This document shows, piece by piece, positions 1 to 64,000 of a DNA stretch of 64,000 bases (the first letter of the stretch is position 1; every line of letters begins with the position of its first letter). The position numbers were made by a program, and so were the translations under genes. Below the pieces are notes generated by a model. It had not been told where the DNA came from. It saw only the letters and a program-made list of their open reading frames with translations, and did not search any database. This stretch comes from a virus (taxonomy: Duplodnaviria > Caudoviricetes): the IMG/VR virus record IMGVR_UViG_3300010355_000898, positions 64,001-128,000 of that record; one strand, written 5' to 3'.

Positions 1-2
1 TT

Positions 3-155
3 CTGTCAACTGGATTGAAGATTAAAAATAAAGAAACTGGTGAATTGTATACTGTGAAAGAGGTTGGTATCACTGATGCAACAATTGCTTCACCACAAGG
101 TGAACATGTTCATGTCACAAAGGATGATCTTGAAAAGAATTACGAATTGGGTTGA
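3..155 (+). CDS. 3' end of a hypothetical protein (truncated by window edge)
   Basis: Open frame LSTGLKIKNKETGELYTV...NYELG ending in TGA 3 nt before the next ATG. Confidence 0.6.
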   Translation: MSTGLKIKNKETGELYTVKEVGITDATIASPQGEHVHVTKDDLEKNYELG

Positions 156-158
156 AAC

Positions 159-869
159 ATGGAAAAGAAACAAGTTAACATTCTTCAAGAAATTGATCTG
201 AATGAGATCATAAAGAGCAGCATAAAGAATGATCCCAATTTGAAACAATTGGATGAGGCATTTCATGCTGAGGAAAAAAAATTCAATCAGGTGTCTGATC
301 TGATATCACAGAAGACAAAATCTTCACATGAAGCTTTGTACAAAAATTATGTTGAAACATTCAATAAGATTTCAATTGTTGTTGATAGCGTTGACAGGAA
401 CAGTGCAAATTCAAACAATTCAGATTACAGATCAGCAAAACTTGATGAAACTTACAATCTGAATGGAATGTGGTTGCATGAACTCTATTTTGCAAACTGT
501 TTCAGTCCAAGCAGCGAAATCTATGCTGACAGTATGTCATACATAAGATTGCAACGAGATTTTGGAAGTTTTGCAAATTGGCAAAAAGATTTCATTGCAG
601 CTGCACTGTCATGTGGTCAGGGATGGGTAATCACGGGATATCATCTGTTCTTGAAAAAGTACGTTACAACAATTGTCAGTTGTAATAGTCAGGATGTGAT
701 GGTTGGATTACTTCCAATAATTGTTGTTGATATGCATGAACATTCATATTATAGGGATTACGCTACTGACAAGATGAGTTACATCATATCACAAATGAAA
801 GAATTGAATTGGAATGTCATTGAAGACAGAATTCGTAAATCTGAAGCAATCAATGAGGCAATCAAATGA
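159..869 (+). CDS. Fe/Mn superoxide dismutase-like protein
   Basis: Metal-ligand-like motifs HEALY, NGMWLHELYF, DMHEHSYYRDY and C-terminal LNWNVI, as in the Fe/Mn SOD family. Confidence 0.8.
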   Translation: MEKKQVNILQEIDLNEIIKSSIKNDPNLKQLDEAFHAEEKKFNQVSDLISQKTKSSHEALYKNYVETFNKISIVVDSVDRNSANSNNSDYRSAKLDETYNLNGMWLHELYFANCFSPSSEIYADSMSYIRLQRDFGSFANWQKDFIAAALSCGQGWVITGYHLFLKKYVTTIVSCNSQDVMVGLLPIIVVDMHEHSYYRDYATDKMSYIISQMKELNWNVIEDRIRKSEAINEAIK

Positions 870-1540
870 ACAAAAAATTTCAAGAATTGTTGAATGAACA
901 GGCAAAGATCAAATACAACAGATTTTTGCAAAAAATTCTTTGTGAAGCAGATGAAGGTCTTGATAAGGAAAAGAGTAGTGAAGAGGAAGAGATTGGCGAT
1001 TCACTTGATGCACAAATTGACAGATATTTTGCTGAATATGAAAAGGATAGCAAAGAACTGAAGATTGAAAATTTATCATACAGATTGACAAGAGATTTTC
1101 TGTTTGAAGCAGGTGAAGATGATCAGGGACAAAATGCTGAAAAAGAAGAAAAATCAGCAAACGATGAGAAGACAAAGGTCGATGACACCAAGTTGACACC
1201 AGATAATATTGATGTTGAAGCATTCAGTAATAATATCGTCAGATTGATTGACAATTATGACAACCTTCTTGAGGTGAAGAATACCATTGTCAGAAGAGCA
1301 AAGAATTTTTTGGCAAAGAATTATGATGAAGATGTCATAAATCTGTTCATAGAAGATCTTGAACAGAACCATGGAATATCTTTGAAATCAAAGGATGGAA
1401 ATGCGCCGACAGCATCCAGGTCTTCAGGCGGTGGTGATCTTTCATCTGGTGGTGGAAGTGAAGACTTTGGCATGGGTGGTTCAGCTCCTGCATCTCCAGG
1501 TCCTTCAAGCACTGATATGGGTGGTGGAGAAACAATCTGA
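866..1540 (+). CDS. Acidic hypothetical protein with Gly/Ser-rich tail (possible virion protein)
   Basis: 224 aa ORF with ATGA overlap; LLNE/ILCE motifs. Confidence 0.6.
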   Translation: MNKKFQELLNEQAKIKYNRFLQKILCEADEGLDKEKSSEEEEIGDSLDAQIDRYFAEYEKDSKELKIENLSYRLTRDFLFEAGEDDQGQNAEKEEKSANDEKTKVDDTKLTPDNIDVEAFSNNIVRLIDNYDNLLEVKNTIVRRAKNFLAKNYDEDVINLFIEDLEQNHGISLKSKDGNAPTASRSSGGGDLSSGGGSEDFGMGGSAPASPGPSSTDMGGGETI

Positions 1541-1561
1541 AAATATTGTACAATTCTGTAC

Positions 1562-1867
1562 ATGCCAACAAATCCATTATTGAATAGAGCAAGTATACAC
1601 ATCTCTCTTGAGAGATCAGACTGGCTTGATACTAAACGTTTACTGTTTGAATATGATATGACAGCAATTGAATATGTTCAATTGATGATAAGATTATTGC
1701 TCAATCATGATCAGAGAACGAGAAGAATTATTGAAGAGTATGTTTCAAAACGATTAACTGAGGGTGTAAAAAAAGTTAGAGGCGTTGGAAACAAATTCAG
1801 TAGTGTTAATCATGAAGCATTGTACAATTTGATTGAAGCAGAAAACAGTGATGAAAATGAAAAATGA
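1562..1867 (+). CDS. Hypothetical protein (possible ribbon-helix-helix DNA binder)
   Basis: Alternating N-terminal strand SIHISL followed by two helices; fold call is weak. Confidence 0.5.
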   Translation: MPTNPLLNRASIHISLERSDWLDTKRLLFEYDMTAIEYVQLMIRLLLNHDQRTRRIIEEYVSKRLTEGVKKVRGVGNKFSSVNHEALYNLIEAENSDENEK

Positions 1868-2107
1868 TGATTTACACAGTGTGATACTTGAATTGAGTTC
1901 TTCTGTTGCCATTCATGAAAATGAATTGAATATTCTTAAGAATGAAAATATTTCGTTGAGTGCAGTCATTGAAATGAACATATCAACATTGATGTTACAT
2001 CAACAATTGTTGTCTCGACTTGTACAATTGTTGAAATTTGATGATTGTGCAATTGAAAAGTTGAGAACTGGATCATTTGAACAAAAAAAATCTGATCAAT
2101 TACTTAA

Positions 2108-2521
2108 TTGACAGAAAGAAAACATATGTTGACACTAAAATTGTGTTGGTTGTTCATCAAAAAATATTGGTCATACATTCTTTTCATTGTGATTGCACTT
2201 TTTGCAATCTTTTTTGGATCAAAAACATTCACATTCAGTGAAGAATTGAAAAAGATAAGAGACATCTATGACAATGAAATCAAACAGATAGTTGAAATCA
2301 GAACAACTGAAAAATTGCAACATAAAGAAAATCAGAAAAAGTTCAATGATAGAATGGCAATCATAGAAAAGAATTATGAACAACAACAGAAAACTCTTGA
2401 TGACAAAAAGAGAAAAGAAGTTGAAACAATAGTGAAAAACTATTCTGATAAACCCATTGAACTTGCTGAACAATTGAAGAATGCAACTGGATTCACAATC
2501 ATTATGCCAAAGGATGAATAA
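2108..2521 (+). CDS. N-terminally membrane-anchored coiled-coil protein (i-spanin-like)
   Basis: Hydrophobic YILFIVIALFAIFF followed by a charged coiled coil; likely start is ATG 2126. Confidence 0.5.
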   Translation: MTERKHMLTLKLCWLFIKKYWSYILFIVIALFAIFFGSKTFTFSEELKKIRDIYDNEIKQIVEIRTTEKLQHKENQKKFNDRMAIIEKNYEQQQKTLDDKKRKEVETIVKNYSDKPIELAEQLKNATGFTIIMPKDE

Positions 2522-3025
2522 ATGATGAAAAAATTGATCAACTTTCTGTTCATAACAATTTTCATTTTTGTGAACAGCTTTGCATATGCACAGACTGTTC
2601 AATTGCCAAACATTGAAACACCGCAAGGAGAAAAGGATGTTGGTGCAGCAATATCTCCATTGAAAGCTGATCAGAAAGCTCCGTTTACTGGTGTTCTCTT
2701 ATCACCTAGGGCAACTGCAATCATAGTGACAGAATTGAACAATTTTGATGAAAAATTGAGATTGGAATTGTCAAAACAGAAGCAGGAAGATGATGCCACA
2801 TGTCAATTCACGACGTCAGAACAGAAAGCTCAAAATGATGCAGATATTGCAATAAAACAGGCACAATTGGATGCATCATTGAAAGATAGAAAAGTTCTTG
2901 AGGAAGAGATCAGAAATCTTGAAAAGAGTCAAACTTCAAAAGAATTGTGGTATGCATTGGGTGCAGGTTCAGGCATTGTTGTGACAGTTTTAACAGTTGT
3001 TGCAATATCATATGCAAAGAAATGA
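2522..3025 (+). CDS. Exported coiled-coil protein with C-terminal TM (spanin-like)
   Basis: Signal peptide ending AYA, KAPFTGVLL motif, coiled coil, C-terminal hydrophobic helix plus KK. Confidence 0.5.
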   Translation: MMKKLINFLFITIFIFVNSFAYAQTVQLPNIETPQGEKDVGAAISPLKADQKAPFTGVLLSPRATAIIVTELNNFDEKLRLELSKQKQEDDATCQFTTSEQKAQNDADIAIKQAQLDASLKDRKVLEEEIRNLEKSQTSKELWYALGAGSGIVVTVLTVVAISYAKK

Positions 3026-3060
3026 TTTCATTTCATATTTAATCTGTTAGGAGTGCAATC

Positions 3061-3366
3061 ATGGAAGAGAATGAAATCACTGAACAACAGAAAAAAGAAG
3101 AAACAGTGACTGAAATGTCCACAACAGAAAAGCCAGAAGCATCTTGGATTTGGATGAAAAATTCCAAAGGTCAACCTTCGGCTTCAATAACATTTGCAAC
3201 AATTGCATTTTGGGTAACAACAATTGCATACATTGGATCAATCTTTCAGAAGGTTGGGCCAATTGAGTTTAGAAGTTTTGACGTCGCAGCATGTTCAGCA
3301 TATCTTGTCCCAATTCTTGGGTTGTATTTTGGGCGCAGATTTGTTGATGCAAAACAATCAAATTGA
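3061..3366 (+). CDS. Two-TM holin-like membrane protein
   Basis: Two hydrophobic helices and GLYFGRR C-terminus; AGGAG SD upstream. Confidence 0.5.
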   Translation: MEENEITEQQKKEETVTEMSTTEKPEASWIWMKNSKGQPSASITFATIAFWVTTIAYIGSIFQKVGPIEFRSFDVAACSAYLVPILGLYFGRRFVDAKQSN

Positions 3367-3378
3367 TGAAGATAATTA

Positions 3379-4284
3379 GTGATTGCAATGGACACAATCA
3401 GAGTTACAAAAACTGCACTTTGTGAATTCATAAAAGAAGCATTGAATGGTCAAATCGAAGGTGGCTCAGAAACAAATCCAGTTAAAATCAACAATGTTGT
3501 TGATCAACAGGCACCAATAACTGATCCAACAGACAGAGATTTTATTCCACAAAATCAACAAGAACTTTCATCAGCAATATCAAAGCTTGTGAAATCAATT
3601 GATGACGAAGATGTATCTGATGTGTACAATGACATTGTGAAATCATTTGATCAGCAGAAAGAAAAAGTGGATATGAAAAAAACAAGTGTTACTGAAACAG
3701 TGGTCAGAAATCACATCAAAAAATTGATCAGAGAAATGTTTGATGATGAACTGGACAATGAATTGTCAGGTGAAGATTTGACTTCACTCAAGAAGAGTAA
3801 GAGAGCAAAGCGAGAAGAGGAAGAAGATCTTGATGATGATAAGTTGTCAAAAAAGAAGAAGAATCTCAGCGTTGCTGACATTGAGGGCGGCAATCTGAAA
3901 GACATTGCAAAAGAGCTTGGCGGTTCAGTTGCTGGTGCAAAGAGGGTTACAGATGTTGCCCTTGACAAGGCAAAGGGTGGTTTTGAACTGTTACAGACTG
4001 ATGGAACAGAGATCATTGAAAGATTGAAGGAAGAAGATCCTGAAATTGGTGAGATAATTGATCAGTTTGAGGCTGAATATGGCGCTTCAAAGTTGGCTGC
4101 GCTGTTGGCTCTTGCAGTTGACAACTACATTGATGACATATCAGACACTGGTGAAGTTACAGATGCTGATGTTGAACTTCTTCGCAAGAATCCAACAATT
4201 GTTGCGGATCTTGACAATTTCCGTGAATACTTTCACAAATACTATCTAAAGGTTGGTTATGGTCAACCTTGGAAAAATCGTTAA
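3379..4284 (+). CDS. Acidic hypothetical protein (possible internal head protein)
   Basis: 301 aa ORF; TAATTA motif upstream; FIKE and LIRE motifs. Confidence 0.6.
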   Translation: MIAMDTIRVTKTALCEFIKEALNGQIEGGSETNPVKINNVVDQQAPITDPTDRDFIPQNQQELSSAISKLVKSIDDEDVSDVYNDIVKSFDQQKEKVDMKKTSVTETVVRNHIKKLIREMFDDELDNELSGEDLTSLKKSKRAKREEEEDLDDDKLSKKKKNLSVADIEGGNLKDIAKELGGSVAGAKRVTDVALDKAKGGFELLQTDGTEIIERLKEEDPEIGEIIDQFEAEYGASKLAALLALAVDNYIDDISDTGEVTDADVELLRKNPTIVADLDNFREYFHKYYLKVGYGQPWKNR

Positions 4285-4308
4285 TCAACACTGATTGGAA
4301 TTGACAAC

Positions 4309-5049
4309 ATGAGTACTCTCATTGCAGCAGTTCAGTTTAAACCTGAACATTTGAATGTTGAAAAAAATTTGAAAAGAATTCAAACTTTAACATTTGAGGC
4401 TGCAACAAATGGTGCAAAAATTGTTGTTTTTCCTGAATTGATAACGACAGGTCCACTTATAGAGAATGAAACTGTTGCGTCTGGCTGTTCCCAACAATTC
4501 AATGGAAACCAGACGCAACAGTTGATTGATGTTGCAGCATCATTGGGTGTCAGCATATGTTTTGGATATGTTGAAAAGTGTGACAACAAATATTGGAATT
4601 CTGCACAATTGATTTCGGGAGAAGGTGTTCTCCTGAATGTTAAAAAGCACAATTTGCGTGGGTATGATAATCTGTGGACACAAACGTCTGATGAAATCAT
4701 TCCAATGACGTCATATCCAGGAATGCGAATTTCTATCCTGATTGGGGATGATATCAAAAATAGAGCACATAGTGAAGGGATCTTCAAAGAAGGTCAACAA
4801 TTCATTAAGAAGGGTTCTGTCGACCTTGTGCTGCATCCATCTGCAACAACCATCACAACCCTTCCAGAAGATGATTGGATGATGTTTAGCGAAGAGGTTG
4901 ATTGTCCTTCCATTCATGCAAATCAAATATTTCAGGATGAATTTATGGGTTGCAATGGCGGAAGTTGCATAATCACAAAAGATTTGAGAGCGCACAAATC
5001 AGTTGGCACATCAACAGATGGTGTAGAATTCATCTACCAGGAGATCTGA
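4309..5049 (+). CDS. Carbon-nitrogen hydrolase (nitrilase) family protein, catalytic Cys apparently absent
   Basis: IAAVQF, IVVFPEL, YWNS, KKHNL; IGDD in place of ICYD. Confidence 0.8.
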   Translation: MSTLIAAVQFKPEHLNVEKNLKRIQTLTFEAATNGAKIVVFPELITTGPLIENETVASGCSQQFNGNQTQQLIDVAASLGVSICFGYVEKCDNKYWNSAQLISGEGVLLNVKKHNLRGYDNLWTQTSDEIIPMTSYPGMRISILIGDDIKNRAHSEGIFKEGQQFIKKGSVDLVLHPSATTITTLPEDDWMMFSEEVDCPSIHANQIFQDEFMGCNGGSCIITKDLRAHKSVGTSTDGVEFIYQEI

Positions 5050-5053
5050 AAAT

Positions 5054-5359
5054 ATGTTGCCAGAACATGATCCAATTGAACCCAAAGAGAGATTGCCAGT
5101 TTTTGTTTTTGACAGATGGAATTTGACAAAAGATGGTTTGATGAAATCATACAAATTTCAGGATAGAAAACAGTTGAGATATTTCATCAGTTCAATCATT
5201 GAATACGAAGAACAGATTCAACACTCTGCAAAGATTGATATTTTGGGAACAAAAGTTGGGATAACAATCATAACAGAAACAATTGAAATTGTTACTGAGA
5301 TTGACAAAGAGTATGCAAGGTATGTTGATGTTGTTTACAGAGATGTGATGCAACAGTGA
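5054..5359 (+). CDS. Pterin-4-alpha-carbinolamine dehydratase-like protein
   Basis: W...LMKSYKFQD...F...E..QHSAKI...VTEID pattern and size fit the PCD/PhhB fold. Confidence 0.65.
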   Translation: MLPEHDPIEPKERLPVFVFDRWNLTKDGLMKSYKFQDRKQLRYFISSIIEYEEQIQHSAKIDILGTKVGITIITETIEIVTEIDKEYARYVDVVYRDVMQQ

Positions 5360-5708
5360 ACTACATACAATCTGACGTTGTTGAGTTGACAACTGTCGAA
5401 CAGTTCATTTGCAAATTCATTGCAAATGATTGTGTGTATTTTGTGTGTGATATCATATCAGCAAAATTTTCTTCACATGGTACATTAATGTTGTGTGTAA
5501 AATCTGTTTTCAATCATGGAATTCAGTTTACGCAGAACTGTTTCAATAAACAATTTGATATCATCATGTTTCCAAATGAACTCAAATTGTGCACATGTGT
5601 TGTGGAAACAATTGAATTGATGAAATTTGATTATGCAACTCAAATGGTGATGATTGAACTCTGTCTTGTGAAGTGTGAATGAATAGTTAAACACAGGAAT
5701 TTTTATAT

Positions 5709-6368
5709 ATGTCAAATGAAATTGTGATCATCAAAGATGGAAAAACTCTTGGCGCAATAATTGAACAGATTGTTGTTGAAACAAAAGTGAACATGAAAAA
5801 AAAGAGATTGCATGAAGATTTTGAAAATGCTGTTGAAGGTGACAAAAAGTCTGAAGAGAATGCGCCGTCAGGTGATGAGCAGCAGTCAACAGCACAGGAT
5901 GCATCAAATAGCACTGATTCAAGCGCACAACAGAATGATGTGAATGATTTGCAAGGTTTGAAGGCAGCCGATGCAGAGAAGATGAGAAAGGGTGTTGTCA
6001 AACCTGATGACATAATTGACAAATTCAATGCAATAAGATCTGGAAAATCTCTCAAAAATGAAGATGTTGAACCTGCATTGATGAAATACCTCAATTCATT
6101 ATCAAAAGAGGAAAAGACAGCATTCTATGCATTCCTAAAGGGCATAGCACAATTGGTGACAGGAGAGATAAGTGTTCCGGAATCTGTTACTGACCCATCA
6201 AACCCGCCAGCAAACATTGAAATGAAAAAGGTTGATGCACCCCAGCAGCGTTCTGTGAAACCAAACGTAATTAAACGATCACCTGTCCCTGGCGTTGTCA
6301 ACAAAGAGAAGAAGGGTGATGAGGATACGTCATCGCCTGTTCCAATAATGCCAAAAAAGAATGGTTAA
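5709..6368 (+). CDS. Hypothetical protein (possible virion protein)
   Basis: 219 aa ORF; TAGTTA motif at 5684. Confidence 0.6.
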   Translation: MSNEIVIIKDGKTLGAIIEQIVVETKVNMKKKRLHEDFENAVEGDKKSEENAPSGDEQQSTAQDASNSTDSSAQQNDVNDLQGLKAADAEKMRKGVVKPDDIIDKFNAIRSGKSLKNEDVEPALMKYLNSLSKEEKTAFYAFLKGIAQLVTGEISVPESVTDPSNPPANIEMKKVDAPQQRSVKPNVIKRSPVPGVVNKEKKGDEDTSSPVPIMPKKNG

Positions 6369-6373
6369 AAATC

Positions 6374-7831
6374 ATGAAAATTGTTGACACAATTCTTGAA
6401 CGTCGACTCAAAGAGGTTGATATAACAGGCGGATTGAAGGTTGATTTTGCTTCTGATGAACATGTTTCAGATCTCAAGAAGAGAATTGATGATCTCAGAT
6501 ATTGGCGTGATCTGTCTCCCAGAGGGACAGAAAAACGTGCAAACTATTCAAGATTGATCCAAAGATTGAATGCTGAACTGAAGTCTGCACAACGTCAACA
6601 GAACAGAACAGAACATGTTCAACTGAGTGAAGGGGGTGCGGTCGGACATCTCTATCACCCATATGATAACAGGGATTTGACTTTTGCAGAGATCAAGGAT
6701 TTCATAGAGAGTGCTGCTGAAGGCAGATTACAGAAGGTTTCAGAAAAGTTTGATGGGATGAACATTGTGTTCACATTCAATGTTTCTGAGGGTCAATTGA
6801 AGGTTGCAAGAAATTCTGGTGACATTAAGCGTGGTGGAATGGATGCACCTGAATTGGCAAAAAAATTCTTTGGTAGAGGGAACGTTGAGGAGGCATTCAA
6901 CTCTGCATTTGATGCAATTTCATCAGCATTGATGACAATTGATGTTGAAAATCTTGACAAAATATTTGGTGAAAATGGAAACAGATGGTACAGTGCTGAG
7001 ATCATATATGCGCAGAATCCAAATGTTCTAAATTATGATGGTAACAATGTTGTTGTGCATCAGTGGCCAATATTTGACGTTGATGACAATGGAAATGTTG
7101 ACATGTCAGATGATGCATCAGGAGTTGACATCTTGACAAGAATGGTTGACAAATTGCAATTGCAAATCAGGCAGAGAGAATGGCGAATAAATGGACCTGC
7201 AATCATTGGTCTCAAAAAGTTGTCAGATGGAACAATATCACAAAGGTGCATTGATGAAATCAACAGCGCAATGCAACAGTATGGCGTACATGATGATGAT
7301 ACACTTGGTGATTACATGATGAGATATGTGCTCAATGATATTGATGAAAATTTTGGTGACACTCTGAACAGTGACGTAAAAACTGCAATTGCAACCAGAA
7401 TTCTTGAATTGCCAGGTGCACAGAACCTTACACAGATAAAAAAGATGGTAAAAACAGGAAGTGAACAGATTGTTGAATATGTTAAGAATGGTGCGACAAC
7501 GTTGAAGCAGTCAGTTGAACCATTTGAGAATGCAATTCACAGATTTGGCACACAATTGCTCAGAACACTCAAGTCAACAATCATAAGCAATCCTGGTGAA
7601 GAAACATCAAGATTGAAGAGTGAATTGATGAATGCAATGAGCAATATTGAGAACACAGGTGATGAACGACAAAAGTTGAAAGCGCAACAACAGTTCAAAA
7701 AGATGGAAAATCCTGAGAACATTTCTCCAATTGAAGGGATTGTTTTCATTTACAAAGGAAATGCATACAAATTCACTGGGTCTTTTGCACCACTCAATCA
7801 GATTTTGGGACTATTTAAGTACGGAAGATAA
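6374..7831 (+). CDS. DUF6267-like phage protein with ligase-type nucleotidyltransferase motifs
   Basis: EGGAVGHLYHPYD, SEKFDG (motif I-like), SAEII, EGIVF, YKFTG. Confidence 0.6.
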   Translation: MKIVDTILERRLKEVDITGGLKVDFASDEHVSDLKKRIDDLRYWRDLSPRGTEKRANYSRLIQRLNAELKSAQRQQNRTEHVQLSEGGAVGHLYHPYDNRDLTFAEIKDFIESAAEGRLQKVSEKFDGMNIVFTFNVSEGQLKVARNSGDIKRGGMDAPELAKKFFGRGNVEEAFNSAFDAISSALMTIDVENLDKIFGENGNRWYSAEIIYAQNPNVLNYDGNNVVVHQWPIFDVDDNGNVDMSDDASGVDILTRMVDKLQLQIRQREWRINGPAIIGLKKLSDGTISQRCIDEINSAMQQYGVHDDDTLGDYMMRYVLNDIDENFGDTLNSDVKTAIATRILELPGAQNLTQIKKMVKTGSEQIVEYVKNGATTLKQSVEPFENAIHRFGTQLLRTLKSTIISNPGEETSRLKSELMNAMSNIENTGDERQKLKAQQQFKKMENPENISPIEGIVFIYKGNAYKFTGSFAPLNQILGLFKYGR

Positions 7832-7834
7832 TTT

Positions 7835-9268
7835 ATGTTGTCATTGAAACAATTGTTCACCCTCAGAAATCAGATCAAAAATGCGTATATGATGGATGTG
7901 TCATCAACAATCAAAGAGGGAATTGGTGATGATTTGAGAGCAAAAAAGGAGTCAGCATGGGAAAGATTGTTGGCTGCAGACAATGCTCTGAATGATGTGA
8001 CAAAAACATATCACAAAAATCCAGAACTGAACACATACATTCAACAAAACTTGAGAGAACTTCAACAAAAATATTCAGATCAGCTTCCACCGCAGAGTGA
8101 AAAATTGTTCAATTCAATTGATGGCAGAAAAAAGTTGCAAAAAATGTTGGTTGCAATTCTCTCAAAAGAGCCAGAATTTGAACACAATCCTGAACTTGCA
8201 AAGGATTACATTGTCAAGAGAGCAAAGACTGAATGGGAGAAGGCAGCAAAACAGTATGCTCAATATGATCCTGATTTTGAGTACACAATGAATCTTCAAA
8301 AACAGGATCAAGAAGACGTTGAAGATGACAGTGATGCAAAAATGCCAACCAGTTCAGAAGCTTCAAAAAAGATCATTGATATTGAGGATATCATTCCTCT
8401 GAAACATTACAAATGGCCCAAGCAGATAACCGCATCAAAAATCCCTTATGGAGCTCAGAAAGCAGGTCAGGGTGAAATTGAGATGGGAACAGGTCCCGGT
8501 GAAAATTGGCTTGCAAGACTCCTTGGTGCAAAGGTTCAGGGTGGAAACGTATCATTTGATCTTGTGACTCAGGATGGAAGAAAGTGGGAAGTGAAGGCAC
8601 TTGATGGCGCATCGAGTTTGATCAGACCGGGTGTTAAGGGTCTCAAGGCATATGAAAAATCATACAAAATGATGAGTGATTTTTTTGACATTGTGAAAAC
8701 ATTCACTGTACAGTGTCAAACTTCTGAAGCTTTTGATCAGTTGAGAAATGAAACAGTTGATGCATCATTTGAAAATGTGAAACAGTTCGCAAGTGCGATC
8801 AATAAGGATGAAATTTCATATGAAAAGATGATCAAAATCTACTCTGTTGTGCACAGTCTCAAGGAGTTGAGAGATTACATAGCAAAACAGATTGATTTCA
8901 GTCATGATGCAATCTCTGAAAAGAAGTATGGTGAAAACCGGTTGACTGTTTTGCAATCAATCAGGGTTGAAAAATTGCTCAAAAAATTGAATGGAAATGC
9001 ACTCAGCGATGATGAACAGACAGATCTGTCTGCAATCATTGAACCGCTCTATACACCGGCAATTGATGATAATGAACTCTTGTTGAATGCATGGGGTGAA
9101 GCTATTGATGTCAGAAATGTATTCTCAGGCGTGAATGGAATGTTCATCGTTAGCAAAGATATGTACATGATGATTCCTGCTGAAGATTTTGTTGAACACA
9201 TCAAATTCAAGAAAGTTTCTCAAGGTCGTCCAAGATTTGGTGTTGATGTGTTCTTCTCTGTTCAATAA
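7835..9268 (+). CDS. Protein with PD-(D/E)xK nuclease-like motif
   Basis: GPGENWLA...SFDLVTQDGRKWEVK. Confidence 0.5.
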   Translation: MLSLKQLFTLRNQIKNAYMMDVSSTIKEGIGDDLRAKKESAWERLLAADNALNDVTKTYHKNPELNTYIQQNLRELQQKYSDQLPPQSEKLFNSIDGRKKLQKMLVAILSKEPEFEHNPELAKDYIVKRAKTEWEKAAKQYAQYDPDFEYTMNLQKQDQEDVEDDSDAKMPTSSEASKKIIDIEDIIPLKHYKWPKQITASKIPYGAQKAGQGEIEMGTGPGENWLARLLGAKVQGGNVSFDLVTQDGRKWEVKALDGASSLIRPGVKGLKAYEKSYKMMSDFFDIVKTFTVQCQTSEAFDQLRNETVDASFENVKQFASAINKDEISYEKMIKIYSVVHSLKELRDYIAKQIDFSHDAISEKKYGENRLTVLQSIRVEKLLKKLNGNALSDDEQTDLSAIIEPLYTPAIDDNELLLNAWGEAIDVRNVFSGVNGMFIVSKDMYMMIPAEDFVEHIKFKKVSQGRPRFGVDVFFSVQ

Positions 9269-9321
9269 CTTTTTCTGCGCACAAACATTTGTGAAATATT
9301 TGGGATAATGTTTGTACTATC

Positions 9322-9993
9322 ATGAACATGAATAGAAATCCCATAAAAGTGGTTTCATGTGGTACAGTTACTTGGCGTTCAGCAGAGAATGGAACAATTG
9401 AGATTGTTCTCATCAAACAGTTTGATGATATCAATTCTTGGGGAATTCCAAAAGGAAAAATCAAGAATTATGAAACGCTTGAGGAGTGTGCCATCAGGGA
9501 AACAAGAGAAGAGGCAGGAATTGACGTTGCGTTGTGCATAAAATTGACACCAGTATTCAAAAAGAACGCTCATGAACACAGAGTTGTTGTTCCATACATT
9601 GCTGTGCAAACAGACAATGGAGAACTGAATTCGCAAGATCCTGACTCTGAAGTTGCTGAGGCAAAATGGTTCAATGAGAACAGTTTACCAAGAATGCACA
9701 ATTATCAGAGAGAAATGATTCTCAACTCTGTTAAAACAATCAAGAACCTCATTGAAAAGAATGGTGAAGAGTGGTTGAAGAGTGAACGTTTCATTGATCC
9801 CAAACTGATCAGTGAAGTGCATGAAAAGATTGATTTCACTCTAAAAATTGTTGGAAAGGGCACTGAATGGAAAGAATTCAGGAAGCACCTGCTCTGGAAC
9901 AGCACTCAAACAATCAGGAGACAATTCAAGTCAACAATGACACCATTTGAACAGCATGTGAAAGATTATTGGGAAGATCAACGTTCATGTTGA
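9322..9993 (+). CDS. NUDIX hydrolase
   Basis: WGIPKGKIKNYETLEECAIRETREEAG Nudix box; probable start 9328. Confidence 0.9.
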   Translation: MNMNRNPIKVVSCGTVTWRSAENGTIEIVLIKQFDDINSWGIPKGKIKNYETLEECAIRETREEAGIDVALCIKLTPVFKKNAHEHRVVVPYIAVQTDNGELNSQDPDSEVAEAKWFNENSLPRMHNYQREMILNSVKTIKNLIEKNGEEWLKSERFIDPKLISEVHEKIDFTLKIVGKGTEWKEFRKHLLWNSTQTIRRQFKSTMTPFEQHVKDYWEDQRSC

Positions 9994-10009
9994 CAATAGT
10001 TAATTGCAG

Positions 10010-11071
10010 ATGAAAAAAGTTGAAGAACAGTTGTTGAGAGAACACATCAGAAATATCATCTGCGAAGATTTTGGTGGTTATGGTGGGGGCTATGGTGATT
10101 TTGCATTGGGTGATTTCACAAGCCCAATGGGAAATGCTCAGATGAGCAGCTCTGGCCTCCACAACATATTCATCAAACCATTCACTGATGTTTTCAAGCA
10201 GGCTGCAGGCAGTGCAAAAGAGATCTCAAGAACTGTTCAGAATGTTGTTCAGGTGTTCCTTGCATCAATTGCAACAGCAATTGTTCCCATATTTGATGCT
10301 GAGTATGAAAAGATTGAGAAGAAGTACAAGGCTGACATGGATGAGATCAAGAAGCAGTATGCTCAGATCTACAATGATTCATGGGATGCAATCAAACATG
10401 ATGATGTGCTCTGTTCAGCATTCCTCCTGAAACCTGACCTGATGCTCACGGCAAAGGTTGCAAAGGAGGCACCCAAGGCTGTCTCGTCACTGCTCAATAT
10501 TCTTTCTGGGGGAAGATTGGAGAAATATCTTCCAAAGGGTGCAAATAAATCTGGGTCATCCAAGAGTGCCTCATCATTTGAGATTGGTCAGGGTTCAATT
10601 GGCAATGGAATGATGTTCGACTATTTTGGTGAAAATGCAAAATTTGGTGACAGCGTGTTGACTGAGGCTGCAACGGGTGATGTGTTGACCAAGTTGGTTC
10701 AGAACAGCAAAGTGCATGACGTGATCAGACAGAACAGCACTGTGCAAGAGATGTCAAGGAAGGCAGCACAGGCACACAAGAGTGCGTTGACTCAGATCTA
10801 TAATGACGCAAAGTCAGCGCTGAACGTCAGGACAGCAATGGACATTGCAAAGAGGCTTGGAAAACCTGAAATTCAGAAACAGGCAGAAAAATTGCAGGGT
10901 AATGATAAGGTTGATGATGCAACTGTTGAAACATTCAAGAAGGGTGTCAAGCAGTACTATTTGGGTCACATTGATGGCATCATCAAGCATGCCATAGAGA
11001 AGGGCGTTCCTGAGCAGCATCCTTTCATCACAAGTTATAAGAATTTGCGCGATATGATCACAAAATTGTGA
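10010..11071 (+). CDS. Hypothetical protein (possible internal head protein)
   Basis: Long ORF; TAGTTA 7 nt before ATG 10010; LLREHIRNIICE N-terminus. Confidence 0.65.
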   Translation: MKKVEEQLLREHIRNIICEDFGGYGGGYGDFALGDFTSPMGNAQMSSSGLHNIFIKPFTDVFKQAAGSAKEISRTVQNVVQVFLASIATAIVPIFDAEYEKIEKKYKADMDEIKKQYAQIYNDSWDAIKHDDVLCSAFLLKPDLMLTAKVAKEAPKAVSSLLNILSGGRLEKYLPKGANKSGSSKSASSFEIGQGSIGNGMMFDYFGENAKFGDSVLTEAATGDVLTKLVQNSKVHDVIRQNSTVQEMSRKAAQAHKSALTQIYNDAKSALNVRTAMDIAKRLGKPEIQKQAEKLQGNDKVDDATVETFKKGVKQYYLGHIDGIIKHAIEKGVPEQHPFITSYKNLRDMITKL

Positions 11072-11108
11072 TTGTACAAATGATGTGCCATGAGGATATA
11101 ATCATCAC

Positions 11109-11390
11109 ATGGCAAAAAAGAAAAGTATTGATCCAATCATAGTTGCTGAACTTCAACCTGATGAACTGAATGCCTTGAAAGCATTGGTGAAGGAATTCAT
11201 TGACAAAATTCAGAGTGTTGACAATGAAATTGAAACACTGAAAGAGGACAGAAAAGAGATCATTGAAGAGTATACAAACAAGCTTGACATCAAGACGCTC
11301 AATCAGGCTCTAAAGGTTGCAAAATTGCAGGCATCAGTTGAACATAAGGATACATTTGATATGTTTATGGAGGTCATCACTGACGTTTGA
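11109..11390 (+). CDS. GapR/DUF2312 (T4 DsbA-like) dsDNA-binding protein
   Basis: EFIDKIQSVDNEIETLKEDRKEIIEEY...DIKTLNQALKV. Confidence 0.7.
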   Translation: MAKKKSIDPIIVAELQPDELNALKALVKEFIDKIQSVDNEIETLKEDRKEIIEEYTNKLDIKTLNQALKVAKLQASVEHKDTFDMFMEVITDV

Positions 11391-11821
11391 TTATGGCAAA
11401 AAAGGTAACAAAAAAGGTCAAGAACGCTGAAAAACCTGTTGTTGTTGACACAAAAATTGTGGAACAGGTTAAGGGTGAAACTGAATCAACAATTGCTGAT
11501 TCAAATGTTGAATTGTGTACACTCAACTTGACGCAGGCAGAATTGGTGCATCTCAGAGATCTGATGAGCATCATGATACCACCAGATTATGAAAACACAG
11601 TTTCACAATCATTGGCAAAGAATGTTGGAAGAGTTATCATTGAAACACTCCTCTGGAAGAAACTGAATGATCTGTGTGAAAATTGTGGAATTGCAACAGG
11701 TCCAGCGGCACCCGATTATGTTTTGACATCTGTATCACAACCAAACATTGAAGTCTTCAGGATTGCTGACAATGTGCAGCAGTCAACCAAGGATGAAAAT
11801 GTTGAAGACACTGAGGAATAG
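11387..11821 (+). CDS. Hypothetical protein
   Basis: ORF in operon context. Confidence 0.55.
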   Translation: MIMAKKVTKKVKNAEKPVVVDTKIVEQVKGETESTIADSNVELCTLNLTQAELVHLRDLMSIMIPPDYENTVSQSLAKNVGRVIIETLLWKKLNDLCENCGIATGPAAPDYVLTSVSQPNIEVFRIADNVQQSTKDENVEDTEE

Positions 11822-11830
11822 TAGAAGACA

Positions 11831-12271
11831 ATGAAATACAATATTGGCCAAGTTGTGTATGGGATTCTGAATGATAAGGGTATTGTGTATCCATATCTCA
11901 TTGTTGAAGAGCAAACAAAACGTACCCTGAATGGCGTCAACACAGAGTACATTGCTCAAGCGGGTTTGGACAAGGAATCACTCATTCAGTTGAGCAAAAT
12001 TGAGAATGCAGAATTTTTCACATCACTTGATGAAGTGAAGCAAAAGTTGATGAACAATGCGTTGATGACTGTTGATGCAATGCTCAGTGATGTGAATGCC
12101 CATGCACAATCTTGGTACAATGTTGACAGTACTGCCAAAACTCAATCTCAGGAGATTGGCATTGAACAGATCCCAGTAGTGGGACCCGATAATGACCATG
12201 ATGAGATCAGAGTCGATCTTGGTAATGGCATGATTGGAAAACTGAAGCGATCTGCAAACAGTGCATTGTAA
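11831..12271 (+). CDS. Hypothetical protein (N-terminal SH3/KOW-like)
   Basis: MKYNIGQVVY start; operon context. Confidence 0.55.
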   Translation: MKYNIGQVVYGILNDKGIVYPYLIVEEQTKRTLNGVNTEYIAQAGLDKESLIQLSKIENAEFFTSLDEVKQKLMNNALMTVDAMLSDVNAHAQSWYNVDSTAKTQSQEIGIEQIPVVGPDNDHDEIRVDLGNGMIGKLKRSANSAL

Positions 12272-12295
12272 CATAATCCATGGTATAAATGGATT

Positions 12296-12865
12296 ATGAA
12301 GCTTACAGAAGCCAGAAAAATTGCAGAAAAAATCTTGCGAGATATCAGGAAGTGCTCTGTAAGAGCAGAAATTGCTGGCAGTATCAGGCGAGAAAAGTCT
12401 GAAGTAAAAGATATCGAGATTGTTGCAGTCATCAGTGATTACAATAAGCTTTTCAGATTGATGAAAAAGCATGGGCAGTTCATCAAGCCTGGTGTTCCTG
12501 ACATCATTCCTTGGGAACCTCATATTGATGCAAAATATTTGCGTCTCATCCTGAATGAGGGCATCAAACTTGATTTGTTCATTCCCAAAATTGATAATTG
12601 GGGTGCAATCTATTGCATGCGGACGGGATCAGGTGTTGGGCCCAATGGAAGTCCATGGACAGGTTTCATTCCTGCAATGTTCAGTCAATGGAAACGTGTG
12701 AGTGGTGGTGGGAAAATGGTTGAGGGATATCCAACCACTCCTGAAGGTGAAAAGATCAAAACGTTTGAAGAGGAAGATTTTTTCAATCTGCTCGGTGTGA
12801 AATTTGTTGATCCAAAGGATAGGATTGATGCACAAATTGTTAAGAAGTCATTGATTAAGGAATAA
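12296..12865 (+). CDS. Minimal family X DNA polymerase (PolX-like nucleotidyltransferase)
   Basis: AGSIRREK..VKDIEIV, KLDLF, RTGS, EEDFFNLLG..FVDPKDR. Confidence 0.85.
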   Translation: MKLTEARKIAEKILRDIRKCSVRAEIAGSIRREKSEVKDIEIVAVISDYNKLFRLMKKHGQFIKPGVPDIIPWEPHIDAKYLRLILNEGIKLDLFIPKIDNWGAIYCMRTGSGVGPNGSPWTGFIPAMFSQWKRVSGGGKMVEGYPTTPEGEKIKTFEEEDFFNLLGVKFVDPKDRIDAQIVKKSLIKE

Positions 12866-12866
12866 A

Positions 12867-13337
12867 ATGCAAAAAATTTCAACAAAGATCATCAAAGAAA
12901 ATATACCAAATTGGTTGGCTTGGGATAACATCCAAGATTTGGAAGCTCATTTTGATAATGAAATTGCAATTCTTTGTGGTAAACACAATTTGTTTGATGA
13001 ATTGTGTTCGCAATTCAAAATTGTTGGTGCAAAATCTCAAAATGAAATCAAAACAAAAGCAATTGAGGTTTGGACAAATCCAAACAATTGGAAACGGGTA
13101 GAAAAGATTAAGTTGAATGATGATGAACGTGAATATGATTATTCATGTGGTGATTTTGGCACAATCAGCAATTCAAAACTGTATGATGCATATTGTGGAG
13201 AAGATGAAGTTTTTGTAAATTCTGATTGCATTAAACGTACGTACATTAATGAAAAATTTGTTCTTGGTGATTGGCGACTTGAAATTCTTTCATCACCAAA
13301 TGATGAGTTGATTGCATTCAGTCTTGTTGTTGATTGA
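12867..13337 (+). CDS. Hypothetical protein
   Basis: 156 aa ORF abutting PolX. Confidence 0.55.
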   Translation: MQKISTKIIKENIPNWLAWDNIQDLEAHFDNEIAILCGKHNLFDELCSQFKIVGAKSQNEIKTKAIEVWTNPNNWKRVEKIKLNDDEREYDYSCGDFGTISNSKLYDAYCGEDEVFVNSDCIKRTYINEKFVLGDWRLEILSSPNDELIAFSLVVD

Positions 13338-13587
13338 TATGATGACAATTGATATCCAACACAAAAGGGTGAAAAGAGTAAAGCTTCGCAGATATTATGG
13401 AGGAGGGATGTTTGAGATCCTGAATGATGGGCGTCATTATCCCAATCCACCAAATCCAGAAAAGTTCAAATCTGCATACCGATTGTGGAAACGTGGACTT
13501 GGTAAATTCAGAATGCTTGAGAGTTCAATTACGTACTGTTTACACAGATTCATCAAGAGATCATTAAAAAGGTTTAGGTAAAAAACA

Positions 13588-14448
13588 ATGGGATACATGC
13601 ATATTGAAAACCTGTATCGTGATCAGACGATCCTGATGTTCAAAGAGTGTTGGGCTCTTGAAAAAATTCATGGCACTAGTGCACACATCAGTTGGAAATC
13701 AGCAACTGGTCAACTGCATTTCTCTGCTGGGGGATGTTCTCATGAGAGATTTGTTGGTCTTTTTGATCATCAGAAACTGATTGAGAACTTTTCAAAAATT
13801 TCTCCACTTGCTGACGTCACCATTTATGGTGAGGCATATGGCGCAAGCATTCTCAAAATGGGCAAAATTTATGGTGATCAGTTGAGATTCATTGCGTTTG
13901 ATGTCAACATTGACAATCATTGGCTTTCAGTTCCAAATGCACATGAGGTTGCAACCGGACTTGGTCTTGATTTTGTTGATTATGTGAAAATCAGCACTGA
14001 CATGGCTGAGATTGATGCTCAACGTGATCGTCCAAGTGTTCAAGCGGTCAGGAATGGAATGGGAGAGCACCAACGTGAAGGTGTTGTTCTCAAACCATTG
14101 ATTGAGCTCACAAAGAACAATGGTGATAGGATTGTGTGCAAACACAAACACCAGAAATATATGGAAACTGCAACGCCAAGGGAAGTCAGTCCTGAAAGAT
14201 TGGTGGTGCTTGAGGATGCGCAACAGATTGCCATTGAGTGGGTCACACAGATGCGCCTGCTGCATGTCATCGATAAGTTGGGCGCTGTCACCATCAGTGA
14301 CGCCAAAAAAATCATTGAAGCAATGCTTGAAGATGTATTGAGGGAAGCATCAGGAGAAATCGTGGTGTCACCTGAAGTGAAGAGAGCAATTGCAACAATG
14401 ACAATGAAACAGTTCAATCTGTATGAGAGATCAAAAGTCAATGACTAA
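13588..14448 (+). CDS. ATP-dependent RNA ligase, Rnl2 family
   Basis: EKIHGT (motif I), YGEAYG, FIAFDV, REGVVLKP, KHK. Confidence 0.85.
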   Translation: MGYMHIENLYRDQTILMFKECWALEKIHGTSAHISWKSATGQLHFSAGGCSHERFVGLFDHQKLIENFSKISPLADVTIYGEAYGASILKMGKIYGDQLRFIAFDVNIDNHWLSVPNAHEVATGLGLDFVDYVKISTDMAEIDAQRDRPSVQAVRNGMGEHQREGVVLKPLIELTKNNGDRIVCKHKHQKYMETATPREVSPERLVVLEDAQQIAIEWVTQMRLLHVIDKLGAVTISDAKKIIEAMLEDVLREASGEIVVSPEVKRAIATMTMKQFNLYERSKVND

Positions 14449-14621
14449 TTTGAAAGAAACAATTATGAACAGAGATACCTTGAAGAGAACTTGGAACGTG
14501 ATCACTTCACCTGGACTTGTGATGGCACTCAATGTGATTACACTTGGATTGCAGATTGTTCACCAAATTGATCAGTACAACAGAGGTAACAGACAGATAG
14601 GTTTCACACAGAAGCGTTGAT

Positions 14622-14930
14622 ATGTTGTTGAGAACACTGTTTACGCTCACATCAGCACTGGTTGCAACTGTGAGTGCATGGACAAGCTACAAACTCAATT
14701 GCGGACACAGTTGGGCATTTTGGCTGACATGGTCAATTGGCTGCATCCCAGTTTGGACATTGTGGGCAAAATTGAGCAACAATATTCTTCTTGATGCAAT
14801 CATATATGATAGTGTTGTCATCGCAATTTTTGCTGTTGTCACAATGCATCTGACCGGAAAACAGATATCACTTGAACATATGCTTGGCATCATGATGCTC
14901 ATCATGGGAATTGTATTGGTGAATACATGA
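14622..14930 (+). CDS. Small 4-TM membrane protein (SMR/EamA-like)
   Basis: Four hydrophobic segments; MLGIMMLIMGIVLV C-terminus. Confidence 0.55.
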   Translation: MLLRTLFTLTSALVATVSAWTSYKLNCGHSWAFWLTWSIGCIPVWTLWAKLSNNILLDAIIYDSVVIAIFAVVTMHLTGKQISLEHMLGIMMLIMGIVLVNT

Positions 14931-15127
14931 AACAGTTGTGGAGAATTTGGGCAAAAGCATTGGGTCAAAAGGATGGCTTGAATGATCAGGAGGCTGACAG
15001 GGTTGCAATGGTGAGGACAGCAATTGTTGTGTTCACAATGATCACAAATCTTCTCATCATTGTGAATGTTGCAAAACATTGGAATGATGGCACCCAAACT
15101 CATGCCGGAGCACATTGTGAAAATTAG
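14927..15127 (+). CDS. Small conserved-type phage membrane protein
   Basis: WRIWAKALG.K.G..D.EAD.VA.VRT pattern recalled from T4-like phages. Confidence 0.6.
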   Translation: MKQLWRIWAKALGQKDGLNDQEADRVAMVRTAIVVFTMITNLLIIVNVAKHWNDGTQTHAGAHCEN

Positions 15128-16903
15128 TACGTTAATCAACATGCTCAGGGAACAGTATCCTGAGCACAATTTTGAACGGTTTGTTGCGTCCACTCTGCCC
15201 GGTTGTGATGAGCACCATGCACTGTTGTACAGGATTGTTTTGGCAATTGAAAATTGTGGTGCAAGAACTGTTGAATTGTATACAAGTCCATCATGCAAAA
15301 AGGTTTAGTATGAATCCAGTCAAACAGATTGAACAATTCATCAAGATCCACATGTGGAAAATTGGTTATGATGAATACAGATTATTGCATGCATTGTTGG
15401 AGAAATTGAAGAGTGAACAGAAAATTGATGAAAGCAATGAAACATTTCACAGGTGATCAGAGATTGATTCATCTTGCTGAAATATTGAAACTTTGTGCAG
15501 AGCATGATTGCACCAGTGCAATCTTTATGCCAGATGAATTGTTGCAGACAGACATTGATTGGTTGATCAGCAATGGATATGATGTTGTTCATCATGTTGG
15601 AACAGTGTATTGTGGCGATCATTACATTGTGAGCCTGTGATGATTACGCCAACTGATCTTGAAAAGTTTAGAAGAATTTATGATGTACTTTGCAAGCACA
15701 ATCCCATGTTGTCTGCTAATGGACAACTTTTCACAAAAAATATTGTACGATTTCAAAATAGTTTGTACACATTCAGACCAAGACTGAAAATTTACAATAC
15801 TGGAACAATGGCATGCGCAGTGTGTGAAATGTATTGTCAACAGCAATCAACAGAAGAATTTTGGGGGTCATGGTATGATCAGAAGAAACTTATCGTATAG
15901 TTCACACAAAAATCTTTTGAGACTTGCAAAGTATTTGCATATGCGAAACGTTGACACAATGAGTTTTCGTCAATTGAGAGCGCTGTTGAAATGGTATTTT
16001 TCAAGAAGAGAGAAACGTGACAGGAATCTGATTGAGTGATGTTGAGTCAAAGAAATCATCAGAGATATTTGAACATGTTCAATATATTGGCCATGAGACA
16101 GGATGGTAACATATTGCAAAATGATTTCATACAAAATAGACTTGTATATTATGCAAATGGTAAAGAGCAGAGGGGATTGAGAATTGCCCTGATACGGAAT
16201 GGACATTGTCTCATTTCTGCGCCATTTGTGAAAGATTTGGGGACGCCATCACAAAAATATTGGTGGTGAACAATTCAATATTGTTTGATTACAATCAAAT
16301 GAAGAGAAATTGTATGTTGAACGTACCATTTGAAAAGGTTCACAAAGTATTCAAAATTTTAAGTGAACGTTATGATTGTGATTTTCCTGTTGATTGGGAA
16401 AGCAATCTTAGTGTAAATTGTGGTGACTATTATGACACAACAAATGTTGTTGAAAGAGTGATGAGGATTGGCATTTTGCAAAATGGTAAAGCGATAATCA
16501 TGTTTCCAAAGTCCACTGATAGTGAAGAACAGATCATATTTGAATATGATTACACAGCGGGATATTGACAGGAGAACAGTCTTGGTATGACAACAAAAGA
16601 TAAACATGATTATGAAATCACTTGGGAAAAATTGAACATTGTTGAAAAAATTGTTATGTCAACTGCAATTGTGTGGTTCCTGAGTGTAATGCCAATCATC
16701 ATTGTGATTGGTGTATTTGCACTGTTTCCAATGTTTTTGATTGCATGCGTGATTGTTCTATTCAGAAATCTTGCGAGTTTATTGCTGAATCAGTTCAACA
16801 AAGAACAATAAAATCATGTGTGAATAGATTTGGTCATGCATTGTGAATATCACAACAATGTGTGATAAATTGTCTATATCAACTGATAAAAGGTATAGCA
16901 AAA

Positions 16904-17482
16904 ATGAAGACATCCAGAGTTCAAATTCTTATCAACATTTTTACACTGCTGATGATTGTTACCGGTGCACTGTATGTCAGTGCACTGAAGAGTGATCTGA
17001 AGAGTGCACAAATGAGAGCACAAATGATGGACAACAGGGTTGTGAATGCAAATGATAAGATTGCAGATGACACTGGATTGTGGGCACCTTACAGAGATTT
17101 CTCTGATGAAATGATGCAAGCAGGCGTTGCAAATATTGGTCTTGGGCAGATCATCATTGCAAGGCGCAATGTTTCAAGGGATGATGGTGAATTTGCAATC
17201 CAGGAATTGGATGCACTCAAACGTGAATTTGCTGATCATATTCGTGATTGCAAAAAGTTCAGAAATCTCAGATTCATCTGTGCAGATGAGATCGCAGACA
17301 AACGACTCAAGATTGAGAAGGTTAAGGTTCAGGGCATTTGGCAATACATTCTGTATGTGGATGCTCTCAACAGAGATCAGTCAAACTATTTGTGTGTCAT
17401 CATGAATGAACAGTATCATTGGGCAGAAGAGTGTGCCCAGAATGATGGGCAAATCAGGCTTCCAACACTCCTGGGTGAATAG
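16904..17482 (+). CDS. Membrane-anchored hypothetical protein
   Basis: N-terminal TM; promoter at 16843-16871 favours start 16904. Confidence 0.55.
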   Translation: MKTSRVQILINIFTLLMIVTGALYVSALKSDLKSAQMRAQMMDNRVVNANDKIADDTGLWAPYRDFSDEMMQAGVANIGLGQIIIARRNVSRDDGEFAIQELDALKREFADHIRDCKKFRNLRFICADEIADKRLKIEKVKVQGIWQYILYVDALNRDQSNYLCVIMNEQYHWAEECAQNDGQIRLPTLLGE

Positions 17483-18282
17483 TATGAATGGTGATGAGAT
17501 TGGTATTGTGATCACAAAAAGTGTACTCAATGACATATTTGATGTCAATATCACCACTCCCAAAGAGATCAAAGAGTTCAACATCAGTAAACATAGGGTG
17601 AATACATGATCATCAGGTATGATGGTGGTGTTCACAGATGCAAATTACACAGCGAATATCTGTTTTTCAAAGCGTTTGGCAACAATTTTCATGAATCTTT
17701 CAATTTCAACAGATGATATATCATTATTTGACAATCACAAGATGTGGTGCAGCTGAATTCACAGAGTTTGAAAGCCTATTCACAAGATTTGTGTTGAAAC
17801 AACGTGAACTCAATGAAAAACTCACAAAGTGGTCAACAAAATTCAGTTCCAGTTATCACAGTACTGTATTTGGCCCAATCTGGAAAATATAAACTCCGGA
17901 CCTATCAGGATAGGTCAGAATATTTGTTGTATCGGGCTAACATGACAATGTGGATGAGTTCACATTACACAATTGAGTTGAATTAGCATGCAATGTTTAC
18001 CAAAAGATGTGCACCTGATGATCATGTGTTCTGGTATGTGTAAACTCAATTGTGGAGTACTAAGACAACTGATCTGCGATAGAGAACATATACGTGCGTA
18101 CATTGCAAGATTGCACAAACTGTTGGGACACACATGAATACATTGTACATTTTTGCAAAGGGTGATGTTGCAACACAATCACCACATGGAATTGTTCTTG
18201 AAAGATGTCTTGTGAAGAAAATCTTGGAACGATACAACAATGCAAGAATGATTGCAGAACACATAGATTGGAATAGCATCAC

Positions 18283-19323
18283 ATGGCAAATATAGCAGTT
18301 CTCACATCAGGTGGCGTTGACAGTGCAGTTGCACTCAAATTGTTGAAAGACCAAGGTCACAATGTGACAGCACACTACATCAAGATTTGGCTTGAGGATG
18401 AATTCAGTTCATTGGGAAATTGTCCTTGGCAGGATGATCTTGACGTTGTCAGAAAGGTCGCTGACAGTGTTGGTTGTGAAGTCAAGGTGACATCACTTCA
18501 ACAGGAATATTGGGATAGGGTTGTCAGCAATATGCTCAGGGATGTTAAGTTGGGAATGACACCAAATCCTGATGCTCTGTGTAATCGTGATGTCAAGTTT
18601 GGTGCATTCATGGATGCAATCGGTAGTCAATGTGATTTCATTGCATCAGGACACTATGCAGATAAGCATATGGGATATTTGCGTATGAATCCTGATCCTG
18701 TGAAAGATCAGACACTGTTCCTGAGCAGATTGCGCCAAGAGCAATTGGATAGGATTGTGTTCCCAATTGGACAGTTGCATAAGCATCAGGTCAGAGATTT
18801 GGCAGTGAAAATGGGTCTCCCAAACAGTGCCCGGGCAGACAGTCAAGGAATCTGTTTTCTTGGAAAGATCAGCTACAATCAGTTCATTCAGCAAAATCTT
18901 GGAATACGTACCGGAGATGTTGTCAACTGTGACACCGGTGAGATCATTGGTACACACCAAGGATATTGGTTCCACACGATTGGACAACGCAGAGGTCTGA
19001 ACCTCCCAGGAGGGCCCTGGTTTATTCAGAGAAAAGATTGCATTGGCAACACCATCTTTGTGAAGAGAGGACATCCTGAGCCAATTCTGCACTTCAGGAT
19101 CACTGATTTGGTTGAGTATACAGATCCTGAGGATGAACTCTTTGTAAGAATTCGTCATGGGGGAAAACTGATCAGGGTTGTGAACAGACATGAGCACAAT
19201 TGTGCAGTTGATATCACAATTGTTGAGGGAGATCCGGGAATTGCTCCCGGGCAAACTGTTGCATTCTATGGTATGCACAAGGGTGCAATGATCTGCACAG
19301 GAAGTGGTATAGTGTCACCATGA
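18283..19323 (+). CDS. mnmA: tRNA 2-thiouridine(34) synthase MnmA
   Basis: SGGVDS PP-loop, TPNPDALCN, SGHYA, KDQ, DSQGICFLG, HTIGQRRGL, APGQ. Confidence 0.95.
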   Translation: MANIAVLTSGGVDSAVALKLLKDQGHNVTAHYIKIWLEDEFSSLGNCPWQDDLDVVRKVADSVGCEVKVTSLQQEYWDRVVSNMLRDVKLGMTPNPDALCNRDVKFGAFMDAIGSQCDFIASGHYADKHMGYLRMNPDPVKDQTLFLSRLRQEQLDRIVFPIGQLHKHQVRDLAVKMGLPNSARADSQGICFLGKISYNQFIQQNLGIRTGDVVNCDTGEIIGTHQGYWFHTIGQRRGLNLPGGPWFIQRKDCIGNTIFVKRGHPEPILHFRITDLVEYTDPEDELFVRIRHGGKLIRVVNRHEHNCAVDITIVEGDPGIAPGQTVAFYGMHKGAMICTGSGIVSP

Positions 19324-19496
19324 AAAATGTAACAAAGTTCTCGAATTGTCAAAGTGTATTGTTGCAATAAAACTTGCGATTGTTTATCTTGCATTCAGGG
19401 CAATCATATGGACTATTGGAATTGCAATTGATGAAAAACTTATTGACAAGAGTGAATGGACCTCATGGAAAAGATATTTTGGGAAGAGAACAGAAA

Positions 19497-20759
19497 ATGA
19501 TGAATGACTATTCAAAAATGTTGATCAACGTTGATGGTGACACAAACGTTGTTGTGGGTGCAAAATTCCCAATCAGGGAATGGACTGTTGGCGTTCAGGT
19601 TGAGGATGGTGCAAGAAAGCAACTGTTCAATCTGGCAAATTTGCCATTCATTCATAATCACATTGCTGTCATGCCAGATGTCCATGCTGGAATTGGCGCA
19701 ACAGTTGGGTCTGTCATTCCAACTGATGGTGCAATCATACCTGCTGCGGTTGGCGTTGACATATCATGTGGAATGAATGCAGTCAGGACTTCTCTCAAAA
19801 GGAGTGATTTGCCAAAATCATTGGTGGAAATGCGTATGCTGATTGAACGAGCAATTCCTCATGGAAGAACTGATGATGGTGGTGAACGTGATAAGGGTTC
19901 TTGGGGAAATCCTCCTGATGATGTAAAGATTGCATGGATGGGACTCGAACCTGGATACAAGAGGCTTGTTGAGAAGAGACACAATCTTTCAACAAAGAGA
20001 TCGCCAGTGAATCAACTTGCGACACTTGGGACTGGGAATCACTTCTGTGAATGCACAGTTGATGAAGATGACAATGTGTGGTTCATTTTGCATTCAGGTT
20101 CAAGAGGCATTGGTGCAAGAATTGGTATGCAATTCATTGAGCTTGCAAAGCAGGAAATGAAACGTTGGTTCATCATGGACAATCTTCCTGATGCAAATTT
20201 GTCATTCATTCCAGAGGGCACTGAACTGTTTGATGACTACATTGAGGCTGTCATGTGGTGTCAACAGTATGCAAAAGTGAGCAGAGAACTCATGATGAAA
20301 CATGCAATTGATGTCTTGAAGGGAATGAAAGGAATTCCACATTTTGATTGTGATGATCAGATCAGTTGCAATCACAATTATGTTCAGAAAGAGAACCATT
20401 TTGGCAGGAACATTTGGGTAACACGGAAGGGTGCAATCAGTGCAAAGAAAGGTCAATTGGGCATCATTCCTGGATCAATGGGAGCAAAGAGCTTCATTGT
20501 CAGAGGATTGGGAAATGTTGACAGCTTCACAAGTGCTTCTCATGGAGCAGGCAGATTGATGTCAAGAACAGAAGCAAAGAATACGTTCTCTGTTGAGCAA
20601 CACAGGATTGCAACTGAAGGTGTTGAATGCAAAAAGGACGCAAGTGTGATTGACGAAACGCCAGGAGCATACAAAGACATTGATTGTGTTATGCATGCTC
20701 AACGCAATTTGGTTGAACCCATCACAACGTTGAAACAGATCATGTGTATAAAGGGATGA
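19497..20759 (+). CDS. rtcB: RtcB RNA 3'-phosphate/5'-OH ligase
   Basis: MPDVHAG, GVDISCG, GTGNHF, HSGSRG, HNY, RKGA, PGSMG, HGAGR, DETPGAYK; in-frame ATG 19497 is likelier than TTG 19374. Confidence 0.95.
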   Translation: MMNDYSKMLINVDGDTNVVVGAKFPIREWTVGVQVEDGARKQLFNLANLPFIHNHIAVMPDVHAGIGATVGSVIPTDGAIIPAAVGVDISCGMNAVRTSLKRSDLPKSLVEMRMLIERAIPHGRTDDGGERDKGSWGNPPDDVKIAWMGLEPGYKRLVEKRHNLSTKRSPVNQLATLGTGNHFCECTVDEDDNVWFILHSGSRGIGARIGMQFIELAKQEMKRWFIMDNLPDANLSFIPEGTELFDDYIEAVMWCQQYAKVSRELMMKHAIDVLKGMKGIPHFDCDDQISCNHNYVQKENHFGRNIWVTRKGAISAKKGQLGIIPGSMGAKSFIVRGLGNVDSFTSASHGAGRLMSRTEAKNTFSVEQHRIATEGVECKKDASVIDETPGAYKDIDCVMHAQRNLVEPITTLKQIMCIKG

Positions 20760-20974
20760 ACATATGTTTATTGAAGTTAGACGTTCAGGACAAACTATGA
20801 TTGGATCTGAAAAAATTCGTGCTTGGGGAGGTTTCCTGTATCAGGCTGTGTTCAACACCAATCACACAAACATGATGTGGGACAGAAACATTAGTGAATA
20901 CTACCATTGGCATGGTTCTGTACATGAACTATTTGAGAATGCAAAATGTATATTGAACAGAGCAGAAAAGGAAT

Positions 20975-21601
20975 ATGATCATGACTGAAAATTGTATTGA
21001 AATGTTCATTGGTGAAACCATTGCTGAAATGATCAAACATGGTGTCATGGTGTCATTGATACCAGAAAAGTCAATCACAGATGAGAATGATGGTCAAACA
21101 TGCGCCGGTTGGTTTGATTTTGAGAAAAGAGAATTTCATTGTGCAACCGGGAGAGAAGATTGGCTTGAAATCTATGCACATGAATATTGTCATTTCACTC
21201 AGTGGAAGGATGACTACTTTGGCGATGGTGGTGAATCTGGGTTGATGTGGGAATGGTTGGCTGGTGAGGAATACAATGATGAAGAAGTGCGTGATGCAAT
21301 CAGGACTTCACAATTGTGTGAATGGGATAATGAAAAGCGCACCATTGAACTCATCAAAAAATTCAATTTGCCAATTCCCATTGAACTCTATACAAAGAAA
21401 TCAAATGCATACATCATGTTTTACAGTCTTGTGCAAAGGCACAGAAAGTGGTCAAAACCTGGGTATGCAACGTATCAGAACGCAAAGATCATTGCAAAGA
21501 TTGCCGGTGACCGCATTTTTTCAGATACAGAAATTTTGCAACCACCTGATTGGTTTATCAAGATTGCTGATGAGGAATGTTTTCAACATGAAAAAGAGTG
21601 A
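20975..21601 (+). CDS. Zincin-like metalloprotease (HExxH)
   Basis: AHEYCHF with downstream EWDNE. Confidence 0.6.
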   Translation: MIMTENCIEMFIGETIAEMIKHGVMVSLIPEKSITDENDGQTCAGWFDFEKREFHCATGREDWLEIYAHEYCHFTQWKDDYFGDGGESGLMWEWLAGEEYNDEEVRDAIRTSQLCEWDNEKRTIELIKKFNLPIPIELYTKKSNAYIMFYSLVQRHRKWSKPGYATYQNAKIIAKIAGDRIFSDTEILQPPDWFIKIADEECFQHEKE

Positions 21602-21762
21602 ACTTGCTGAACACTTGATTGATGAATTCAGACGGACAATTGCACATGCAGATTGGATTGCAGCAGGAAGAAAGGGAATGCATGTGCCATTTCATGGAGA
21701 TTTTGCGTCATGTGTAGGTTTACCATCAGTGATATTCATGATGCGTTGGTGGGTAAAAGCTT

Positions 21763-23210
21763 ATGAAGAAGCAGAAGAGTGATCTGATCAACAATTTGAA
21801 TATTTTTGCAACAGGTGTAGCGTCATTTGTATGTTCTTCTTTTGTTGCGCCAAACAGAATTCTTGTTGATGGGACGGGAATTAGGGTTTGGAAATATGAT
21901 GACATCATGAAATCATCGATGTGGAAACATGTTCACAATTGTTTAACAATTGGTGATGTTTTGAATTCATACAAAAAGTTTGGCAATTTTGATCACATTT
22001 TGTGTGTTCAATCTGCTTATGAAATTGATGAGGTATTCAAATATGCTTAAACAATTGGGAATTAATACTATAACTCTGTACAACAGTGGTGCATTCATCT
22101 GTTCACAACGTGGAATTGAAAGCCCAAACAGAATATCAAATTGTCCAGGTTTGTTTGGGCTTTCAATTGGGATTAAATCTTATTCAAAAGAGATCAAAAA
22201 CACATACATTGTATGGGATAATTTTGCAAAACGTTGGGAAAGATTTGAAGTGAATAATCTTTCACAAGCTTGTGCAGAATACAGAACATTGAACAATTTA
22301 TGACCAAATGCTATATGAAGATGTTCAGATCTGGTTGTTGGGATCTCTACACTATAGAACGTGGTGTTGTGAATAACAAAATTTTTGCAAGTTGTGATGA
22401 TATACGAATTTTTGTTGATGGGCACATCATGCAATTTGCTGATCTGTTGTCAATTGATAGCATTCAACGTCGTTTTGTGAACAATTGGTTCATAGTCCCA
22501 CACATGACCCAACTGCAAATATTGAAATTATACATAGAATTGTTGAACAGATGAAAACAGATTTCAAATTCTTCATACACCAAGATGGCGATTTCAGTTT
22601 TAGGGTCAATAACGTTCATACTCTATTCCCTTACAAAATTGTGAGAAGTTATAGATTGGGTTGGAAATACAAAATTTGGAGCTCTGAAGAACTTGATTGG
22701 GTTGACACAAATCAGAACATCAGTCAACTGATTGGGGATGTTATCAATGAGCAAATTTGAACACATGTCATTGTTGATCCATGATTGTGGTGATGTGTAT
22801 TTGATTGACAACAAGTGTGAAAAAATGTATTTTCACAAAAATTTTAGCGCAATTTGGTATGAACCTTGGGATCTACAATGGCAAATGGTGAATGATCAAT
22901 TCATTATGCAATCATCCAAAGTTGTTGGGTGGAATACACTTAAACTTGAACCCAAAATTGCGCTCAGGATGTACAAATTGGGAACATTGCAATGTGCATT
23001 GCCAGAAAAATTGTGATTGCTCTTGATGGTGCATACTATCTGGGATATGTAAATGGTGTTTCCATTCTTCATCATTGGCATTATTGTGGTGAATGGATAA
23101 CAACTGGTTGGAAGCTGAATGGATGTGATATCTTAACTGATGTAGAAATCATCAAGAGGATTGAATTGTGGCACAAAGGCACGTACAAGAACTATATTGA
23201 TGAAGAATAG
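21763..23210 (+). other. Run of six overlapping 70-95 aa ORFs sharing an N-terminal hydrophobic-x-hydrophobic-xxx-G hairpin
   Basis: LNIFATG, ITLYNSG, MKMFRSG, FFIHQDG, LLIHDCG, IVIALDG. Confidence 0.55.
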
Positions 23211-23219
23211 TTACAAAAT

Positions 23220-24023
23220 ATGAATTCATCAAAAAATAATATATTGAATGAAATTGATATTGGTGACGTTAATGATATTGAGTGCACTGCAGGTTCAACA
23301 CATTTGATGAATACATGCAGAATTGGTGGTAATGAATACTATCTGAAATTCAGTGACGAAGAAATGTTCAGTGACGTTGACATCAATCCATCACTCCAAA
23401 TTCTTGTTGAATATCTTGCGTACAAAATTTATGCACTGTACAGGGGCATAAATGTTCCCAACATTGATCTTGTGTATGATGGAAAGAACTTGAGAGTTGG
23501 CATTGCAACAAGCGCAATCCGTGGGAAGAGTGCGCTGAAAACATTGAAGCACAATGACATTGCAATGAAAATGTCAAATGGGGTCTATGTTGATGTTCTA
23601 TTGGCAAATTGGGATGTGATTGGCACCGGTTCAGGAAATGTGATATCAACTGGAAAAGATGCATACAGAATTGATCCTGGTGGAGCTCTCACATTCAGAG
23701 CAGAGGGTGGAAGAAAAGGCAAAAGATTCAGCAAAGAACCAACAGAATTGAATACAATGTTTGATCCGGATTTCAGCGATACAGGCGCAGGCACAATTTA
23801 TCAGTATGCTGATCTCAAACGTGCTGCAAAAGAATTCATGAGTGTTCCTTGGGATATGATTGAGAATACAATCAACAGTGTTGACAAGAATGTTACACAA
23901 GAATTGACAAATTACAGCATGAAATCACTCTTGAAAGATTGGAAACATGATGTGATTGAAATCAAAGACAAATTAAAATCACGTTGGAACGCAATAAGAG
24001 AGCACATTGCTGAAACATTGTGA
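23220..24023 (+). CDS. HipA/PI3-PI4 kinase-like protein
   Basis: YYLKF, EYLAYKIY, DVLLANWDV..GSGN, RIDPGGAL. Confidence 0.7.
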   Translation: MNSSKNNILNEIDIGDVNDIECTAGSTHLMNTCRIGGNEYYLKFSDEEMFSDVDINPSLQILVEYLAYKIYALYRGINVPNIDLVYDGKNLRVGIATSAIRGKSALKTLKHNDIAMKMSNGVYVDVLLANWDVIGTGSGNVISTGKDAYRIDPGGALTFRAEGGRKGKRFSKEPTELNTMFDPDFSDTGAGTIYQYADLKRAAKEFMSVPWDMIENTINSVDKNVTQELTNYSMKSLLKDWKHDVIEIKDKLKSRWNAIREHIAETL

Positions 24024-24057
24024 AAAGTCATTGTGATTGTGTTAAATTCAGAACAGA

Positions 24058-24879
24058 ATGAAACAAAAAATTCTCATCCTTGATGGGCACAATCTCCTTC
24101 ACAGAAGTCGTTCTGGTTTTCAGAGGGGCGAATATTCTGTTGTGTACAATTTTTTTAGACAGTTCAGATCACTTGTTGAGCAACACAGACCAGACACAAT
24201 TTGGTTTGTGCTTGAGGGAACCCCGAAAGCAAGGGAAGCACTCCTGCCTGAATACAAGGCAAACAGAATTGTCAAGGAGGGCACCAAGGAACATCAGGCA
24301 CTGCAGGATTTCTTCAGGCAGGTGGGCATTATTGTTCCACTCCTGAAATCTGCATTTCCTGTGAGTGTCATCAGGCACCCGGATTATGAGTGTGATGATA
24401 TCATCAGTGAATTGGTTCGCAGAAATTGTGAAGATGATTGCACAGTTGTCAGCAATGACAGTGATTTTACACAATTGCTTGATGACTATGAACATGTCAA
24501 AATTTGGAATCCAATGAAAAAATGTTGGGTTGAACAGTTTGAATGCAATTATGTCACATGGAAATCATTGAGAGGAGATCAGTGTGATAATGTTCCGGGA
24601 ATTCCTGGGATTGGTGACAAGAGAGCATTGACAATTGCATCTGATCCCCATCTTTTGAGAGATTTTTTGTCAGATGAACTCATTGCTGAGCAGTTTGCAA
24701 AGAACGTTGATCTCATCAAGTTTGAAACTTTGTCTGATGTGCAATGGGAACAGTGTGAAATCAGTGTTGGTGAATGCTGTATGGATACTGTGAAGCATGA
24801 ATTCAACATGATGGGTTTCAAATCAATCACTGAAAAAGGTTGGGAAAAGTTCAGTTCAACATTTGAGAGGATTGTATAA
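24058..24879 (+). CDS. 5'-3' exonuclease / flap endonuclease (T4 RNase H / PolI N-terminal-like)
   Basis: LDGHN, YKANR, ECDD, SNDSDF, GDQCDNVPGIPGIGDK. Confidence 0.92.
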   Translation: MKQKILILDGHNLLHRSRSGFQRGEYSVVYNFFRQFRSLVEQHRPDTIWFVLEGTPKAREALLPEYKANRIVKEGTKEHQALQDFFRQVGIIVPLLKSAFPVSVIRHPDYECDDIISELVRRNCEDDCTVVSNDSDFTQLLDDYEHVKIWNPMKKCWVEQFECNYVTWKSLRGDQCDNVPGIPGIGDKRALTIASDPHLLRDFLSDELIAEQFAKNVDLIKFETLSDVQWEQCEISVGECCMDTVKHEFNMMGFKSITEKGWEKFSSTFERIV

Positions 24880-24882
24880 TCA

Positions 24883-25824
24883 ATGTCAAAAATTGGGATC
24901 ACACAGGTTGGAAAAATTCTTCCAAAAATTGGTTACATCTATCAAGGTTCTGACAGAACAGTGACATCAGCAATGACAGGTGGCAAAGTTGAATGCATTG
25001 ACACAATTGTGTTCAACCCACACTCTTCTCAAAAGAGGTTGAAAAAGAAATTGGACATGATGAAACATTCATACAGAGGAAAATGGGGTGTCATCTTCTC
25101 CAAAATTGAGGACAACACGCCATTCAGGGTGAGAATTCTGAACATTGTTGCAAATGATACATCTGGCACTCGGTACATCAAGGTCATCAATGACAGGGGT
25201 TATCATTTGGAATTGCGTGAAGATCAACTTCTTGAAGCAATGAAATTGGGAAAAATTGATGTTGGTGGACACATTGAAACATGTTTCATCTGGTGCACAA
25301 GTGGTAATGAAACAAAGATGTGTGCTGTTGGTGGTGAATTGTACAATAAGTGCGTTGAGGAGGAAGAATTGAACAGAGCACGTGTTCTCATTGAACGCAG
25401 TGCAATCACACCAGGTTGTGTTCTCAAATACACTTCTCACAAGAATGGTTATACGCATCTGTTCATTGGCACAGCAAAATGGCATGACAAGAATGATATT
25501 GAAACAGTTGCTGATGTATTCATCACAAATTATGAACATGTTGAGAGTAATATGCAAAAGGGTACAAAACCAGAGGAACTCTATTACGGTTATGATGTTG
25601 TGTTGAAAAACAAAACTTTCAAAAAGTTTGACACAATTTTGGAAATTGTTGATGCAGAAAAACTTGAACAGTACAGAAAATTTGGGTTTAAACATCCAAA
25701 TTACCACAACAAATTGTATGAAGTGTGCAAAAAGCTCAGGATCCCGAGTTGGGATGCATTGCAACATAAACCAGCTCGTGCAATTGTTGACGCAGACCCA
25801 CAATTGAAAGTTGAATGGATATGA
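24883..25824 (+). CDS. Hypothetical protein
   Basis: 313 aa ORF in operon context. Confidence 0.6.
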   Translation: MSKIGITQVGKILPKIGYIYQGSDRTVTSAMTGGKVECIDTIVFNPHSSQKRLKKKLDMMKHSYRGKWGVIFSKIEDNTPFRVRILNIVANDTSGTRYIKVINDRGYHLELREDQLLEAMKLGKIDVGGHIETCFIWCTSGNETKMCAVGGELYNKCVEEEELNRARVLIERSAITPGCVLKYTSHKNGYTHLFIGTAKWHDKNDIETVADVFITNYEHVESNMQKGTKPEELYYGYDVVLKNKTFKKFDTILEIVDAEKLEQYRKFGFKHPNYHNKLYEVCKKLRIPSWDALQHKPARAIVDADPQLKVEWI

Positions 25825-26236
25825 TCAGAAATGTTGTGTATGGCGTGTTTCTTGGCATTGTGTTCTTTGTGATGCTCAACACTGTGAAATCTGCTCAGGC
25901 AGATGAAGGTTTGGGTGCCCCAGGAATTGAACATCAGTTGACAAGAATAGCAAATGAATTGGAAAAATTGAACAGCACAATGCAAAGGTGCAAATAGCAT
26001 GGCATCCTCGGAAAGATTGAATTTGTATGATCGTCTGTTTAACAGATATAAGAAGATCATCCATAAACGTGGAACTGAACAATATCTTCCATTATGGAAC
26101 AGCAGATTGCCAGATTATGCAAATTTAATTCCAATAACCAGAGACTATATTGAATATCTCGTTATTGATCGATTGACCGGTTCTGAAACCATCAAAAAAG
26201 AATACATTTGATGATATTCATATCATATTTAGTTGT

Positions 26237-26659
26237 ATGAAATATGTTGGTTACATTTGGGCATTTCCAATTACACTATTTGGAGCAACTTATGCACTCC
26301 TGTTTACGCTGTTTGGTTGGTACAAATTTGTTGGCATAAGAGATGTTGCTCTTGTTTTTAGTGTGACAAACAGATCACCACAATGGCTGCTCAATCTTTG
26401 GCAAGGTTGGTATGGTCATACTGTTGGAAATGTGATCGTCATGTTCAGTGATGAGGACACTGTGTTGTCAAGACATACACTCATTCATGAACTTGAACAC
26501 ACAAGGCAATGTATGTTGTTGGGACCATTTCAACCAATATTGTATGGTCTATTCATGTTGGTGATCTGGATTGCATTGCCCATGATCAGCCCATACTGGA
26601 TGAATCCATTTGAGATCGCTGCAAGAAAATCTGCAAATGAGAAGATAGATATCCGATAA
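26237..26659 (+). CDS. Membrane HExxH metalloprotease-like protein (DUF4157-like)
   Basis: HTVG, HELEHTRQ, NPFEIAA; TATTTA 5 nt upstream. Confidence 0.6.
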   Translation: MKYVGYIWAFPITLFGATYALLFTLFGWYKFVGIRDVALVFSVTNRSPQWLLNLWQGWYGHTVGNVIVMFSDEDTVLSRHTLIHELEHTRQCMLLGPFQPILYGLFMLVIWIALPMISPYWMNPFEIAARKSANEKIDIR

Positions 26660-26918
26660 CTGAATTGCAACAAATATTTTGAAGCCATCCTTTGTACATT
26701 GGGGATGGCTTTTGTACTATTCAATGGTGAGCAAATTGGATGGGCCAAAATATCTCCAAATAACACAATTTGGGAGTGCATACTTTCTTGATGAGAACAG
26801 ATCAATTCATAATGTAAACAGTCCAGCATACCTTGATCGATTTAGACGTGAATTGTCATATTATGTGCATGGTTGTTTTGTGTGCAGCAATGAATATGAT
26901 GTCAAATAAATAGTCAAT

Positions 26919-28124
26919 ATGACCAACTCATCACAAGTGTATTGGGGTAAATATCAGAGCTTTGAGGGTCCAATCTTTATGGGATCAATTAGGTATGAAT
27001 TGCCAAAAAATCCTGATGATTTTGACAAATTTTTGCATGTGATAACATCAACAGAGGGTGGAAAATATGATGCAATCAACATGTATGATCAATGTATCAT
27101 AAGCGTTGGTCTCATACAATGGTGTGAAGCTAAACAATATTCTGTATCAAACTTATTGGGTCAAGTTGCTGACAAATGTGGTATTGATGCAGTTCTGAAA
27201 CCACTGAATCCAATTCTTTTGCAGATTGGTGCAACTTTCAAGAAGAATGCAAAAGGCCAATGGAGATTCCATTTCAATGATGAAAGAGGTGAAGTAAATA
27301 CCATTGAGAAACAGCAACAACTGTTTTGGGATTGTGATGGGAAAAAGGGATCTTGGACGCCTGAATTGAGAGCGAGGGCAAAATTGTGGGCAGCCTGCAC
27401 TGCAAATATTTGGGAAAATCAGGATGCACAAAATGTTCAACTTGAATTCACAAAGAAGAGGTTGGTGTGGTTCATAACACCATCAGCACAAAAAGTTCTG
27501 TTTGATGGACAACCTTCAACTGGTTGGGTTGGGGCTTTGAGAGGGGGATACTTTTCATTTGCAGCAAATCTTCCTGCAATTGCTGACAAACATTTGAAAA
27601 TTGCAATCAAGAACCTCAAATCACCCAAGTGGTCAAAAGAGTGGTGCACAGGTGTTCTGAAAGAATTGACATTTGGACCCAACATAGCAATCTATCCAAC
27701 AAGATACAACAAAATCAGGGAAGTTCTTGAACAAACATGGGGAGTTGAACTTCCAAAGACAGCTGAACTGCTGAGACAGTGGACGGAACCGGCAATTGAC
27801 AATGTTGCAACACAACAACCTGTTATGTCAGTTGAAAATCCAATTATGCCAATCAGCAATGTGAAATTGAACGTTGACATAACATATTCAACTCCACTGA
27901 ACAGCGCAATTGAATTGAATGGTATCAAAGAGGATCTCATTGTGAATGATGTGTTGTCAACAATCAGAGAAAATCGTGATGAAGTCACAATTGAATATGA
28001 TGATCAACAACATCCACAGCAGAGTGGTCAGATTGTTGTGAGAGATGAAGTGAATTCTCTTGGCATTTTTGGATACATTTTTCAATTCATAAAATTCATC
28101 ATCAATCTGTTGACAAAACAGTGA
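26919..28124 (+). CDS. Lysozyme-like peptidoglycan hydrolase (endolysin candidate)
   Basis: TEGGKYDAINMYD...SVGLIQW lysozyme-fold pattern; amphipathic C-terminal helix. Confidence 0.6.
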   Translation: MTNSSQVYWGKYQSFEGPIFMGSIRYELPKNPDDFDKFLHVITSTEGGKYDAINMYDQCIISVGLIQWCEAKQYSVSNLLGQVADKCGIDAVLKPLNPILLQIGATFKKNAKGQWRFHFNDERGEVNTIEKQQQLFWDCDGKKGSWTPELRARAKLWAACTANIWENQDAQNVQLEFTKKRLVWFITPSAQKVLFDGQPSTGWVGALRGGYFSFAANLPAIADKHLKIAIKNLKSPKWSKEWCTGVLKELTFGPNIAIYPTRYNKIREVLEQTWGVELPKTAELLRQWTEPAIDNVATQQPVMSVENPIMPISNVKLNVDITYSTPLNSAIELNGIKEDLIVNDVLSTIRENRDEVTIEYDDQQHPQQSGQIVVRDEVNSLGIFGYIFQFIKFIINLLTKQ

Positions 28125-28159
28125 TTGTACATTCATACAATTTGTGAAACAATTTTAGA

Positions 28160-28996
28160 ATGTCAATTTGTACTCAATTCAGTGATGATGTCAAATTGTT
28201 GAATGATGATGTCATAAAGAGATTGAATATTGATGGTTCACTTGGCATAAAGGGAATGTCAAAACTTATCAGTAATCCTCTCATACACAATATCCCAGAT
28301 GTTGCAAACATCACTAATGGTGACATTATTGAAACTGCATTGAGTGATCAGGATGCTGGAATGAAAATTGTTCATGAACATCGGTGCAATATCATTGTGT
28401 TCATTGACACAAATCAGAATATTGATGATCTTGAACAGTGCATCAGTGAATACAGAGAAGACATAAATCTTGTGTGTCAGGATGAATTCTTGACAAAATA
28501 TTCAAAATTCAGAACATTTGCAATTGAATCATACAGTACTCTCAGATTGAAGCCCAACTATTCAATTGCAAATTTTGTGAACATGAATACAGATGGAATT
28601 GGCAGTGTACCAGACATTGCGAGCCATTTCAAGTCAACAAAAATGAATTTTGTGTGCACAACAAAAGCACTCATTGACAAAAATTTTGCACAATTGGGAG
28701 CACACAAACGTGTTGATTGCAAACTCAGTGTGGGCATCTCAGAACACACAAACCGATACATTCCTGTCTGGTTTGATGGCAAAATTGTGATGATGAACAG
28801 TGATGATCTTGATGATATGTGTGTGCAATCATCAAAATTCTTCTGGAATGGTCAACTCGTGTTCACCAGCGCAAACTGCGCACATGAATGGAAATTGCGG
28901 CGTGTATTCAATGACAAACAATTGGAAATCATATTTGAACGTGAAATTGACATTTTGAGCAAGCACAATAACATTGTGCTCATTAAAACACAGTGA
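28160..28996 (+). CDS. Hypothetical protein
   Basis: 278 aa ORF. Confidence 0.55.
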   Translation: MSICTQFSDDVKLLNDDVIKRLNIDGSLGIKGMSKLISNPLIHNIPDVANITNGDIIETALSDQDAGMKIVHEHRCNIIVFIDTNQNIDDLEQCISEYREDINLVCQDEFLTKYSKFRTFAIESYSTLRLKPNYSIANFVNMNTDGIGSVPDIASHFKSTKMNFVCTTKALIDKNFAQLGAHKRVDCKLSVGISEHTNRYIPVWFDGKIVMMNSDDLDDMCVQSSKFFWNGQLVFTSANCAHEWKLRRVFNDKQLEIIFEREIDILSKHNNIVLIKTQ

Positions 28997-29029
28997 ACAG
29001 TACAACATATTGATGATATTGTTGTCAAT

Positions 29030-29353
29030 ATGAAAAAGGGTGAAAAGAAAGTTCACAAATCTCATCAACCCAAACGATTAAAAATTGATGTGCAACAATT
29101 ACCAAAATTCATGAATGAAGATTGTACAATCAATGCAAAAAAGGGTTCAAGACTGTTCTTCAGGAGAACTGTTTGGGATGCTGGAAAACCTGATGTCACT
29201 GAAATTCATGCAGGAGTTTTTAGATCTATTGGTGCTGATGGTCTCATCACAATTTGGGATGAACAGTTTGAACAAGTGTTTGCTTTCAGGCTCAGTGATT
29301 GTGAAAAACTTGATGTGAGAGTTGAAAAGGATGAAACAGACACAAGTGCATGA
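29030..29353 (+). CDS. Hypothetical protein
   Basis: ORF with upstream promoter-like motif. Confidence 0.55.
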   Translation: MKKGEKKVHKSHQPKRLKIDVQQLPKFMNEDCTINAKKGSRLFFRRTVWDAGKPDVTEIHAGVFRSIGADGLITIWDEQFEQVFAFRLSDCEKLDVRVEKDETDTSA

Positions 29354-29978
29354 TGTTCTTGACATTGATGGTGTCAAGATCAAAAAGTATGGAAAAAATT
29401 TCAGATCACTTGTGTGTGCAGGCGCATGGGTTATCAATGATTTCAAATATGGACGAGATGTGTGTGCTTGTTGTGGAAGACCAATCACAAGATTGCTGAA
29501 ATTGAAGAACACATCACATGATGGCAGTGAAAAACAGTTTGAGGAAGTGGTAACAATTGGAACAACATGTGGACCAAAAGTTTTCATTGAAAGTTGCAAG
29601 TCATTCTATGATGATCCTGAAAAGGAATGGGAACGTCAATACAAATCTTGGAAGGGATACATTGAATATGTTACACTCTGTTCAAGAAATCATGATGTTT
29701 GGACTTCAATTGATGAAAATTTCACAAACAGGATTGATGAAATCCTTGATGATGGTTACAGAACAGGAAGTTTCACAAAAACATGGTGGATTTTGCATGA
29801 TAGAAAAATGAAATTGCTGAAATCATCAAAAAAGTACAAGGATGGCATTGGCGAGATCATTGAACGCAATTTGCAATATTATGCAAATGTCCTTTTGCAA
29901 TCTGCAAAAAGATGTGGGATATTCAACAATTGCAAATTTGATGAACAGTTGAAATTGAAGGATAACATAACAGTATGA
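29322..29978 (+). CDS. Zn-finger-containing hypothetical protein
   Basis: CACCGRPI...IGTTC. Confidence 0.55.
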   Translation: MKRMKQTQVHDVLDIDGVKIKKYGKNFRSLVCAGAWVINDFKYGRDVCACCGRPITRLLKLKNTSHDGSEKQFEEVVTIGTTCGPKVFIESCKSFYDDPEKEWERQYKSWKGYIEYVTLCSRNHDVWTSIDENFTNRIDEILDDGYRTGSFTKTWWILHDRKMKLLKSSKKYKDGIGEIIERNLQYYANVLLQSAKRCGIFNNCKFDEQLKLKDNITV

Positions 29979-31237
29979 AATCAAAAATTAAATACATATA
30001 CAACGAATTCAATGAATTTTTCAATTCACCAAAGTGTAGGTCAGCAATCAATGTTGGCAATTCTGTAATCAATGCAATTGTGCCAATGTTTGAAAAACCT
30101 TCATTCTTCAATGCAATCAAGTCTGTTGTGAACACAGCAAAAGCATTCTCAGATGAATTGAAAATCTATCCAGATGACTATTTTGTTGAAGAGAATGGTT
30201 GGGTTAAAATATATGGTTCGGCTTTTGCAACCACTGCCATTGAGAGCATCCAATCAAATGGATATCACTCTTCTGAAATGAATATCAATGGTGGATTGTA
30301 CAAAATTCATGTTGTCAACATTGATAATGTGAATAGGATTGGGTGGATTGAAAACACAAAATTGCAAAAAATTGGTTCTGATGCAATCTATGCATTTGGC
30401 GATGCAAATCATTGCAAACAGTTTGTCAAAAATCTCATTTGGAAAAAGTATGGGAATGACAGCGTTATCATCAGATATGTTTCAAACATTGACATGTACA
30501 GCAGAGGGAGGGTGTACATTTCAAATGACAATTTGCTCAAATCACACCCATCAAAATTGGCAACAGAGTACACAGAATATCTGAAAAACTATTTTGACAA
30601 ATCAGTCAACAGGAATGTGATGTTTCATGGTCCCCCAGGAACTGGTAAGAGTACTCTTGCAAAAACGATCACAACAAATCTTGATCTCAAGTCAATCAGG
30701 GTAAATGTTACTGACATTGACAGGATTGACACTGCACAATTTTTTGAAGTGATTGAACTTTTTAAACCTGATGCAATCATCATTGATGATTTTGATCGTG
30801 CTGAAGATCAGGCAAAACTTCTTGAACTTCTTGAGCACTTTGCAAACACAATCAAATTGGTCATTGTGACAGTGAATGACAAGGATGCACTTGATAATGC
30901 AATCCTTAGACCAGGAAGATTTGATGAGATCAAATACGTTGAAAAAATGGATGATGAGGTCATCAAACACCTGTTGGGTGATCTGTGCACAGATGAGATT
31001 TTTGCAAAAGTGAAAGATTGGCCAGTTGCATTCATAAGTGAATTCATCAAACGATGCAAAGTTAGTGGTGATGCCACAATGGCAATGTCTTCTCTTGAAG
31101 AGCTCTCTGATCGTGTCAAAGAGATGAAGAGCATCAAATACAGAGACAATATGCAATTGAACAGATCTGCTACATCAAACAATAAAAAAGGCAAATGCCC
31201 AGGACGACCAATGCCATCAAAAGATATGGCTGACTGA
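29975..31237 (+). CDS. AAA+ ATPase (single module)
   Basis: GPPGTGKS Walker A, IIIDDFD Walker B, AILRPGRFD SRH. Confidence 0.9.
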   Translation: MKSKIKYIYNEFNEFFNSPKCRSAINVGNSVINAIVPMFEKPSFFNAIKSVVNTAKAFSDELKIYPDDYFVEENGWVKIYGSAFATTAIESIQSNGYHSSEMNINGGLYKIHVVNIDNVNRIGWIENTKLQKIGSDAIYAFGDANHCKQFVKNLIWKKYGNDSVIIRYVSNIDMYSRGRVYISNDNLLKSHPSKLATEYTEYLKNYFDKSVNRNVMFHGPPGTGKSTLAKTITTNLDLKSIRVNVTDIDRIDTAQFFEVIELFKPDAIIIDDFDRAEDQAKLLELLEHFANTIKLVIVTVNDKDALDNAILRPGRFDEIKYVEKMDDEVIKHLLGDLCTDEIFAKVKDWPVAFISEFIKRCKVSGDATMAMSSLEELSDRVKEMKSIKYRDNMQLNRSATSNNKKGKCPGRPMPSKDMAD

Positions 31238-31285
31238 GAATTCTGAATCAACAATTTTGTGGGCTCATGTTGCATAGTTATCAAC

Positions 31286-31546
31286 ATGAGCCCACTTTCA
31301 TTGGTAAAGAAACAGAACAATGGCAAAACTGAATATACGCTGCACAAAAATTATACAAGTGCATCAAATTGCAAAAATGTGATTGATTTTTCTGAAATGA
31401 AATTGCGAAAATTGCTTACACATGCTGGTGATGAACAACAGCGTAAAGTGTTGTCAAATCTCATCAATGATTACATTAATGGTGACGTTATCATAGCGTG
31501 GAGGTCTGGTATGCCACTCTTTATGACTGTCACAAAGGGCAAATAG
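31286..31546 (+). CDS. Hypothetical protein
   Basis: ATG 5 nt after TAGTTA motif. Confidence 0.55.
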   Translation: MSPLSLVKKQNNGKTEYTLHKNYTSASNCKNVIDFSEMKLRKLLTHAGDEQQRKVLSNLINDYINGDVIIAWRSGMPLFMTVTKGK

Positions 31547-31584
31547 TCATTAACATTCTTCACTCAGTGTTGTAATGTTATAAC

Positions 31585-33177
31585 ATGTTGAATTCAACCA
31601 CACAATTGATCTTCAAAAATGAAGCAAGAAAAAAATTGTTTGAGGGCATCAAATCAGCTGCAGAGGCAGTGATATGCACTCTTGGTCCAAAAGGAAAGAC
31701 AGTTCTCATTCAGGGAGAGAATGGTCCAATTGTCACAAAAGACGGAGTAACTGTCAGCAAGTCAATAAGGTTCAAAGATCCAATCAAAAAATTGGGATCA
31801 GAACTGATAAGAGAGGCTGCAACAAGAACCAATGATGCAGCCGGCGATGGCACAACAACTTCAACAACATTGACGTATGCATTGTGTGCAGAGGGATTGA
31901 AACTCCTTGAGAGTGGAAGAGATGCGCAGAATGTTTCAAATGGTTACACCTGGGCTCAGGGATGGGTGACTGAAATGTTGAAGAAACAGGCAATTCAAAT
32001 CTGTTCTGATGAACAGATCACACAGATTGCAACCATTTCAGCAAATGGTGATCAAACAATTGGAAATCTGATCACGCAAGCAATCAATACTGTTGGTGCA
32101 AATGGTATCATTCAGGTTGAAGATGCAAAGGGAATGAACACAACATTGACACTTGTTGAGGGTATGCAACTTGACAGAGGATATTTGTCACCCTATTTTG
32201 TGACGTCAAATGAGAAGATGCATGCACAATATATGGGTGCAAAAATTCTGATAACTGACAAGAAGATATCAACATTGCAAGAAATTCTCCCAGTGCTTGA
32301 GAAGGTGAACAGTCAACAACAACCTTTGCTCATCATTGCAGATGACATTGAGGGTGAAGCACTGCAAGCACTTGTTCTGAACAGAACAAAGTCAGCACTC
32401 AAAGTGGTCGCAATCAGAGCACCAGGTTATGGTCAATCAAGACATGAACTTCTTCAAGATTTGTGTGCTCTCACAGGTGCCAATCTTGTCAGTGCACAAA
32501 CAGGCATCAGCTTTCAGGATGTTGCAAAATCAGGTTTGGGAACAGCAAAGAAGATCACTGTCGATGCAAAATCAACAACAATCATAAGTGATGAAAAGTG
32601 CAAAGAGCTGATCACTGCAAGGGTTCAGGACATTGAAACACAACTCAAAAATATTGCTTTGGGTCCAGAACAGCAACAGCAACTGCTTGAGAGGGCAGCA
32701 AAATTGCAGAAGGGTGTTGCAATCATCAAAGTTGGAGGTTCAACTGAACTTGAAATGATTGAAAAGAAGTACAGGATTGAGGACGCCCTGCATGCAACAA
32801 GGGCAGCAATATTTGAGGGAATAATTCCGGGTGGCGGTGTAACACTCCTGGGCATCGCCAAAGAATTGAGAAAGCAGGTAAAAGGTTACCAAATATCTCA
32901 TGGAGAAGACTTCTCTGAGGGCATTCTGGCACTCTCAAGAGCAATAGAAATGCCTTTCAGGAGGATAGTTGAGAATGCTGGTCAGGTCCCGGAGGTTGTA
33001 CAATCTCGCATGAAAAAAGGCGGGTATGATATTCAAAATCATGACAACAAATCGAGCATGATTGAAATGGGTATAATTGATCCTGTGAAAGTGACAAGAT
33101 TGGCGCTTGAGCACTCAGTGAGTATTGCAAATACATTCATGACAATTGATGCTGTCATCTGTGATGATGCAGAATAG
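31585..33177 (+). CDS. groEL: Chaperonin GroEL (Cpn60)
   Basis: TLGPKG, TKDGVTV, AGDGTTT, EGMQLDRGYLSPYF, KVGG, EDALHATRAA, GIIDP; no GGM tail. Confidence 0.97.
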   Translation: MLNSTTQLIFKNEARKKLFEGIKSAAEAVICTLGPKGKTVLIQGENGPIVTKDGVTVSKSIRFKDPIKKLGSELIREAATRTNDAAGDGTTTSTTLTYALCAEGLKLLESGRDAQNVSNGYTWAQGWVTEMLKKQAIQICSDEQITQIATISANGDQTIGNLITQAINTVGANGIIQVEDAKGMNTTLTLVEGMQLDRGYLSPYFVTSNEKMHAQYMGAKILITDKKISTLQEILPVLEKVNSQQQPLLIIADDIEGEALQALVLNRTKSALKVVAIRAPGYGQSRHELLQDLCALTGANLVSAQTGISFQDVAKSGLGTAKKITVDAKSTTIISDEKCKELITARVQDIETQLKNIALGPEQQQQLLERAAKLQKGVAIIKVGGSTELEMIEKKYRIEDALHATRAAIFEGIIPGGGVTLLGIAKELRKQVKGYQISHGEDFSEGILALSRAIEMPFRRIVENAGQVPEVVQSRMKKGGYDIQNHDNKSSMIEMGIIDPVKVTRLALEHSVSIANTFMTIDAVICDDAE

Positions 33178-33464
33178 TGTACACAGTTTTGCACACTGCA
33201 CAATGTGATTGCATCTTTTCATTGCACGCCATCTTTGCTCCACAAACAGGACAAACGTTGTTGATGAGATCTGAGTGCATACATTCAACGTTTGTCTTTT
33301 TTCCAAACATGAACAGCGTGCACAGTGTGATTGAAATGAACAATAGCATACCTGTGTGTAGATATTTCAGTATGAATTGAAACCTATGTTTCAATGTACT
33401 AACACACAAAACTGTTGTAATTATGATTATGTTGCCATGGGCAACTTTGAGGCGAACACAAAAA

Positions 33465-33695
33465 ATGGGAAAAAATCAGATTGAGAGAGAAGATAAGATT
33501 GAATTCAGCGGCATAATTCTTGACACAATGCCTGGGCCAATATTCAGGGTTAAGTGTGAAAGTGGACAAGAAATTGTTGCAACATTGTCAGGTAAATTGA
33601 GACAGAATAAGATCAAATTGTTGATTGGTGATCTTGTCAAGGTTGAAGTGTCTCCATATGACACCTCAAAAGGTAGAGTAACATGGCGTAAATAG
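33465..33695 (+). CDS. infA: Translation initiation factor IF-1
   Basis: EDKIEFSG...FRV...SGKLRQNKIKLLIGDLVKVEVSPYDTSKGRVTWR. Confidence 0.95.
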   Translation: MGKNQIEREDKIEFSGIILDTMPGPIFRVKCESGQEIVATLSGKLRQNKIKLLIGDLVKVEVSPYDTSKGRVTWRK

Positions 33696-33720
33696 TATCT
33701 CTCACCTGAGCAGAATGTGG

Positions 33721-33748
33721 AACGCTGATGGGCATGCCCATCAGCGTT
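33721..33748 (+). terminator. Perfect 28-bp palindrome, probable terminator after infA
   Basis: aacgctgatgggcatgcccatcagcgtt followed by tt. Confidence 0.7.
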
Positions 33749-33763
33749 TTGCTATTTAACATT

Positions 33764-34942
33764 ATGCAATTTCCCAAATATGTTGATGTTGATGAAAAAG
33801 AATGGAAATATGTGAATTCACACAACGTTGGGAATATGACGCTCATTCAGTACTCACAAAATGTGCTGAAATTGGATGCAATATTCAAAGTTTATGAACA
33901 TGGAAATTGTGAACTCACTGTCATGTCTCCTTGGTCTGGAAAAAAGGTTGTCAAAAAATTTGACAATTTCAGCACAAATATGATTGGAAAAATGATCAGT
34001 GAGTGCATTGATGTGAACAGTGATTTGCAAATGATTGCTGAGCTGTATGTGAATGAAATTGTCAACCTGAAACCACTGATCAGTGATTTCATTGAAACTG
34101 GTGATGTTTTCAATCGGTTCAATACATTATTGAACAGTGAAATCAGGTATTCAACCAATTCAAAAAGTTTGCAACAATTGATGAAAATTCTGAAAGATGT
34201 GTTGTTGGATTCTTTTGACAAAGATACAATGAAAGAAATGATCAGTTCACAACTTTTGCACATGGGAGAGGATGAACTGAAAGAATCCAATAACATTCAC
34301 CTGTTTGCAAAGATTGTCAATCGAGTGATTGAACACATTCAATATGAATTGAATTCTGCAAATCCTGAAGTGGAAGAGACAGAACAGGATGTTTTTGGAA
34401 AATTTGCATTTGCAGATGAAAAGTATGGATATGAACAGTCACCAGAACATGATGTTCAACAAGAAAGGATTCTATATCAGAAAATTCTTGATTTCATGAA
34501 TGGTGACATTGCAAGATTGACAAGTGAAGATTGCAATCTGATGTTAAATTTCATCAAAGAAGGAAAATACACACGTATATTCATGAAACCTGATACAGAT
34601 GTTGTGTACAGAGGAATGTCTGTGAAGAGAGAATGGTTCAATAAACATTATAGTGGAGAATTCACATATTCACCAAAATTTGAAGCATCGAGTTGGACAA
34701 GAGATTTTGATATTGCAAAAAGGTTTGCACTTGTAAAAAATGATGATCATCCTGGAAATGTTGCAGTTGTAATCACTGCATCTGTGAACGGAATTAATGC
34801 AATTGATTGTGGTAATCTGTTGAAGGGTATCTATTCGATTGACAGTGGACCAAAAGGTGATGGTCGGATTGCAAGTTGGGATCATGAAAAGGAAATCATT
34901 GTCATTGGTGATGCAACAGTGAATTCCGTCAAAATTGTTTAG
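33764..34942 (+). CDS. R-S-E clade ADP-ribosyltransferase-like protein 1
   Basis: VYRG, SSWT, HEKE; shared AFAD..Y..SPE.D block; start set by upstream TATTTA. Confidence 0.75.
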   Translation: MQFPKYVDVDEKEWKYVNSHNVGNMTLIQYSQNVLKLDAIFKVYEHGNCELTVMSPWSGKKVVKKFDNFSTNMIGKMISECIDVNSDLQMIAELYVNEIVNLKPLISDFIETGDVFNRFNTLLNSEIRYSTNSKSLQQLMKILKDVLLDSFDKDTMKEMISSQLLHMGEDELKESNNIHLFAKIVNRVIEHIQYELNSANPEVEETEQDVFGKFAFADEKYGYEQSPEHDVQQERILYQKILDFMNGDIARLTSEDCNLMLNFIKEGKYTRIFMKPDTDVVYRGMSVKREWFNKHYSGEFTYSPKFEASSWTRDFDIAKRFALVKNDDHPGNVAVVITASVNGINAIDCGNLLKGIYSIDSGPKGDGRIASWDHEKEIIVIGDATVNSVKIV

Positions 34943-34947
34943 AATTT

Positions 34948-35952
34948 GTGGAATGGCGCATAATGATGAAATATTGTGATGATAAATTGTTGATTGAATA
35001 TTCTGAACAGATCATTAATGATCTGTCACAAACATATCAAGATTTGATAAGAACACTTTCAAAAAAACTTGAACAGCATTGTGATGCTGTTGATGACTAT
35101 GATGTGAAAAAAATTCGTGAATTCATGAATGATGAAATCTATCAGAAGGTATCATCACAGAATGTACGTACATTTTTCATTGATGTTGTTGGAGACATCA
35201 TTGCATACAGGAAGGGTATCATTGAAGATCCAATTGATGTTGAATTCATTGATGAATTGAATGATGAAGAATTTGACGCAATTGTGAACACTGAAATGTT
35301 CACAGAAATGTTTATGAATGTTCTGAAACATTTGGGAGCAAATATCAAACCTGATAGCGATGATGACAATGCCCCATTGGGAAGATATGCATTTGCAGAC
35401 AAAAAATATGATCCATCACCAGAAAAAGATAATCCAACTGAAAAACGCATTTGGAAAACACTATTTGATTTCTTTTCAGGAGAGGTTGAAGCAATTGATC
35501 GCAATTTCATTGATGAAATTGATGAATTGATCTATTCAAATCAATATCAACGAATATTTTTTCATTCTGATGTTGACAAATTGTACAGAGGAATGTGTGT
35601 ACAAAAATCTTGGTTTGAACATAAATCTGAATCCCAAAAAATGTATAAACCACATTTTATAGCATCAAGTTGGACAAAAGATTTTGAAATTGCAAAAAAG
35701 TTTGCACTTGAAAATAAGTCTGATGATATCAGTTTCAATGACACAGATCAGGGTGACATTGTTGCAATTGTCATCAGCACTGACCTGAACGTTGATGGGC
35801 AACGAGAAAAAACAATTGATTGTGGTGATCTGAAGAGTGGTCTGTATTCAATTGACAGTGGACTTGCCAACAAGTTGGCAAGATGGTCAAAAGAAAAAGA
35901 AGTGATAGTGTTTGGCAATTGCGCAATCAGTGAAATTGAAATAGTTGGGTAA
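34948..35952 (+). CDS. R-S-E clade ADP-ribosyltransferase-like protein 2
   Basis: LYRG, SSWT, KEKE; clear paralog of the previous gene. Confidence 0.75.
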   Translation: MEWRIMMKYCDDKLLIEYSEQIINDLSQTYQDLIRTLSKKLEQHCDAVDDYDVKKIREFMNDEIYQKVSSQNVRTFFIDVVGDIIAYRKGIIEDPIDVEFIDELNDEEFDAIVNTEMFTEMFMNVLKHLGANIKPDSDDDNAPLGRYAFADKKYDPSPEKDNPTEKRIWKTLFDFFSGEVEAIDRNFIDEIDELIYSNQYQRIFFHSDVDKLYRGMCVQKSWFEHKSESQKMYKPHFIASSWTKDFEIAKKFALENKSDDISFNDTDQGDIVAIVISTDLNVDGQREKTIDCGDLKSGLYSIDSGLANKLARWSKEKEVIVFGNCAISEIEIVG

Positions 35953-35959
35953 AATAGAC

Positions 35960-37186
35960 ATGAGCATATTTGGCAAATCAGAACAAAGTTTCAATTCAAT
36001 CAGAGATGATTTCTTCAGCGCCGCGGGTGATGCAAGGAACGCAGGCGTCAAGATTTCAAAGAACAGATGGAATTTTTTGCTTGAAAAGATTACTGATGAA
36101 TTTGATATGTTCAATGATTTTGCTGAATTCTACAGTGACATGTATCCACTTTGGCAGGCTGCATACAGTGGAAATCTTGAAAAGTATGACGAATACTATA
36201 ATCTGTATGAAATTCAATATCCCATCACAGATATTGCTCACATCGGTAGATTGAAAAGAATTGACAATTTCAAATTATTGTCATACATGATAGAAATGAT
36301 TACCGAAAATGGTAATCAAACAACAGAGCCGGATGAACCAAATGGTGGTCCACTTGATCAATATGCATTTGCTGATGAACTGTACATTCAATCTCCAGAA
36401 AAGGATAACAAGGTTGAAAAAAGATTGTACCAAGTGTTGTCAAAATATGTGCACGGTGACATCAAAATGTTCCAAAAAAATCCAGAAATGGCAAACCTAT
36501 TGCAACAATTGTCACATGGCGGAAAATATCCTGGGGCATTTCAGGATGTTTCTGGGTATTTGTACAGGGGGATTGCTGCTTCAAGAGATTGGTTGAAAAA
36601 CTATGTTGACGTCACAAAAATATATCCGGGCAGACCAGTAACAATTCAACCCAAAAATTGGATATACACACCAAAATATAATGTCAGCAGTTGGTCAACA
36701 GAATTCGACATTGCAACCCAATTTGCAATGGACAATGTAAATCATGATGATCCATACATCATAACAATGACAACAGAGGCTGATGTGGTTTCTGCTGTGT
36801 CACTTGACAATTTTTACAAATACCTAAAAAGACCAAGAAGATATCGTGATGAACGTGAAATAATCTGTTTTGGTGATGTGAAGGTAAAGAATGTAAACAT
36901 AAGATTGCATCCAATGTTTGGATCACATCTCAATCCAGACTTTTACACAGATAAAATTGATGAGGCACACCAATGGGAAGATATGCCAGGTTTGGGAAAA
37001 CGTGATCTTGAATGTGATTTGGATGACACAGATCTGGATCAACATCTGAGAGATGCTGAGGATCCAGATGATATCAATGACATATATGGGCCCGTGCCAC
37101 CAGATGATGAAACCATTCCAGGTGTTAAAATTGACCCATACAATACAGATTGGGATATGCATCACTATTCAAAATGGATGCCATGA
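35960..37186 (+). CDS. R-S-E clade ADP-ribosyltransferase-like protein 3 with acidic C-terminal extension
   Basis: LYRG, SSWST, DERE; same AFAD/SPEKD block. Confidence 0.75.
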   Translation: MSIFGKSEQSFNSIRDDFFSAAGDARNAGVKISKNRWNFLLEKITDEFDMFNDFAEFYSDMYPLWQAAYSGNLEKYDEYYNLYEIQYPITDIAHIGRLKRIDNFKLLSYMIEMITENGNQTTEPDEPNGGPLDQYAFADELYIQSPEKDNKVEKRLYQVLSKYVHGDIKMFQKNPEMANLLQQLSHGGKYPGAFQDVSGYLYRGIAASRDWLKNYVDVTKIYPGRPVTIQPKNWIYTPKYNVSSWSTEFDIATQFAMDNVNHDDPYIITMTTEADVVSAVSLDNFYKYLKRPRRYRDEREIICFGDVKVKNVNIRLHPMFGSHLNPDFYTDKIDEAHQWEDMPGLGKRDLECDLDDTDLDQHLRDAEDPDDINDIYGPVPPDDETIPGVKIDPYNTDWDMHHYSKWMP

Positions 37187-37307
37187 ACATTATGTTGCGA
37201 ACCAATATTGCCTGAGCGCTATTCCCACGTTGCACATTGGTTGACATTGTTGCAATTGTAACTCTTTTGTTGCAATCAATATACAACCACACTTGTATAC
37301 AATCAAC

Positions 37308-37577
37308 CTATTCATTTTTGCAAAATCTGTCAATCAGATTTCTGAATTCAACAATTGTGATATCACTACCAACATGGAGAATTTTTCCATTGTAAGCCCA
37401 TGTAACATCTTCACCATAACGCCAAACAGCAGGACCATTCACGTTGTGCAATGATCCACTCACATAATATTTCAACGTCCCATCAGCATACTGCATGGCA
37501 GGCAATTCATTCCTGTGTGGAACACCATTCAATTGAAATATTGTTGTCCCGTCCTGTGTTATGATGAGCTCATTCAC
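37308..37577 (-). CDS. Beta-hairpin repeat protein (G.LHR.DGPA type)
   Basis: GVPHRNELPA..YADG and GSLHNVNGPA repeats. Confidence 0.7.
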   Translation of the reverse strand: MNELIITQDGTTIFQLNGVPHRNELPAMQYADGTLKYYVSGSLHNVNGPAVWRYGEDVTWAYNGKILHVGSDITIVEFRNLIDRFCKNE

Positions 37578-37587
37578 TTATCAGTAA

Positions 37588-37941
37588 TTATCGAATATGA
37601 TGAAAATCACGATGAATTTTCATAATTCCCACAATTTTTGGGTACCATGTACGTTCAATTTCACCACCTGAAAAGTTAACCCTCAGAATGAAGAGATCAT
37701 TTTCAATTCCACATTCTCTGTAACGATACATTGTCGATTTATACAATGAAACAAAGTTGTGTGTTATTGCTGATTTCAATTTTCCAATTGAATCATAAAT
37801 TTTGGGTTTTGTTGATTGACAACCTCCAGAACTGAGCCACAAGCCATTCCGGAATTGACCCATCACAACATACAATTCATCAATCTTTTTGATCTTTGCT
37901 TTAGCTTTCATTTTGACAACTTTTCTTTCATTGGATACCAA
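37588..37941 (-). CDS. Hypothetical protein, paralog of 53937-54278
   Basis: Shared RNG.....G....P and SG....TWYPK.VG...I.R.F.H. Confidence 0.6.
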   Translation of the reverse strand: MVSNERKVVKMKAKAKIKKIDELYVVMGQFRNGLWLSSGGCQSTKPKIYDSIGKLKSAITHNFVSLYKSTMYRYRECGIENDLFILRVNFSGGEIERTWYPKIVGIMKIHRDFHHIR

Positions 37942-38270
37942 ATGCCATATTCATTTGGAGAAATTGTGTACACAACCTTTTTTACGCCCCTATTCCTGAT
38001 CAACAATTCACACTTTTTGCATGGTCTTGCATTTGCCCAATCACCTTGTGCAATCCTTGCAACGTACATTGTGCATCCATAATCTGCCTTTTTGAGTGCA
38101 CGTGCTTCAGCGTGTTTCATTGGATGAGGTTTTTCAGTCTTGCCATTGTGTGCTGTGACAACAGCACCATCTGTTCTCAGGATTACACAACCAAGATAGA
38201 AATTTTTCTTTGATATGTCTGAAACTGCAATTTCAGATGCAAGTTTCAACATTTTTGTCGTTGTTGACAT
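37908..38270 (-). CDS. Zn-dependent cytidine/deoxycytidylate deaminase-fold protein
   Basis: HAE and RPCKKC. Confidence 0.88.
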   Translation of the reverse strand: MSTTTKMLKLASEIAVSDISKKNFYLGCVILRTDGAVVTAHNGKTEKPHPMKHAEARALKKADYGCTMYVARIAQGDWANARPCKKCELLIRNRGVKKVVYTISPNEYGIWYPMKEKLSK

Positions 38271-38282
38271 ACTGTTTTCTCA

Positions 38283-38770
38283 TCATTGTGTCAACATTGT
38301 CTCAAATTCCAAAATTGACATTGATGTCCTGTACAATTGGATCATTTTCTGATCACTGATATCATCAACAATGTAATAATAACCTTTACTGCACATGATG
38401 ATTTCATATTCATAACTCAATTTATGATACAACCAATATCGTCGCATTACACAATGATCATCAATACAAAATTCTTGTACATTTTTTGAAATGCATAAAC
38501 TTTTCAAGATTTTTTGTGCCACATTTTGGAAAATTTAAGTTCAAAATCATAACGATCTGTTGATGTTTTGAACATGTTCATCAATTCACTGAATTGAATA
38601 TGTGAGTGTTCAAATTTCCTATGTGTTTGTTCACAAAAGATATCATACATATACAATTGTGATTGTGCATCCCAAGTGCGTCGGATCACACATTCTTCAT
38701 TAATGGAAAATTCTTGCATGATTATTCCACTTCTATTGAGACGTTCTGACAGACAAATGTTTCTATACAT
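38283..38770 (-). CDS. Two tandem paralogous small proteins (38283-38522, 38504-38770)
   Basis: QEFCIDDHCVMRRYW vs QEFSINEECVIRRTW. Confidence 0.6.
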
Positions 38771-39478
38771 GTTGTTATGTTATCACCATTCACTCAACAA
38801 ATTCACCAAATACATTATCTGTAAATTGCTGGTCCAATTTTGCAATAGTCTTGTTGGAATTCAACATCATTATTGATGATATCTGACAAGATCTTTAATT
38901 CTCGCAAAATTGGTGATTTGGGAACAATGTGTGGCATATACTGTTCCAATCTTGTGCACCATGCAGCATAAACTCGTTGAGGCGTCATGAATGCAATCTT
39001 TTCCATATGTGTCATTGTTCTGTACACAATGCTGCATTCACCAGTGTTATATACAGTCATCATTATCATAAATTTGGTTCTGTCTCAAATGCATCAAGAA
39101 TTTGTAACATCTGTTCAAGATCAACAATTCTGTTCATTTTGATGCCCAAATTGAATGTAAACGTTCTGTACCTGACAGACACATGTCCACTTTCAAAGAA
39201 TTTAAATTTCAAAATGTTGCATTTTTCGTTCATTCAATGATTTTACAACATCATTGTACGATTTGCAATAAAAATTACCATATCTTGGATTGAGTATTCC
39301 AGAACTATAACTGATTCTGAACATTTGTTTTTGAATACATTCTGGGCCAACACTAATTCTAAAATTGTGTGCTGTAAAATTGCCATCATAAATTTTGATG
39401 TTGAGGATAGTGAGTGAGTGTGAAATCAACAATTCTTTCACAACTTTTACATTTCCATTGAGTATATCACTGAGCAGA

Positions 39479-39652
39479 TCAATTATTGTCATCAGATGTC
39501 ATTCTTTCAATGACACAACAACTAACATAACCATTCACATGTATTCGCAATCCAAAATTGAGCTTTTGTGACAGTGCATTATATGTTGTTTCAACGAATT
39601 GATAGTTTTCGCCAATTGCAAACTTAATTCTGCAATATTTTTCATATGTCAT
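39479..39652 (-). CDS. MTY-family miniprotein (57 aa, not in ORF track)
   Basis: MTYEKYCRI...GLRIHVNGYV, translated by hand. Confidence 0.65.
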   Translation of the reverse strand: MTYEKYCRIKFAIGENYQFVETTYNALSQKLNFGLRIHVNGYVSCCVIERMTSDDNN

Positions 39653-39714
39653 TTGACATGACCAATTTCATTATTGTTGCATATGTGTGCACTGTCTGTA
39701 ATCATTTAATGTCA

Positions 39715-40422
39715 TTATGTGAGATAATTGTTGAATACAAAATTTCTCAACATTTGTTGGGGATTGAAGATTTCATGAACTGTTTTTGTTGTGTCAGTCA
39801 ATATGTTCTTCACAGATCGTTTCCTTTCAATCATGCTTTTGTGTATTGATGTTTCAGATCTGATGATTGCATAATCATCCACAGCAGTGATCATGATGTG
39901 TCCATTCAACAATTTCCACGCAAAATTTGGCATCAAAGTTTGGAATACAATATCACCCAAATTTGAGAACAACATTATTGGAGTGATAATGCACACTAAT
40001 CTGACAGTGACTGCAATCACATATTGACAATTGATCAATTTTGCACTCAAAATGATTGGACCAAACATCAATGTTGACAACAGCAACGTTCCAAACAATT
40101 TTGTTATATAACACTGTTTTGGCACAATGTGTTCTGGAATATCAACAACTGATTTTCCACTTGCAATAGCAATTGTTGCCATAAGATCAATAATCAACAT
40201 GATAACCCACAACACTGGTATCCATTTGTGTGGAAACAAAAATCTGTCCCAGAACAGAAAACTTGTCAAGAGGTGCACAATCAACATTGTGTTGTTGACG
40301 ATAATGATGTTGAAAATTGAATAACTGATTGGCGCAATTTTTGTGATTGTTCTATTTTTCATTCTATTGTCCCGAAAAATGTGCAGTTCAAGGTTTTGAA
40401 GGCTCAGTTGATGAATTACCAT
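39715..40422 (-). CDS. Multi-pass membrane protein
   Basis: Four or more hydrophobic segments. Confidence 0.55.
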   Translation of the reverse strand: MVIHQLSLQNLELHIFRDNRMKNRTITKIAPISYSIFNIIIVNNTMLIVHLLTSFLFWDRFLFPHKWIPVLWVIMLIIDLMATIAIASGKSVVDIPEHIVPKQCYITKLFGTLLLSTLMFGPIILSAKLINCQYVIAVTVRLVCIITPIMLFSNLGDIVFQTLMPNFAWKLLNGHIMITAVDDYAIIRSETSIHKSMIERKRSVKNILTDTTKTVHEIFNPQQMLRNFVFNNYLT

Positions 40423-43135
40423 TAATGAATATGATCAATTTTCTGTCTTCTGGTTGTAATGGCAATACATAGAGTTGTTTCAATTTTGATTCTTCAATAC
40501 TTGTGTTTTCACGAGCACTTATGCTCATCCAAATTCTTCTGAATTGTTCATAGGTCATATTAATCCTGTGTATACATTTATTGTGTGCATGTTGAAGCAT
40601 TCCCATTACTGAACAACATTAAATGTCGCATTTTAGGATTGTACGATTCAAAATAGGCAGTTTCTATGTCATTGATTGGTATTGCATTATGTTGACCTCG
40701 CAAATTTATGATCAACCAAATTCTTCTGAATTGTCTATATGTCATACAAATTGTTCTAATCTAATGTTGAACCCAAACCAATTTCACCCTCTGAATGAAT
40801 CAGCAGAGTGTATGTGTGCAATTCATTCTCAACAATGTCAATCATGTGTTTGTAAGATATACGTCTTACCCAATTCTGTTCACAAGTGAGACGTTTCCGG
40901 AAACACACAATCAATTTTGAATTCATCAACTGCTTATCCATACAATGCCACATGCTGATATACTGAGATACATTCCATTGTGATTATCAATCTTATTGTA
41001 TTCATACAATGAATCATCGGTGTCAACATAATGTTGTTCTGTTCGACCACCAATAATCATGCAAATATTGCAAAATTTTCTGTATGTCATGATCGCTTAT
41101 CAATGATATATTGATACGCCATTGAGTCCAGTGCTCCAATCATACTGATTGCGCAAGCACCACTATACTTTATCATCAAACTTGGTTCCCAACACTCAAA
41201 AATTGCATTAGGATTGTTCTCAAACAGTTGAATACAATTATTAATCGTAACCCTATCTTGTGAGGAATAGCGATTCAAATCTGGATATTTGTCAACAACT
41301 GCAAGCAATTTTTTGACTATTGATAACAGCAATTTTCCTGTGTATGTTTTTGTTTCCATTTTATGTTCTCAAACTGTTGCAACATCAATTGAACCATTCT
41401 CATATATCACCAATGATATTCTATATGAAATATGACGTTGAAGAATAAATTGCGCTCTCATCACATAATAGTTTATTGAATATTTGGGCTCAGCAATTCT
41501 CTGAAGTGGCGCAGGATTTTTGTGCACTTTCAACCAATCAGCATACAGCAATAAACATTTGGCAATTTTTGTTAATGTCAATTTATGTGTCATTATGAAT
41601 ATCGATTATACCTGAATTTTCAATAACAAGAGACCATGTGCATACACCAGAACGAATACAAATATTTTCTTGACGTTTAGCATACTTTGTCATGAAATTC
41701 AAATCATAAATCAAATTTCCAGTGTATGATGGCATGCAATTGTGAGCAATCAGTTTTTTAATGCACCTGATGAATGCATACACTTGACGCAATTCTTCTG
41801 TTCTTTGTTGTTCAGAGTTCAAATCCATATGAAATTCTTCCTGAAAAATGGATATTCAGTGACCAATGGGCTGACTGAGGCACCATGAAAACTGGACGTG
41901 TTTCAACAAGTTTCTTTTTTAAGATTATGATCTGATTGATTAGGTGCCAAGAATCATCATAATCTGTTCTTGTTCTCAATTCGAGCAATCTTATGATGTG
42001 TCTGATTTCATCAAAAGTGTTGTGCATTTCTGAACCCGATATTACCACAATTGGTGATTGTCAACCATAAATCAGTTCCAGTGTTTGCATACTTGAGTGT
42101 GTAAACGAGTGATTGTAAATGATCAATTTCATTATCAATCTTCAGTATGCCAAATATTTCTTGCAATATTCCATGTTCAACATTGTGCAATCTGTGTTTG
42201 AAACATTGTGTCAATTTTTGTGCACTATTCATATTCATATCAATAGAGAAAAAATACCAAATCATCATTCATTCTGTACTTTAAACACATTATCATTAAT
42301 GGTTGTTCATTTGGCTTTACGCATTTGTTTTTATGCAACCATGATGAATATATTGATTGCAATCCATCATGACGATCAATGAGAATTGATAAAAGTCTGT
42401 TCATTTTTTGTATTTGATTATTTGACATCACAATTTATTGAGCATTCTGATGCGAAGATCACCCACACGATCTATTGCAAGAGAATAATTGTATACATCA
42501 TATTGTGCTGTCATCCAGTATTCATACAACAATGAATTGTGTCCAGATTCACTTAAACGAATTCTGAAACAATTCTTAATGTGTTCACCTGATTCAGGAA
42601 TATTCATTCAAATCTCCAACCAAATTTTCCATTATGATCAAAGACAATTGATTTTGAGTCAGTTTTTTGACGCAATTCATAACAGTGTTTAATTCTGTTC
42701 AACTGTTCTGCAAGAAGCATACAATGATCATATCACAAGATAATATCAATTTCACAATCAAAGGTAACAATCCCAATTGATATATCCTGATTGATAAATT
42801 TTCAACATATAACTTTTATGTTGTATTGAATGTTCCTGAATGTACTGAATTTCATTCTGAACACCATACATCATCCAATCCATGTGGTGTCTGTCAATGT
42901 TCATTGCATGACACAATTTGGCACAATTCATGATTTTTGTCAATTGTTTAATCTGATTCATTACAAATTCCAATCAATTGATCCAATTGAAAAAATGAGT
43001 AAATGTAATCTGTTATCATCAATATGATAATTTTCAAGCTGTTTCATGAGATGATGTAAATTTGTTTTTAAATAGTAATCATCATTTTCATTCATGATGC
43101 GAATGGTAAAACAATTCATCAATTTTTGTCTGTTT

Positions 43136-43266
43136 CTATTTGACACAAAAAGTTATCTTCCCATCATTATGCACAATAATGTTGCTGATGTTCATTGTTT
43201 TTTGACTGTATTCACAAAAACAATTCTTTCCATAAAGTTTACGTCCATCTGTTCACAACAGATCAT
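43136..43266 (-). pseudogene. Frameshifted array member
   Basis: N-terminal frame stops just after an A6 run; the hairpin motif IIVHNDGKITF is in another frame. Confidence 0.45.
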
Positions 43267-44213
43267 TGAGTGCCCAAGATGCGCCACCATTGCAAAAAAA
43301 TTTCAATTCAATTTGGCTGTCAAAATCTTTATATGTTATGCTTGAATTGGGATCATATTCACTCAAAATGTGTGCAATTTTTTCATAATACCATCTGTCA
43401 CAATCATTCCTGGAATTCAGGATTTTTAGACAATTTGACACAATTTCATACTTTGATTTCATCTTTTTGATCATAAAGAACACTTACACATTTAAAATCA
43501 ATTGATCCATCACACAATATCAAAAGTTTGAAATCATATCTGGAAATGTCACCAACAATCACTTGCCAATTGATTATGTTCTTTGACCACCGACAATAGT
43601 AGTCAGCATTTTTTCTCTTGGAACCTTTGTTGTCACCACCATTTGTTGCACGAACAGTGAACATTTTGTACAATTTCATTTGTGTATTGTTGATTATGTC
43701 AACCATTATGGTTCTTCCATTTTATTTTGATGCAAACCAATGGTTCCTGATGTTCTAATTGATAGACACAAATTTGTCCACTCTGTTCCATAATCAATCA
43801 TGAACAGAATGCTCACAATCATCAATCTGTACTGATTGCGTTCATAAATATATTTTTGTTGAGAATATCTCAATTCAGCACACTTGAGAAGTTTTGCAAG
43901 TTGTACGTCAATATTATTCATAATACCACCACAAACCTCCATTGTGATTGATTGTCAATACGTAATTGTTTTGCGGCAGAGATCCAGAAATAAATCCAGA
44001 AATTATGAGGGTTGACAAATGTTCAATCATTATTGTGTATTCATCACGCCCTTTTGGATTGCTGATATGTTCAAGTCTGCGCCCAAAACAGTTCCTGATC
44101 TTTGACAGAATTACAATCTTTTGTTCTGATGACATGCTTTCATTCACGTGGATATCCACCTGTATGCAATTGACGTATACTGTATTTGTCAAGATCATAA
44201 AATTTTACATGAT

Positions 44214-44257
44214 AGTCAATCAATCCAGATCGACCAGTCAATCAATCCAGATCGACC
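44214..44257. repeat. Perfect 22-bp tandem duplication
   Basis: agtcaatcaatccagatcgacc x2. Confidence 0.95.
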
Positions 44258-44603
44258 AATCATCAATACAAAATTGTCACTGTGATCATATTTCACAATG
44301 TTATTAAACCTTCCTCGCAATAATTCACGAGTATATTCTGATTTTGTATTCAGGATTCTGATCTTGAACATCCGATGCAATCTATCACATGATTCTGACA
44401 TTTGTTATACCATTCCAACTGTTTGGTGTCTGAAATCAATACTACTATCATTGCGGATGAGCAATCTGTATTCAGAATTGGGATCCCACCGAACATATTC
44501 TGCTAACCAAGCTAACATCATTTCAGTTCCTTCATTGCTTACAGGCCACGCCCTGATTGTGAGCATTCTGTGAATTCTTTTAGTTGAGTTTGTCATACAA
44601 TGT

Positions 44604-44832
44604 TCATGTCATTACAAAATCTATTTTGACAACGCCTGACCATTTAACATAGAGTGCTACTATCCTGATTGATTTATCATATGCCAACTTCAGCATCAGC
44701 AAGAACTCTGTCAATACGCATAAGCAAATTTGCATAATGGTAACGTTCCTGAAGTTTTGTTGAATCAAATCGTTCGTATATATGAACTCTAATCCTTTTG
44801 AGTTTTGCAATGTTGTCTGGATGTTGCATCAT
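44604..44832 (-). pseudogene. Frameshifted array member
   Basis: MMQHPDNIAKLKRIRVHIYER... stops at 44677; ALYVKWSGVVKI continues in another frame. Confidence 0.55.
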
Positions 44833-45226
44833 CTGCGCCATTTGATCTTTCCATCACTGTGTATATTGAGCACAAATTTGTCAGATTTGTCTGCATGAAA
44901 TAGCAGAATGGATAGATAAACATTCCGTTCATAAACTCCATTCACAGATCTCATCCTGAGCATTCTCATCATTCTCCTATATGATTCTGAACCCTGCATC
45001 AGTTAAATGTACAACATGACAGTGCATGTTGCACTGCACTCAAGAATGTCCCAGAACAATTCTGCAAATTGCGATGTTGTCCAATCAATATGTGGGCAGA
45101 ACAGTTATCCTGCAGTGTCCTGGAATGATTGGGATGGATGTTTGTACACGGTGTTGTTAACCGATCTCCAGATGTGTATGGGTTCCTGAAAGGATTCAGA
45201 ACGCGAGAGAACATTTTCGTATACAA

Positions 45227-45553
45227 TCACCAACTGATCACAATCGTGATTGAAGATTTGTTGTCAAGATCAATTTTGGAAATTTCTGTTATCCCATAGC
45301 CAAGTCCAATGAGATGATCACAGATCAATTTGTACAGTGATTTGTTGCACACATATGTATCATACACAGTGTACGTGACATTGTTTGTGGTTGATTTTCT
45401 GATTGCATCAGATATGTTGGCAATGTTGTGCTCAATCAACTCTTCCAACTGTTTGTGATTGATTTCATTCAATTTTGTCTTCATTTCTTTTGCAACTGGC
45501 AATGCATGTTTCAGCGTCATCCTGTCAAAAATTTCTTGAATCTGTTCTTCCAT
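45227..45553 (-). CDS. Hypothetical protein
   Basis: 108 aa ORF with GAGG SD and upstream promoter-like motif. Confidence 0.6.
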   Translation of the reverse strand: MEEQIQEIFDRMTLKHALPVAKEMKTKLNEINHKQLEELIEHNIANISDAIRKSTTNNVTYTVYDTYVCNKSLYKLICDHLIGLGYGITEISKIDLDNKSSITIVISW

Positions 45554-46555
45554 CTCAAAACCTCTCTCTCAATTGTGATTTTAAACTGTACTCAGAGTCT
45601 GTTGCACCACATGATGAGAAATGTTAACATGTTCATGTCATCAGTGATCAGAAATGGTCATGAACGCGGGCAAAACAGGTCCAGAATGATCAGAGAACAG
45701 AGACCGGTGCAATGAGACAAAATTTTTCATCATCATTCGGTGCAGACTATACTATCTTATAGCGGCAATTGCCAAAGCTATCTGCCGTCAGAACAGATTG
45801 ATATCAACAGAAGGACATCAGCAGACCACATCTCTGAACAGATTGTAAATGTGGGCGTAAAAGATATCGGTAACAAAAATTTGGGTCAATTTGCAAATGT
45901 TCTGTCACATGCAGAGAACACGATTCACGTTGATGGGCCAAACAGTATTGAAGATATCATAACATCTGTTGCATCGAAAACACAACCAGACGTATGCCTA
46001 TTGGGTCCAATGGACAGTGCAAAATACAGAATTCATAAACGTGACCATTCCAACGAGAAGATACCAATCATCATTGAGGATAACAGCACAGTGTATGCTA
46101 TGCTATAGCAAACTCTGCACCGATGGCACTGCATATGTTGGCAGATTGGGAACATTGCAGTTGTGGGTCCAGAATGACAGTGTATTTGAAATTGATGAAG
46201 ATTGTGGACTGTTCCAGGCAGTTGGTTATGATGTTAGCAGAGTACGTTTCAGATCACGTGTAAAGATTGAGTGCACAGATCTGAGTTCATGGACAAGGAT
46301 CATCTTTGATTCAACAGATGATTCAGCAGAAACAGATCATGATTGAGAACAGTGAAAGAGAGAGGTGTTCAGAACCGGTGCAGGTTCATTGAGTTGCCAG
46401 ATCTTGTGCACAGTGGCAGAATGGTGCACATTTCAATCTGGGGAGGGCTGTGACGTGGTGCGCACTCCAGGAGGATTGGGAGGGAATTCAGGTATGCAAA
46501 ATTTGGTTGATGGGTGTGGGGATGACGGGAACCACTGCCGGGGTGTCGTGGAGTG

Positions 46556-46758
46556 AAAATGGGGGTTGGGACGGTCTACGAGGGTGGAACAGTGTATCTT
46601 GCCCCATTTTTTCCCGGTGTTTTTCACTGATGCATCATCGATGGCCTTATTTTACCTTCTGTTTACATCCACTCTGTATTCAAAGATATTCTCGCGTGAT
46701 TTCTCATATGTCCCACCCTCGTAGACTGAACATCCGCAGCATCAGTGAAAAACACCGG
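46556..46758. repeat. Interleaved inverted repeats in a GC-rich non-coding island
   Basis: 46572-46591 pairs with 46709-46728 (18/20); 46614-46633 pairs with 46739-46758 (20/20); 46556-46564 pairs with 46602-46610. Confidence 0.9.
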
Positions 46759-46759
46759 C

Positions 46760-46791
46760 CCGGGTCTCCGTTGCCCCGTATCTGGGACTGA
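46760..46791 (-). repeat. 32-bp junction repeat, copy 1
   Basis: 29/32 identical to 48119-48150; 22-bp core gttgccccgtatctgggactga exact. Confidence 0.9.
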
Positions 46792-47865
46792 GCGTAATGA
46801 TTCACAATTCAGCCAACATCACACCGAGCAAACCCATCAGTCCAAATGTACAACGTCCAACAGCAACAGTACTCTTCAAGTGTACAATTCTCATGAAATT
46901 TCAACCGTCTTTTCCTGTTAATCCTGCAATACCTGTTGTATGACATACTGCTGCTCCCAGCTCGCAATTAGGTTTTTATTTTTTACCTTCTGGGACAACT
47001 CCACCATAACCATTATTGCATATGAGCAATTGCCAACAGTGCTCTCCAAAAATATGGATTCCACAGTGTCCCAATTTTCTTACATTGTGAATCCGGATAT
47101 ATTGACCATATGTCACCGTTGATGTTCTCCCATCATTCCAATCACTGCACACAGTGATCTGCACAAACTCCGGGAATCTTCTCCAGTTCCCCTGTAGCCG
47201 GAGAGTGTCTCACAACCGGCTCACATATCTTCTTGACAATTTGGAACACACTGTGCACATAAAAAATGCGTCCTGTGCCACGGGACGGATAAGATTGACA
47301 CATCCACACTGATAAAATTGCAATCTGATGACATTGTCAACCTGTTGGATGATGGGTAGTGCTGGTGAGACATGTCCTGGATTCCTCATCCTGAGGATGG
47401 CTGTCAATCTTGTGACATGTTCCTGTTCAGTTGCAGTCAGCGCTGACATTTGGGATCTCCCTTGATGTAGAGTCTGCGTGCAACAAGATCAAGGTCTGAT
47501 CTGACAATGGCAACCGCTGCACAACCACACCTGTTCACTTCCAATATTGGAATGTAATGGATATCCGATATCAAGACAAGGTCCACTCTGTCAATTTGGG
47601 ATCCTGGTTTCCTCTGTTCGAGCAGAGTGATCAGTCTACCAATGTGCTGTTCAGTTTGCATGGATATCTCTCATGGCAAGATGATTGATCTGATTGTTGG
47701 TGAACTGTCTGCACGCTGTGCCATCAAGCCTCAAACAGACCGTGCACAGATGATGTTTGCAGAGTTCTGTGAATTTGTGTTCATCAAATTCGAGAAGAAA
47801 ATGGCGACCTTTTTCTGATCTATGCTTGAGAATATTGCCAATGTTTATGAACTGTCTGTAAGTCA

Positions 47866-48084
47866 TCATTTTTTCATGTACACTCTGTACACTCTGCTTA
47901 CAGAGCCATTTTGACCAATCTTAATGTACCATTCAACATTGTGTGAACCATTAATGGCCACGTGGCATGCAGAAATCATCACAATGATTGATGTATATAC
48001 CTTTGTTCAAAGGGCGCTGATTCAAGATCTCTCCAATTCTGCAATGAATTCACATCATAATATGATGCACTGTTTGTAGGTCAT
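47866..48084 (-). pseudogene. MTY-family pseudogene broken over several frames
   Basis: MTYKQ / CRIGEILNQRP / WYIKIGQNGSVSRV separated by frameshifts and stops. Confidence 0.7.
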
Positions 48085-48118
48085 CAATCATTCCATTGTG
48101 ATCAGCATATATGCCTAT

Positions 48119-48150
48119 CCGGAACTCAGTTGCCCCGTATCTGGGACTGA
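48119..48150 (-). repeat. 32-bp junction repeat, copy 2
   Basis: Begins 7 nt after the stop of 48158-48331. Confidence 0.9.
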
Positions 48151-49078
48151 AACATTGTCAGCGTTTGAATGTACATTCTCTGTCAACATCTCCATTACAA
48201 TTGATCTGAATGTACCAATCCCTTTGCGCGCCGAATATATCCTGTGTACAATCATAATAGTAATCTACCCCCTGATCTGGACGACGATTTCTCAATGTCT
48301 CACCAATGTTCCTGTACTGTCTGTATGTCATTCTTTTTCATCGCAAAAAATCAATTGCATGTCTGTAAACAAAACCATCCTCGCGTACTCTGATGCACCA
48401 ACAGAAACGATTGAAATATCGTCTTTCAACACCGTTCTTCAACATTGCTGCAATGTAAGCAGTTTTCTGCTGTGTCGGATTCATCTTAGCACCAATTCTG
48501 CAATACTGTTCATAGGTCATTGTGTGCTCTCCCACCATGTAACCCTGTACACAGTTCCAAGCCAATGAATCCTGATATGCCACGGACTTTCATTAATGAA
48601 AAGTTTCAGATCACAATCTTGGTATGGAACAGAACCATCTGCTATTTCTGAACGCTGATTCAGGATCTCTCCAATTCTGCAATATTGATTGTACGTCATA
48701 AAATCACTTTTTGGGATCTGTTTCCCAGAGATCTCTTGGTACTCGTATTACATTACCACAATTTTTGATCCTTAAAATCAAATTGTGTTGGTCGAATTCA
48801 GTCATGGTACCTAGGTACTGTGTGTATTCACTTGTGTATTCACAGAATGCATCACAACGTGCATTCAGAATTTTTCCTATGCGATTATATTGCCCAAGTG
48901 TCATCAAGAGTTCTCCACGCATCTCCACATTTGTGAACAACAAGCACCAATTTTTGGTAATTGAAATCAGCAATGTTAAAACGTTGATCCACAAGCTTCA
49001 CATGGCGGCGTCTGTTGATGAGTACACCCAACCTTACAAAATGTTCATAAACAGCCCGGGACTGCAACAATTCTCGGT

Positions 49079-49444
49079 TCATGTCATCCTATCCAATCGT
49101 ATCCAATGGCCACCATCCTGTTGGATGGTAAGAACCGTTTCATACTCATCCGAATTGGCTTACACCATTTTCAGACATTGTTGTTTCACGCCCATGACAC
49201 AATTTATGCCATTTGCACCAAATCTTGTAGGATGCTTTCATAATCTGTTGTTCTCAAAGATTGAAGTTGACAGTACCATTATTGGATACCCTGAGCATCA
49301 ATTCATCGCCATGTGCATAGATCCGGGCACGCTGATAAATTTTGAATTCATGTTCAGATATATATTGCGGTCAAGTTGCCAAACAGAACATCCATTTCTT
49401 CTGTACATTGCAACCTTAATGTTGTGATATTGGTCAGCATTCAC
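49079..49444 (-). pseudogene. Two consecutive frameshifted array members (49079-49241, 49254-49444)
   Basis: C-terminal motifs VLTIQQDGGHW and LMLRVSNNGTVNF are out of frame with their starts. Confidence 0.55.
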
Positions 49445-49452
49445 AGATTTTC

Positions 49453-49929
49453 TCAACCATTTCTATGGTGTGATACTCGGCCAACAGTTCTGTATATGCA
49501 CAAATTGTATATTGCTCCGCCAACATCACACACATAACCACAATTTTGGAGTGCAATTGCTAAATTCTTGGCCAATTGTGCACTGATATAGATGATATCA
49601 TTGTGTTTCAGATTGCACAAACAGAATTCTGTGTTGACATCATCCGTTTCAATTTGTGTTGTGTCATCAACACAGTTAACATCTGCATATGTTGCAATGT
49701 TGCCATCAAGCTCTTCATCACCATCCTTGGCTACCCATTCAGAATCACAATTTGGGATCCATAAACCTTCAAAGAAGGTGAATATACACAATCCTGTTGC
49801 ATGGGAATGAATCATTCTGAATTTGGGAATAGAACGATTCTCTGGAACACGATCGGTCAATTCTCCATCACTGATGATGTGTCCATTATAACAATTATGC
49901 AAATGAATATTTGGTACGGTTATCAGCAT
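49453..49929 (-). CDS. Hypothetical protein
   Basis: 158 aa ORF. Confidence 0.5.
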   Translation of the reverse strand: MLITVPNIHLHNCYNGHIISDGELTDRVPENRSIPKFRMIHSHATGLCIFTFFEGLWIPNCDSEWVAKDGDEELDGNIATYADVNCVDDTTQIETDDVNTEFCLCNLKHNDIIYISAQLAKNLAIALQNCGYVCDVGGAIYNLCIYRTVGRVSHHRNG

Positions 49930-50142
49930 TGTTTACAATCCTTTCAGGACACTGCAGGATTCATTCCTCTGTTTAGAGGACCGAACCATCACAAATGTTC
50001 TGGAACATTATCTTGGGTCATTGAGATGAGGCTGGACGGCCATTGGGCAAACTGTTGTTAGTATGGATATCAACATGAATACATCAACACGCAGATTGTG
50101 AACCCACCCAGGGCAGCCAGCCAAAGCATCAGACCTGCGCTA

Positions 50143-50553
50143 TCATTGGACATCAATGAACTTCCTGATGATCCCTGCCCAGCCAGCCTGGGCAAAGGTG
50201 TCCATCATCCTCTTGGCACCATGGGGATTTGCACTGTGAACAATGATGTCCCCAAATTGGGCCCGGGATCTGTTGAGTGTCAGCCACAGGGCTGCATCAC
50301 ATCCATTGAGAGGGCGGGGCTCAGATTGAAAACTGTGAACAGTGGGCGGAATGCCAACATCTGCATCCCTGAAATCTCCAAGGTCATGATCCAGGGCAAC
50401 TATGTCAAAATGGGTGCCCTTCAAGATTTCACTCAGGAAATGAAAGTATGTGTAACAGTGAACAATCCTGCACCCAGGCCATAGGTGGTCAGCACTCTTA
50501 TGACGAGCAGGACAATCATCAAGGATGATCACATTGCAAATTTTGCTGTTCAT
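50143..50553 (-). CDS. Cyclic-phosphate-processing receiver domain protein
   Basis: ILDD, VALDHDLG, GCDAALWL, IIVHSANPHGA..M. Confidence 0.85.
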   Translation of the reverse strand: MNSKICNVIILDDCPARHKSADHLWPGCRIVHCYTYFHFLSEILKGTHFDIVALDHDLGDFRDADVGIPPTVHSFQSEPRPLNGCDAALWLTLNRSRAQFGDIIVHSANPHGAKRMMDTFAQAGWAGIIRKFIDVQ

Positions 50554-50589
50554 AGATCTGTTATATCACACTCACCAAAACATTTCACT

Positions 50590-50617
50590 CGCTCGCGAGC
50601 ACGCACGCGAAACGCCC
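50590..50617. promoter_or_regulatory. CpG-rich dyad element TCGCG-N8-CGCGA, copy 1
   Basis: cgctcgcgagcacgcacgcgaaacgccc; 26/28 identical to 56416-56443. Confidence 0.75.
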
Positions 50618-51315
50618 TCAACAGTGATCACACCGTTGAGAACGGGTCAGAATTTTGTGTCATTGAGTTTGGATGCAATACCAATCAATTGCAATCCTTC
50701 TCCACGAGAAAATTCCATTGGAACGCCACAAGGGTTGATGTGACATCTGCGGTAACATTTGTGAATGAGTTTATGTTCTTGCGCGTTTGCAACTGAACAC
50801 AATTCATATGTACTGTACACCTCTGCAAAGAAATTTCCATTTGAGCCCAGCGCAAAATTGCATATAAAATTGCCCGGTTCAGATTTACGTTTGTGCAATT
50901 GACATGTGATTGATGATGAACCATCATCATAAACGTACACAACAGTTTTCACTGTATATTTGTGTGAATTATGTGACATTGGCTGCCTGTTTGAGCAATC
51001 TGAACAATCCAGAGAATTCACTCAATCCGATTGAGAATGTCCAATTTCGTATGCGTCGAGAACATCTGTACTGTTCACTGATTTTTGAAATTATGTCCTG
51101 ATCCCAACGACGCTGATCACCATGAGCATACACTGTACAACCAATTGTGTGTTCACAAGTTTCAAGATTGTAGTCAAATGTGAAATATGCAATTAGATTG
51201 ACGTTCTCTTGCAAAAATATGATTGTTGCCCACCTGGGCATGTGTTCAGCAACATCTGCAAACAGATTGAATTCAATTGTGATTTTTGACACAGTTCACT
51301 GTCCCACAAATAGGT

Positions 51316-51398
51316 GAACAGGGCAGCCAGCTAACCGCCCTGTTCTGGGATTGATGCATCCGGTTTGGAGGTTGGGGGATTGCACTCAATCCCTCAGT
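51316..51398 (-). terminator. Two hairpins downstream of the MoxR gene
   Basis: gagggattg/caatccccc and gaacagggcggtt/ggctgccctgttc (G-U pairs on the - strand RNA). Confidence 0.6.
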
Positions 51399-51400
51399 TT

Positions 51401-52585
51401 TCACTTCTTCTTGGCAGAAGCTCCAAAGAACCCAGGAACATTGGCAACCTGCCCGATTCCCTTCACGCCCTTCTGGACACCCATAGTCTGCAGAATCGCC
51501 CCGGCCATCTCCTTCATCAGCTTGGCCTGCAGGGCAGGCTTCTTCACCACAGCACTCTGCAACTTGGTCCAAGCAGCAATCCTGTGCTCACCGGTGAGGA
51601 AATCCATGAAGGACTTCACGTTCTCAATCTGGGCAGGGGTCAGATCATCAAGGGTGCCAAGAGCCTGGGCAGTCTTCTCAATCAGGATGTTCTGTCGCTC
51701 AGCACCCAGGCCATTGAGCTTCTTCTGGATCTTCTTCCAACGATTGATGACATCCTCACCACTGATCTGCTGTTCCCATTCAGCAGCGAATGCAGCAAAG
51801 GCGGTTGCAGCTTGCAGGCCAACGAAGCCCCGGGTCAGGTGATAGATTTCATCACGATTTCCCTTGGAATCTTCAAGGGAGCCGGCCAGGGTGAGGGCTC
51901 GATTGACACGCTCCCAAGAACGTCGACTGGGTCCCTTCTCAGTTGGATCACCGCCCTTCACTGGATCAAGCCACTTGTTGTTCTGGTTGATGAAGTCAAT
52001 CATCACAGGATGGATCTCACCACCAAACTCATTGTGAGGACGCTTTGCCCAAGTGATCCAGTCATTGACAGTGGGCTCAAGATCAACAACCCAGAATCGA
52101 TCAAGCAGTGCAATGTCCATCTCGTTGACATTGTAGTCAGAGGTGTGATTGATTGCAGCAAAAACCCGAGTCTCAGGATGGAGCTTGTGACCATTCAGTT
52201 CACGATCAAGAACCATCTGGAATGCACCCTGCATGACCTCGGTCGTTGCACGGTTGATCTCGTCAAGGAGAACATAGCAGGGCTCATCACAGGCAAGCTT
52301 GACCCAGTCAGGAGGATTGAAGGTCGTGCTTGACCCATTTTCACCCTCAACAATCGAGGGAAGACCAATCAGATCACCCTCAGACATCTGGGAGAGACGA
52401 CGATCAATGAAATGCTTGATGGGCTTCTTCCCATCCTTGATGCGCTGGCTGTTCTCAAGCGTCAGGAGATATCGGAACACGGTGGACTTTCCAATTCCGT
52501 GGACACCCCGAGCCAGTACAGAAACCTCAACAGGAAGCTTCAGCAAACAATTCACAAAAGTTTCAATGGACATGCTGTTCGACAT
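51401..52585 (-). CDS. MoxR-like AAA+ ATPase
   Basis: GVHGIGKS, LSQMSEGDLIGLP, PPDW, LLDEINRA, AAIN, DIALLDRF, PSRRSW. Confidence 0.88.
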   Translation of the reverse strand: MSNSMSIETFVNCLLKLPVEVSVLARGVHGIGKSTVFRYLLTLENSQRIKDGKKPIKHFIDRRLSQMSEGDLIGLPSIVEGENGSSTTFNPPDWVKLACDEPCYVLLDEINRATTEVMQGAFQMVLDRELNGHKLHPETRVFAAINHTSDYNVNEMDIALLDRFWVVDLEPTVNDWITWAKRPHNEFGGEIHPVMIDFINQNNKWLDPVKGGDPTEKGPSRRSWERVNRALTLAGSLEDSKGNRDEIYHLTRGFVGLQAATAFAAFAAEWEQQISGEDVINRWKKIQKKLNGLGAERQNILIEKTAQALGTLDDLTPAQIENVKSFMDFLTGEHRIAAWTKLQSAVVKKPALQAKLMKEMAGAILQTMGVQKGVKGIGQVANVPGFFGASAKKK

Positions 52586-52612
52586 AGTTTTTCCTTTCCA
52601 ACCTCTTGAGCA

Positions 52613-52641
52613 ATCTTACCATGAACAGGATGACATTTCAC
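52613..52641 (-). promoter_or_regulatory. Phage promoter for the MoxR gene
   Basis: GTGAAA-N17-TAAGAT with TGn extension. Confidence 0.7.
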
Positions 52642-52716
52642 ACTGCTATTCCTGGAGTGTAATCTTACATGAATTCTTGAAGTGAACAGTTCATGCATGA
52701 ATGGTAATATCAGACT

Positions 52717-52968
52717 ATGTTGATCATCAGTGCCAAGAAGTTCACATGGTATCATGGTTGCAGCAATGGTATTGCATCAACCGGTTGTATGGAGATCAGC
52801 GATCTTCCCAGGACTTTTGCACCAACTGATCAGATCGCTGTTCTTGGCAAGAAGAGCACAAAGATTTTCACTTTTGTGAACGTTCTCCGTGATAGTGAAA
52901 GTGATGTTTTGGGTTGGCGATATGTGTCAACTTGCAAGCGTTTTGAACTCTGTATCAATAACGACTGA
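52717..52968 (+). CDS. Hypothetical protein (leaderless)
   Basis: GTGAAC(52682)-N17-TAATAT-N6-ATG. Confidence 0.65.
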   Translation: MLIISAKKFTWYHGCSNGIASTGCMEISDLPRTFAPTDQIAVLGKKSTKIFTFVNVLRDSESDVLGWRYVSTCKRFELCINND

Positions 52969-52973
52969 ACATC

Positions 52974-53132
52974 ATGACATACAAACAATTCATCAATCTT
53001 GCCAAAAAATTTGGGTACAGTCGATCACATTCACGGTTTTCAGAAAGTGAATATCTTCGTTACCAATGGACATTGGCAATCTATGCTAGCAGTTTTGATC
53101 AAAACGTTTTGACATACACTCGGATTCTGTGA
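52974..53132 (+). CDS. Dispersed MTY-family miniprotein (52 aa)
   Basis: MTYKQFINL...QWTLAIY. Confidence 0.55.
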   Translation: MTYKQFINLAKKFGYSRSHSRFSESEYLRYQWTLAIYASSFDQNVLTYTRIL

Positions 53133-53191
53133 ACAGTTCCCAAGTTCCTGATAGAATGGTCTTCTAAGGTTGGAAAGGAACCAGCGAGAAA

Positions 53192-53959
53192 ATGGCACGC
53201 ACAAAGTCAAGTCTTCCGAAGTCTGAAGTTGCTCAGGGCACCAACATTCTTGATGTGAAGATTCCTCCACAATTGCGAAAGCGCATTGATCTTGGGATTG
53301 ATTGGTTCACTGAAGCACTCGGTGGGCAGGGAATGGTTCCATCCAATGTCATGATGCTCACAGGAACTCCTGGAGCGGGCAAGAGCACTCTGTTTCGTCA
53401 ATTGGCTGACAGCATCACTGCATCTGGAAACATTGCAATCTACAACTCTGGTGAGGAGAGCCCGTATCAGGTTGCTATGGCAGCAGAGCGAATGAAATTG
53501 AAGAATGGTTTCAAGATGTCACAGGAACAGCAGGCATCTGAGCTGATCCGGTTTGCTCGCAAGGTTCAGAAGGCAAACCCCAAGAAGACTGTTTTCATTC
53601 TGCAGGATAGCATTCAGACACTTGATGACGGGAAGTACTCAAATGGTGTCACCAACAGCTCAACCGCATTGCGATGCACTGAGATGCTTGCTGAGTGGGC
53701 CAAGGAAACCTATGGCATTGTTCTGTTCATCGGCCAGGTGAACAAGGATGGGCAGTTCTCTGGGAAGAATGGGATCAAGCACTGGATTGATGCTCATGCT
53801 CACATCTACATTGATGGCAAGAAGAGCAGTGATACGTATGGTGAGCGTCTATTTGAGGTTTCCAAGAACCGTTGGGGTGTCACTGGGAAAACTTTCATTG
53901 TTGGCATTCAGGATACAGGGCTCTACTTGAAGGGGTATGTTGAATATGTCAAGAGCTAA
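53192..53959 (+). CDS. RadA/Sms-like RecA-family ATPase (core only)
   Basis: GTPGAGKST, SGEES, DSIQT, GQVNKDG, KNRWG; no Zn finger or Lon-like domain. Confidence 0.85.
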   Translation: MARTKSSLPKSEVAQGTNILDVKIPPQLRKRIDLGIDWFTEALGGQGMVPSNVMMLTGTPGAGKSTLFRQLADSITASGNIAIYNSGEESPYQVAMAAERMKLKNGFKMSQEQQASELIRFARKVQKANPKKTVFILQDSIQTLDDGKYSNGVTNSSTALRCTEMLAEWAKETYGIVLFIGQVNKDGQFSGKNGIKHWIDAHAHIYIDGKKSSDTYGERLFEVSKNRWGVTGKTFIVGIQDTGLYLKGYVEYVKS

Positions 53960-54278
53960 GAATGTGCTCCCCGTTGGGGAGATCACAGTGCACTTTGCCC
54001 GTTACAGGAACGGGATGTTCTTCAATGGAGGCAACAATTCCTCAACGCCCATTCTGTTCAACACAATTGAAGCATTGTACGGAGAACTCCGGAGACTGTT
54101 CACTCGTGTTACAGAGTACAGATACCAGAATGGGAAAACAGTTCAGTTCACGAGGAAGTTCAGAGAGAATGATCTGTACGTTTACAATTGCAAACTTTCT
54201 GGTGAGATGACCAAGACTTGGTACCCAAAGGTTGTTGGCACATTGCGAATTCCAAGAAACTTTAAACATCAGGGATGA
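53937..54278 (+). CDS. Hypothetical protein, paralog of 37588-37941
   Basis: TWYPKVVGTLRIPRNFKH. Confidence 0.6.
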   Translation: MLNMSRAKNVLPVGEITVHFARYRNGMFFNGGNNSSTPILFNTIEALYGELRRLFTRVTEYRYQNGKTVQFTRKFRENDLYVYNCKLSGEMTKTWYPKVVGTLRIPRNFKHQG

Positions 54279-54284
54279 TCTGTT

Positions 54285-54467
54285 GTGCACACTATGCACA
54301 CTGTGAGAATAAGACAGAATGGCATTGTAACTTTTCATGATGAGGATGGTCGATTGCACCGATCCAATGGTCCTGCTATCATCAGACCTGATGGCGATAA
54401 TGGATGGTGCTTTCAGGGAATTGTTTACACTGAAAATGATTACTGGAAAATTGTGAATCGTCAATAA
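54285..54467 (+). CDS. G.LHR.DGPA repeat protein
   Basis: GRLHRSNGPAIIRPDG. Confidence 0.65.
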   Translation: MHTMHTVRIRQNGIVTFHDEDGRLHRSNGPAIIRPDGDNGWCFQGIVYTENDYWKIVNRQ

Positions 54468-54690
54468 ATTCCTGATAGAATAGATTTCAGAAGATGGCAT
54501 ACCATTACACACAATTGGGTCCAACACTTCCCAAAGTTGGCAGGAAGTATTCAAGGACAACCAATACTGTTGAGCACAATCTGTGCAAACTGAAGAGTTT
54601 CAACAAGGCAACAGGATTGTGCAAACTTGAATCATCTTGGGGAACAGTATTCTGGTTGACAATTGGTGAACTGTCACATTGGCATCCAGT

Positions 54691-54719
54691 GTGAAAAGTT
54701 TGACCCAATTTGGTATAAT
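54691..54719 (+). promoter_or_regulatory. Consensus example of the phage promoter
   Basis: GTGAAA-N17-TATAAT with TGG extension; ATG 6 nt later at 54726. Confidence 0.8.
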
Positions 54720-54725
54720 CAGAAT

Positions 54726-55226
54726 ATGAAGAGGTCATACAGCAAAGTCACGTGGGTTGATGGAGCTGTGAAGGCGGTCCAAAAGATAACCGGTTTCAAG
54801 AGAGCCCACAAATGCACCAAGATTAATCATGAGCACAGTGAGGTTGTGAACCTCAAATCTCCAAATCCAAATTTCAGGAGGACAATCTCGCCTTCAGAAT
54901 TGAGGTTTGAGGATGAACAGATTGCAACTGGACAGATGTATACGCTTGCTTGTGATCTGACAGAGTGCAAAGAGTTCCCAGGAGTGTTCACAGCATGCCC
55001 AAAGGGAACACAACCCACTGCCAACAAGGGTGAAATTGTCCTGTGTGCAGGGTATAGTCAGGTTGCAAGGTTGGGAAATCTGAAGAGAATCAAGCACAGA
55101 AAGATTTCACAACGAGAACTGCATGAAATTGTTCCGGTTTTCATCATTGGTGGAAAGACTGGACATGTTGACTCATACTCTCTGTTCAAAGAGTTCAGAG
55201 AATTGCAAAAGGTGATTAGGCTGTGA
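54726..55226 (+). CDS. Hypothetical protein (leaderless)
   Basis: Start fixed by the promoter. Confidence 0.6.
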   Translation: MKRSYSKVTWVDGAVKAVQKITGFKRAHKCTKINHEHSEVVNLKSPNPNFRRTISPSELRFEDEQIATGQMYTLACDLTECKEFPGVFTACPKGTQPTANKGEIVLCAGYSQVARLGNLKRIKHRKISQRELHEIVPVFIIGGKTGHVDSYSLFKEFRELQKVIRL

Positions 55227-55801
55227 CAACAGAACATTGGAATAGGAAGAGGATTGCAGCAATTGCACACAGCATTGCAGCCAGAAGGTATGCTGTGGTT
55301 GATGACGCATCAATTGCAATCATTCAAGCATTCATGACAGAGTTGGGTGTTGTGCCATTCCAATTCACCAATGGCATTCTTGATACCAAAAAGACTTGTG
55401 ATCTGATCAGGTCGCAAACTTGCAATCCCGTTGATGGACACGCGGTGAAGCGTAGGTGGAGAAAATTGAAGCGGCGTGCAGAGAAGAACAGGATTGAAGC
55501 TGAGGCTATGTTCAACACGGCAAAGTCTGAACGCACAATGAGACAATCACTGTGTGATGGATCAATTTGTAAAATCTTTGCAGATGAGAAGGGCAGAGTT
55601 GTTGAACGGAGTGAAAGGCGCAAGATATTGTTTGCAAATGCAAAACAGCAATTGCCTGGGATGTTGCGGCAGCCCAATAAGAACTGGTTTCCCATCAGCA
55701 TGAATATCAGTGCTGCTCAACGGAATTTGCATGATCAGTCAGTCAGTGATCAGCAGAACGTTCTTGCAATGTTGAAGATGATCATTCAGGGTTTGACATA
55801 A
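55223..55801 (+). CDS. Basic hypothetical protein
   Basis: 192 aa ORF with GTGA overlap. Confidence 0.55.
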   Translation: MTTEHWNRKRIAAIAHSIAARRYAVVDDASIAIIQAFMTELGVVPFQFTNGILDTKKTCDLIRSQTCNPVDGHAVKRRWRKLKRRAEKNRIEAEAMFNTAKSERTMRQSLCDGSICKIFADEKGRVVERSERRKILFANAKQQLPGMLRQPNKNWFPISMNISAAQRNLHDQSVSDQQNVLAMLKMIIQGLT

Positions 55802-55802
55802 T

Positions 55803-56357
55803 CTATGCGCCAACTGCCCATTTGAAATAGCTCCTCAAACTTTGAGCTCTCAACTGATTGAAACGGTCACGTGAAAACGTGACCTTCAATTTTTGCGCCA
55901 ACCTGTATCCCCTCCACCAGGCTTCACACTCTTCATCAACAACATCAACTCTGCATTCAAGTTTTCTCTGATCACAATTGCTGTAACCTAAGCCAAACCT
56001 TTCTGATCTGGTCCTGTCACCAATGAGATGATGACCGCATTCATGCATCAGGAAGAACAGTTGAGTCTCTGGCATTGCTCTGCTTGAGATTGTGATCTGC
56101 TTCCTGATTGGATCATACATCCCATCACTTGATTTGCTGAATTGAACTTCAATTCCCTTCTTTGCAACCCATTCAACCAATTTGTTGATGCCATGGATTG
56201 CTGCAACTTCCCTTGAATACTGAACAATCTTTTCATCCTGATGTTCATCTGTGTGCATCACAGCATACTTTTTCTGTGTCCTGATCTGGACCAACTTTTT
56301 TCCAAATATCCTGTTGTGTGCTCGTGTGATCCACAGATCTCTGTTGAATGTTGACAT
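55803..56357 (-). CDS. ImmA/IrrE-like HExxH metallopeptidase
   Basis: GMYD....I.I, HECGHH, EECEAW..G; start from promoter GTGAAC-N17-CATAGT at 56368-56396. Confidence 0.7.
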   Translation of the reverse strand: MSTFNRDLWITRAHNRIFGKKLVQIRTQKKYAVMHTDEHQDEKIVQYSREVAAIHGINKLVEWVAKKGIEVQFSKSSDGMYDPIRKQITISSRAMPETQLFFLMHECGHHLIGDRTRSERFGLGYSNCDQRKLECRVDVVDEECEAWWRGYRLAQKLKVTFSRDRFNQLRAQSLRSYFKWAVGA

Positions 56358-56415
56358 CTCACAGCTAACTATGATGCACACACAGTTTGCGTTCACACAA
56401 TTGACAATGTGTTTG

Positions 56416-56443
56416 CGCTCGCGAGCGTGCACGCGAAACGCCC
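56416..56443. promoter_or_regulatory. CpG-rich dyad element, copy 2
   Basis: cgctcgcgagcgtgcacgcgaaacgccc. Confidence 0.75.
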
Positions 56444-56476
56444 ATGTCAGCGTTTCAGCCAACATGGGCACTCGGT

Positions 56477-57142
56477 TCACTTCCTCTTCAGGGCTCTCTT
56501 CTTTGAGGCTCTCTTTTCAGCCTTCACCTTTGCCTTTGCTCTGCGTTCAAGCTTTTCCTGTTTGATGACCTCTTTGGGTCTGTTCTTGGAGCCTGGAGGT
56601 CGACCCTTTCGTTTGGTTGTTGTCCCATTGGTCCCGTCAGTGCGGGTAACCACTTGAACCGGCTTTCTGTCACCCTTGAGTCGCTTCTGAGCGTCCTTTG
56701 TGAATGGGTTGACAATACCTTTAGGCACAATCCTAAAATTTTGGAGAGGGCTCCTGAAGTTCACAGCACTGTGTTGACTGAAGACTGCATCTGTACAGTG
56801 CACAGTGCCTGTTGACTGATCAATTGTGTCGACATAGAGCATTCTGGTGTCAAGCCATGGATTTCCATCAAGGATTTGTGAAAACCTCTCAACAACAATC
56901 CTATCGCCCGGTTTGAACAGAGGATTTCCTTCCTGATCAATTGCATTGGGCAGGTGATCAATTTGAGGTCGTCTCTCATTCCTGGTGTTTGCAGATGTTG
57001 AGAGACGATTGATCTCTTCTGCATCACCAACATCACTGATCAGATCATCCTGATCACATGATGGTGCAGGCAATTGCACAAATTCCTGATCAGTGATGAG
57101 TGTTCCCTCTGCATCCTCTGCAATTGAGGATCTCTTTGCCAT
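56477..57142 (-). CDS. Hypothetical protein with SH3-like core and AT-hook-like basic tail
   Basis: FKPGDRIVV; KRKGRPPGSKNRPK and Lys/Ala/Arg tail. Confidence 0.65.
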   Translation of the reverse strand: MAKRSSIAEDAEGTLITDQEFVQLPAPSCDQDDLISDVGDAEEINRLSTSANTRNERRPQIDHLPNAIDQEGNPLFKPGDRIVVERFSQILDGNPWLDTRMLYVDTIDQSTGTVHCTDAVFSQHSAVNFRSPLQNFRIVPKGIVNPFTKDAQKRLKGDRKPVQVVTRTDGTNGTTTKRKGRPPGSKNRPKEVIKQEKLERRAKAKVKAEKRASKKRALKRK

Positions 57143-57177
57143 CTGTTCTATCCTTTCACATTCAGTTCTGTATTCAT

Positions 57178-57205
57178 ATGTGAATGGGATGCATCCCATT
57201 CACAT
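57178..57205. terminator. Perfect 28-bp palindrome
   Basis: atgtgaatgggatgcatcccattcacat, intergenic. Confidence 0.65.
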
Positions 57206-57223
57206 TCAAGTCAACCTCTGCTG

Positions 57224-57439
57224 TCAGCCGTGAGCAGTCTTGCACTTGGGACAGAGCCAACTGCGCTGAGAAGCTTCACGTGCTCCGGGAATGGTGATCC
57301 ATCCCTTCCTTCGGGAGGCCTCTGCAGCATCACCAGCATCAGGTCGTTCAGGTCCATTCACTCCGCACTGCGAACACACAGTGGCGCTGTTTCCATTCTT
57401 CAGGTTCACAATTGCGGATCGACGATTTGCAGACATCAT
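57224..57439 (-). CDS. Small Zn-ribbon protein
   Basis: CSQC...GW...WLCPKC. Confidence 0.65.
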   Translation of the reverse strand: MMSANRRSAIVNLKNGNSATVCSQCGVNGPERPDAGDAAEASRRKGWITIPGAREASQRSWLCPKCKTAHG

Positions 57440-57512
57440 GTTCTCTCTTTTTGAGGTTTGTGTTTTTGTTTGGTTGAAGTTAAGTGTTAAGGAAGCAAAC
57501 TGAACGTTATGC

Positions 57513-57848
57513 TCACTCTTCGTCAGGAAGGGAGACAAGATCTGCATACTCAGGGAGCAGATCAGATGGAAGGCGCTGCATCCCAAGCTCAGGAACCATG
57601 AACAGGCAGTTGTTCCTGTGTCCATTGGGATCCGGATCATGGGACATGAGCTGAATTCGCGTTCCCTGCTCAATCTTGCGCCAATTCTCAGCACTTCCTT
57701 CAGGCTGCTCGACGTCAATCGTCAAGGTCGTCTCATAGATTGCACCCGGAATGAGAGGATGCGTCTTGGACGTATCAACCGGGGTCTTCACCGTGGAGGC
57801 AGGAGTGTTCTCAACTGGAGTTTCGGTCTTCTTGTTCTTCTTTGCCAT
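57513..57848 (-). CDS. Hypothetical protein (leaderless)
   Basis: ATGAAA-N17-TATAAC-N6-ATG. Confidence 0.65.
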   Translation of the reverse strand: MAKKNKKTETPVENTPASTVKTPVDTSKTHPLIPGAIYETTLTIDVEQPEGSAENWRKIEQGTRIQLMSHDPDPNGHRNNCLFMVPELGMQRLPSDLLPEYADLVSLPDEE

Positions 57849-58018
57849 ATTGCTGTTATATCCTATTGTTTTGTCTTTTTCATCAGTTCAGTGTGCTCTT
57901 TTTGGGAGCAATGCTTGGCCACTGAATGTGTTCAGGAACGCTATGTGGGGGCATTGCGGCCTCCTGTTCCTCAGTCTCAATCAACTGTAACTCAGGTTCA
58001 TTGAGCTGTTCACCATCA

Positions 58019-58234
58019 CTAAATTCTTCGGTATCCATCGGTCTTTGCCAATTCCCAAAGTCTGTAGGCGGCGTTGGTTGACATTTCCACAGTATCAACA
58101 ATTCGTGCAATTTGCACTGTTCCATGCAAATATTGCACCCTGACCTGTTGTCCCTGAACAACGGTGAACTTGATGATATCATACACATCATGCTCATCAG
58201 TCATCTTTCCAAGGACGTATATTCCAGACCTCAT
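58019..58234 (-). CDS. Hypothetical protein (leaderless)
   Basis: GTGAAA-N17-TACAGT-N6-ATG. Confidence 0.6.
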   Translation of the reverse strand: MRSGIYVLGKMTDEHDVYDIIKFTVVQGQQVRVQYLHGTVQIARIVDTVEMSTNAAYRLWELAKTDGYRRI

Positions 58235-58240
58235 ATGTCC

Positions 58241-58318
58241 ACTGTATCATGCCCAAGCACGCTTTTCACCAAATTGTTGTGCATGAACAGTGAAATTGTG
58301 AAATCATCATGATAAAAT
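58241..58318. promoter_or_regulatory. Back-to-back divergent phage promoters
   Basis: 58241-58269 (-) and 58290-58318 (+); both GTGAAA-N17-TGA-extended -10 with ATG 6 nt later. Confidence 0.8.
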
Positions 58319-58324
58319 TGCAAC

Positions 58325-58576
58325 ATGTCCAACGAAAATGGTGACAAGAATGTTCCGGAAAATGGTGAAAAGCACTTCTCACTTGAGGAGGAGGCTGCAA
58401 AGGAAGGTGCTGTTCCTTGGCAAATTCTGTGCACAGACGGTGAATTCAGGACCGTGTGGGCGATCAATGATCTGATTGCCTGTGCAATCACCCAACAGGA
58501 ATTTGACACTGATCCCCTCATTATCCAATTGCAACCAGGTTACAAAATTCCTGTGAAAAAGTTCAGGGGTGGGTGA
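58325..58576 (+). CDS. Hypothetical protein (leaderless)
   Basis: GTGAAA-N17-TAAAAT-N6-ATG. Confidence 0.65.
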   Translation: MSNENGDKNVPENGEKHFSLEEEAAKEGAVPWQILCTDGEFRTVWAINDLIACAITQQEFDTDPLIIQLQPGYKIPVKKFRGG

Positions 58577-58682
58577 AATCATTCATGATTTATGTTAAGA
58601 TCTGATCATGATGGTGCCAATGCAGCACCAATTTGTGCAGAACAGTGGTGAAAAATGGTTCTGCTGATGGTAGAGTTCTTGT

Positions 58683-60119
58683 ATGGCAAAGAAGAATAGC
58701 GAACAGGTTCCCGTGGAAGATGCACTCCAGAAGGTTCTGGATGATCCCAATGCACCCCAAATGGATGAGAATGAGTTTGAACGTCATCTCATTGCACTCT
58801 CTCAGCAGAGCACGTTCTTTGCATACATCAGCTCTTGTGTCACCAAGGTGAAGACATTGACGCTGCCCACTGCTGCAGTGAGTTACAACCCTGCAAATGA
58901 TCAGCTCCAATTGCTCTGGAATCCAAAGTTCTTTGCAACGCTCTCTGATTGGGAAGTTCAGGGAGTTCTCACTCATGAGTTCTATCATATTGTGTTTGGA
59001 CACATCACTTCAAGGATCAGGACCCCTCCTCAATTGTGGAACATTGCAACTGATTTTGCAATCAATGCAATCATCACAGCCACCGCTGTGAAGCGTCCCA
59101 ACATGACGGGAGAACGTCCGCTTCCCGACTTCGCCCTCGTTCCTGGACGATCCAGTCCAGGAATGGATCCCAACATGGCTGCAAAGGTCAAGGGTTGGCC
59201 TGATCCTGTGAATGATAAGGCAAATTGTCTTCAGCACCCATCTGAGTGGTATTTCAATGAACTGATTGAGTTTGCTCCTCAATGCGATTGTGGCGAAGGA
59301 GAGGGTGATGGTGAAGGCAGTGAAGGAAAGCCTGGCGATAAGAATGGTGTCGGAGGTGCAAAGACCCTTGATGATCATGGTGAATGGTCAAAGAACAGTG
59401 GTGGTAAGGGCAAGAATGGTGAGCTCACCGAAGAGCAGCGTGAATATGCTGAAGGAAAGGTGAAGGCCATTGTTGAGAAGGCTGCCAACGCTGCAAATCA
59501 GAGTTCAACTGGTTGGGGGAATGTTCCTGCTGATGTTCGTGCGGCAATTGATGCCTACCTCAAGGGCAATGTTGATTGGCGCAAGGTTCTGAGGCAGTTC
59601 ATTGGCAACCTGATCAGGGGAAACAAGACCAACACGATCAAGCGCATCAACAAGCGCTATCCATATGTTCATCCCGGCACCAAGAAGGGTTACAGTGCCA
59701 AACTGCTCATTGCAATGGATCAGTCAGGTTCTGTTGGGAATGAGATGCTTGCTGAGTTCTTTGCTGAACTTGGTCTCCTCACCAAGAGGGTTGGTGTTGA
59801 ACTGATTCCCTTTGATTGTGACATCAACATCAGGGATCTGAAGGTTTGGAAGAAGGGACAGAAGATTGAGGCTGTCCGTGAGCGAATGGGTGGCACTGAC
59901 TTCAATGCACCAACCAATCTCTTCAATGATCCCAAGAATCGTGGTCGTTGGGATGGTCTTCTCATCATGACTGATGGTGAGGCACCTGCTCCTGGTGGTT
60001 GCAGAGGCAAGCGAGGATGGGTCCTTGGAAAGGGTTGCAACACTCACTTTGAAACCAGTGAACTGAAGATCTTTGTTGAACCTGGTAGGGGTATTGAGAG
60101 TGGTGGTGTGGCATGGTGA
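58683..60119 (+). CDS. DUF2201-type metallopeptidase plus VWA domain protein (MoxR partner)
   Basis: PTAAV, HEFYH, WNIATDFAIN, TLDDH, DQSGS MIDAS, GGTDF, TDG. Confidence 0.88.
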   Translation: MAKKNSEQVPVEDALQKVLDDPNAPQMDENEFERHLIALSQQSTFFAYISSCVTKVKTLTLPTAAVSYNPANDQLQLLWNPKFFATLSDWEVQGVLTHEFYHIVFGHITSRIRTPPQLWNIATDFAINAIITATAVKRPNMTGERPLPDFALVPGRSSPGMDPNMAAKVKGWPDPVNDKANCLQHPSEWYFNELIEFAPQCDCGEGEGDGEGSEGKPGDKNGVGGAKTLDDHGEWSKNSGGKGKNGELTEEQREYAEGKVKAIVEKAANAANQSSTGWGNVPADVRAAIDAYLKGNVDWRKVLRQFIGNLIRGNKTNTIKRINKRYPYVHPGTKKGYSAKLLIAMDQSGSVGNEMLAEFFAELGLLTKRVGVELIPFDCDINIRDLKVWKKGQKIEAVRERMGGTDFNAPTNLFNDPKNRGRWDGLLIMTDGEAPAPGGCRGKRGWVLGKGCNTHFETSELKIFVEPGRGIESGGVAW

Positions 60120-61072
60120 GGAACTGAACAGTGCCTGATGATATCAATAGTGTTGTTGATACAATGGTATTCAGCTATTTTGTTGATAAGGCACTGTTCA
60201 GAACACCATTTGTGAGATTTCACAAATCACGAACAATGCTCCACATGTGTGGGTGTGTCACCATCAACAGTCAATCAATAACTGAAGCAATATCATTGTG
60301 TAAACAACATAGGACTAATCTATACAATTATGCTTCTCGCAGATTTGATGTTTTTTTTGATCTGCAATTGAAGGATGACTATTTCAAGTACATGATTGGT
60401 ATTGAGAATGGAAAACTTGATAGCAATATGACTTGGCGGATGTACAATCGCCTAGGCAAGGTGTCATTGTTCCAGAGGTTGATCAGAAAGTTGATTGGAT
60501 TGTTCACATGATGAGTCGCAACAAGTCAGGATTTGGATACATCCGGATCAGGAATTGTGGATGTGCAATACCATATCCAACAAATGAATCTGCACACCAT
60601 GATGATCGGTTTGATCCGGATGTTAGAGCGTACATTGGCGAAGATGAGTGCATCCTGCGTCAAATGCCACAATCAAAAAACTTTGTAAGAGCACTGAACA
60701 TTGTCAAAAATCTTGGGGTGAGGATTGCAATCCAGAGAAGGGTTCAGAAGTTCAACGCTGTGCACAAACAGTGTCCACGATGTGCACGAAATCATGGTGC
60801 AATCAACAGGTTGTTGGAAGACAGAGAACGTCCAATTGATCGCCATCCATTCACAGATCATGATCTGAGTGTATTCCTTGAGCACTCCAAGCAGTGGAGA
60901 TATGATCTGTCTGGCTTGTGGTACAAACGGGACATTGCAATGATCATTGCAATATTCATTGCAAATGCCATACTGATCATGACGATGCTGAATGTGATCA
61001 TTGTGACAACACTGTATGCACTGAGATCAGCGTTTGGGTGAACAGTGACCAGATTTGTGGTAAAGTTGCAGA

Positions 61073-61249
61073 GTGAACAGTGATCTTGTGGAATTTGCAA
61101 TTGAACGTGCCAGGACAATGATCGCCTATGATATTCACATGAGTGAAATTGTCAACAGTGTGATCAGAGAATTGGATTGCACCATTGAAGAAGCACAGTT
61201 GATCATTGTGAGTGCAAAGATTTTGGAACAGCACAGGAGTGAACAGTGA
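61073..61249 (+). CDS. 58 aa leaderless protein translationally coupled to the DNA ligase
   Basis: GTGAAC(61038)-N17-TAAAGT-N6-GTG; stop overlaps ligase start (GTGA). Confidence 0.65.
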   Translation: MNSDLVEFAIERARTMIAYDIHMSEIVNSVIRELDCTIEEAQLIIVSAKILEQHRSEQ

Positions 61250-62583
61250 ACGTAATCAGTATTCTTGAAGAGCTTGAGAACACATCCGGTCGACTTGACA
61301 AGGAAGCAATCCTTGAAAAGAACCGCAGGAATGAGCTGTTGCAGGCATGTCTCTATGCAGGTCTTGATCAGACTGTACCTCACAACGTGAGCAAAGTGAA
61401 AGTTGCACCGGCACATGTGAGTCATTGGAAGAATTGTGATGAGGCACTCACTGATTTCATTGGGAGAGTTCTTCCGCAAATTTCTTCAAAAGCTGTCACA
61501 GGCAATGCTGCAAAGGATCTTGTCAAGAGCGCTCTCAGTGAGATGGACAGTGCAGAGCAGAAGTGGGCACAACGTATTCTGCTGAAGCGTTTGCGAATTG
61601 GCGTGCAAGAGAGCACTGTCAACCGTGTGTGGCCAAATCTCATCAGGACATTTGAGGTTCAGTTGGCACACAGTCTGAAGACTGAATACCGTGATGGGGT
61701 GGGTGTCGTCATCCTGGAAGATGTCAAATTCCCTGTGAGGTTGGAACCCAAACTTGATGGCTTGCGGCTCATTGTGATGAAACGTGAGGGCACAGTGACC
61801 ATGTTCACAAGGAATGGAACAGAGCTGAATACTTTGCCCAAGCTTGCAGAGATTATTGAGTGCAGTGATGGTGATGACTATGTCCTTGATGGTGAAATCA
61901 TGGGTGCTGATTGGAATGAGAGCGCCAGTGTTGCAATGAGCAGAGTGAATCTGAAGGATGAGAGCACACTCAGGTACAATGTGTTTGACATGGTTCCCAT
62001 CAGTGAATGGGATGCTCAAGAGAGCACTGAACCTTACAGCGTGAGGATTGAGAATGTTACCAATCAGCTTGCCCTGATCTCTCATGAGAGAGTTGTGCAG
62101 GTTGAGGGCACTGTTGTCAGAACAATCAAGGAATTGTGGAATGAATTCAAGCGTTGCACCGGGCTCGGATATGAAGGTGTGATGCTCAAGGATGTCGGTG
62201 AAACCTATCAATTCAAACGCACCAAGGCATTGAGGAAATTGAAGCCCATCATGACCTTTGAGGGCGTCATCGTTGAGATCAAGGGCGGGAGAATTGGCAG
62301 CAAACGTGAAGGTGGATTTGGCGGATTCAAGGTTCTGTTCCCAACCGGTGAGACAACTGATGTTGGGAGTGGATTCACTGACAGGATGCTTGCAGAAATC
62401 CAGATTGATCCTGAAAAGTGGATTGGCAGAGTCATTGAGGTTGAGGGTCAACCTGATCCCACAACTGCTGATGGGTATTCAAAGGATGGTAAGGTAAGGT
62501 TTCCTGTGTACATCAGGGAGCGAAGTTGGGATGACGTTGACAGGAAACTTGAGACAGTTCTCAAGGAGTGGAATGAACGCTGA
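61246..62583 (+). CDS. ATP-dependent DNA ligase
   Basis: EPKLDGLR, DGEI, YNVFD, GYEGVMLK, KLKP, VGSGFTD, RFP. Confidence 0.93.
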   Translation: MNVISILEELENTSGRLDKEAILEKNRRNELLQACLYAGLDQTVPHNVSKVKVAPAHVSHWKNCDEALTDFIGRVLPQISSKAVTGNAAKDLVKSALSEMDSAEQKWAQRILLKRLRIGVQESTVNRVWPNLIRTFEVQLAHSLKTEYRDGVGVVILEDVKFPVRLEPKLDGLRLIVMKREGTVTMFTRNGTELNTLPKLAEIIECSDGDDYVLDGEIMGADWNESASVAMSRVNLKDESTLRYNVFDMVPISEWDAQESTEPYSVRIENVTNQLALISHERVVQVEGTVVRTIKELWNEFKRCTGLGYEGVMLKDVGETYQFKRTKALRKLKPIMTFEGVIVEIKGGRIGSKREGGFGGFKVLFPTGETTDVGSGFTDRMLAEIQIDPEKWIGRVIEVEGQPDPTTADGYSKDGKVRFPVYIRERSWDDVDRKLETVLKEWNER

Positions 62584-63070
62584 TGTTGCGAGTTCACCGG
62601 TATGGTTGTGTCACTCATCCTGAGGATAATCTTCCATCAGTTGTTTATTACGCATACAAATACAATTCATACTATTACGTCAATACAAGAGTGCAGTGTT
62701 ATGAACACTACATTGCAAAAGAAGGTGAACAATTGTATTCATTTGAGAGATTGAAATATGGTGTTGCGTACCTCAAATGGTGCAAGACAAGAAAGATTGG
62801 ACCGAACATTATGAAGATGACAGAAGAGTTGATGAAGTCATGGGATTGGCCAACCATGGGTTGGATTCTGGTTATATTGACGTTGGTTGTGACTTGTGGA
62901 ATATTGGGTACAAGTTGTCAACGACAATCACTGCAATTTGATATGAAGTGTGCAGATCATTGCAGCGAGTTGGGAACAATGAAGTTCAATTCTCAAATGG
63001 GAAGTGGCACATGTGAATGCATTGATGAGACAATCATCAAGAATGTCAAAAAGGTTGGGAATTGAACGCT

Positions 63071-63090
63071 CTCGCGAGCGCATGCGCGAA
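63071..63090. promoter_or_regulatory. CpG-rich dyad element, copy 3
   Basis: ctcgcgagcgcatgcgcgaa. Confidence 0.65.
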
Positions 63091-63098
63091 CACAGCCG

Positions 63099-63156
63099 CC
63101 CGGGTCACAGTTCACTGCAGGATTGATTGCAGATTGTGACCCGGGGTTTTCTGTTT
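63099..63156 (+). terminator. Long imperfect hairpin with T tract between convergent genes
   Basis: cccgggtcaca...tgtgacccggg with inner ctgca/tgcag stem, then gttttctgttt. Confidence 0.7.
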
Positions 63157-63203
63157 AGGGATGCAGAAATGTTTTTCTGCAGTGAACCGGATTGGTTCAG
63201 GCT

Positions 63204-63977
63204 CTATTTGCTCTCAATCCTGCAGCTGATCCCAATTGGGTCAACTGTGTTCATGTTGACATGTGTGGTGTTCACCGTGACAACAAAATGGTGATACCGG
63301 TCGGGTTGCACCATAAACTTGTATTCACTTTCAGGATTGACGAAAGGGCAATTCTTGAGAAGGTTCCTGATGGAATCATTACCACTAATGGGCAACAGCT
63401 TGTCAAGTTTGCAAACCCTGCCTGAGCCTTGTCGTCTGATGTTCATATATCTATCCTTTGCATATGAGTGCTGATCATTCAACAATTTCTTGAAAGCACC
63501 GGTGAACCGTTCAAGGTATGCTGGCTTCAACTGCTCATCTGAGCCCAAAACAGTGGTGATGACAACCGGTTCATCCGCATACTTTTCACCCTCCTGAAGT
63601 GAGGAACCTGTGACAACGTTGTATGTGATGTTTGCAACCTTGATGAACAGATCAAACAATTCACCCTGCTTGATGAATTCACTGAACAGTGCAGCATTCT
63701 TGACCAAGTTGACGCTGATCAATGGTTCACTGACCTGCACGTTGGCAATGACAGATCCATTTTCAGTCAACTGATCACAAACAATGAATCTGAGTGCCAT
63801 TTTGCACTGGGGCTTGTTCCAGTACTGTTGGACATTTGTAGTGATGGTTGTGCACAATTGGGTGTCATCATGGTTGTAATCAACCTTGAGATCATAACCT
63901 TCAGGGATCATTCCGCCAGTGAGGGCCCTGATCTGTTGGATGTATGTCTCAAGAAGAGGAACCAATTCCGCAGTCAT
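63204..63977 (-). CDS. Hypothetical protein
   Basis: 257 aa ORF with the codon usage of neighbouring GC-richer genes. Confidence 0.65.
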   Translation of the reverse strand: MTAELVPLLETYIQQIRALTGGMIPEGYDLKVDYNHDDTQLCTTITTNVQQYWNKPQCKMALRFIVCDQLTENGSVIANVQVSEPLISVNLVKNAALFSEFIKQGELFDLFIKVANITYNVVTGSSLQEGEKYADEPVVITTVLGSDEQLKPAYLERFTGAFKKLLNDQHSYAKDRYMNIRRQGSGRVCKLDKLLPISGNDSIRNLLKNCPFVNPESEYKFMVQPDRYHHFVVTVNTTHVNMNTVDPIGISCRIESK

Positions 63978-64000
63978 GTTCTGATGGTATCAAAATGGGA

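Follow-up and report, generated by a model that had tools for sequence, protein, structure and literature searches.

A run of very small genes in the genome of a large phage raises the question of whether these genes belong to one family and, if so, what their products might do. The stretch of DNA analysed here (the window, 64,000 nt) is part of a 269.5 kb viral genome with T4-type head genes and an estimated completeness of 74%. The phage is a giant, or jumbo, T4-type phage, and its lineage comes from wastewater, river and groundwater samples. About 35 tightly packed, head-to-tail genes of 37-90 aa lie on the minus strand of the window in two arrays, at 39479-44999 (array 1) and 46809-49456 (array 2), with further copies outside the arrays at 52974 and at two sites beyond the window. 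Neighbouring array genes mostly overlap or are separated by very few nucleotides (-29 to +10 nt); an earlier note made from the letters of this DNA had likewise described head-to-tail ORFs, many with overlapping start and stop. The same note expected many of these genes to be invisible to standard ORF calling, which was incorrect, most being already listed as called proteins in public collections. Stop-codon recoding as the cause of the pattern was rejected, because stop usage in the array ORFs (TGA 25, TAA 7, TAG 1) matches that of the genome's long ORFs and adjacent genes occupy different reading frames.

Family membership and gene content of the arrays

The arrays constitute a gene family beyond chance. 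The C-terminal hairpin motif was found in 22 of 70 short minus-strand ORFs at 41-51 kb, compared with 91 of 2679 elsewhere in the genome (31% against 3.4%; Fisher p = 7e-15). In leave-one-out HMM analysis of 34 candidates, 23 had no more than a single higher-scoring ORF among the 1965 of the background, and this ORF, at window coordinate 69533 beyond the window end, proved to be a genuine additional member. An enlarged profile scored 35 ORFs, the majority of them from its own training set, at 20-62 bits, against 9.8 bits for the best reversed decoy. Taken singly, 44677, 41087, 42604, 46809, 42240, 41583, 47437 and 47210 had weak or no leave-one-out support.

MTY-type N-termini occur in 12 genes of the window (39479, 40388, 40578, 40926, 46809, 46976 with a GTG start, 47651, 48158, 48338, 48517, 48704 and the dispersed 52974) and in two beyond it. 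A profile built from the MTY genes only placed 7 of 24 non-MTY members within the top 1% of background (p = 3e-9), and the reverse test gave 9 of 24 (p = 1e-12); this mutual recognition is well above chance, with the C-terminal hairpin as its main contributor. The hhalign link between the two subgroups spans only 16 hairpin columns (probability 14%, P = 0.002). Pairwise identity between paralogues is 9-36% and the middle segment is nearly unalignable, the conserved elements being a first helix ending in Arg and a hairpin of the form h-x-h-x-x-x-G-x-h-x-aromatic. The earlier note's proposal of a shared helix and hairpin around a variable middle, with an MTY-type subset that includes a dispersed copy, is thereby borne out.

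All array members are on the minus strand, and those described below were assigned by leave-one-out HMM unless another source is given. Array 2 opens with a member (49254..49456) that a frameshift breaks in two in this assembly. Three-frame translation places its N-part and hairpin part in different frames; relative L002 has an unbroken copy (8989-9270), and contigs of X2, X8 and X16 are missing 2 nt at 49358. The first intact gene (48885..49082, 65 aa; rank 1/1965) is also recognised by the MTY-only profile. It is followed by 48704..48904 (66 aa, MTL start) and three genes with MTY starts: 48517..48699 (60 aa), in the place of which L002 carries two tandem copies diverged to 78% aa identity; 48338..48520 (60 aa); and 48158..48331 (57 aa), the source of our first AlphaFold model. 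A 31-nt remnant (48015..48045), matching the 5' portion of gene 48517 at 97% identity, is the ghost of a lost copy. Next come a truncated member retaining only the hairpin half (47866..47979, 37 aa; also MTY-only profile), an MTY-start member (47651..47866, 71 aa; also enlarged profile) and two weak members identified from profiles and relatives, 47437..47661 (74 aa) and 47210..47449 (79 aa), both missing in L002 and L003 and the former found in L005. The array ends with 46976..47116 (46 aa, GTG start, MTYGQY...), from the enlarged profile, and 46809..46946 (45 aa, MSY start), from the enlarged profile and relatives.

The spacer between the arrays (45554..46808) holds no family gene and has plus-strand ORFs at 45740-46346; a GC-richer stretch (46358-46946) is kept in relatives and holds a perfect 20-bp inverted repeat.

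Array 1 begins with 44829..44999 (56 aa) and a member (44604..44841) that a 1-nt insertion interrupts in this assembly but that is intact in L002 (78 aa). Then follow 44405..44596 (63 aa); 44216..44401 (61 aa), the source of the second AlphaFold model, with a perfect 22-nt tandem duplication at its 3' end; 43914..44135 (73 aa); 43706..43921 (71 aa), missing in L002; 43446..43706 (86 aa), the N-terminus of which is joined in L003 to the body of the 42961 paralogue; and 43253..43474 (73 aa), missing in both L002 and L003. For the last three, relatives were also compared. Beyond 42961..43146 (61 aa, GTG start) and 42758..42961 (67 aa), a promoter-like site, GTGAAA-N17-TATGAT (42727..42755, minus strand), lies 6 nt ahead of the ATG at 42720 of a 38-aa member (42604..42720), which corresponds to a 61-aa gene of relatives shortened by an in-frame deletion that spares helix and hairpin. 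The array continues with 42428..42607 (59 aa), a doubtful 62-aa member lacking the hairpin motif (42240..42428; also examined with the MTY-only profile), 42011..42238 (75 aa, P0007), 41812..42027 (71 aa), a weak 81-aa member with the hairpin (41583..41828; also enlarged profile), 41369..41593 (74 aa; also enlarged profile) and an adjoining 90-aa gene (41087..41359) whose membership was unsupported in the leave-one-out HMM. The remaining members are 40926..41090 (54 aa, MTY), 40756..40953 (65 aa), 40578..40745 (55 aa, MTY), with a GTGAAA-N18-TAGATT site upstream at 40758-40787, 40388..40558 (56 aa, MTY) and, as last gene, 39479..39652 (57 aa, MTY). Lying among them on the same strand is a 235-aa hydrophobic protein outside the family (39715..40422), probably a membrane protein. 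The dispersed plus-strand member (52974..53132, 52 aa, MTY) is adjoined by two more members in relatives, which were also consulted for its assignment.

Selection and turnover

The array ORFs are coding and under protein-level constraint. They show a synonymous excess over neutrality (binomial p = 0.003), and in the MTY N-termini third codon positions vary and residues are kept, the DNA upstream not being conserved. Since the hairpin Gly is encoded by all four codons and lies 13 to 214 nt or more from the next start, the motif is not a by-product of ribosome-binding sites. That the ORFs are not genes at all, arising by chance in AT-rich DNA or from decay of a long repeat protein such as a beta-propeller with the same hairpin in each blade, is hardly credible. 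Many of the ORFs are indeed very short, and the profile also picks up long beta-propeller repeat proteins (P0014, P0023 and others) by their WVLKLDxxGNIxW-type hairpins. These matches, however, cover only about 20 residues, occur 4-6 times per chain and lie in blades without the N-terminal helix, whereas each phage unit starts and stops on its own and the frame differs between units. The phage ORFs also tile one strand, persist in relatives with conserved boundaries, and show codon-position and segment-specific constraint.

The dN/dS of members was 0.57 overall, 0.18 in the hairpin and 0.90 in the middle (non-synonymous rates of hairpin and middle differ, p = 0.008), compared with 0-0.02 for neighbouring enzymes. 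Paralogue and allele pairs gave 0.24-0.60, with one pair at 1.05, and paralogue pairs with saturated dS still 0.24-0.5. The diversifying selection suggested by the earlier note did not emerge from these values: dN/dS and the relatives indicate relaxed purifying selection with cassette turnover, and positive selection, or an arms race, is not demonstrated because dN/dS is below 1 almost everywhere.

The repertoire turns over from strain to strain. Relatives with flanks 92-97% identical hold different member sets, and in close relatives one gene is duplicated in tandem, two paralogues have formed a chimera and whole genes have been deleted. Contig joints mark deletions from 39939 to 41121, in one wastewater strain, which removes four members with part of the hydrophobic-protein gene, and from 42418 to 43137; natural strains drop 4-6 members at once. 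The gene accordion envisaged in the earlier note thus holds as regards turnover, but the copies are old and deeply diverged and not a near-identical amplification.

An unlikely alternative is that the arrays are near-neutral, self-propagating filler. A jumbo genome packaged by the headful would have a region that tolerates such growth, tandem duplication and unequal recombination would add copies there again and again, and most copies would be decaying and would do little or nothing specific. The high dN/dS relative to neighbouring enzymes, the multi-member losses and the decay seen in the window (two frameshifted copies, one truncated, one internally deleted and the 31-nt ghost) would agree with this, as would the proposal that jumbo-phage genomes can grow through tandem duplication (PMC5646251) and the reported spontaneous loss of an ORFan region in a cyanophage (PMC4503421). 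Set against it are the low dN/dS of saturated pairs, the mostly open orthologues in relatives, and the purifying selection on the hairpin together with persistence of the scaffold motif despite low identity, which require long-term selection on many copies. The damaged copies fit weak selection as well as rapid adaptive turnover.

Predicted fold and possible role

AlphaFold models of one protein per subgroup, 48158 for MTY (pLDDT 68; H3-15, H24-32, E37-43, E49-55) and 44216 for non-MTY (pLDDT 79.9; H2-18, H22-41, E44-48, E54-58), agree in topology, with two helices followed by a beta-hairpin. Like the earlier note, we did not recognise the family: Pfam, PHROGs and PDB sequences gave no match, and the models had no significant match in fold libraries. 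An exhaustive profile search of 1.84 billion protein representatives returned 26 matches, every short one from close relatives of this phage, and the family is restricted to one phage lineage.

Judged from their context, the arrays probably encode host-directed accessory proteins, for which the anti-defence or host-takeover role raised in the earlier note is a candidate. Our favoured reading, held tentatively and at a little below an even chance, is a lineage-restricted multigene family of small soluble proteins (about 45-90 aa), candidate non-structural factors that would bind or inhibit host or defence proteins. The family would fill a hyperplastic, non-structural region of the T4-type jumbo phage. 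Each protein is predicted to pack two helices on the C-terminal hairpin, of which the hairpin and Arg-terminated first helix may serve as scaffold and the second helix and loops as variable surface. Inside the infected cell the products would stoichiometrically bind or inhibit host proteins, whether defence or housekeeping, each paralogue perhaps with a target of its own; expression timing, binding and targets are what we infer. The repertoire would change as paralogues recombine unequally, duplicate in tandem, suffer in-frame deletions or decay, so that near-identical phages come to hold different sets. Precedents are TifA (PMC9391042) and gene 55.2 (PMC4396842), small accessory genes from T4-type phages whose products inhibit host proteins.

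Members are mildly basic (median pI 8.3 versus 6.2 for long ORFs) and rich in Arg (7.5% versus 3.9%). This composition would equally suit nucleic-acid binding and counts against the binder reading. It is quite unlikely, in our estimate, that the proteins are small nucleic-acid-binding regulators, either Cro-like helix-plus-hairpin modules or transcription/translation modulators, whose expansion tunes phage or host gene expression. Besides composition, the conserved Arg ending helix 1 and the presence of lambda Cro among weak Foldseek rows (28-30 residues, E = 2-5) point that way, and for the roughly 35 zinc-ribbon copies of phage G, Iyer et al. suggested that they bind DNA or act as transcription factors (PMC7824862). 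Yet the searches of Pfam, PHROGs and PDB revealed no helix-turn-helix or DNA-binding family, the fold matches are non-significant, net charge spans -2 to +7, and there is no obvious set of cognate sites for thirty-odd regulators with variable surfaces.

For the favoured binders, leftward co-transcription as long, translationally coupled operons is predicted, with internal promoter-like sites of the phage's putative GTGAA-N17-TAnnnT class, also found upstream of neighbouring ATPase genes. The window has 17 GTGAA-class sites against 2.35 expected, including 42755 within array 1 and 52641 ahead of an AAA+ ATPase, in keeping with a non-late context. In one study, two metatranscriptome libraries gave contigs that span parts of both arrays at a depth similar to the neighbouring ATPase gene, a weak hint of transcription given possible DNA carry-over.

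A search for the ATAnTTA late-type box upstream of members found none, which fits the same non-late context and counts against the very doubtful notion that these are analogues of T4 internal proteins, with the helix MTYxQ[YF]xxI as capsid-targeting sequence, packed in the prohead and injected with the DNA as ready anti-restriction effectors. The phage does have a T4-type prohead protease (Peptidase_S77, 103 bits) and a Gp23-type capsid protein (205 bits), and T4 IPII and IPIII start MKTYQEFIAEA, compared with MTYRQFINI in 47651 and MTYKQFINL in 52974. T-even internal proteins are, moreover, described as a highly diverse defence set with the targeting sequence alone in common (PMC3012670). However, this likeness is a 6-residue motif, too short for statistics; the MTY start is confined to about 14 of some 35 members and is not followed by a conserved (L/I)-x-E protease site, and the N-terminal helix is modelled as integral to the fold. 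Two other proteins of the genome (window coordinates 85738 and 85986, beyond the window), which start MKIKISQLKQIIKEE and MKLSAKQLRTLIRE, look more like carriers of cleavable targeting peptides.

Comparison with known systems

The T-even IPI, IPII and IPIII (PMC3012670) likewise have diverse bodies after a short conserved N-terminus (TYQEFI in T4, TYRQFI here), but the present proteins are much smaller, lack a conserved protease site and late promoter box, carry the motif in less than half of members and are only candidates for packaging. Beta-propeller blades of the WVLKLDxxGNIxW type (P0014, P0023) share the tight G-turn hairpin and score against the family profile; given the short match, and the phage proteins being separate genes with a single hairpin after two helices, this is resemblance of a structural element and not family membership.

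Poxvirus K3L amplification is a gene accordion. Amplification of T4 tifA against ToxIN (PMC9391042) resembles the arrays in that copy number shifts by recombination in an accessory region; in an accordion, acute selection has recently amplified a single gene into near-identical copies, whereas the paralogues of the arrays are old and have dN/dS below 1.

The zinc-ribbon expansion of phage G (PMC7824862) also comprises about 35 head-to-tail copies of one small lineage-specific family in a jumbo genome. Its copies are 'very similar', whereas those described here are extremely diverged, have no zinc ribbon but two predicted helices and a hairpin, and vary between strains with nearly identical flanks. 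T4-like hyperplastic regions (PMC4122927, PMC2839356) share the T4-type head module, the block of small ORFans between conserved enzyme genes, and insertions, deletions and replacements between very close relatives. Classical regions hold unrelated ORFans, each in a promoter and stem-loop cassette, whereas here a single paralogous family, its genes overlapping start to stop, occupies the region; no more than two or three promoter-like sites are seen, and it is apparently at the conserved ends of the coding sequences themselves that recombination takes place. The small proteins are a previously undescribed family within a known kind, that of jumbo-phage paralogue arrays and T4-type hyperplastic regions.

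Two arrays of small genes in a T4-type phage

The window takes in bases 64001-128000 of a 269,547-base IMG/VR record with completeness estimated at 74%. T4-type head genes in the record encode a major capsid protein of Gp23 type (PF07068, 205 bits) and a prohead protease (Peptidase_S77, PF03420, 103 bits). The closest capsids were those of uncultured huge phages, followed by Flavobacterium, Microcystis and Rhodothermus T4-like phages (36-49% identity); among cultured phages those of Flavobacterium came first, at 46%. Near-identical DNA turned up in 11 studies, in runs from activated sludge, wastewater, rivers and groundwater, and long contigs of close relatives were present in one wastewater run (X2) and one groundwater run (X8); a megablast search with the whole region as query matched none of 50,697 phage records. 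The window contained no tRNA genes and no Rfam families at gathering thresholds, the interval 45500-47300 giving two chance-level rows only.

The GC-skew switch and the ORFs place the coding sequence on the minus strand from about 37 kb to 52.6 kb. Within this stretch, ORFs of 37-90 aa tile two blocks, array 1 (39479-44999) and array 2 (46809-49456), with junctions that mostly overlap (-1, -4, -8, -11, -13, -17 and others) or leave gaps of less than 10 nt. Members are named here by their left coordinate, and coordinates above 64 kb lie beyond the window. Stop codon usage in the arrays (TGA 25, TAA 7, TAG 1) was similar to that of the long ORFs of the genome (90, 47 and 14, respectively), and neighbouring genes lie in different frames, so that an alternative genetic code cannot merge them; stop-codon recoding was ruled out on these two grounds. 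The database protein P0017, an apparent 163-aa fusion, is present only under TGA=W.

The C-terminal hairpin pattern h-x-h-x-x-x-G-x-h (h, hydrophobic) was found in 22 of 70 short minus-strand ORFs at 41-51 kb, compared with 91 of 2679 elsewhere in the genome (p = 7e-15). The earlier note had joined these ORFs into one family of helix plus beta-hairpin miniproteins, and profile HMMs upheld the linkage above both background ORFs and reversed decoys. When candidates were left out one at a time, for 23 of 34 no more than one of the 1965 background ORFs scored higher, and the sole high-scoring background ORF was a true member, 69533. An enlarged profile, to which paralogues from relatives had been added, detected 35 genomic ORFs at 20-62 bits against 9.8 bits for the best reversed decoy, with 31 in the two arrays, one dispersed at 52974 (+) and two at 69533 and 69766; since most of these ORFs were in the training set, the leave-one-out result serves as the independent test. 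Stand-alone support was absent for 44677, 41087, 42604, 46809, 42240, 41583, 47437 and 47210, and damage accounts for three of these eight. An N-terminus of MTY type (MTY members) was found in twelve window members, one with a GTG start (46976-47116); the earlier note had counted about 13, including 52974.

The family covers about 8 kb of the genome, with the scaffold retained at 9-36% identity to the reference member; pairwise phmmer links few pairs only. The same G-turn hairpin occurs at other positions, such as the N-terminus, in small proteins at 39066-39233 and 39202-39492 (-) and at 22732-23016 and 15066-15308 (+); with scores close to the family threshold or under it, these may be remote relatives.

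Several other genes were observed around the arrays. A cREC_REC receiver-domain protein (50143-50553, -), an AAA_5 (MoxR-like) ATPase (51401-52585, -) and a phage GroEL (31585-33177, +; PHROG 5725, E = 4e-145) lie nearby. Paralogues of about 110 aa at 37588-37911 (-) and 53937-54278 (+), with a common C-terminal TWYPK-[IV]-VG...I-x-R-x-F-x-H, flank the variable region on opposite strands. An adjacent pair, 38283-38522 (-) and 38504-38770 (-), forms a second small paralogous family with the motif QEF-x-I-x-x-x-CV-x-RR-x-W, about 79% identical to relatives at dN/dS 0.4-0.6. Proteins of about 60 aa at 37308-37496 (-) and 54285-54467 (+) contain MORN-like G-x-x-H-x-x-NGPA repeats, the first without a Pfam match.

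Coding evidence, constraint and predicted fold

Orthologues of the members stay open in three to four related contigs (L002, L003, L005 and L011). In the MTY genes, conservation starts exactly at the ATG, third codon positions are variable and the upstream DNA is unconserved. All four Gly codons are used for the hairpin Gly and the next start lies 13 to >200 nt away, so the hairpin motif is not a disguised Shine-Dalgarno element, and its origin as a by-product of the ribosome-binding site of the next gene was ruled out.

Comparison of the family with L002 gave 42.5 synonymous and 98.5 non-synonymous differences (dN/dS 0.57), a synonymous excess against neutrality at p = 0.003. Constraint was uneven along the protein, dN/dS being lowest in the hairpin (0.18), intermediate in the tail (0.56) and N-helix (0.57) and highest in the middle (0.90); the non-synonymous rates of hairpin and middle differed at p = 0.008. 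Paralogue and allele pairs gave 0.24-0.60, with a single value of 1.05. These values do not demonstrate positive selection. They also bear on the rival explanation that the arrays are a largely neutral ORFanage, to which the conserved hairpin is to be opposed. On the other side of the balance, the neighbouring AAA+ ATPase, RecA-like ATPase and cREC receiver protein show dN/dS of 0-0.02 at dS up to 0.24, which makes the family about 30 times less constrained than core genes; other ORFs of unknown function in the region range from 0.13 to 0.79.

With a profile of MTY members alone, 7 of 24 non-MTY members ranked within the top 1% of background (p = 3e-9), and the reverse test with the non-MTY profile placed 9 of 24 there (p = 1e-12). 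As groups, MTY and non-MTY members are linked well above chance, though by a short signal: hhalign between them aligned just 16 hairpin columns (P = 0.002, probability 14%). AlphaFold models of one member per group, built from family alignments, were obtained for 48158-48331 (MTY; H3-15, H24-32, E37-43, E49-55; pLDDT 68) and 44216-44401 (non-MTY; H2-18, H22-41, E44-48, E54-58; pLDDT 80), and the order of elements was identical in both. Given the common architecture, motif and location, common descent is the simplest reading, although it is not provable for about half of the individual members. Homodimer prediction for 44216 scored 0.02 and gave no verdict.

The proteins are soluble and mildly basic (median pI 8.3, against 6.2 for the long ORFs of the genome), and Arg, Cys and His are commoner in them than in those ORFs. 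Composition of this kind would also suit a further rival, that the members are small nucleic-acid-binding regulators; among the ten members scanned, there was no match to PHROGs v4 below E = 0.1 and none near the gathering score in Pfam-A (best 14.4 bits, cut-off 27). No PDB sequence matched the family profile, and no entry of PDB or BFVD reached E <= 0.001 in Foldseek searches with the models. The wide VIA-align search reached a best Z of 5.5, chiefly to helical hairpins and within the noise of the tool. In the ESM Atlas, the feature search gave no usable match and the shape search matched unrelated families at TM 0.47-0.58, a level uninformative for a model of 61 residues. A word-indexed protein search recovered near-identical relatives only.

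Exhaustive profile search of 1.84 billion cluster representatives yielded 26 matches. The short ones are proteins of the phage itself or of very close relatives. The long matches, P0014 and P0023 among them, are beta-propeller repeat proteins with WVLKLDxxGNIxW hairpins in their blades. The propeller proteins align to profile positions ~40-62 only, 4-6 times per chain, from which the motif is read as a generic tight-turn beta-hairpin and not as evidence of homology. Membership of the phage proteins in this repeat class was rejected, each having a single hairpin and not several consecutive blades. The family is without relatives outside one phage lineage, has no known fold match and is undescribed.

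Expression signals and turnover of the arrays

A promoter-like pattern, GTGAAH-N17-TAnnnT, usually TG-extended, occurred 17 times in the window on both strands against 2.35 expected (for example at 16843, 24020, 42755, 52641, 53129, 54453, 58290 and 61038). One such site lies inside array 1, its end 6 nt upstream of the ATG at 42720, and others stand before the AAA+ ATPase (52641) and RecA-like ATPase (53129) genes; 40578 is preceded by a variant whose spacer is 18 nt long. Only 2-3 GTGAA-class sites fall within the arrays. That these sites often end about 6 nt before an ATG suggests leaderless mRNAs. Neither a sigma-70 consensus scan nor terminator-like sites rose above shuffled expectation. 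Two metatranscriptome libraries from one study contained contigs on pieces of both arrays at about the depth of the ATPase gene, for which DNA carry-over is a possible source, and parts of the arrays had no cover.

The spacer between the arrays (46358-46946) is GC-richer, 92% conserved in relatives and of the highest depth among the RNA-library contigs (18.4). Within it, a perfect 20-bp inverted repeat (46614-46633 / 46739-46758, arms separated by 105 nt) is nested in an 18-bp one. The spacer matches no Rfam family and its called ORFs do not look like proteins; folding of the conserved part (46350-46810) gave z = -0.4 and +0.2, with no overall structure signal.

L002 and L003 share 92-97% DNA identity with the window in the flanking genes but differ from it in the arrays. 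L002 is without members 43706-43253 and 47437/47210; neither L002 nor L003 has a close counterpart of 48158, 47866 or 47651, that stretch being filled there by other MTY paralogues, and L005 again has a different member set. Additional members occur in relatives, two by the 52974 copy and one upstream of the 44829 orthologue. A hybrid gene in L003 joins the N-terminus of 43446 to the body of 42961, with about 0.6 kb between them missing, as unequal crossing-over within the conserved first helix would be expected to produce. In a wastewater contig, the joint of 39939 to 41121 removes four members and part of a membrane-protein gene; in a groundwater contig, the joint of 42418 to 43137 also removes four members, and 9 nt fit both of its sides. 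Members are thus absent, replaced or duplicated across L002, L003, L005, L011 and the X2 and X8 contigs.

The window itself holds altered or lost members. The gene at 42604-42720 is an in-frame deletion form of a 61-aa gene that retains helix and hairpin, 47866-47979 is a stump with the hairpin only, 48015-48045 is a 31-nt ghost of the 5' end of 48517, and 44216 has a perfect 22-nt tandem duplication at its 3' end. Two members are frameshift-split in this assembly, perhaps through assembly error, by a 1-nt insertion near 44677 and by 2 nt at 49358, the latter missing from three other samples. A 32-nt direct repeat (46760-46791 / 48119-48150, 91% identical) was also observed 8-18 nt downstream of two family genes; six members occupy the 1.36 kb block between its copies, and the repeat may be a boundary of recombination or of segmental duplication.

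How the arrays change is documented by direct comparison, through paralogue chimeras, deletion of whole cassettes, tandem duplicates, loss of the variable middle in frame and frameshift decay. For the gene accordion invoked in the earlier note, which calls for recent, near-identical tandem amplification of varying copy number, the observations are mixed: copy number varies by deletion and L002 has a tandem pair in place of the single 48517, at 78% aa identity, dS 0.46 and dN/dS 0.33; no near-identical copies were seen.

Interpretation and comparison with known systems

On the best-supported reading, the arrays encode one lineage-specific family of small, non-structural proteins and lie in a hyperplastic region of the genome of a T4-type jumbo phage. 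The members would combine a conserved mini-scaffold with a freely evolving middle, reshuffled by recombination among paralogues, and the products may bind or inhibit host or defence proteins. Such a role is suggested by their size, position and turnover, by expression signals shared with replication-type genes and by the precedent of the T4 accessory genes tifA and 55.2 (PMC9391042, PMC4396842). It is rather improbable that the arrays form a miniprotein-binder repertoire in which one scaffold (helical hairpin plus beta-hairpin) with variable helix and loops would meet a different host or defence target per copy, as counter-defence cassettes reshuffled at conserved gene ends; the logic of such reshuffling would resemble that of antigen-variation loci. 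If the members do bind host or defence proteins, a 55-aa binding scaffold would be available in about 35 natural variants, and in more when strains are pooled, with their natural gains and losses recorded in populations from wastewater, rivers and groundwater.

Resemblance of MTYRQFINI to the T4 targeting peptide MKTYQEFIAEA, which serves in capsid targeting (PMC3012670), prompted the rival explanation that the members are analogues of T4 internal proteins, and the phage does encode a T4-type prohead protease and capsid. The T4 peptide, however, is about 10 residues long and ends in (L/I)-x-E (reference N-termini read from the T4 record), whereas MTYxQ[YF] is present in a minority of members (~14 of ~35) and is followed by no conserved Glu or (L/I)-x-E cleavage site. 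The analogy is weakened further in that the candidate late-type box ATAnTTA precedes no member; the bare pattern is not enriched (12 in the window, 16 expected). Also against it, two better look-alike leaders, MKIKISQLKQIIKEE and MKLSAKQLRTLIRE, begin adjacent, otherwise unrelated proteins beyond the window (85738-85989 and 85986-86759, +) and are candidates for a cleavable capsid-targeting leader in this phage.

Blocks of variable ORFans have been described in T4-like genomes (PMC4122927, PMC2839356), and here too a block of small ORFans between conserved genes varies among close relatives; unlike the T4-type hyperplastic region, it lacks promoter plus stem-loop cassettes (PeSLs) for each gene or pair, and its genes overlap or abut. 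Large tandem arrays of small paralogues have been described in jumbo phages (PMC5646251, PMC7824862). As in phage G and 121Q, a genome of >200 kb carries at least 30 head-to-tail copies of one small family, about 35 here, but the copies in those phages are 'very similar', a sign of recent duplication, whereas the present ones share 9-36% identity. With evidence on array change that is unusually direct, the family is a well-documented addition to the recurring, unexplained large small-protein arrays of jumbo phages.

What the first reader, a model, noticed from the sequence alone, without database searches (positions are those of the whole stretch)
46365..46800. GC-rich non-coding island with interleaved (pseudoknot-order) 20-bp inverted repeats
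Seen: A 46572-46591 / A' 46709-46728 (18/20) and B 46614-46633 / B' 46739-46758 (20/20) occur in the order A-B-A'-B', not nested. A third pair, C 46556-46564 / C' 46602-46610, encloses A. The + strand switches from G-rich to C-rich near 46595, and there is no convincing ORF. Inference: a switchable structured RNA/ssDNA, or paired protein-binding sites (replication origin, packaging/terminus or recombination site). It lies between the two miniprotein arrays and directly abuts junction repeat copy 1.
Basis: partly seen in the sequence, partly recalled or inferred. Interest (0 to 1): 0.75.

Follow-up and report, generated by a model that had tools for sequence, protein, structure and literature searches.

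The report
Conserved folded spacer ending phage operon
The 450-base gap between two arrays of tiny genes in this giant sewage phage is a real, conserved non-coding element with two interlocked 18-20 base-pair helices and the most cytosine-rich RNA tract of the genome; it most likely marks and protects the end of a long phage transcript, but its function has not been tested.

Summary
Three assemblers give the identical sequence, and two other strains (L052, L053) carry the same repeats, so it is not a misassembly.

All four long arms are unchanged in those strains, apart from the end pair of A/A'. The linkers beside A' carry 6 changes in 9-12 bases, with no change in length. The core 46455-46700 is 98% identical, against 81-90% in the flanks. 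No reading frame shows protein-level constraint.

The left half is the most G/C-skewed 120-nt window of the 269.5-kb genome. On the minus strand this gives C 46% and G 10%. Strand-specific wobble changes weakly favour a minus-strand RNA.

In the variant strains minus-strand genes flank the island on both sides, and no phage promoter lies between them. My best reading (0.4) is a cis-acting RNA module at the 3' end of the array-2 operon, made of stable long-range helices, a Rho-loading-type tract and a pause hairpin.

I found no support for an origin, a terminus or a DNA inversion. A second island in the same genome has a 21/21 repeat with the same 105-nt spacer. The scan has noted similar architectures on other phage DNA (e1-3377723, e1-5468720); I did not test those.

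The parts
46350..46358 (.). Left boundary of the conserved island. Homology with strains L052 and L053 resumes here. To the left, those strains carry different DNA.
46398..46442 (-). Hairpin H1. The lower stem is 46398-46404 / 46436-46442 and the upper stem is 46405-46411 / 46424-46430, with a variable 12-nt loop. It is a candidate pause or 3'-end hairpin downstream of the C-rich tract.
   Evidence: Four one-sided substitutions keep pairing on the - strand (C-G>U-G, A-U>G-U, U-A>U-G, U-G>U-A) and break it on the + strand. Fold energy is -16 kcal/mol, z = -2.0.
46455..46600 (-). Near-invariant tract, extremely C-rich and G-poor on the - strand (a G-run cluster on the + strand). It looks like a Rho-utilisation (rut) site.
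   Evidence: G 55 / C 12 per 120 nt, the genome's extreme, and 11 G-runs per 160 nt against a mean of 0.94. The best 78-nt window has C 36 / G 8, ratio 4.5. Each variant strain differs at 5 of 246 positions across the whole core 46455-46700.
46556..46610 (.). Helix C/C' (AAAATGGGG / CCCCATTTT) enclosing arm A. It is terminator-like (A-tract, G/C stem, T-tract) but has a 37-nt loop.
   Evidence: One disruptive change in L052 (46562 G>T). It did not pass the terminator scan.
46574..46591 (.). Arm A of the 18-bp long-range helix.
   Evidence: Invariant in 3 strains. The single mismatch is a G.U wobble on the - strand and an A.C mismatch on the + strand.
46614..46633 (.). Arm B of the 20-bp perfect long-range helix.
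   Evidence: Invariant in 3 strains and unique in the genome.
46672..46685 (-). Small 5-bp hairpin inside the 105-nt loop (- strand CUUUG-AAUA-CAGAG).
   Evidence: 46683 A>G in both variants turns a - strand U.G into C-G; on the + strand it turns A.C into G-C.
46701..46709 (.). Hypervariable linker patch beside A'. L052 differs at 6 of 9 positions, with no length change.
46709..46726 (.). Arm A'.
   Evidence: 46710-46726 is invariant. The end pair (46709) is lost in both variants.
46727..46738 (.). 12-nt linker between A' and B'. L053 differs at 6 of 12 positions, with the length kept.
46739..46758 (.). Arm B'.
   Evidence: Invariant.
46760..46791 (-). 32-bp junction repeat, copy 1 (copy 2 is at 48119-48150). 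It lies between the last array-2 stop codon and arm B'. Logan contigs of two other strains break here.
46809..46943 (-). Last miniprotein gene of array 2 (MSYNRYCRI...). Its stop codon is 46809-46811. The island is its 3' untranslated region.
   Evidence: About 81% nucleotide identity to L053.
45704..46373 (+). Two-gene + strand cassette (45740-46108 and 46095-46346). It is present in this strain and absent from L052 and L053. The direct repeat ACCGGTGCA flanks it at 45703-45711 and 46374-46382.

Best explanation
The island is a conserved non-coding, cis-acting RNA module on the minus strand: the 3' untranslated end of the array-2 transcript, which starts at a phage promoter near 50.6 kb.

Proposed order of events, all inferred:
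1. Ribosomes leave the RNA at the stop codon 46809.
2. The RNA first folds into very stable long-range helices: b:b' (20 bp, -35 kcal/mol) and a:a' (18 bp with one G.U, -34 kcal/mol). These form either alternately or together as a long-stem pseudoknot.
3. Next comes about 140 nt of unstructured RNA with 46% C and 10% G. This is the kind of tract on which termination factor Rho loads.
4. Hairpin H1 follows, where the polymerase would pause.
5. Termination, or attenuated read-through into array 1, happens around 46350-46400.
6. Exonucleases trim the C-rich tail back to the helices, which then protect the upstream mRNA. Alternatively, a double-strand RNase cuts in the roughly 20-bp helices.

Shown here: the element is real, non-coding, conserved, and attached to the 3' end of array 2. 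Also shown: the helices, their conservation, the composition extreme and the absence of internal promoters.

Inferred only: that the minus-strand RNA is the active form, that Rho or a nuclease is involved, and that the helices protect the mRNA.
For: - The repeats are real and far beyond chance.
- Three assemblers give identical sequence, and two further strains carry the repeats.
- The arms are invariant. The linkers beside A' change at 6 of 12 and 6 of 9 positions without any indel. The core is 98% identical against 81-90% in the flanks.
- No frame shows purifying selection, and codon scores are poor.
- On the - strand 98.4% of helix cells pair, against 94.0% on the + strand. Four wobble-compatible one-sided changes fall in H1, the A mismatch is a G.U, and the small hairpin goes from U.G to C-G.
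- In L052 and L053 the island sits between - strand genes. It stays linked to the last array-2 gene, while the DNA on its left is swapped.
- The phage promoter class GTGAA-N18-TA(G/A)AAT, derived, is present at about 50.6 kb on the - strand. It is absent from the island and from the variant flanks.
- The island holds the most extreme G/C skew and G-run density of the genome. The - strand 78-nt C/G ratio is 4.5, where RhoTermPredict's top class is above 2, and a hairpin follows within 150 nt (PMC6407284).
- The A-only and B-only folds are nearly isoenergetic, at -63.2 and -65.7 kcal/mol.
- Island 2, in a + strand operon, shows one compensatory U-A>C-G change and a + strand wobble change.
- A distant relative has a 22/22 helix that closes 120 nt of local hairpins right after a stop codon.
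Against: - There are no transcript data.
- With only three strains, no compensatory double change falls in A, B or C.
- The strand preference rests on about 5-6 substitutions from perhaps 3-4 events. It disappears when all RNAalifold pairs are counted: 6 kept and 7 broken on the + strand, 7 kept and 5 broken on the - strand.
- The whole-island MFE is no better than shuffles on either strand (z = -0.1 and -0.6).
- Rho sites are normally not conserved base for base, so 98% identity of the C-rich tract is not explained.
- Neither the interleaved order nor the shared 105-nt spacer follows from this model.
- The H1 loop has 12 nt, outside the 4-8 nt used by RhoTermPredict.
- Helix C takes a disruptive change in L052.
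- In island 2 the 21-bp helix carries a U.U mismatch in every variant strain that covers both arms (3 of the 4).
- The host is unknown, so the presence of Rho and RNase III is unknown. The phage contig encodes no RNase III.
Confidence: 0.4

Rival explanations
1. A trans-acting or 3'-UTR-derived small RNA. The near-invariant core is cut out of the transcript, for example at the roughly 20-bp helices. It then acts elsewhere, for instance with its many CCC/CCUCC motifs pairing to G-rich ribosome-binding sites, or as a partner of a phage RNA-binding or RNA-repair protein.
For: - 98% conservation of a 246-nt core is more than a terminator needs.
- The helices are long enough for double-strand RNase processing.
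- The same genome already holds other unusual ncRNAs, according to earlier unverified notes.
- RNA-repair genes are present: RtcB, and a cREC and MoxR-type ATPase 3.3-5.8 kb away.
- The closing-stem-plus-loop design recurs in island 2 and in L049.
Against: - The island has no promoter of the phage's class and no intrinsic terminator.
- There is no Rfam match.
- The contig has no Ro/TROVE partner.
- The arms have no complementary target of 13 nt or more elsewhere in the genome.
- There are no relatives outside this one phage species.
Confidence: 0.2
2. A DNA-level element. The arms would be paired protein-binding or recombination sites: an invertible segment, a cassette-exchange hotspot, or an R-loop or G-quadruplex-type replication origin that uses the G-run cluster.
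For: - The perfect 20-bp arms are conserved as sequence.
- The centre-to-centre spacings of 135 and 125 bp are close to whole helical turns (my arithmetic).
- The left edge of the island is a cassette-swap junction flanked by the direct repeat ACCGGTGCA.
- Contigs of other strains break at the adjoining junction repeat.
- The genome's densest G-run cluster would favour R-loops for rightward transcription.
Against: - The 269.5-kb contig has no serine or tyrosine recombinase and no reverse transcriptase.
- The contig is only an estimated 74% complete, so a recombinase gene could lie outside it.
- The segment has the same orientation in all 3 strains and 5 assemblies.
- The arms are unique and there are no iterons.
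- Cumulative GC skew turns near 37 kb and 53 kb of the window, not at the island.
- The only sigma-70-like promoter pointing into the G-runs loses its -10 box in the variants.
- The wobble pattern and the compensatory change in island 2 point to RNA.
Confidence: 0.15
3. Protein-coding after all. One of the frames that stays open encodes a small protein: the 63-aa Cys-rich + ORF 46365-46556, the 113-123-aa + ORF 46450-46791, or the 30-49-aa - ORF ending at 46663. The repeats would then be incidental or would regulate its mRNA.
For: - All three frames stay open in all three strains, even across the hypervariable patches and a compensated 1-nt deletion.
- Gene callers called the 63-aa ORF.
- The patches vary without changing length.
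- A GGAGG motif lies 9 nt upstream of an internal ATG at 46493.
Against: - Most substitutions are non-synonymous in every frame.
- Codon scores are -0.11 to -0.44, against about 0 for real genes.
- The 113-aa product is 7% Trp and 6% Cys, typical of wrong-frame translation.
- Conservation runs unbroken through the 63-aa ORF's stop codon.
- There are no Pfam or PHROG hits, and no homologs beyond the one cluster.
- In island 2 the comparable ORF loses its start codon in 4 of 5 strains.
Confidence: 0.07
4. No present function. The island would be a mosaic recombination junction whose uniformity reflects a recent sweep or gene conversion, with repeats left over from past template-switch events.
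For: - L052 and L053 are 100% identical over 313 nt left of the island, yet differ at about 35 positions inside it. Patch alleles reassort between strains.
- The element is confined to one phage species.
Against: - Conservation is fine-grained: invariant arms lie directly beside linkers with about 50% changes. A sweep does not produce that pattern.
- Two long repeats co-occur with the genome's extreme composition.
- There is a second island with the same 105-nt spacer.
Confidence: 0.1

Closest known systems
Rho-dependent terminators (rut site plus downstream pause site), followed by exonuclease trimming back to an upstream stable structure
   Same: An untranslated, unstructured tract of more than 78 nt follows directly after the last stop codon of an operon. 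It is C-rich and G-poor (C/G 4.5). A hairpin lies within 150 nt downstream and stable helices lie upstream. The criteria are from PMC6407284. The trimming step is from my own knowledge of 3'-end mapping studies.
   Different: rut sites are not normally conserved base for base. This one is preceded by two interleaved 18-20-bp long-range helices, which no described Rho terminator needs. Rho dependence is untested and the host is unknown.
RNase III processing stalks in phage polycistronic mRNAs (T7 early R sites, lambda sib and N-leader) and rRNA precursor stems
   Same: The element has an intercistronic position and double-stranded RNA of about two helical turns (20 bp perfect; 18 bp with a G.U). 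As in rRNA processing stems, the two strands of each helix lie more than 100 nt apart. The T7, lambda and rRNA facts are from my own knowledge.
   Different: T7 sites are local hairpins with internal loops. Here two helices are interleaved, no cleavage is shown, and the phage contig encodes no RNase III.
PeSL promoter/stem-loop cassettes of T4-type phages (Arbiol 2010, PMC2839356; Comeau 2014, PMC4122927)
   Same: Both sit in a hyperplastic region of small variable genes in a T4-like phage. Both lie at a junction where cassettes are swapped between strains. Helix C has the A4-G4-loop-C4-T4 shape reported for the nt-1/KVP40 stem-loops.
   Different: PeSLs are short, occur many times per genome and contain a promoter. 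The island's arms are unique, it has no promoter of this phage's class, and it is about 450 nt long. The adjoining 32-bp junction repeat is the better PeSL analogue.
H-type and long-range RNA pseudoknots, including exonuclease-resistant viral RNAs
   Same: The helix order is 5'-S1, 5'-S2, 3'-S1, 3'-S2. The linkers vary freely in sequence but not in length.
   Different: Stems of 18 and 20 bp with loops of 12, 75 and 22 nt are far longer than in known pseudoknots. Whether both helices form at once is untested, and threading makes it topologically demanding (my inference).
Invertible DNA switches (invertons, e.g. fimS, Hin/Gin/Cin)
   Same: Perfect inverted repeats of 20 bp flank a short segment that holds a weak sigma-70-like match.
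   Different: There is no recombinase in the contig and no alternative orientation in any assembly. The promoter match is no better than chance.

Membership tests
Any Rfam 15 family | Covariance-model match at or near the gathering score | tested here: not met
   The window gave no hit at gathering thresholds. In 46200-47000 the best hit had E = 0.43, far below its gathering score. Island 2 and L049 also gave no hit.
Rho-dependent terminator | Untranslated tract of at least 70-80 nt that is C-rich, G-poor and unstructured (C/G > 1) | tested here: met
   On the - strand, 46498-46575 has C 36 / G 8 (ratio 4.5). The 120-nt window has the largest G/C difference in the genome. The tract is mostly unpaired in the - strand fold.
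Rho-dependent terminator | RNA polymerase pause hairpin within 150 nt downstream | tested here: inconclusive
   H1 lies 13-57 nt downstream and shows wobble-preserving changes. Its loop is 12 nt, outside the 4-8 nt used by RhoTermPredict.
Rho-dependent terminator | Termination depends on Rho (bicyclomycin-sensitive) | not testable with these tools
   There are no transcript data and the host is unknown.
Intrinsic terminator | G+C-rich hairpin with a 3-8 nt loop followed by a T-run | tested here: not met
   No sites were found in 45500-47500. Helix C has a 37-nt loop.
RNase III processing site | About 20 bp or more of double-stranded RNA | tested here: met
   B:B' is 20/20. A:A' is 18 bp with one G.U on the - strand.
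RNase III processing site | Cleavage by RNase III | not testable with these tools
   The phage contig encodes no RNase III. The host enzyme is unknown.
PeSL cassette | Promoter joined to a stem-loop and repeated at many gene junctions | tested here: not met
   The arms are unique in the genome. No GTGAA-N18-TAnAAT promoter is present. Sigma-70-type matches are no more frequent than in shuffles.
MITE / REP-type repeat element | Many copies sharing terminal inverted repeats | tested here: not met
   It is single-copy. It has no sequence similarity to island 2. Matches in public collections were at chance level only.
Inverton / site-specific inversion switch | A recombinase gene and both orientations present in the population | tested here: not met
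   PF00239 and PF00589 are absent from the contig, which is an estimated 74% complete. One orientation appears in 3 strains and 5 assemblies. Reads were not available.
Replication origin or packaging terminus | Iterons or an AT-rich unwinding element, a skew inflection, read-end pile-up | tested here: not met
   There are no repeated short motifs. The skew extremes lie elsewhere. Read ends were not testable.
Y RNA / YrlA-type RNA | Closing stem bound by Ro60/Rsr (TROVE), plus a match to RF00019 or RF02553 | tested here: not met
   There is no TROVE gene in the contig and no Rfam match.
Group I intron (P3-P7 pseudoknot order) | Match to the intron core model, and interruption of a gene | tested here: not met
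   RF00028 gave no hit. The flanks are a stop codon and unrelated genes.

The most novel reading that the evidence does not exclude
The two interleaved 18-20-bp helices form together as an unusually long-stemmed, threaded pseudoknot: an RNA 'lock' at the 3' end of a phage operon. It would stop exonucleases, or toggle between two nearly isoenergetic states to gate read-through into the next gene array. It would also be one member of an undescribed class of jumbo-phage intercistronic elements, each built as a closing helix of about 20 bp around a 105-120-nt domain. Island 2 of this genome, L049, and perhaps the elements noted elsewhere by this scan would belong to the same class.
Probability: 0.12. 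Interest if true: 0.75.

Novelty: new variant of a known kind. Interest (0 to 1): 0.45.

Why it matters
Giant phages carry long arrays of tiny, fast-evolving genes, and little is known about how their transcripts are punctuated. This island is a conserved, strongly structured spacer that stays fixed to the end of one such array while the neighbouring genes are swapped and diverge.

If it is a Rho-type terminator with a protective or switchable double helix, it would show how these phages separate expression classes without canonical terminators. It would also give a concrete element to test by Term-seq and structure probing. If the two helices really interlock, it would extend the known range of RNA pseudoknots.

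As it stands, the function is unproven and the element is known from a single phage species.

Tried and rejected
- **Rfam.** Searches at gathering and permissive thresholds on the island, island 2 and L049 gave nothing. No tRNA or tmRNA was found.
- **Exact-arm scans of IMG/VR and JGI metagenomes.** Only chance single matches in unrelated contigs turned up. The four metagenome hits are coding regions of unrelated proteins.
- **Six-frame-anchored searches with the 113-aa frame.** No relatives in IMG/VR or GTDB genomes.
- **Protein database with the 63-aa frame.** Only its own cluster came back.
- **Phage GenBank blastn.** No match.
- **Distant relatives.** I reached them through the MoxR-type ATPase (about 50% identity). 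They show no similarity to the island (nhmmer) and no comparable G/C extreme.
- **Whole-island MFE z-scores.** Not significant. The significant z-scores of the 145-nt B element only restate the 20-bp stem.
- **Sequence alignment of island 1 against island 2.** No better than shuffles.
- **T4-type promoter motifs.** Early-type matches are not enriched, and TATAAATA is almost absent. I therefore derived the phage's own promoter class. It is not in the island.
- **'GTGAAAA' inside arm B.** It looked like that promoter's -35 box, but no -10 box follows at the right distance, so I dropped the idea.
- **Recombinase, reverse transcriptase, RNase III and TROVE.** All absent from the contig. The MVP_shoulder search is uninformative, because its control rang nowhere.
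- **Junction repeat as a hairpin.** Weak and not conserved.
Full report
**What is there**

The window is bases 64001-128000 of a 269.5-kb IMG/VR contig of a T4-like jumbo phage, estimated 74% complete.
- B 46614-46633 / B' 46739-46758 is a perfect 20-mer pair with 105 nt between the arms.
- C 46556-46564 / C' 46602-46610 is 9/9 and encloses A.
- The order is A-B-A'-B'.

A genome-wide scan finds only 12 inverted repeats with at least 16 matches and a 20-400-nt spacer. Block-shuffled genomes give 0-2, with at most 18 matches. A and B are two of those 12, so chance is excluded. The arms occur nowhere else in the genome. Only the adjoining 32-bp junction repeat (46760-46791) recurs, at 48119-48150.

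**Not an artefact**

An ENA MEGAHIT contig and a Logan contig are 100% identical to the window over 45000-48500. I used the ORFs that gene callers had placed in the island as handles in the protein collection. That recovered two further strains from independent samples:
- L053 (SRR26638140) is 92% identical over 46358-46946.
- L052 (SRR26638149) is 93% identical over 46350-46779.

Both carry the interleaved repeats in the same order and orientation.

**Conservation pattern**

- In the three-strain alignment the core 46455-46700 differs at only 5 of 246 positions per strain (98%).
- 46358-46454 is 81-90% identical.
- The neighbouring miniprotein gene is about 81% identical.
- Arms A, B, A' and B' are invariant, except for the end pair of A/A'.
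- The 12-nt linker between A' and B' has 6 changes in L053.
- The 9 nt before A' have 6 changes in L052.
- Neither patch changes in length.
- L052 and L053 are identical to each other for 313 nt to the left of the island, yet differ at about 35 positions inside it.

So the variation is concentrated in the linkers and the left flank, and selection acts at fine scale on the arms and the core.

**Coding?**

Frames of 63 aa (+), 113-123 aa (+) and 30-64 aa (-) stay open in all strains. Against coding:
- In every frame most substitutions change the amino acid.
- A codon model trained on the phage's long genes scores them -0.11 to -0.44, against about 0 for real small genes.
- Conservation runs straight through the 63-aa frame's stop codon.
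- There are no family hits.

I treat the island as non-coding, with a residual 7% for a small protein.

**Context**

On the right, the last array-2 gene (minus strand) stops at 46809. On the left, this strain has two plus-strand genes that end at 46346, so here the island lies at a convergent junction. In L052 and L053 that plus-strand cassette (about 45704-46373) and the 108-aa gene are missing. In this strain the direct repeat ACCGGTGCA flanks the cassette. In the variants the island lies between minus-strand genes on both sides. The island stays attached to the 3' end of array 2 while the DNA on its left is exchanged.

I derived the phage's own promoter class, GTGAA-N18-TA(G/A)AAT, often with TG before the -10 box, from intergenic regions. 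This fits earlier notes on the phage's split sigma factor. A good copy lies on the minus strand near 50.6 kb, upstream of array 2. None lies in the island or in the variant flanks, on either strand. The default transcript across the island is therefore a minus-strand read-through RNA.

**Which strand?**

I counted the five named helices on both strands.
- 98.4% of cells pair on the minus strand and 94.0% on the plus strand.
- The four one-sided changes in the lower stem of hairpin H1 (46398-46442) are all wobble-compatible on the minus strand and break pairs on the plus strand.
- The single mismatch in A:A' is a G.U on the minus strand.
- A small hairpin at 46672-46685 goes from U.G to C-G.

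This favours a minus-strand RNA, but it rests on few events. When all RNAalifold-predicted pairs are counted, the two strands do not differ. There is no compensatory double change in A, B or C, because the arms never vary. Helix C takes one disruptive change in L052.

**Composition**

The left half of the island is the most G/C-skewed 120-nt window of the whole genome: G 55 / C 12 at 46469-46588. It also has 11 runs of three or more G per 160 nt, against a genome mean of 0.94. On the minus-strand RNA this is 46% C and 10% G. The best 78-nt window has a C/G ratio of 4.5, well above the highest class (above 2) of the published Rho-terminator predictor. That predictor also asks for a pause hairpin within 150 nt downstream (PMC6407284). 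H1 sits there, though its loop is longer than the predictor allows.

**Energetics**

The arm duplexes are worth -33.8 kcal/mol (A) and -34.9 kcal/mol (B) on the minus strand. Nested folds that use only A or only B are nearly isoenergetic, at -63.2 and -65.7 kcal/mol. The RNA could therefore toggle between the two, or form both helices as a pseudoknot with loops of 12, 75 and 22 nt. The length-conserved, sequence-free linkers fit a geometric constraint. Two stems of nearly two turns each would need threading, and this is not shown.

**Analogues**

The genome scan turned up a second island at genome 135435-135581 (L055:1936-2082), between two plus-strand genes. It has a perfect 21/21 repeat with exactly the same 105-nt spacer. 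Its right arm overlaps the left arm of a local 19-bp hairpin, so those two helices exclude each other.

The two islands share no sequence similarity. Among four variant strains of island 2:
- the apparent 51-aa ORF loses its start codon;
- an inner hairpin shows one compensatory U-A to C-G change;
- the local hairpin shows one plus-strand wobble change and one repaired mismatch;
- the 21-bp helix carries a U.U mismatch.

A distant relative (L049, a 325-kb contig) has a 22/22 helix that closes 120 nt of local hairpins just after a stop codon. Long closing helices around 105-120-nt domains may therefore be a recurring intercistronic design in these phages. With four long repeats, the chance that two share a spacer is roughly 1-2% (my estimate).

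**Rejected readings**

- No Rfam family matches.
- There is no intrinsic terminator, and sigma-70-type promoter matches are at chance level.
- No serine or tyrosine recombinase, reverse transcriptase, RNase III or TROVE gene is in the contig.
- No inversion is seen in any assembly.
- The cumulative GC skew turns near 37 kb and 53 kb of the window, following gene orientation, and not at the island.
- No relatives exist outside this phage species in IMG/VR, GTDB genomes, JGI metagenomes or the protein collection.

**Verdict**

The island is a real, conserved, non-coding structured element. It is most likely the RNA 3' end module of the array-2 operon on the minus strand: stable long-range helices, a Rho-loading-type tract and a pause hairpin. 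My confidence is 0.4. A processed regulatory RNA is second at 0.2, and DNA-level sites are third at 0.15.

It is a new variant of known kinds of phage intercistronic RNA signals. The interlocked 18-20-bp helices, the base-for-base conservation of the C-rich tract and the shared 105-nt spacing remain unexplained.

The scan has noted similar interleaved or stem-closed GC-rich islands in other uncultured phages (e1-3377723, e1-5468720). I did not test those.

Noticed in passing
L055:1915-2161 (genome 135414-135660, about 7.4 kb beyond the window's end): A second intergenic island. It has a 21/21 inverted repeat (1936-1956 / 2062-2082) with the same 105-nt spacer as B/B'. Its right arm overlaps a local 19-bp hairpin (2071-2089 / 2125-2143). 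CCTGGGTCAA occurs three times direct and once inverted. Variant strains show one compensatory pair and loss of the apparent ORF's start codon.
   Followed up: partly
L049:5443-5606: A distant relative (325-kb contig) has a perfect 22-bp helix that closes 120 nt of several local hairpins, starting 10 nt after a stop codon. It has no Rfam match.
   Followed up: partly
window 45703-45711 and 46374-46382: The direct repeat ACCGGTGCA flanks a 670-bp two-gene plus-strand cassette. The cassette is present in this strain, and strains L052 and L053 carry about 230 bp of unrelated DNA in its place. This looks like a cassette-swap junction at the island's left edge.
   Followed up: partly
whole genome; examples at window 53133, 73503, 73854, 74194, 75120 (+) and about 50.6 kb (-): A clear phage promoter class, GTGAA-N18-TA(G/A)AAT, often with TG before the -10 box. 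At least 15 intergenic copies are concentrated at 50-97 kb in window coordinates.
   Followed up: partly
whole genome (G000): The T4 late-promoter octamer TATAAATA occurs once in 269.5 kb. Composition-matched shuffles give 20-37 per strand, so it is strongly avoided, and late promoters here must look different.
   Followed up: no
window 46701-46709 and 46727-46738: Two short linker patches exist as discrete alleles that differ at about half their positions with no length change. The alleles reassort among three strains that are otherwise 98-100% identical nearby. These look like multi-nucleotide replacement events rather than point mutations.
   Followed up: partly
L050:14408-14431 / 14692-14715 (and L051): A perfect 24-bp inverted repeat covers the ribosome-binding sites and start codons of two divergent genes in a distant relative. 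The two genes therefore share identical translation start regions.
   Followed up: no
window 46779/46780: Logan contigs from two other samples (L052, and L054 coming from the other side) both end inside the 32-bp junction repeat. This fits a repeat-induced branch in the assembly graph, or alternative adjacencies in the population.
   Followed up: no
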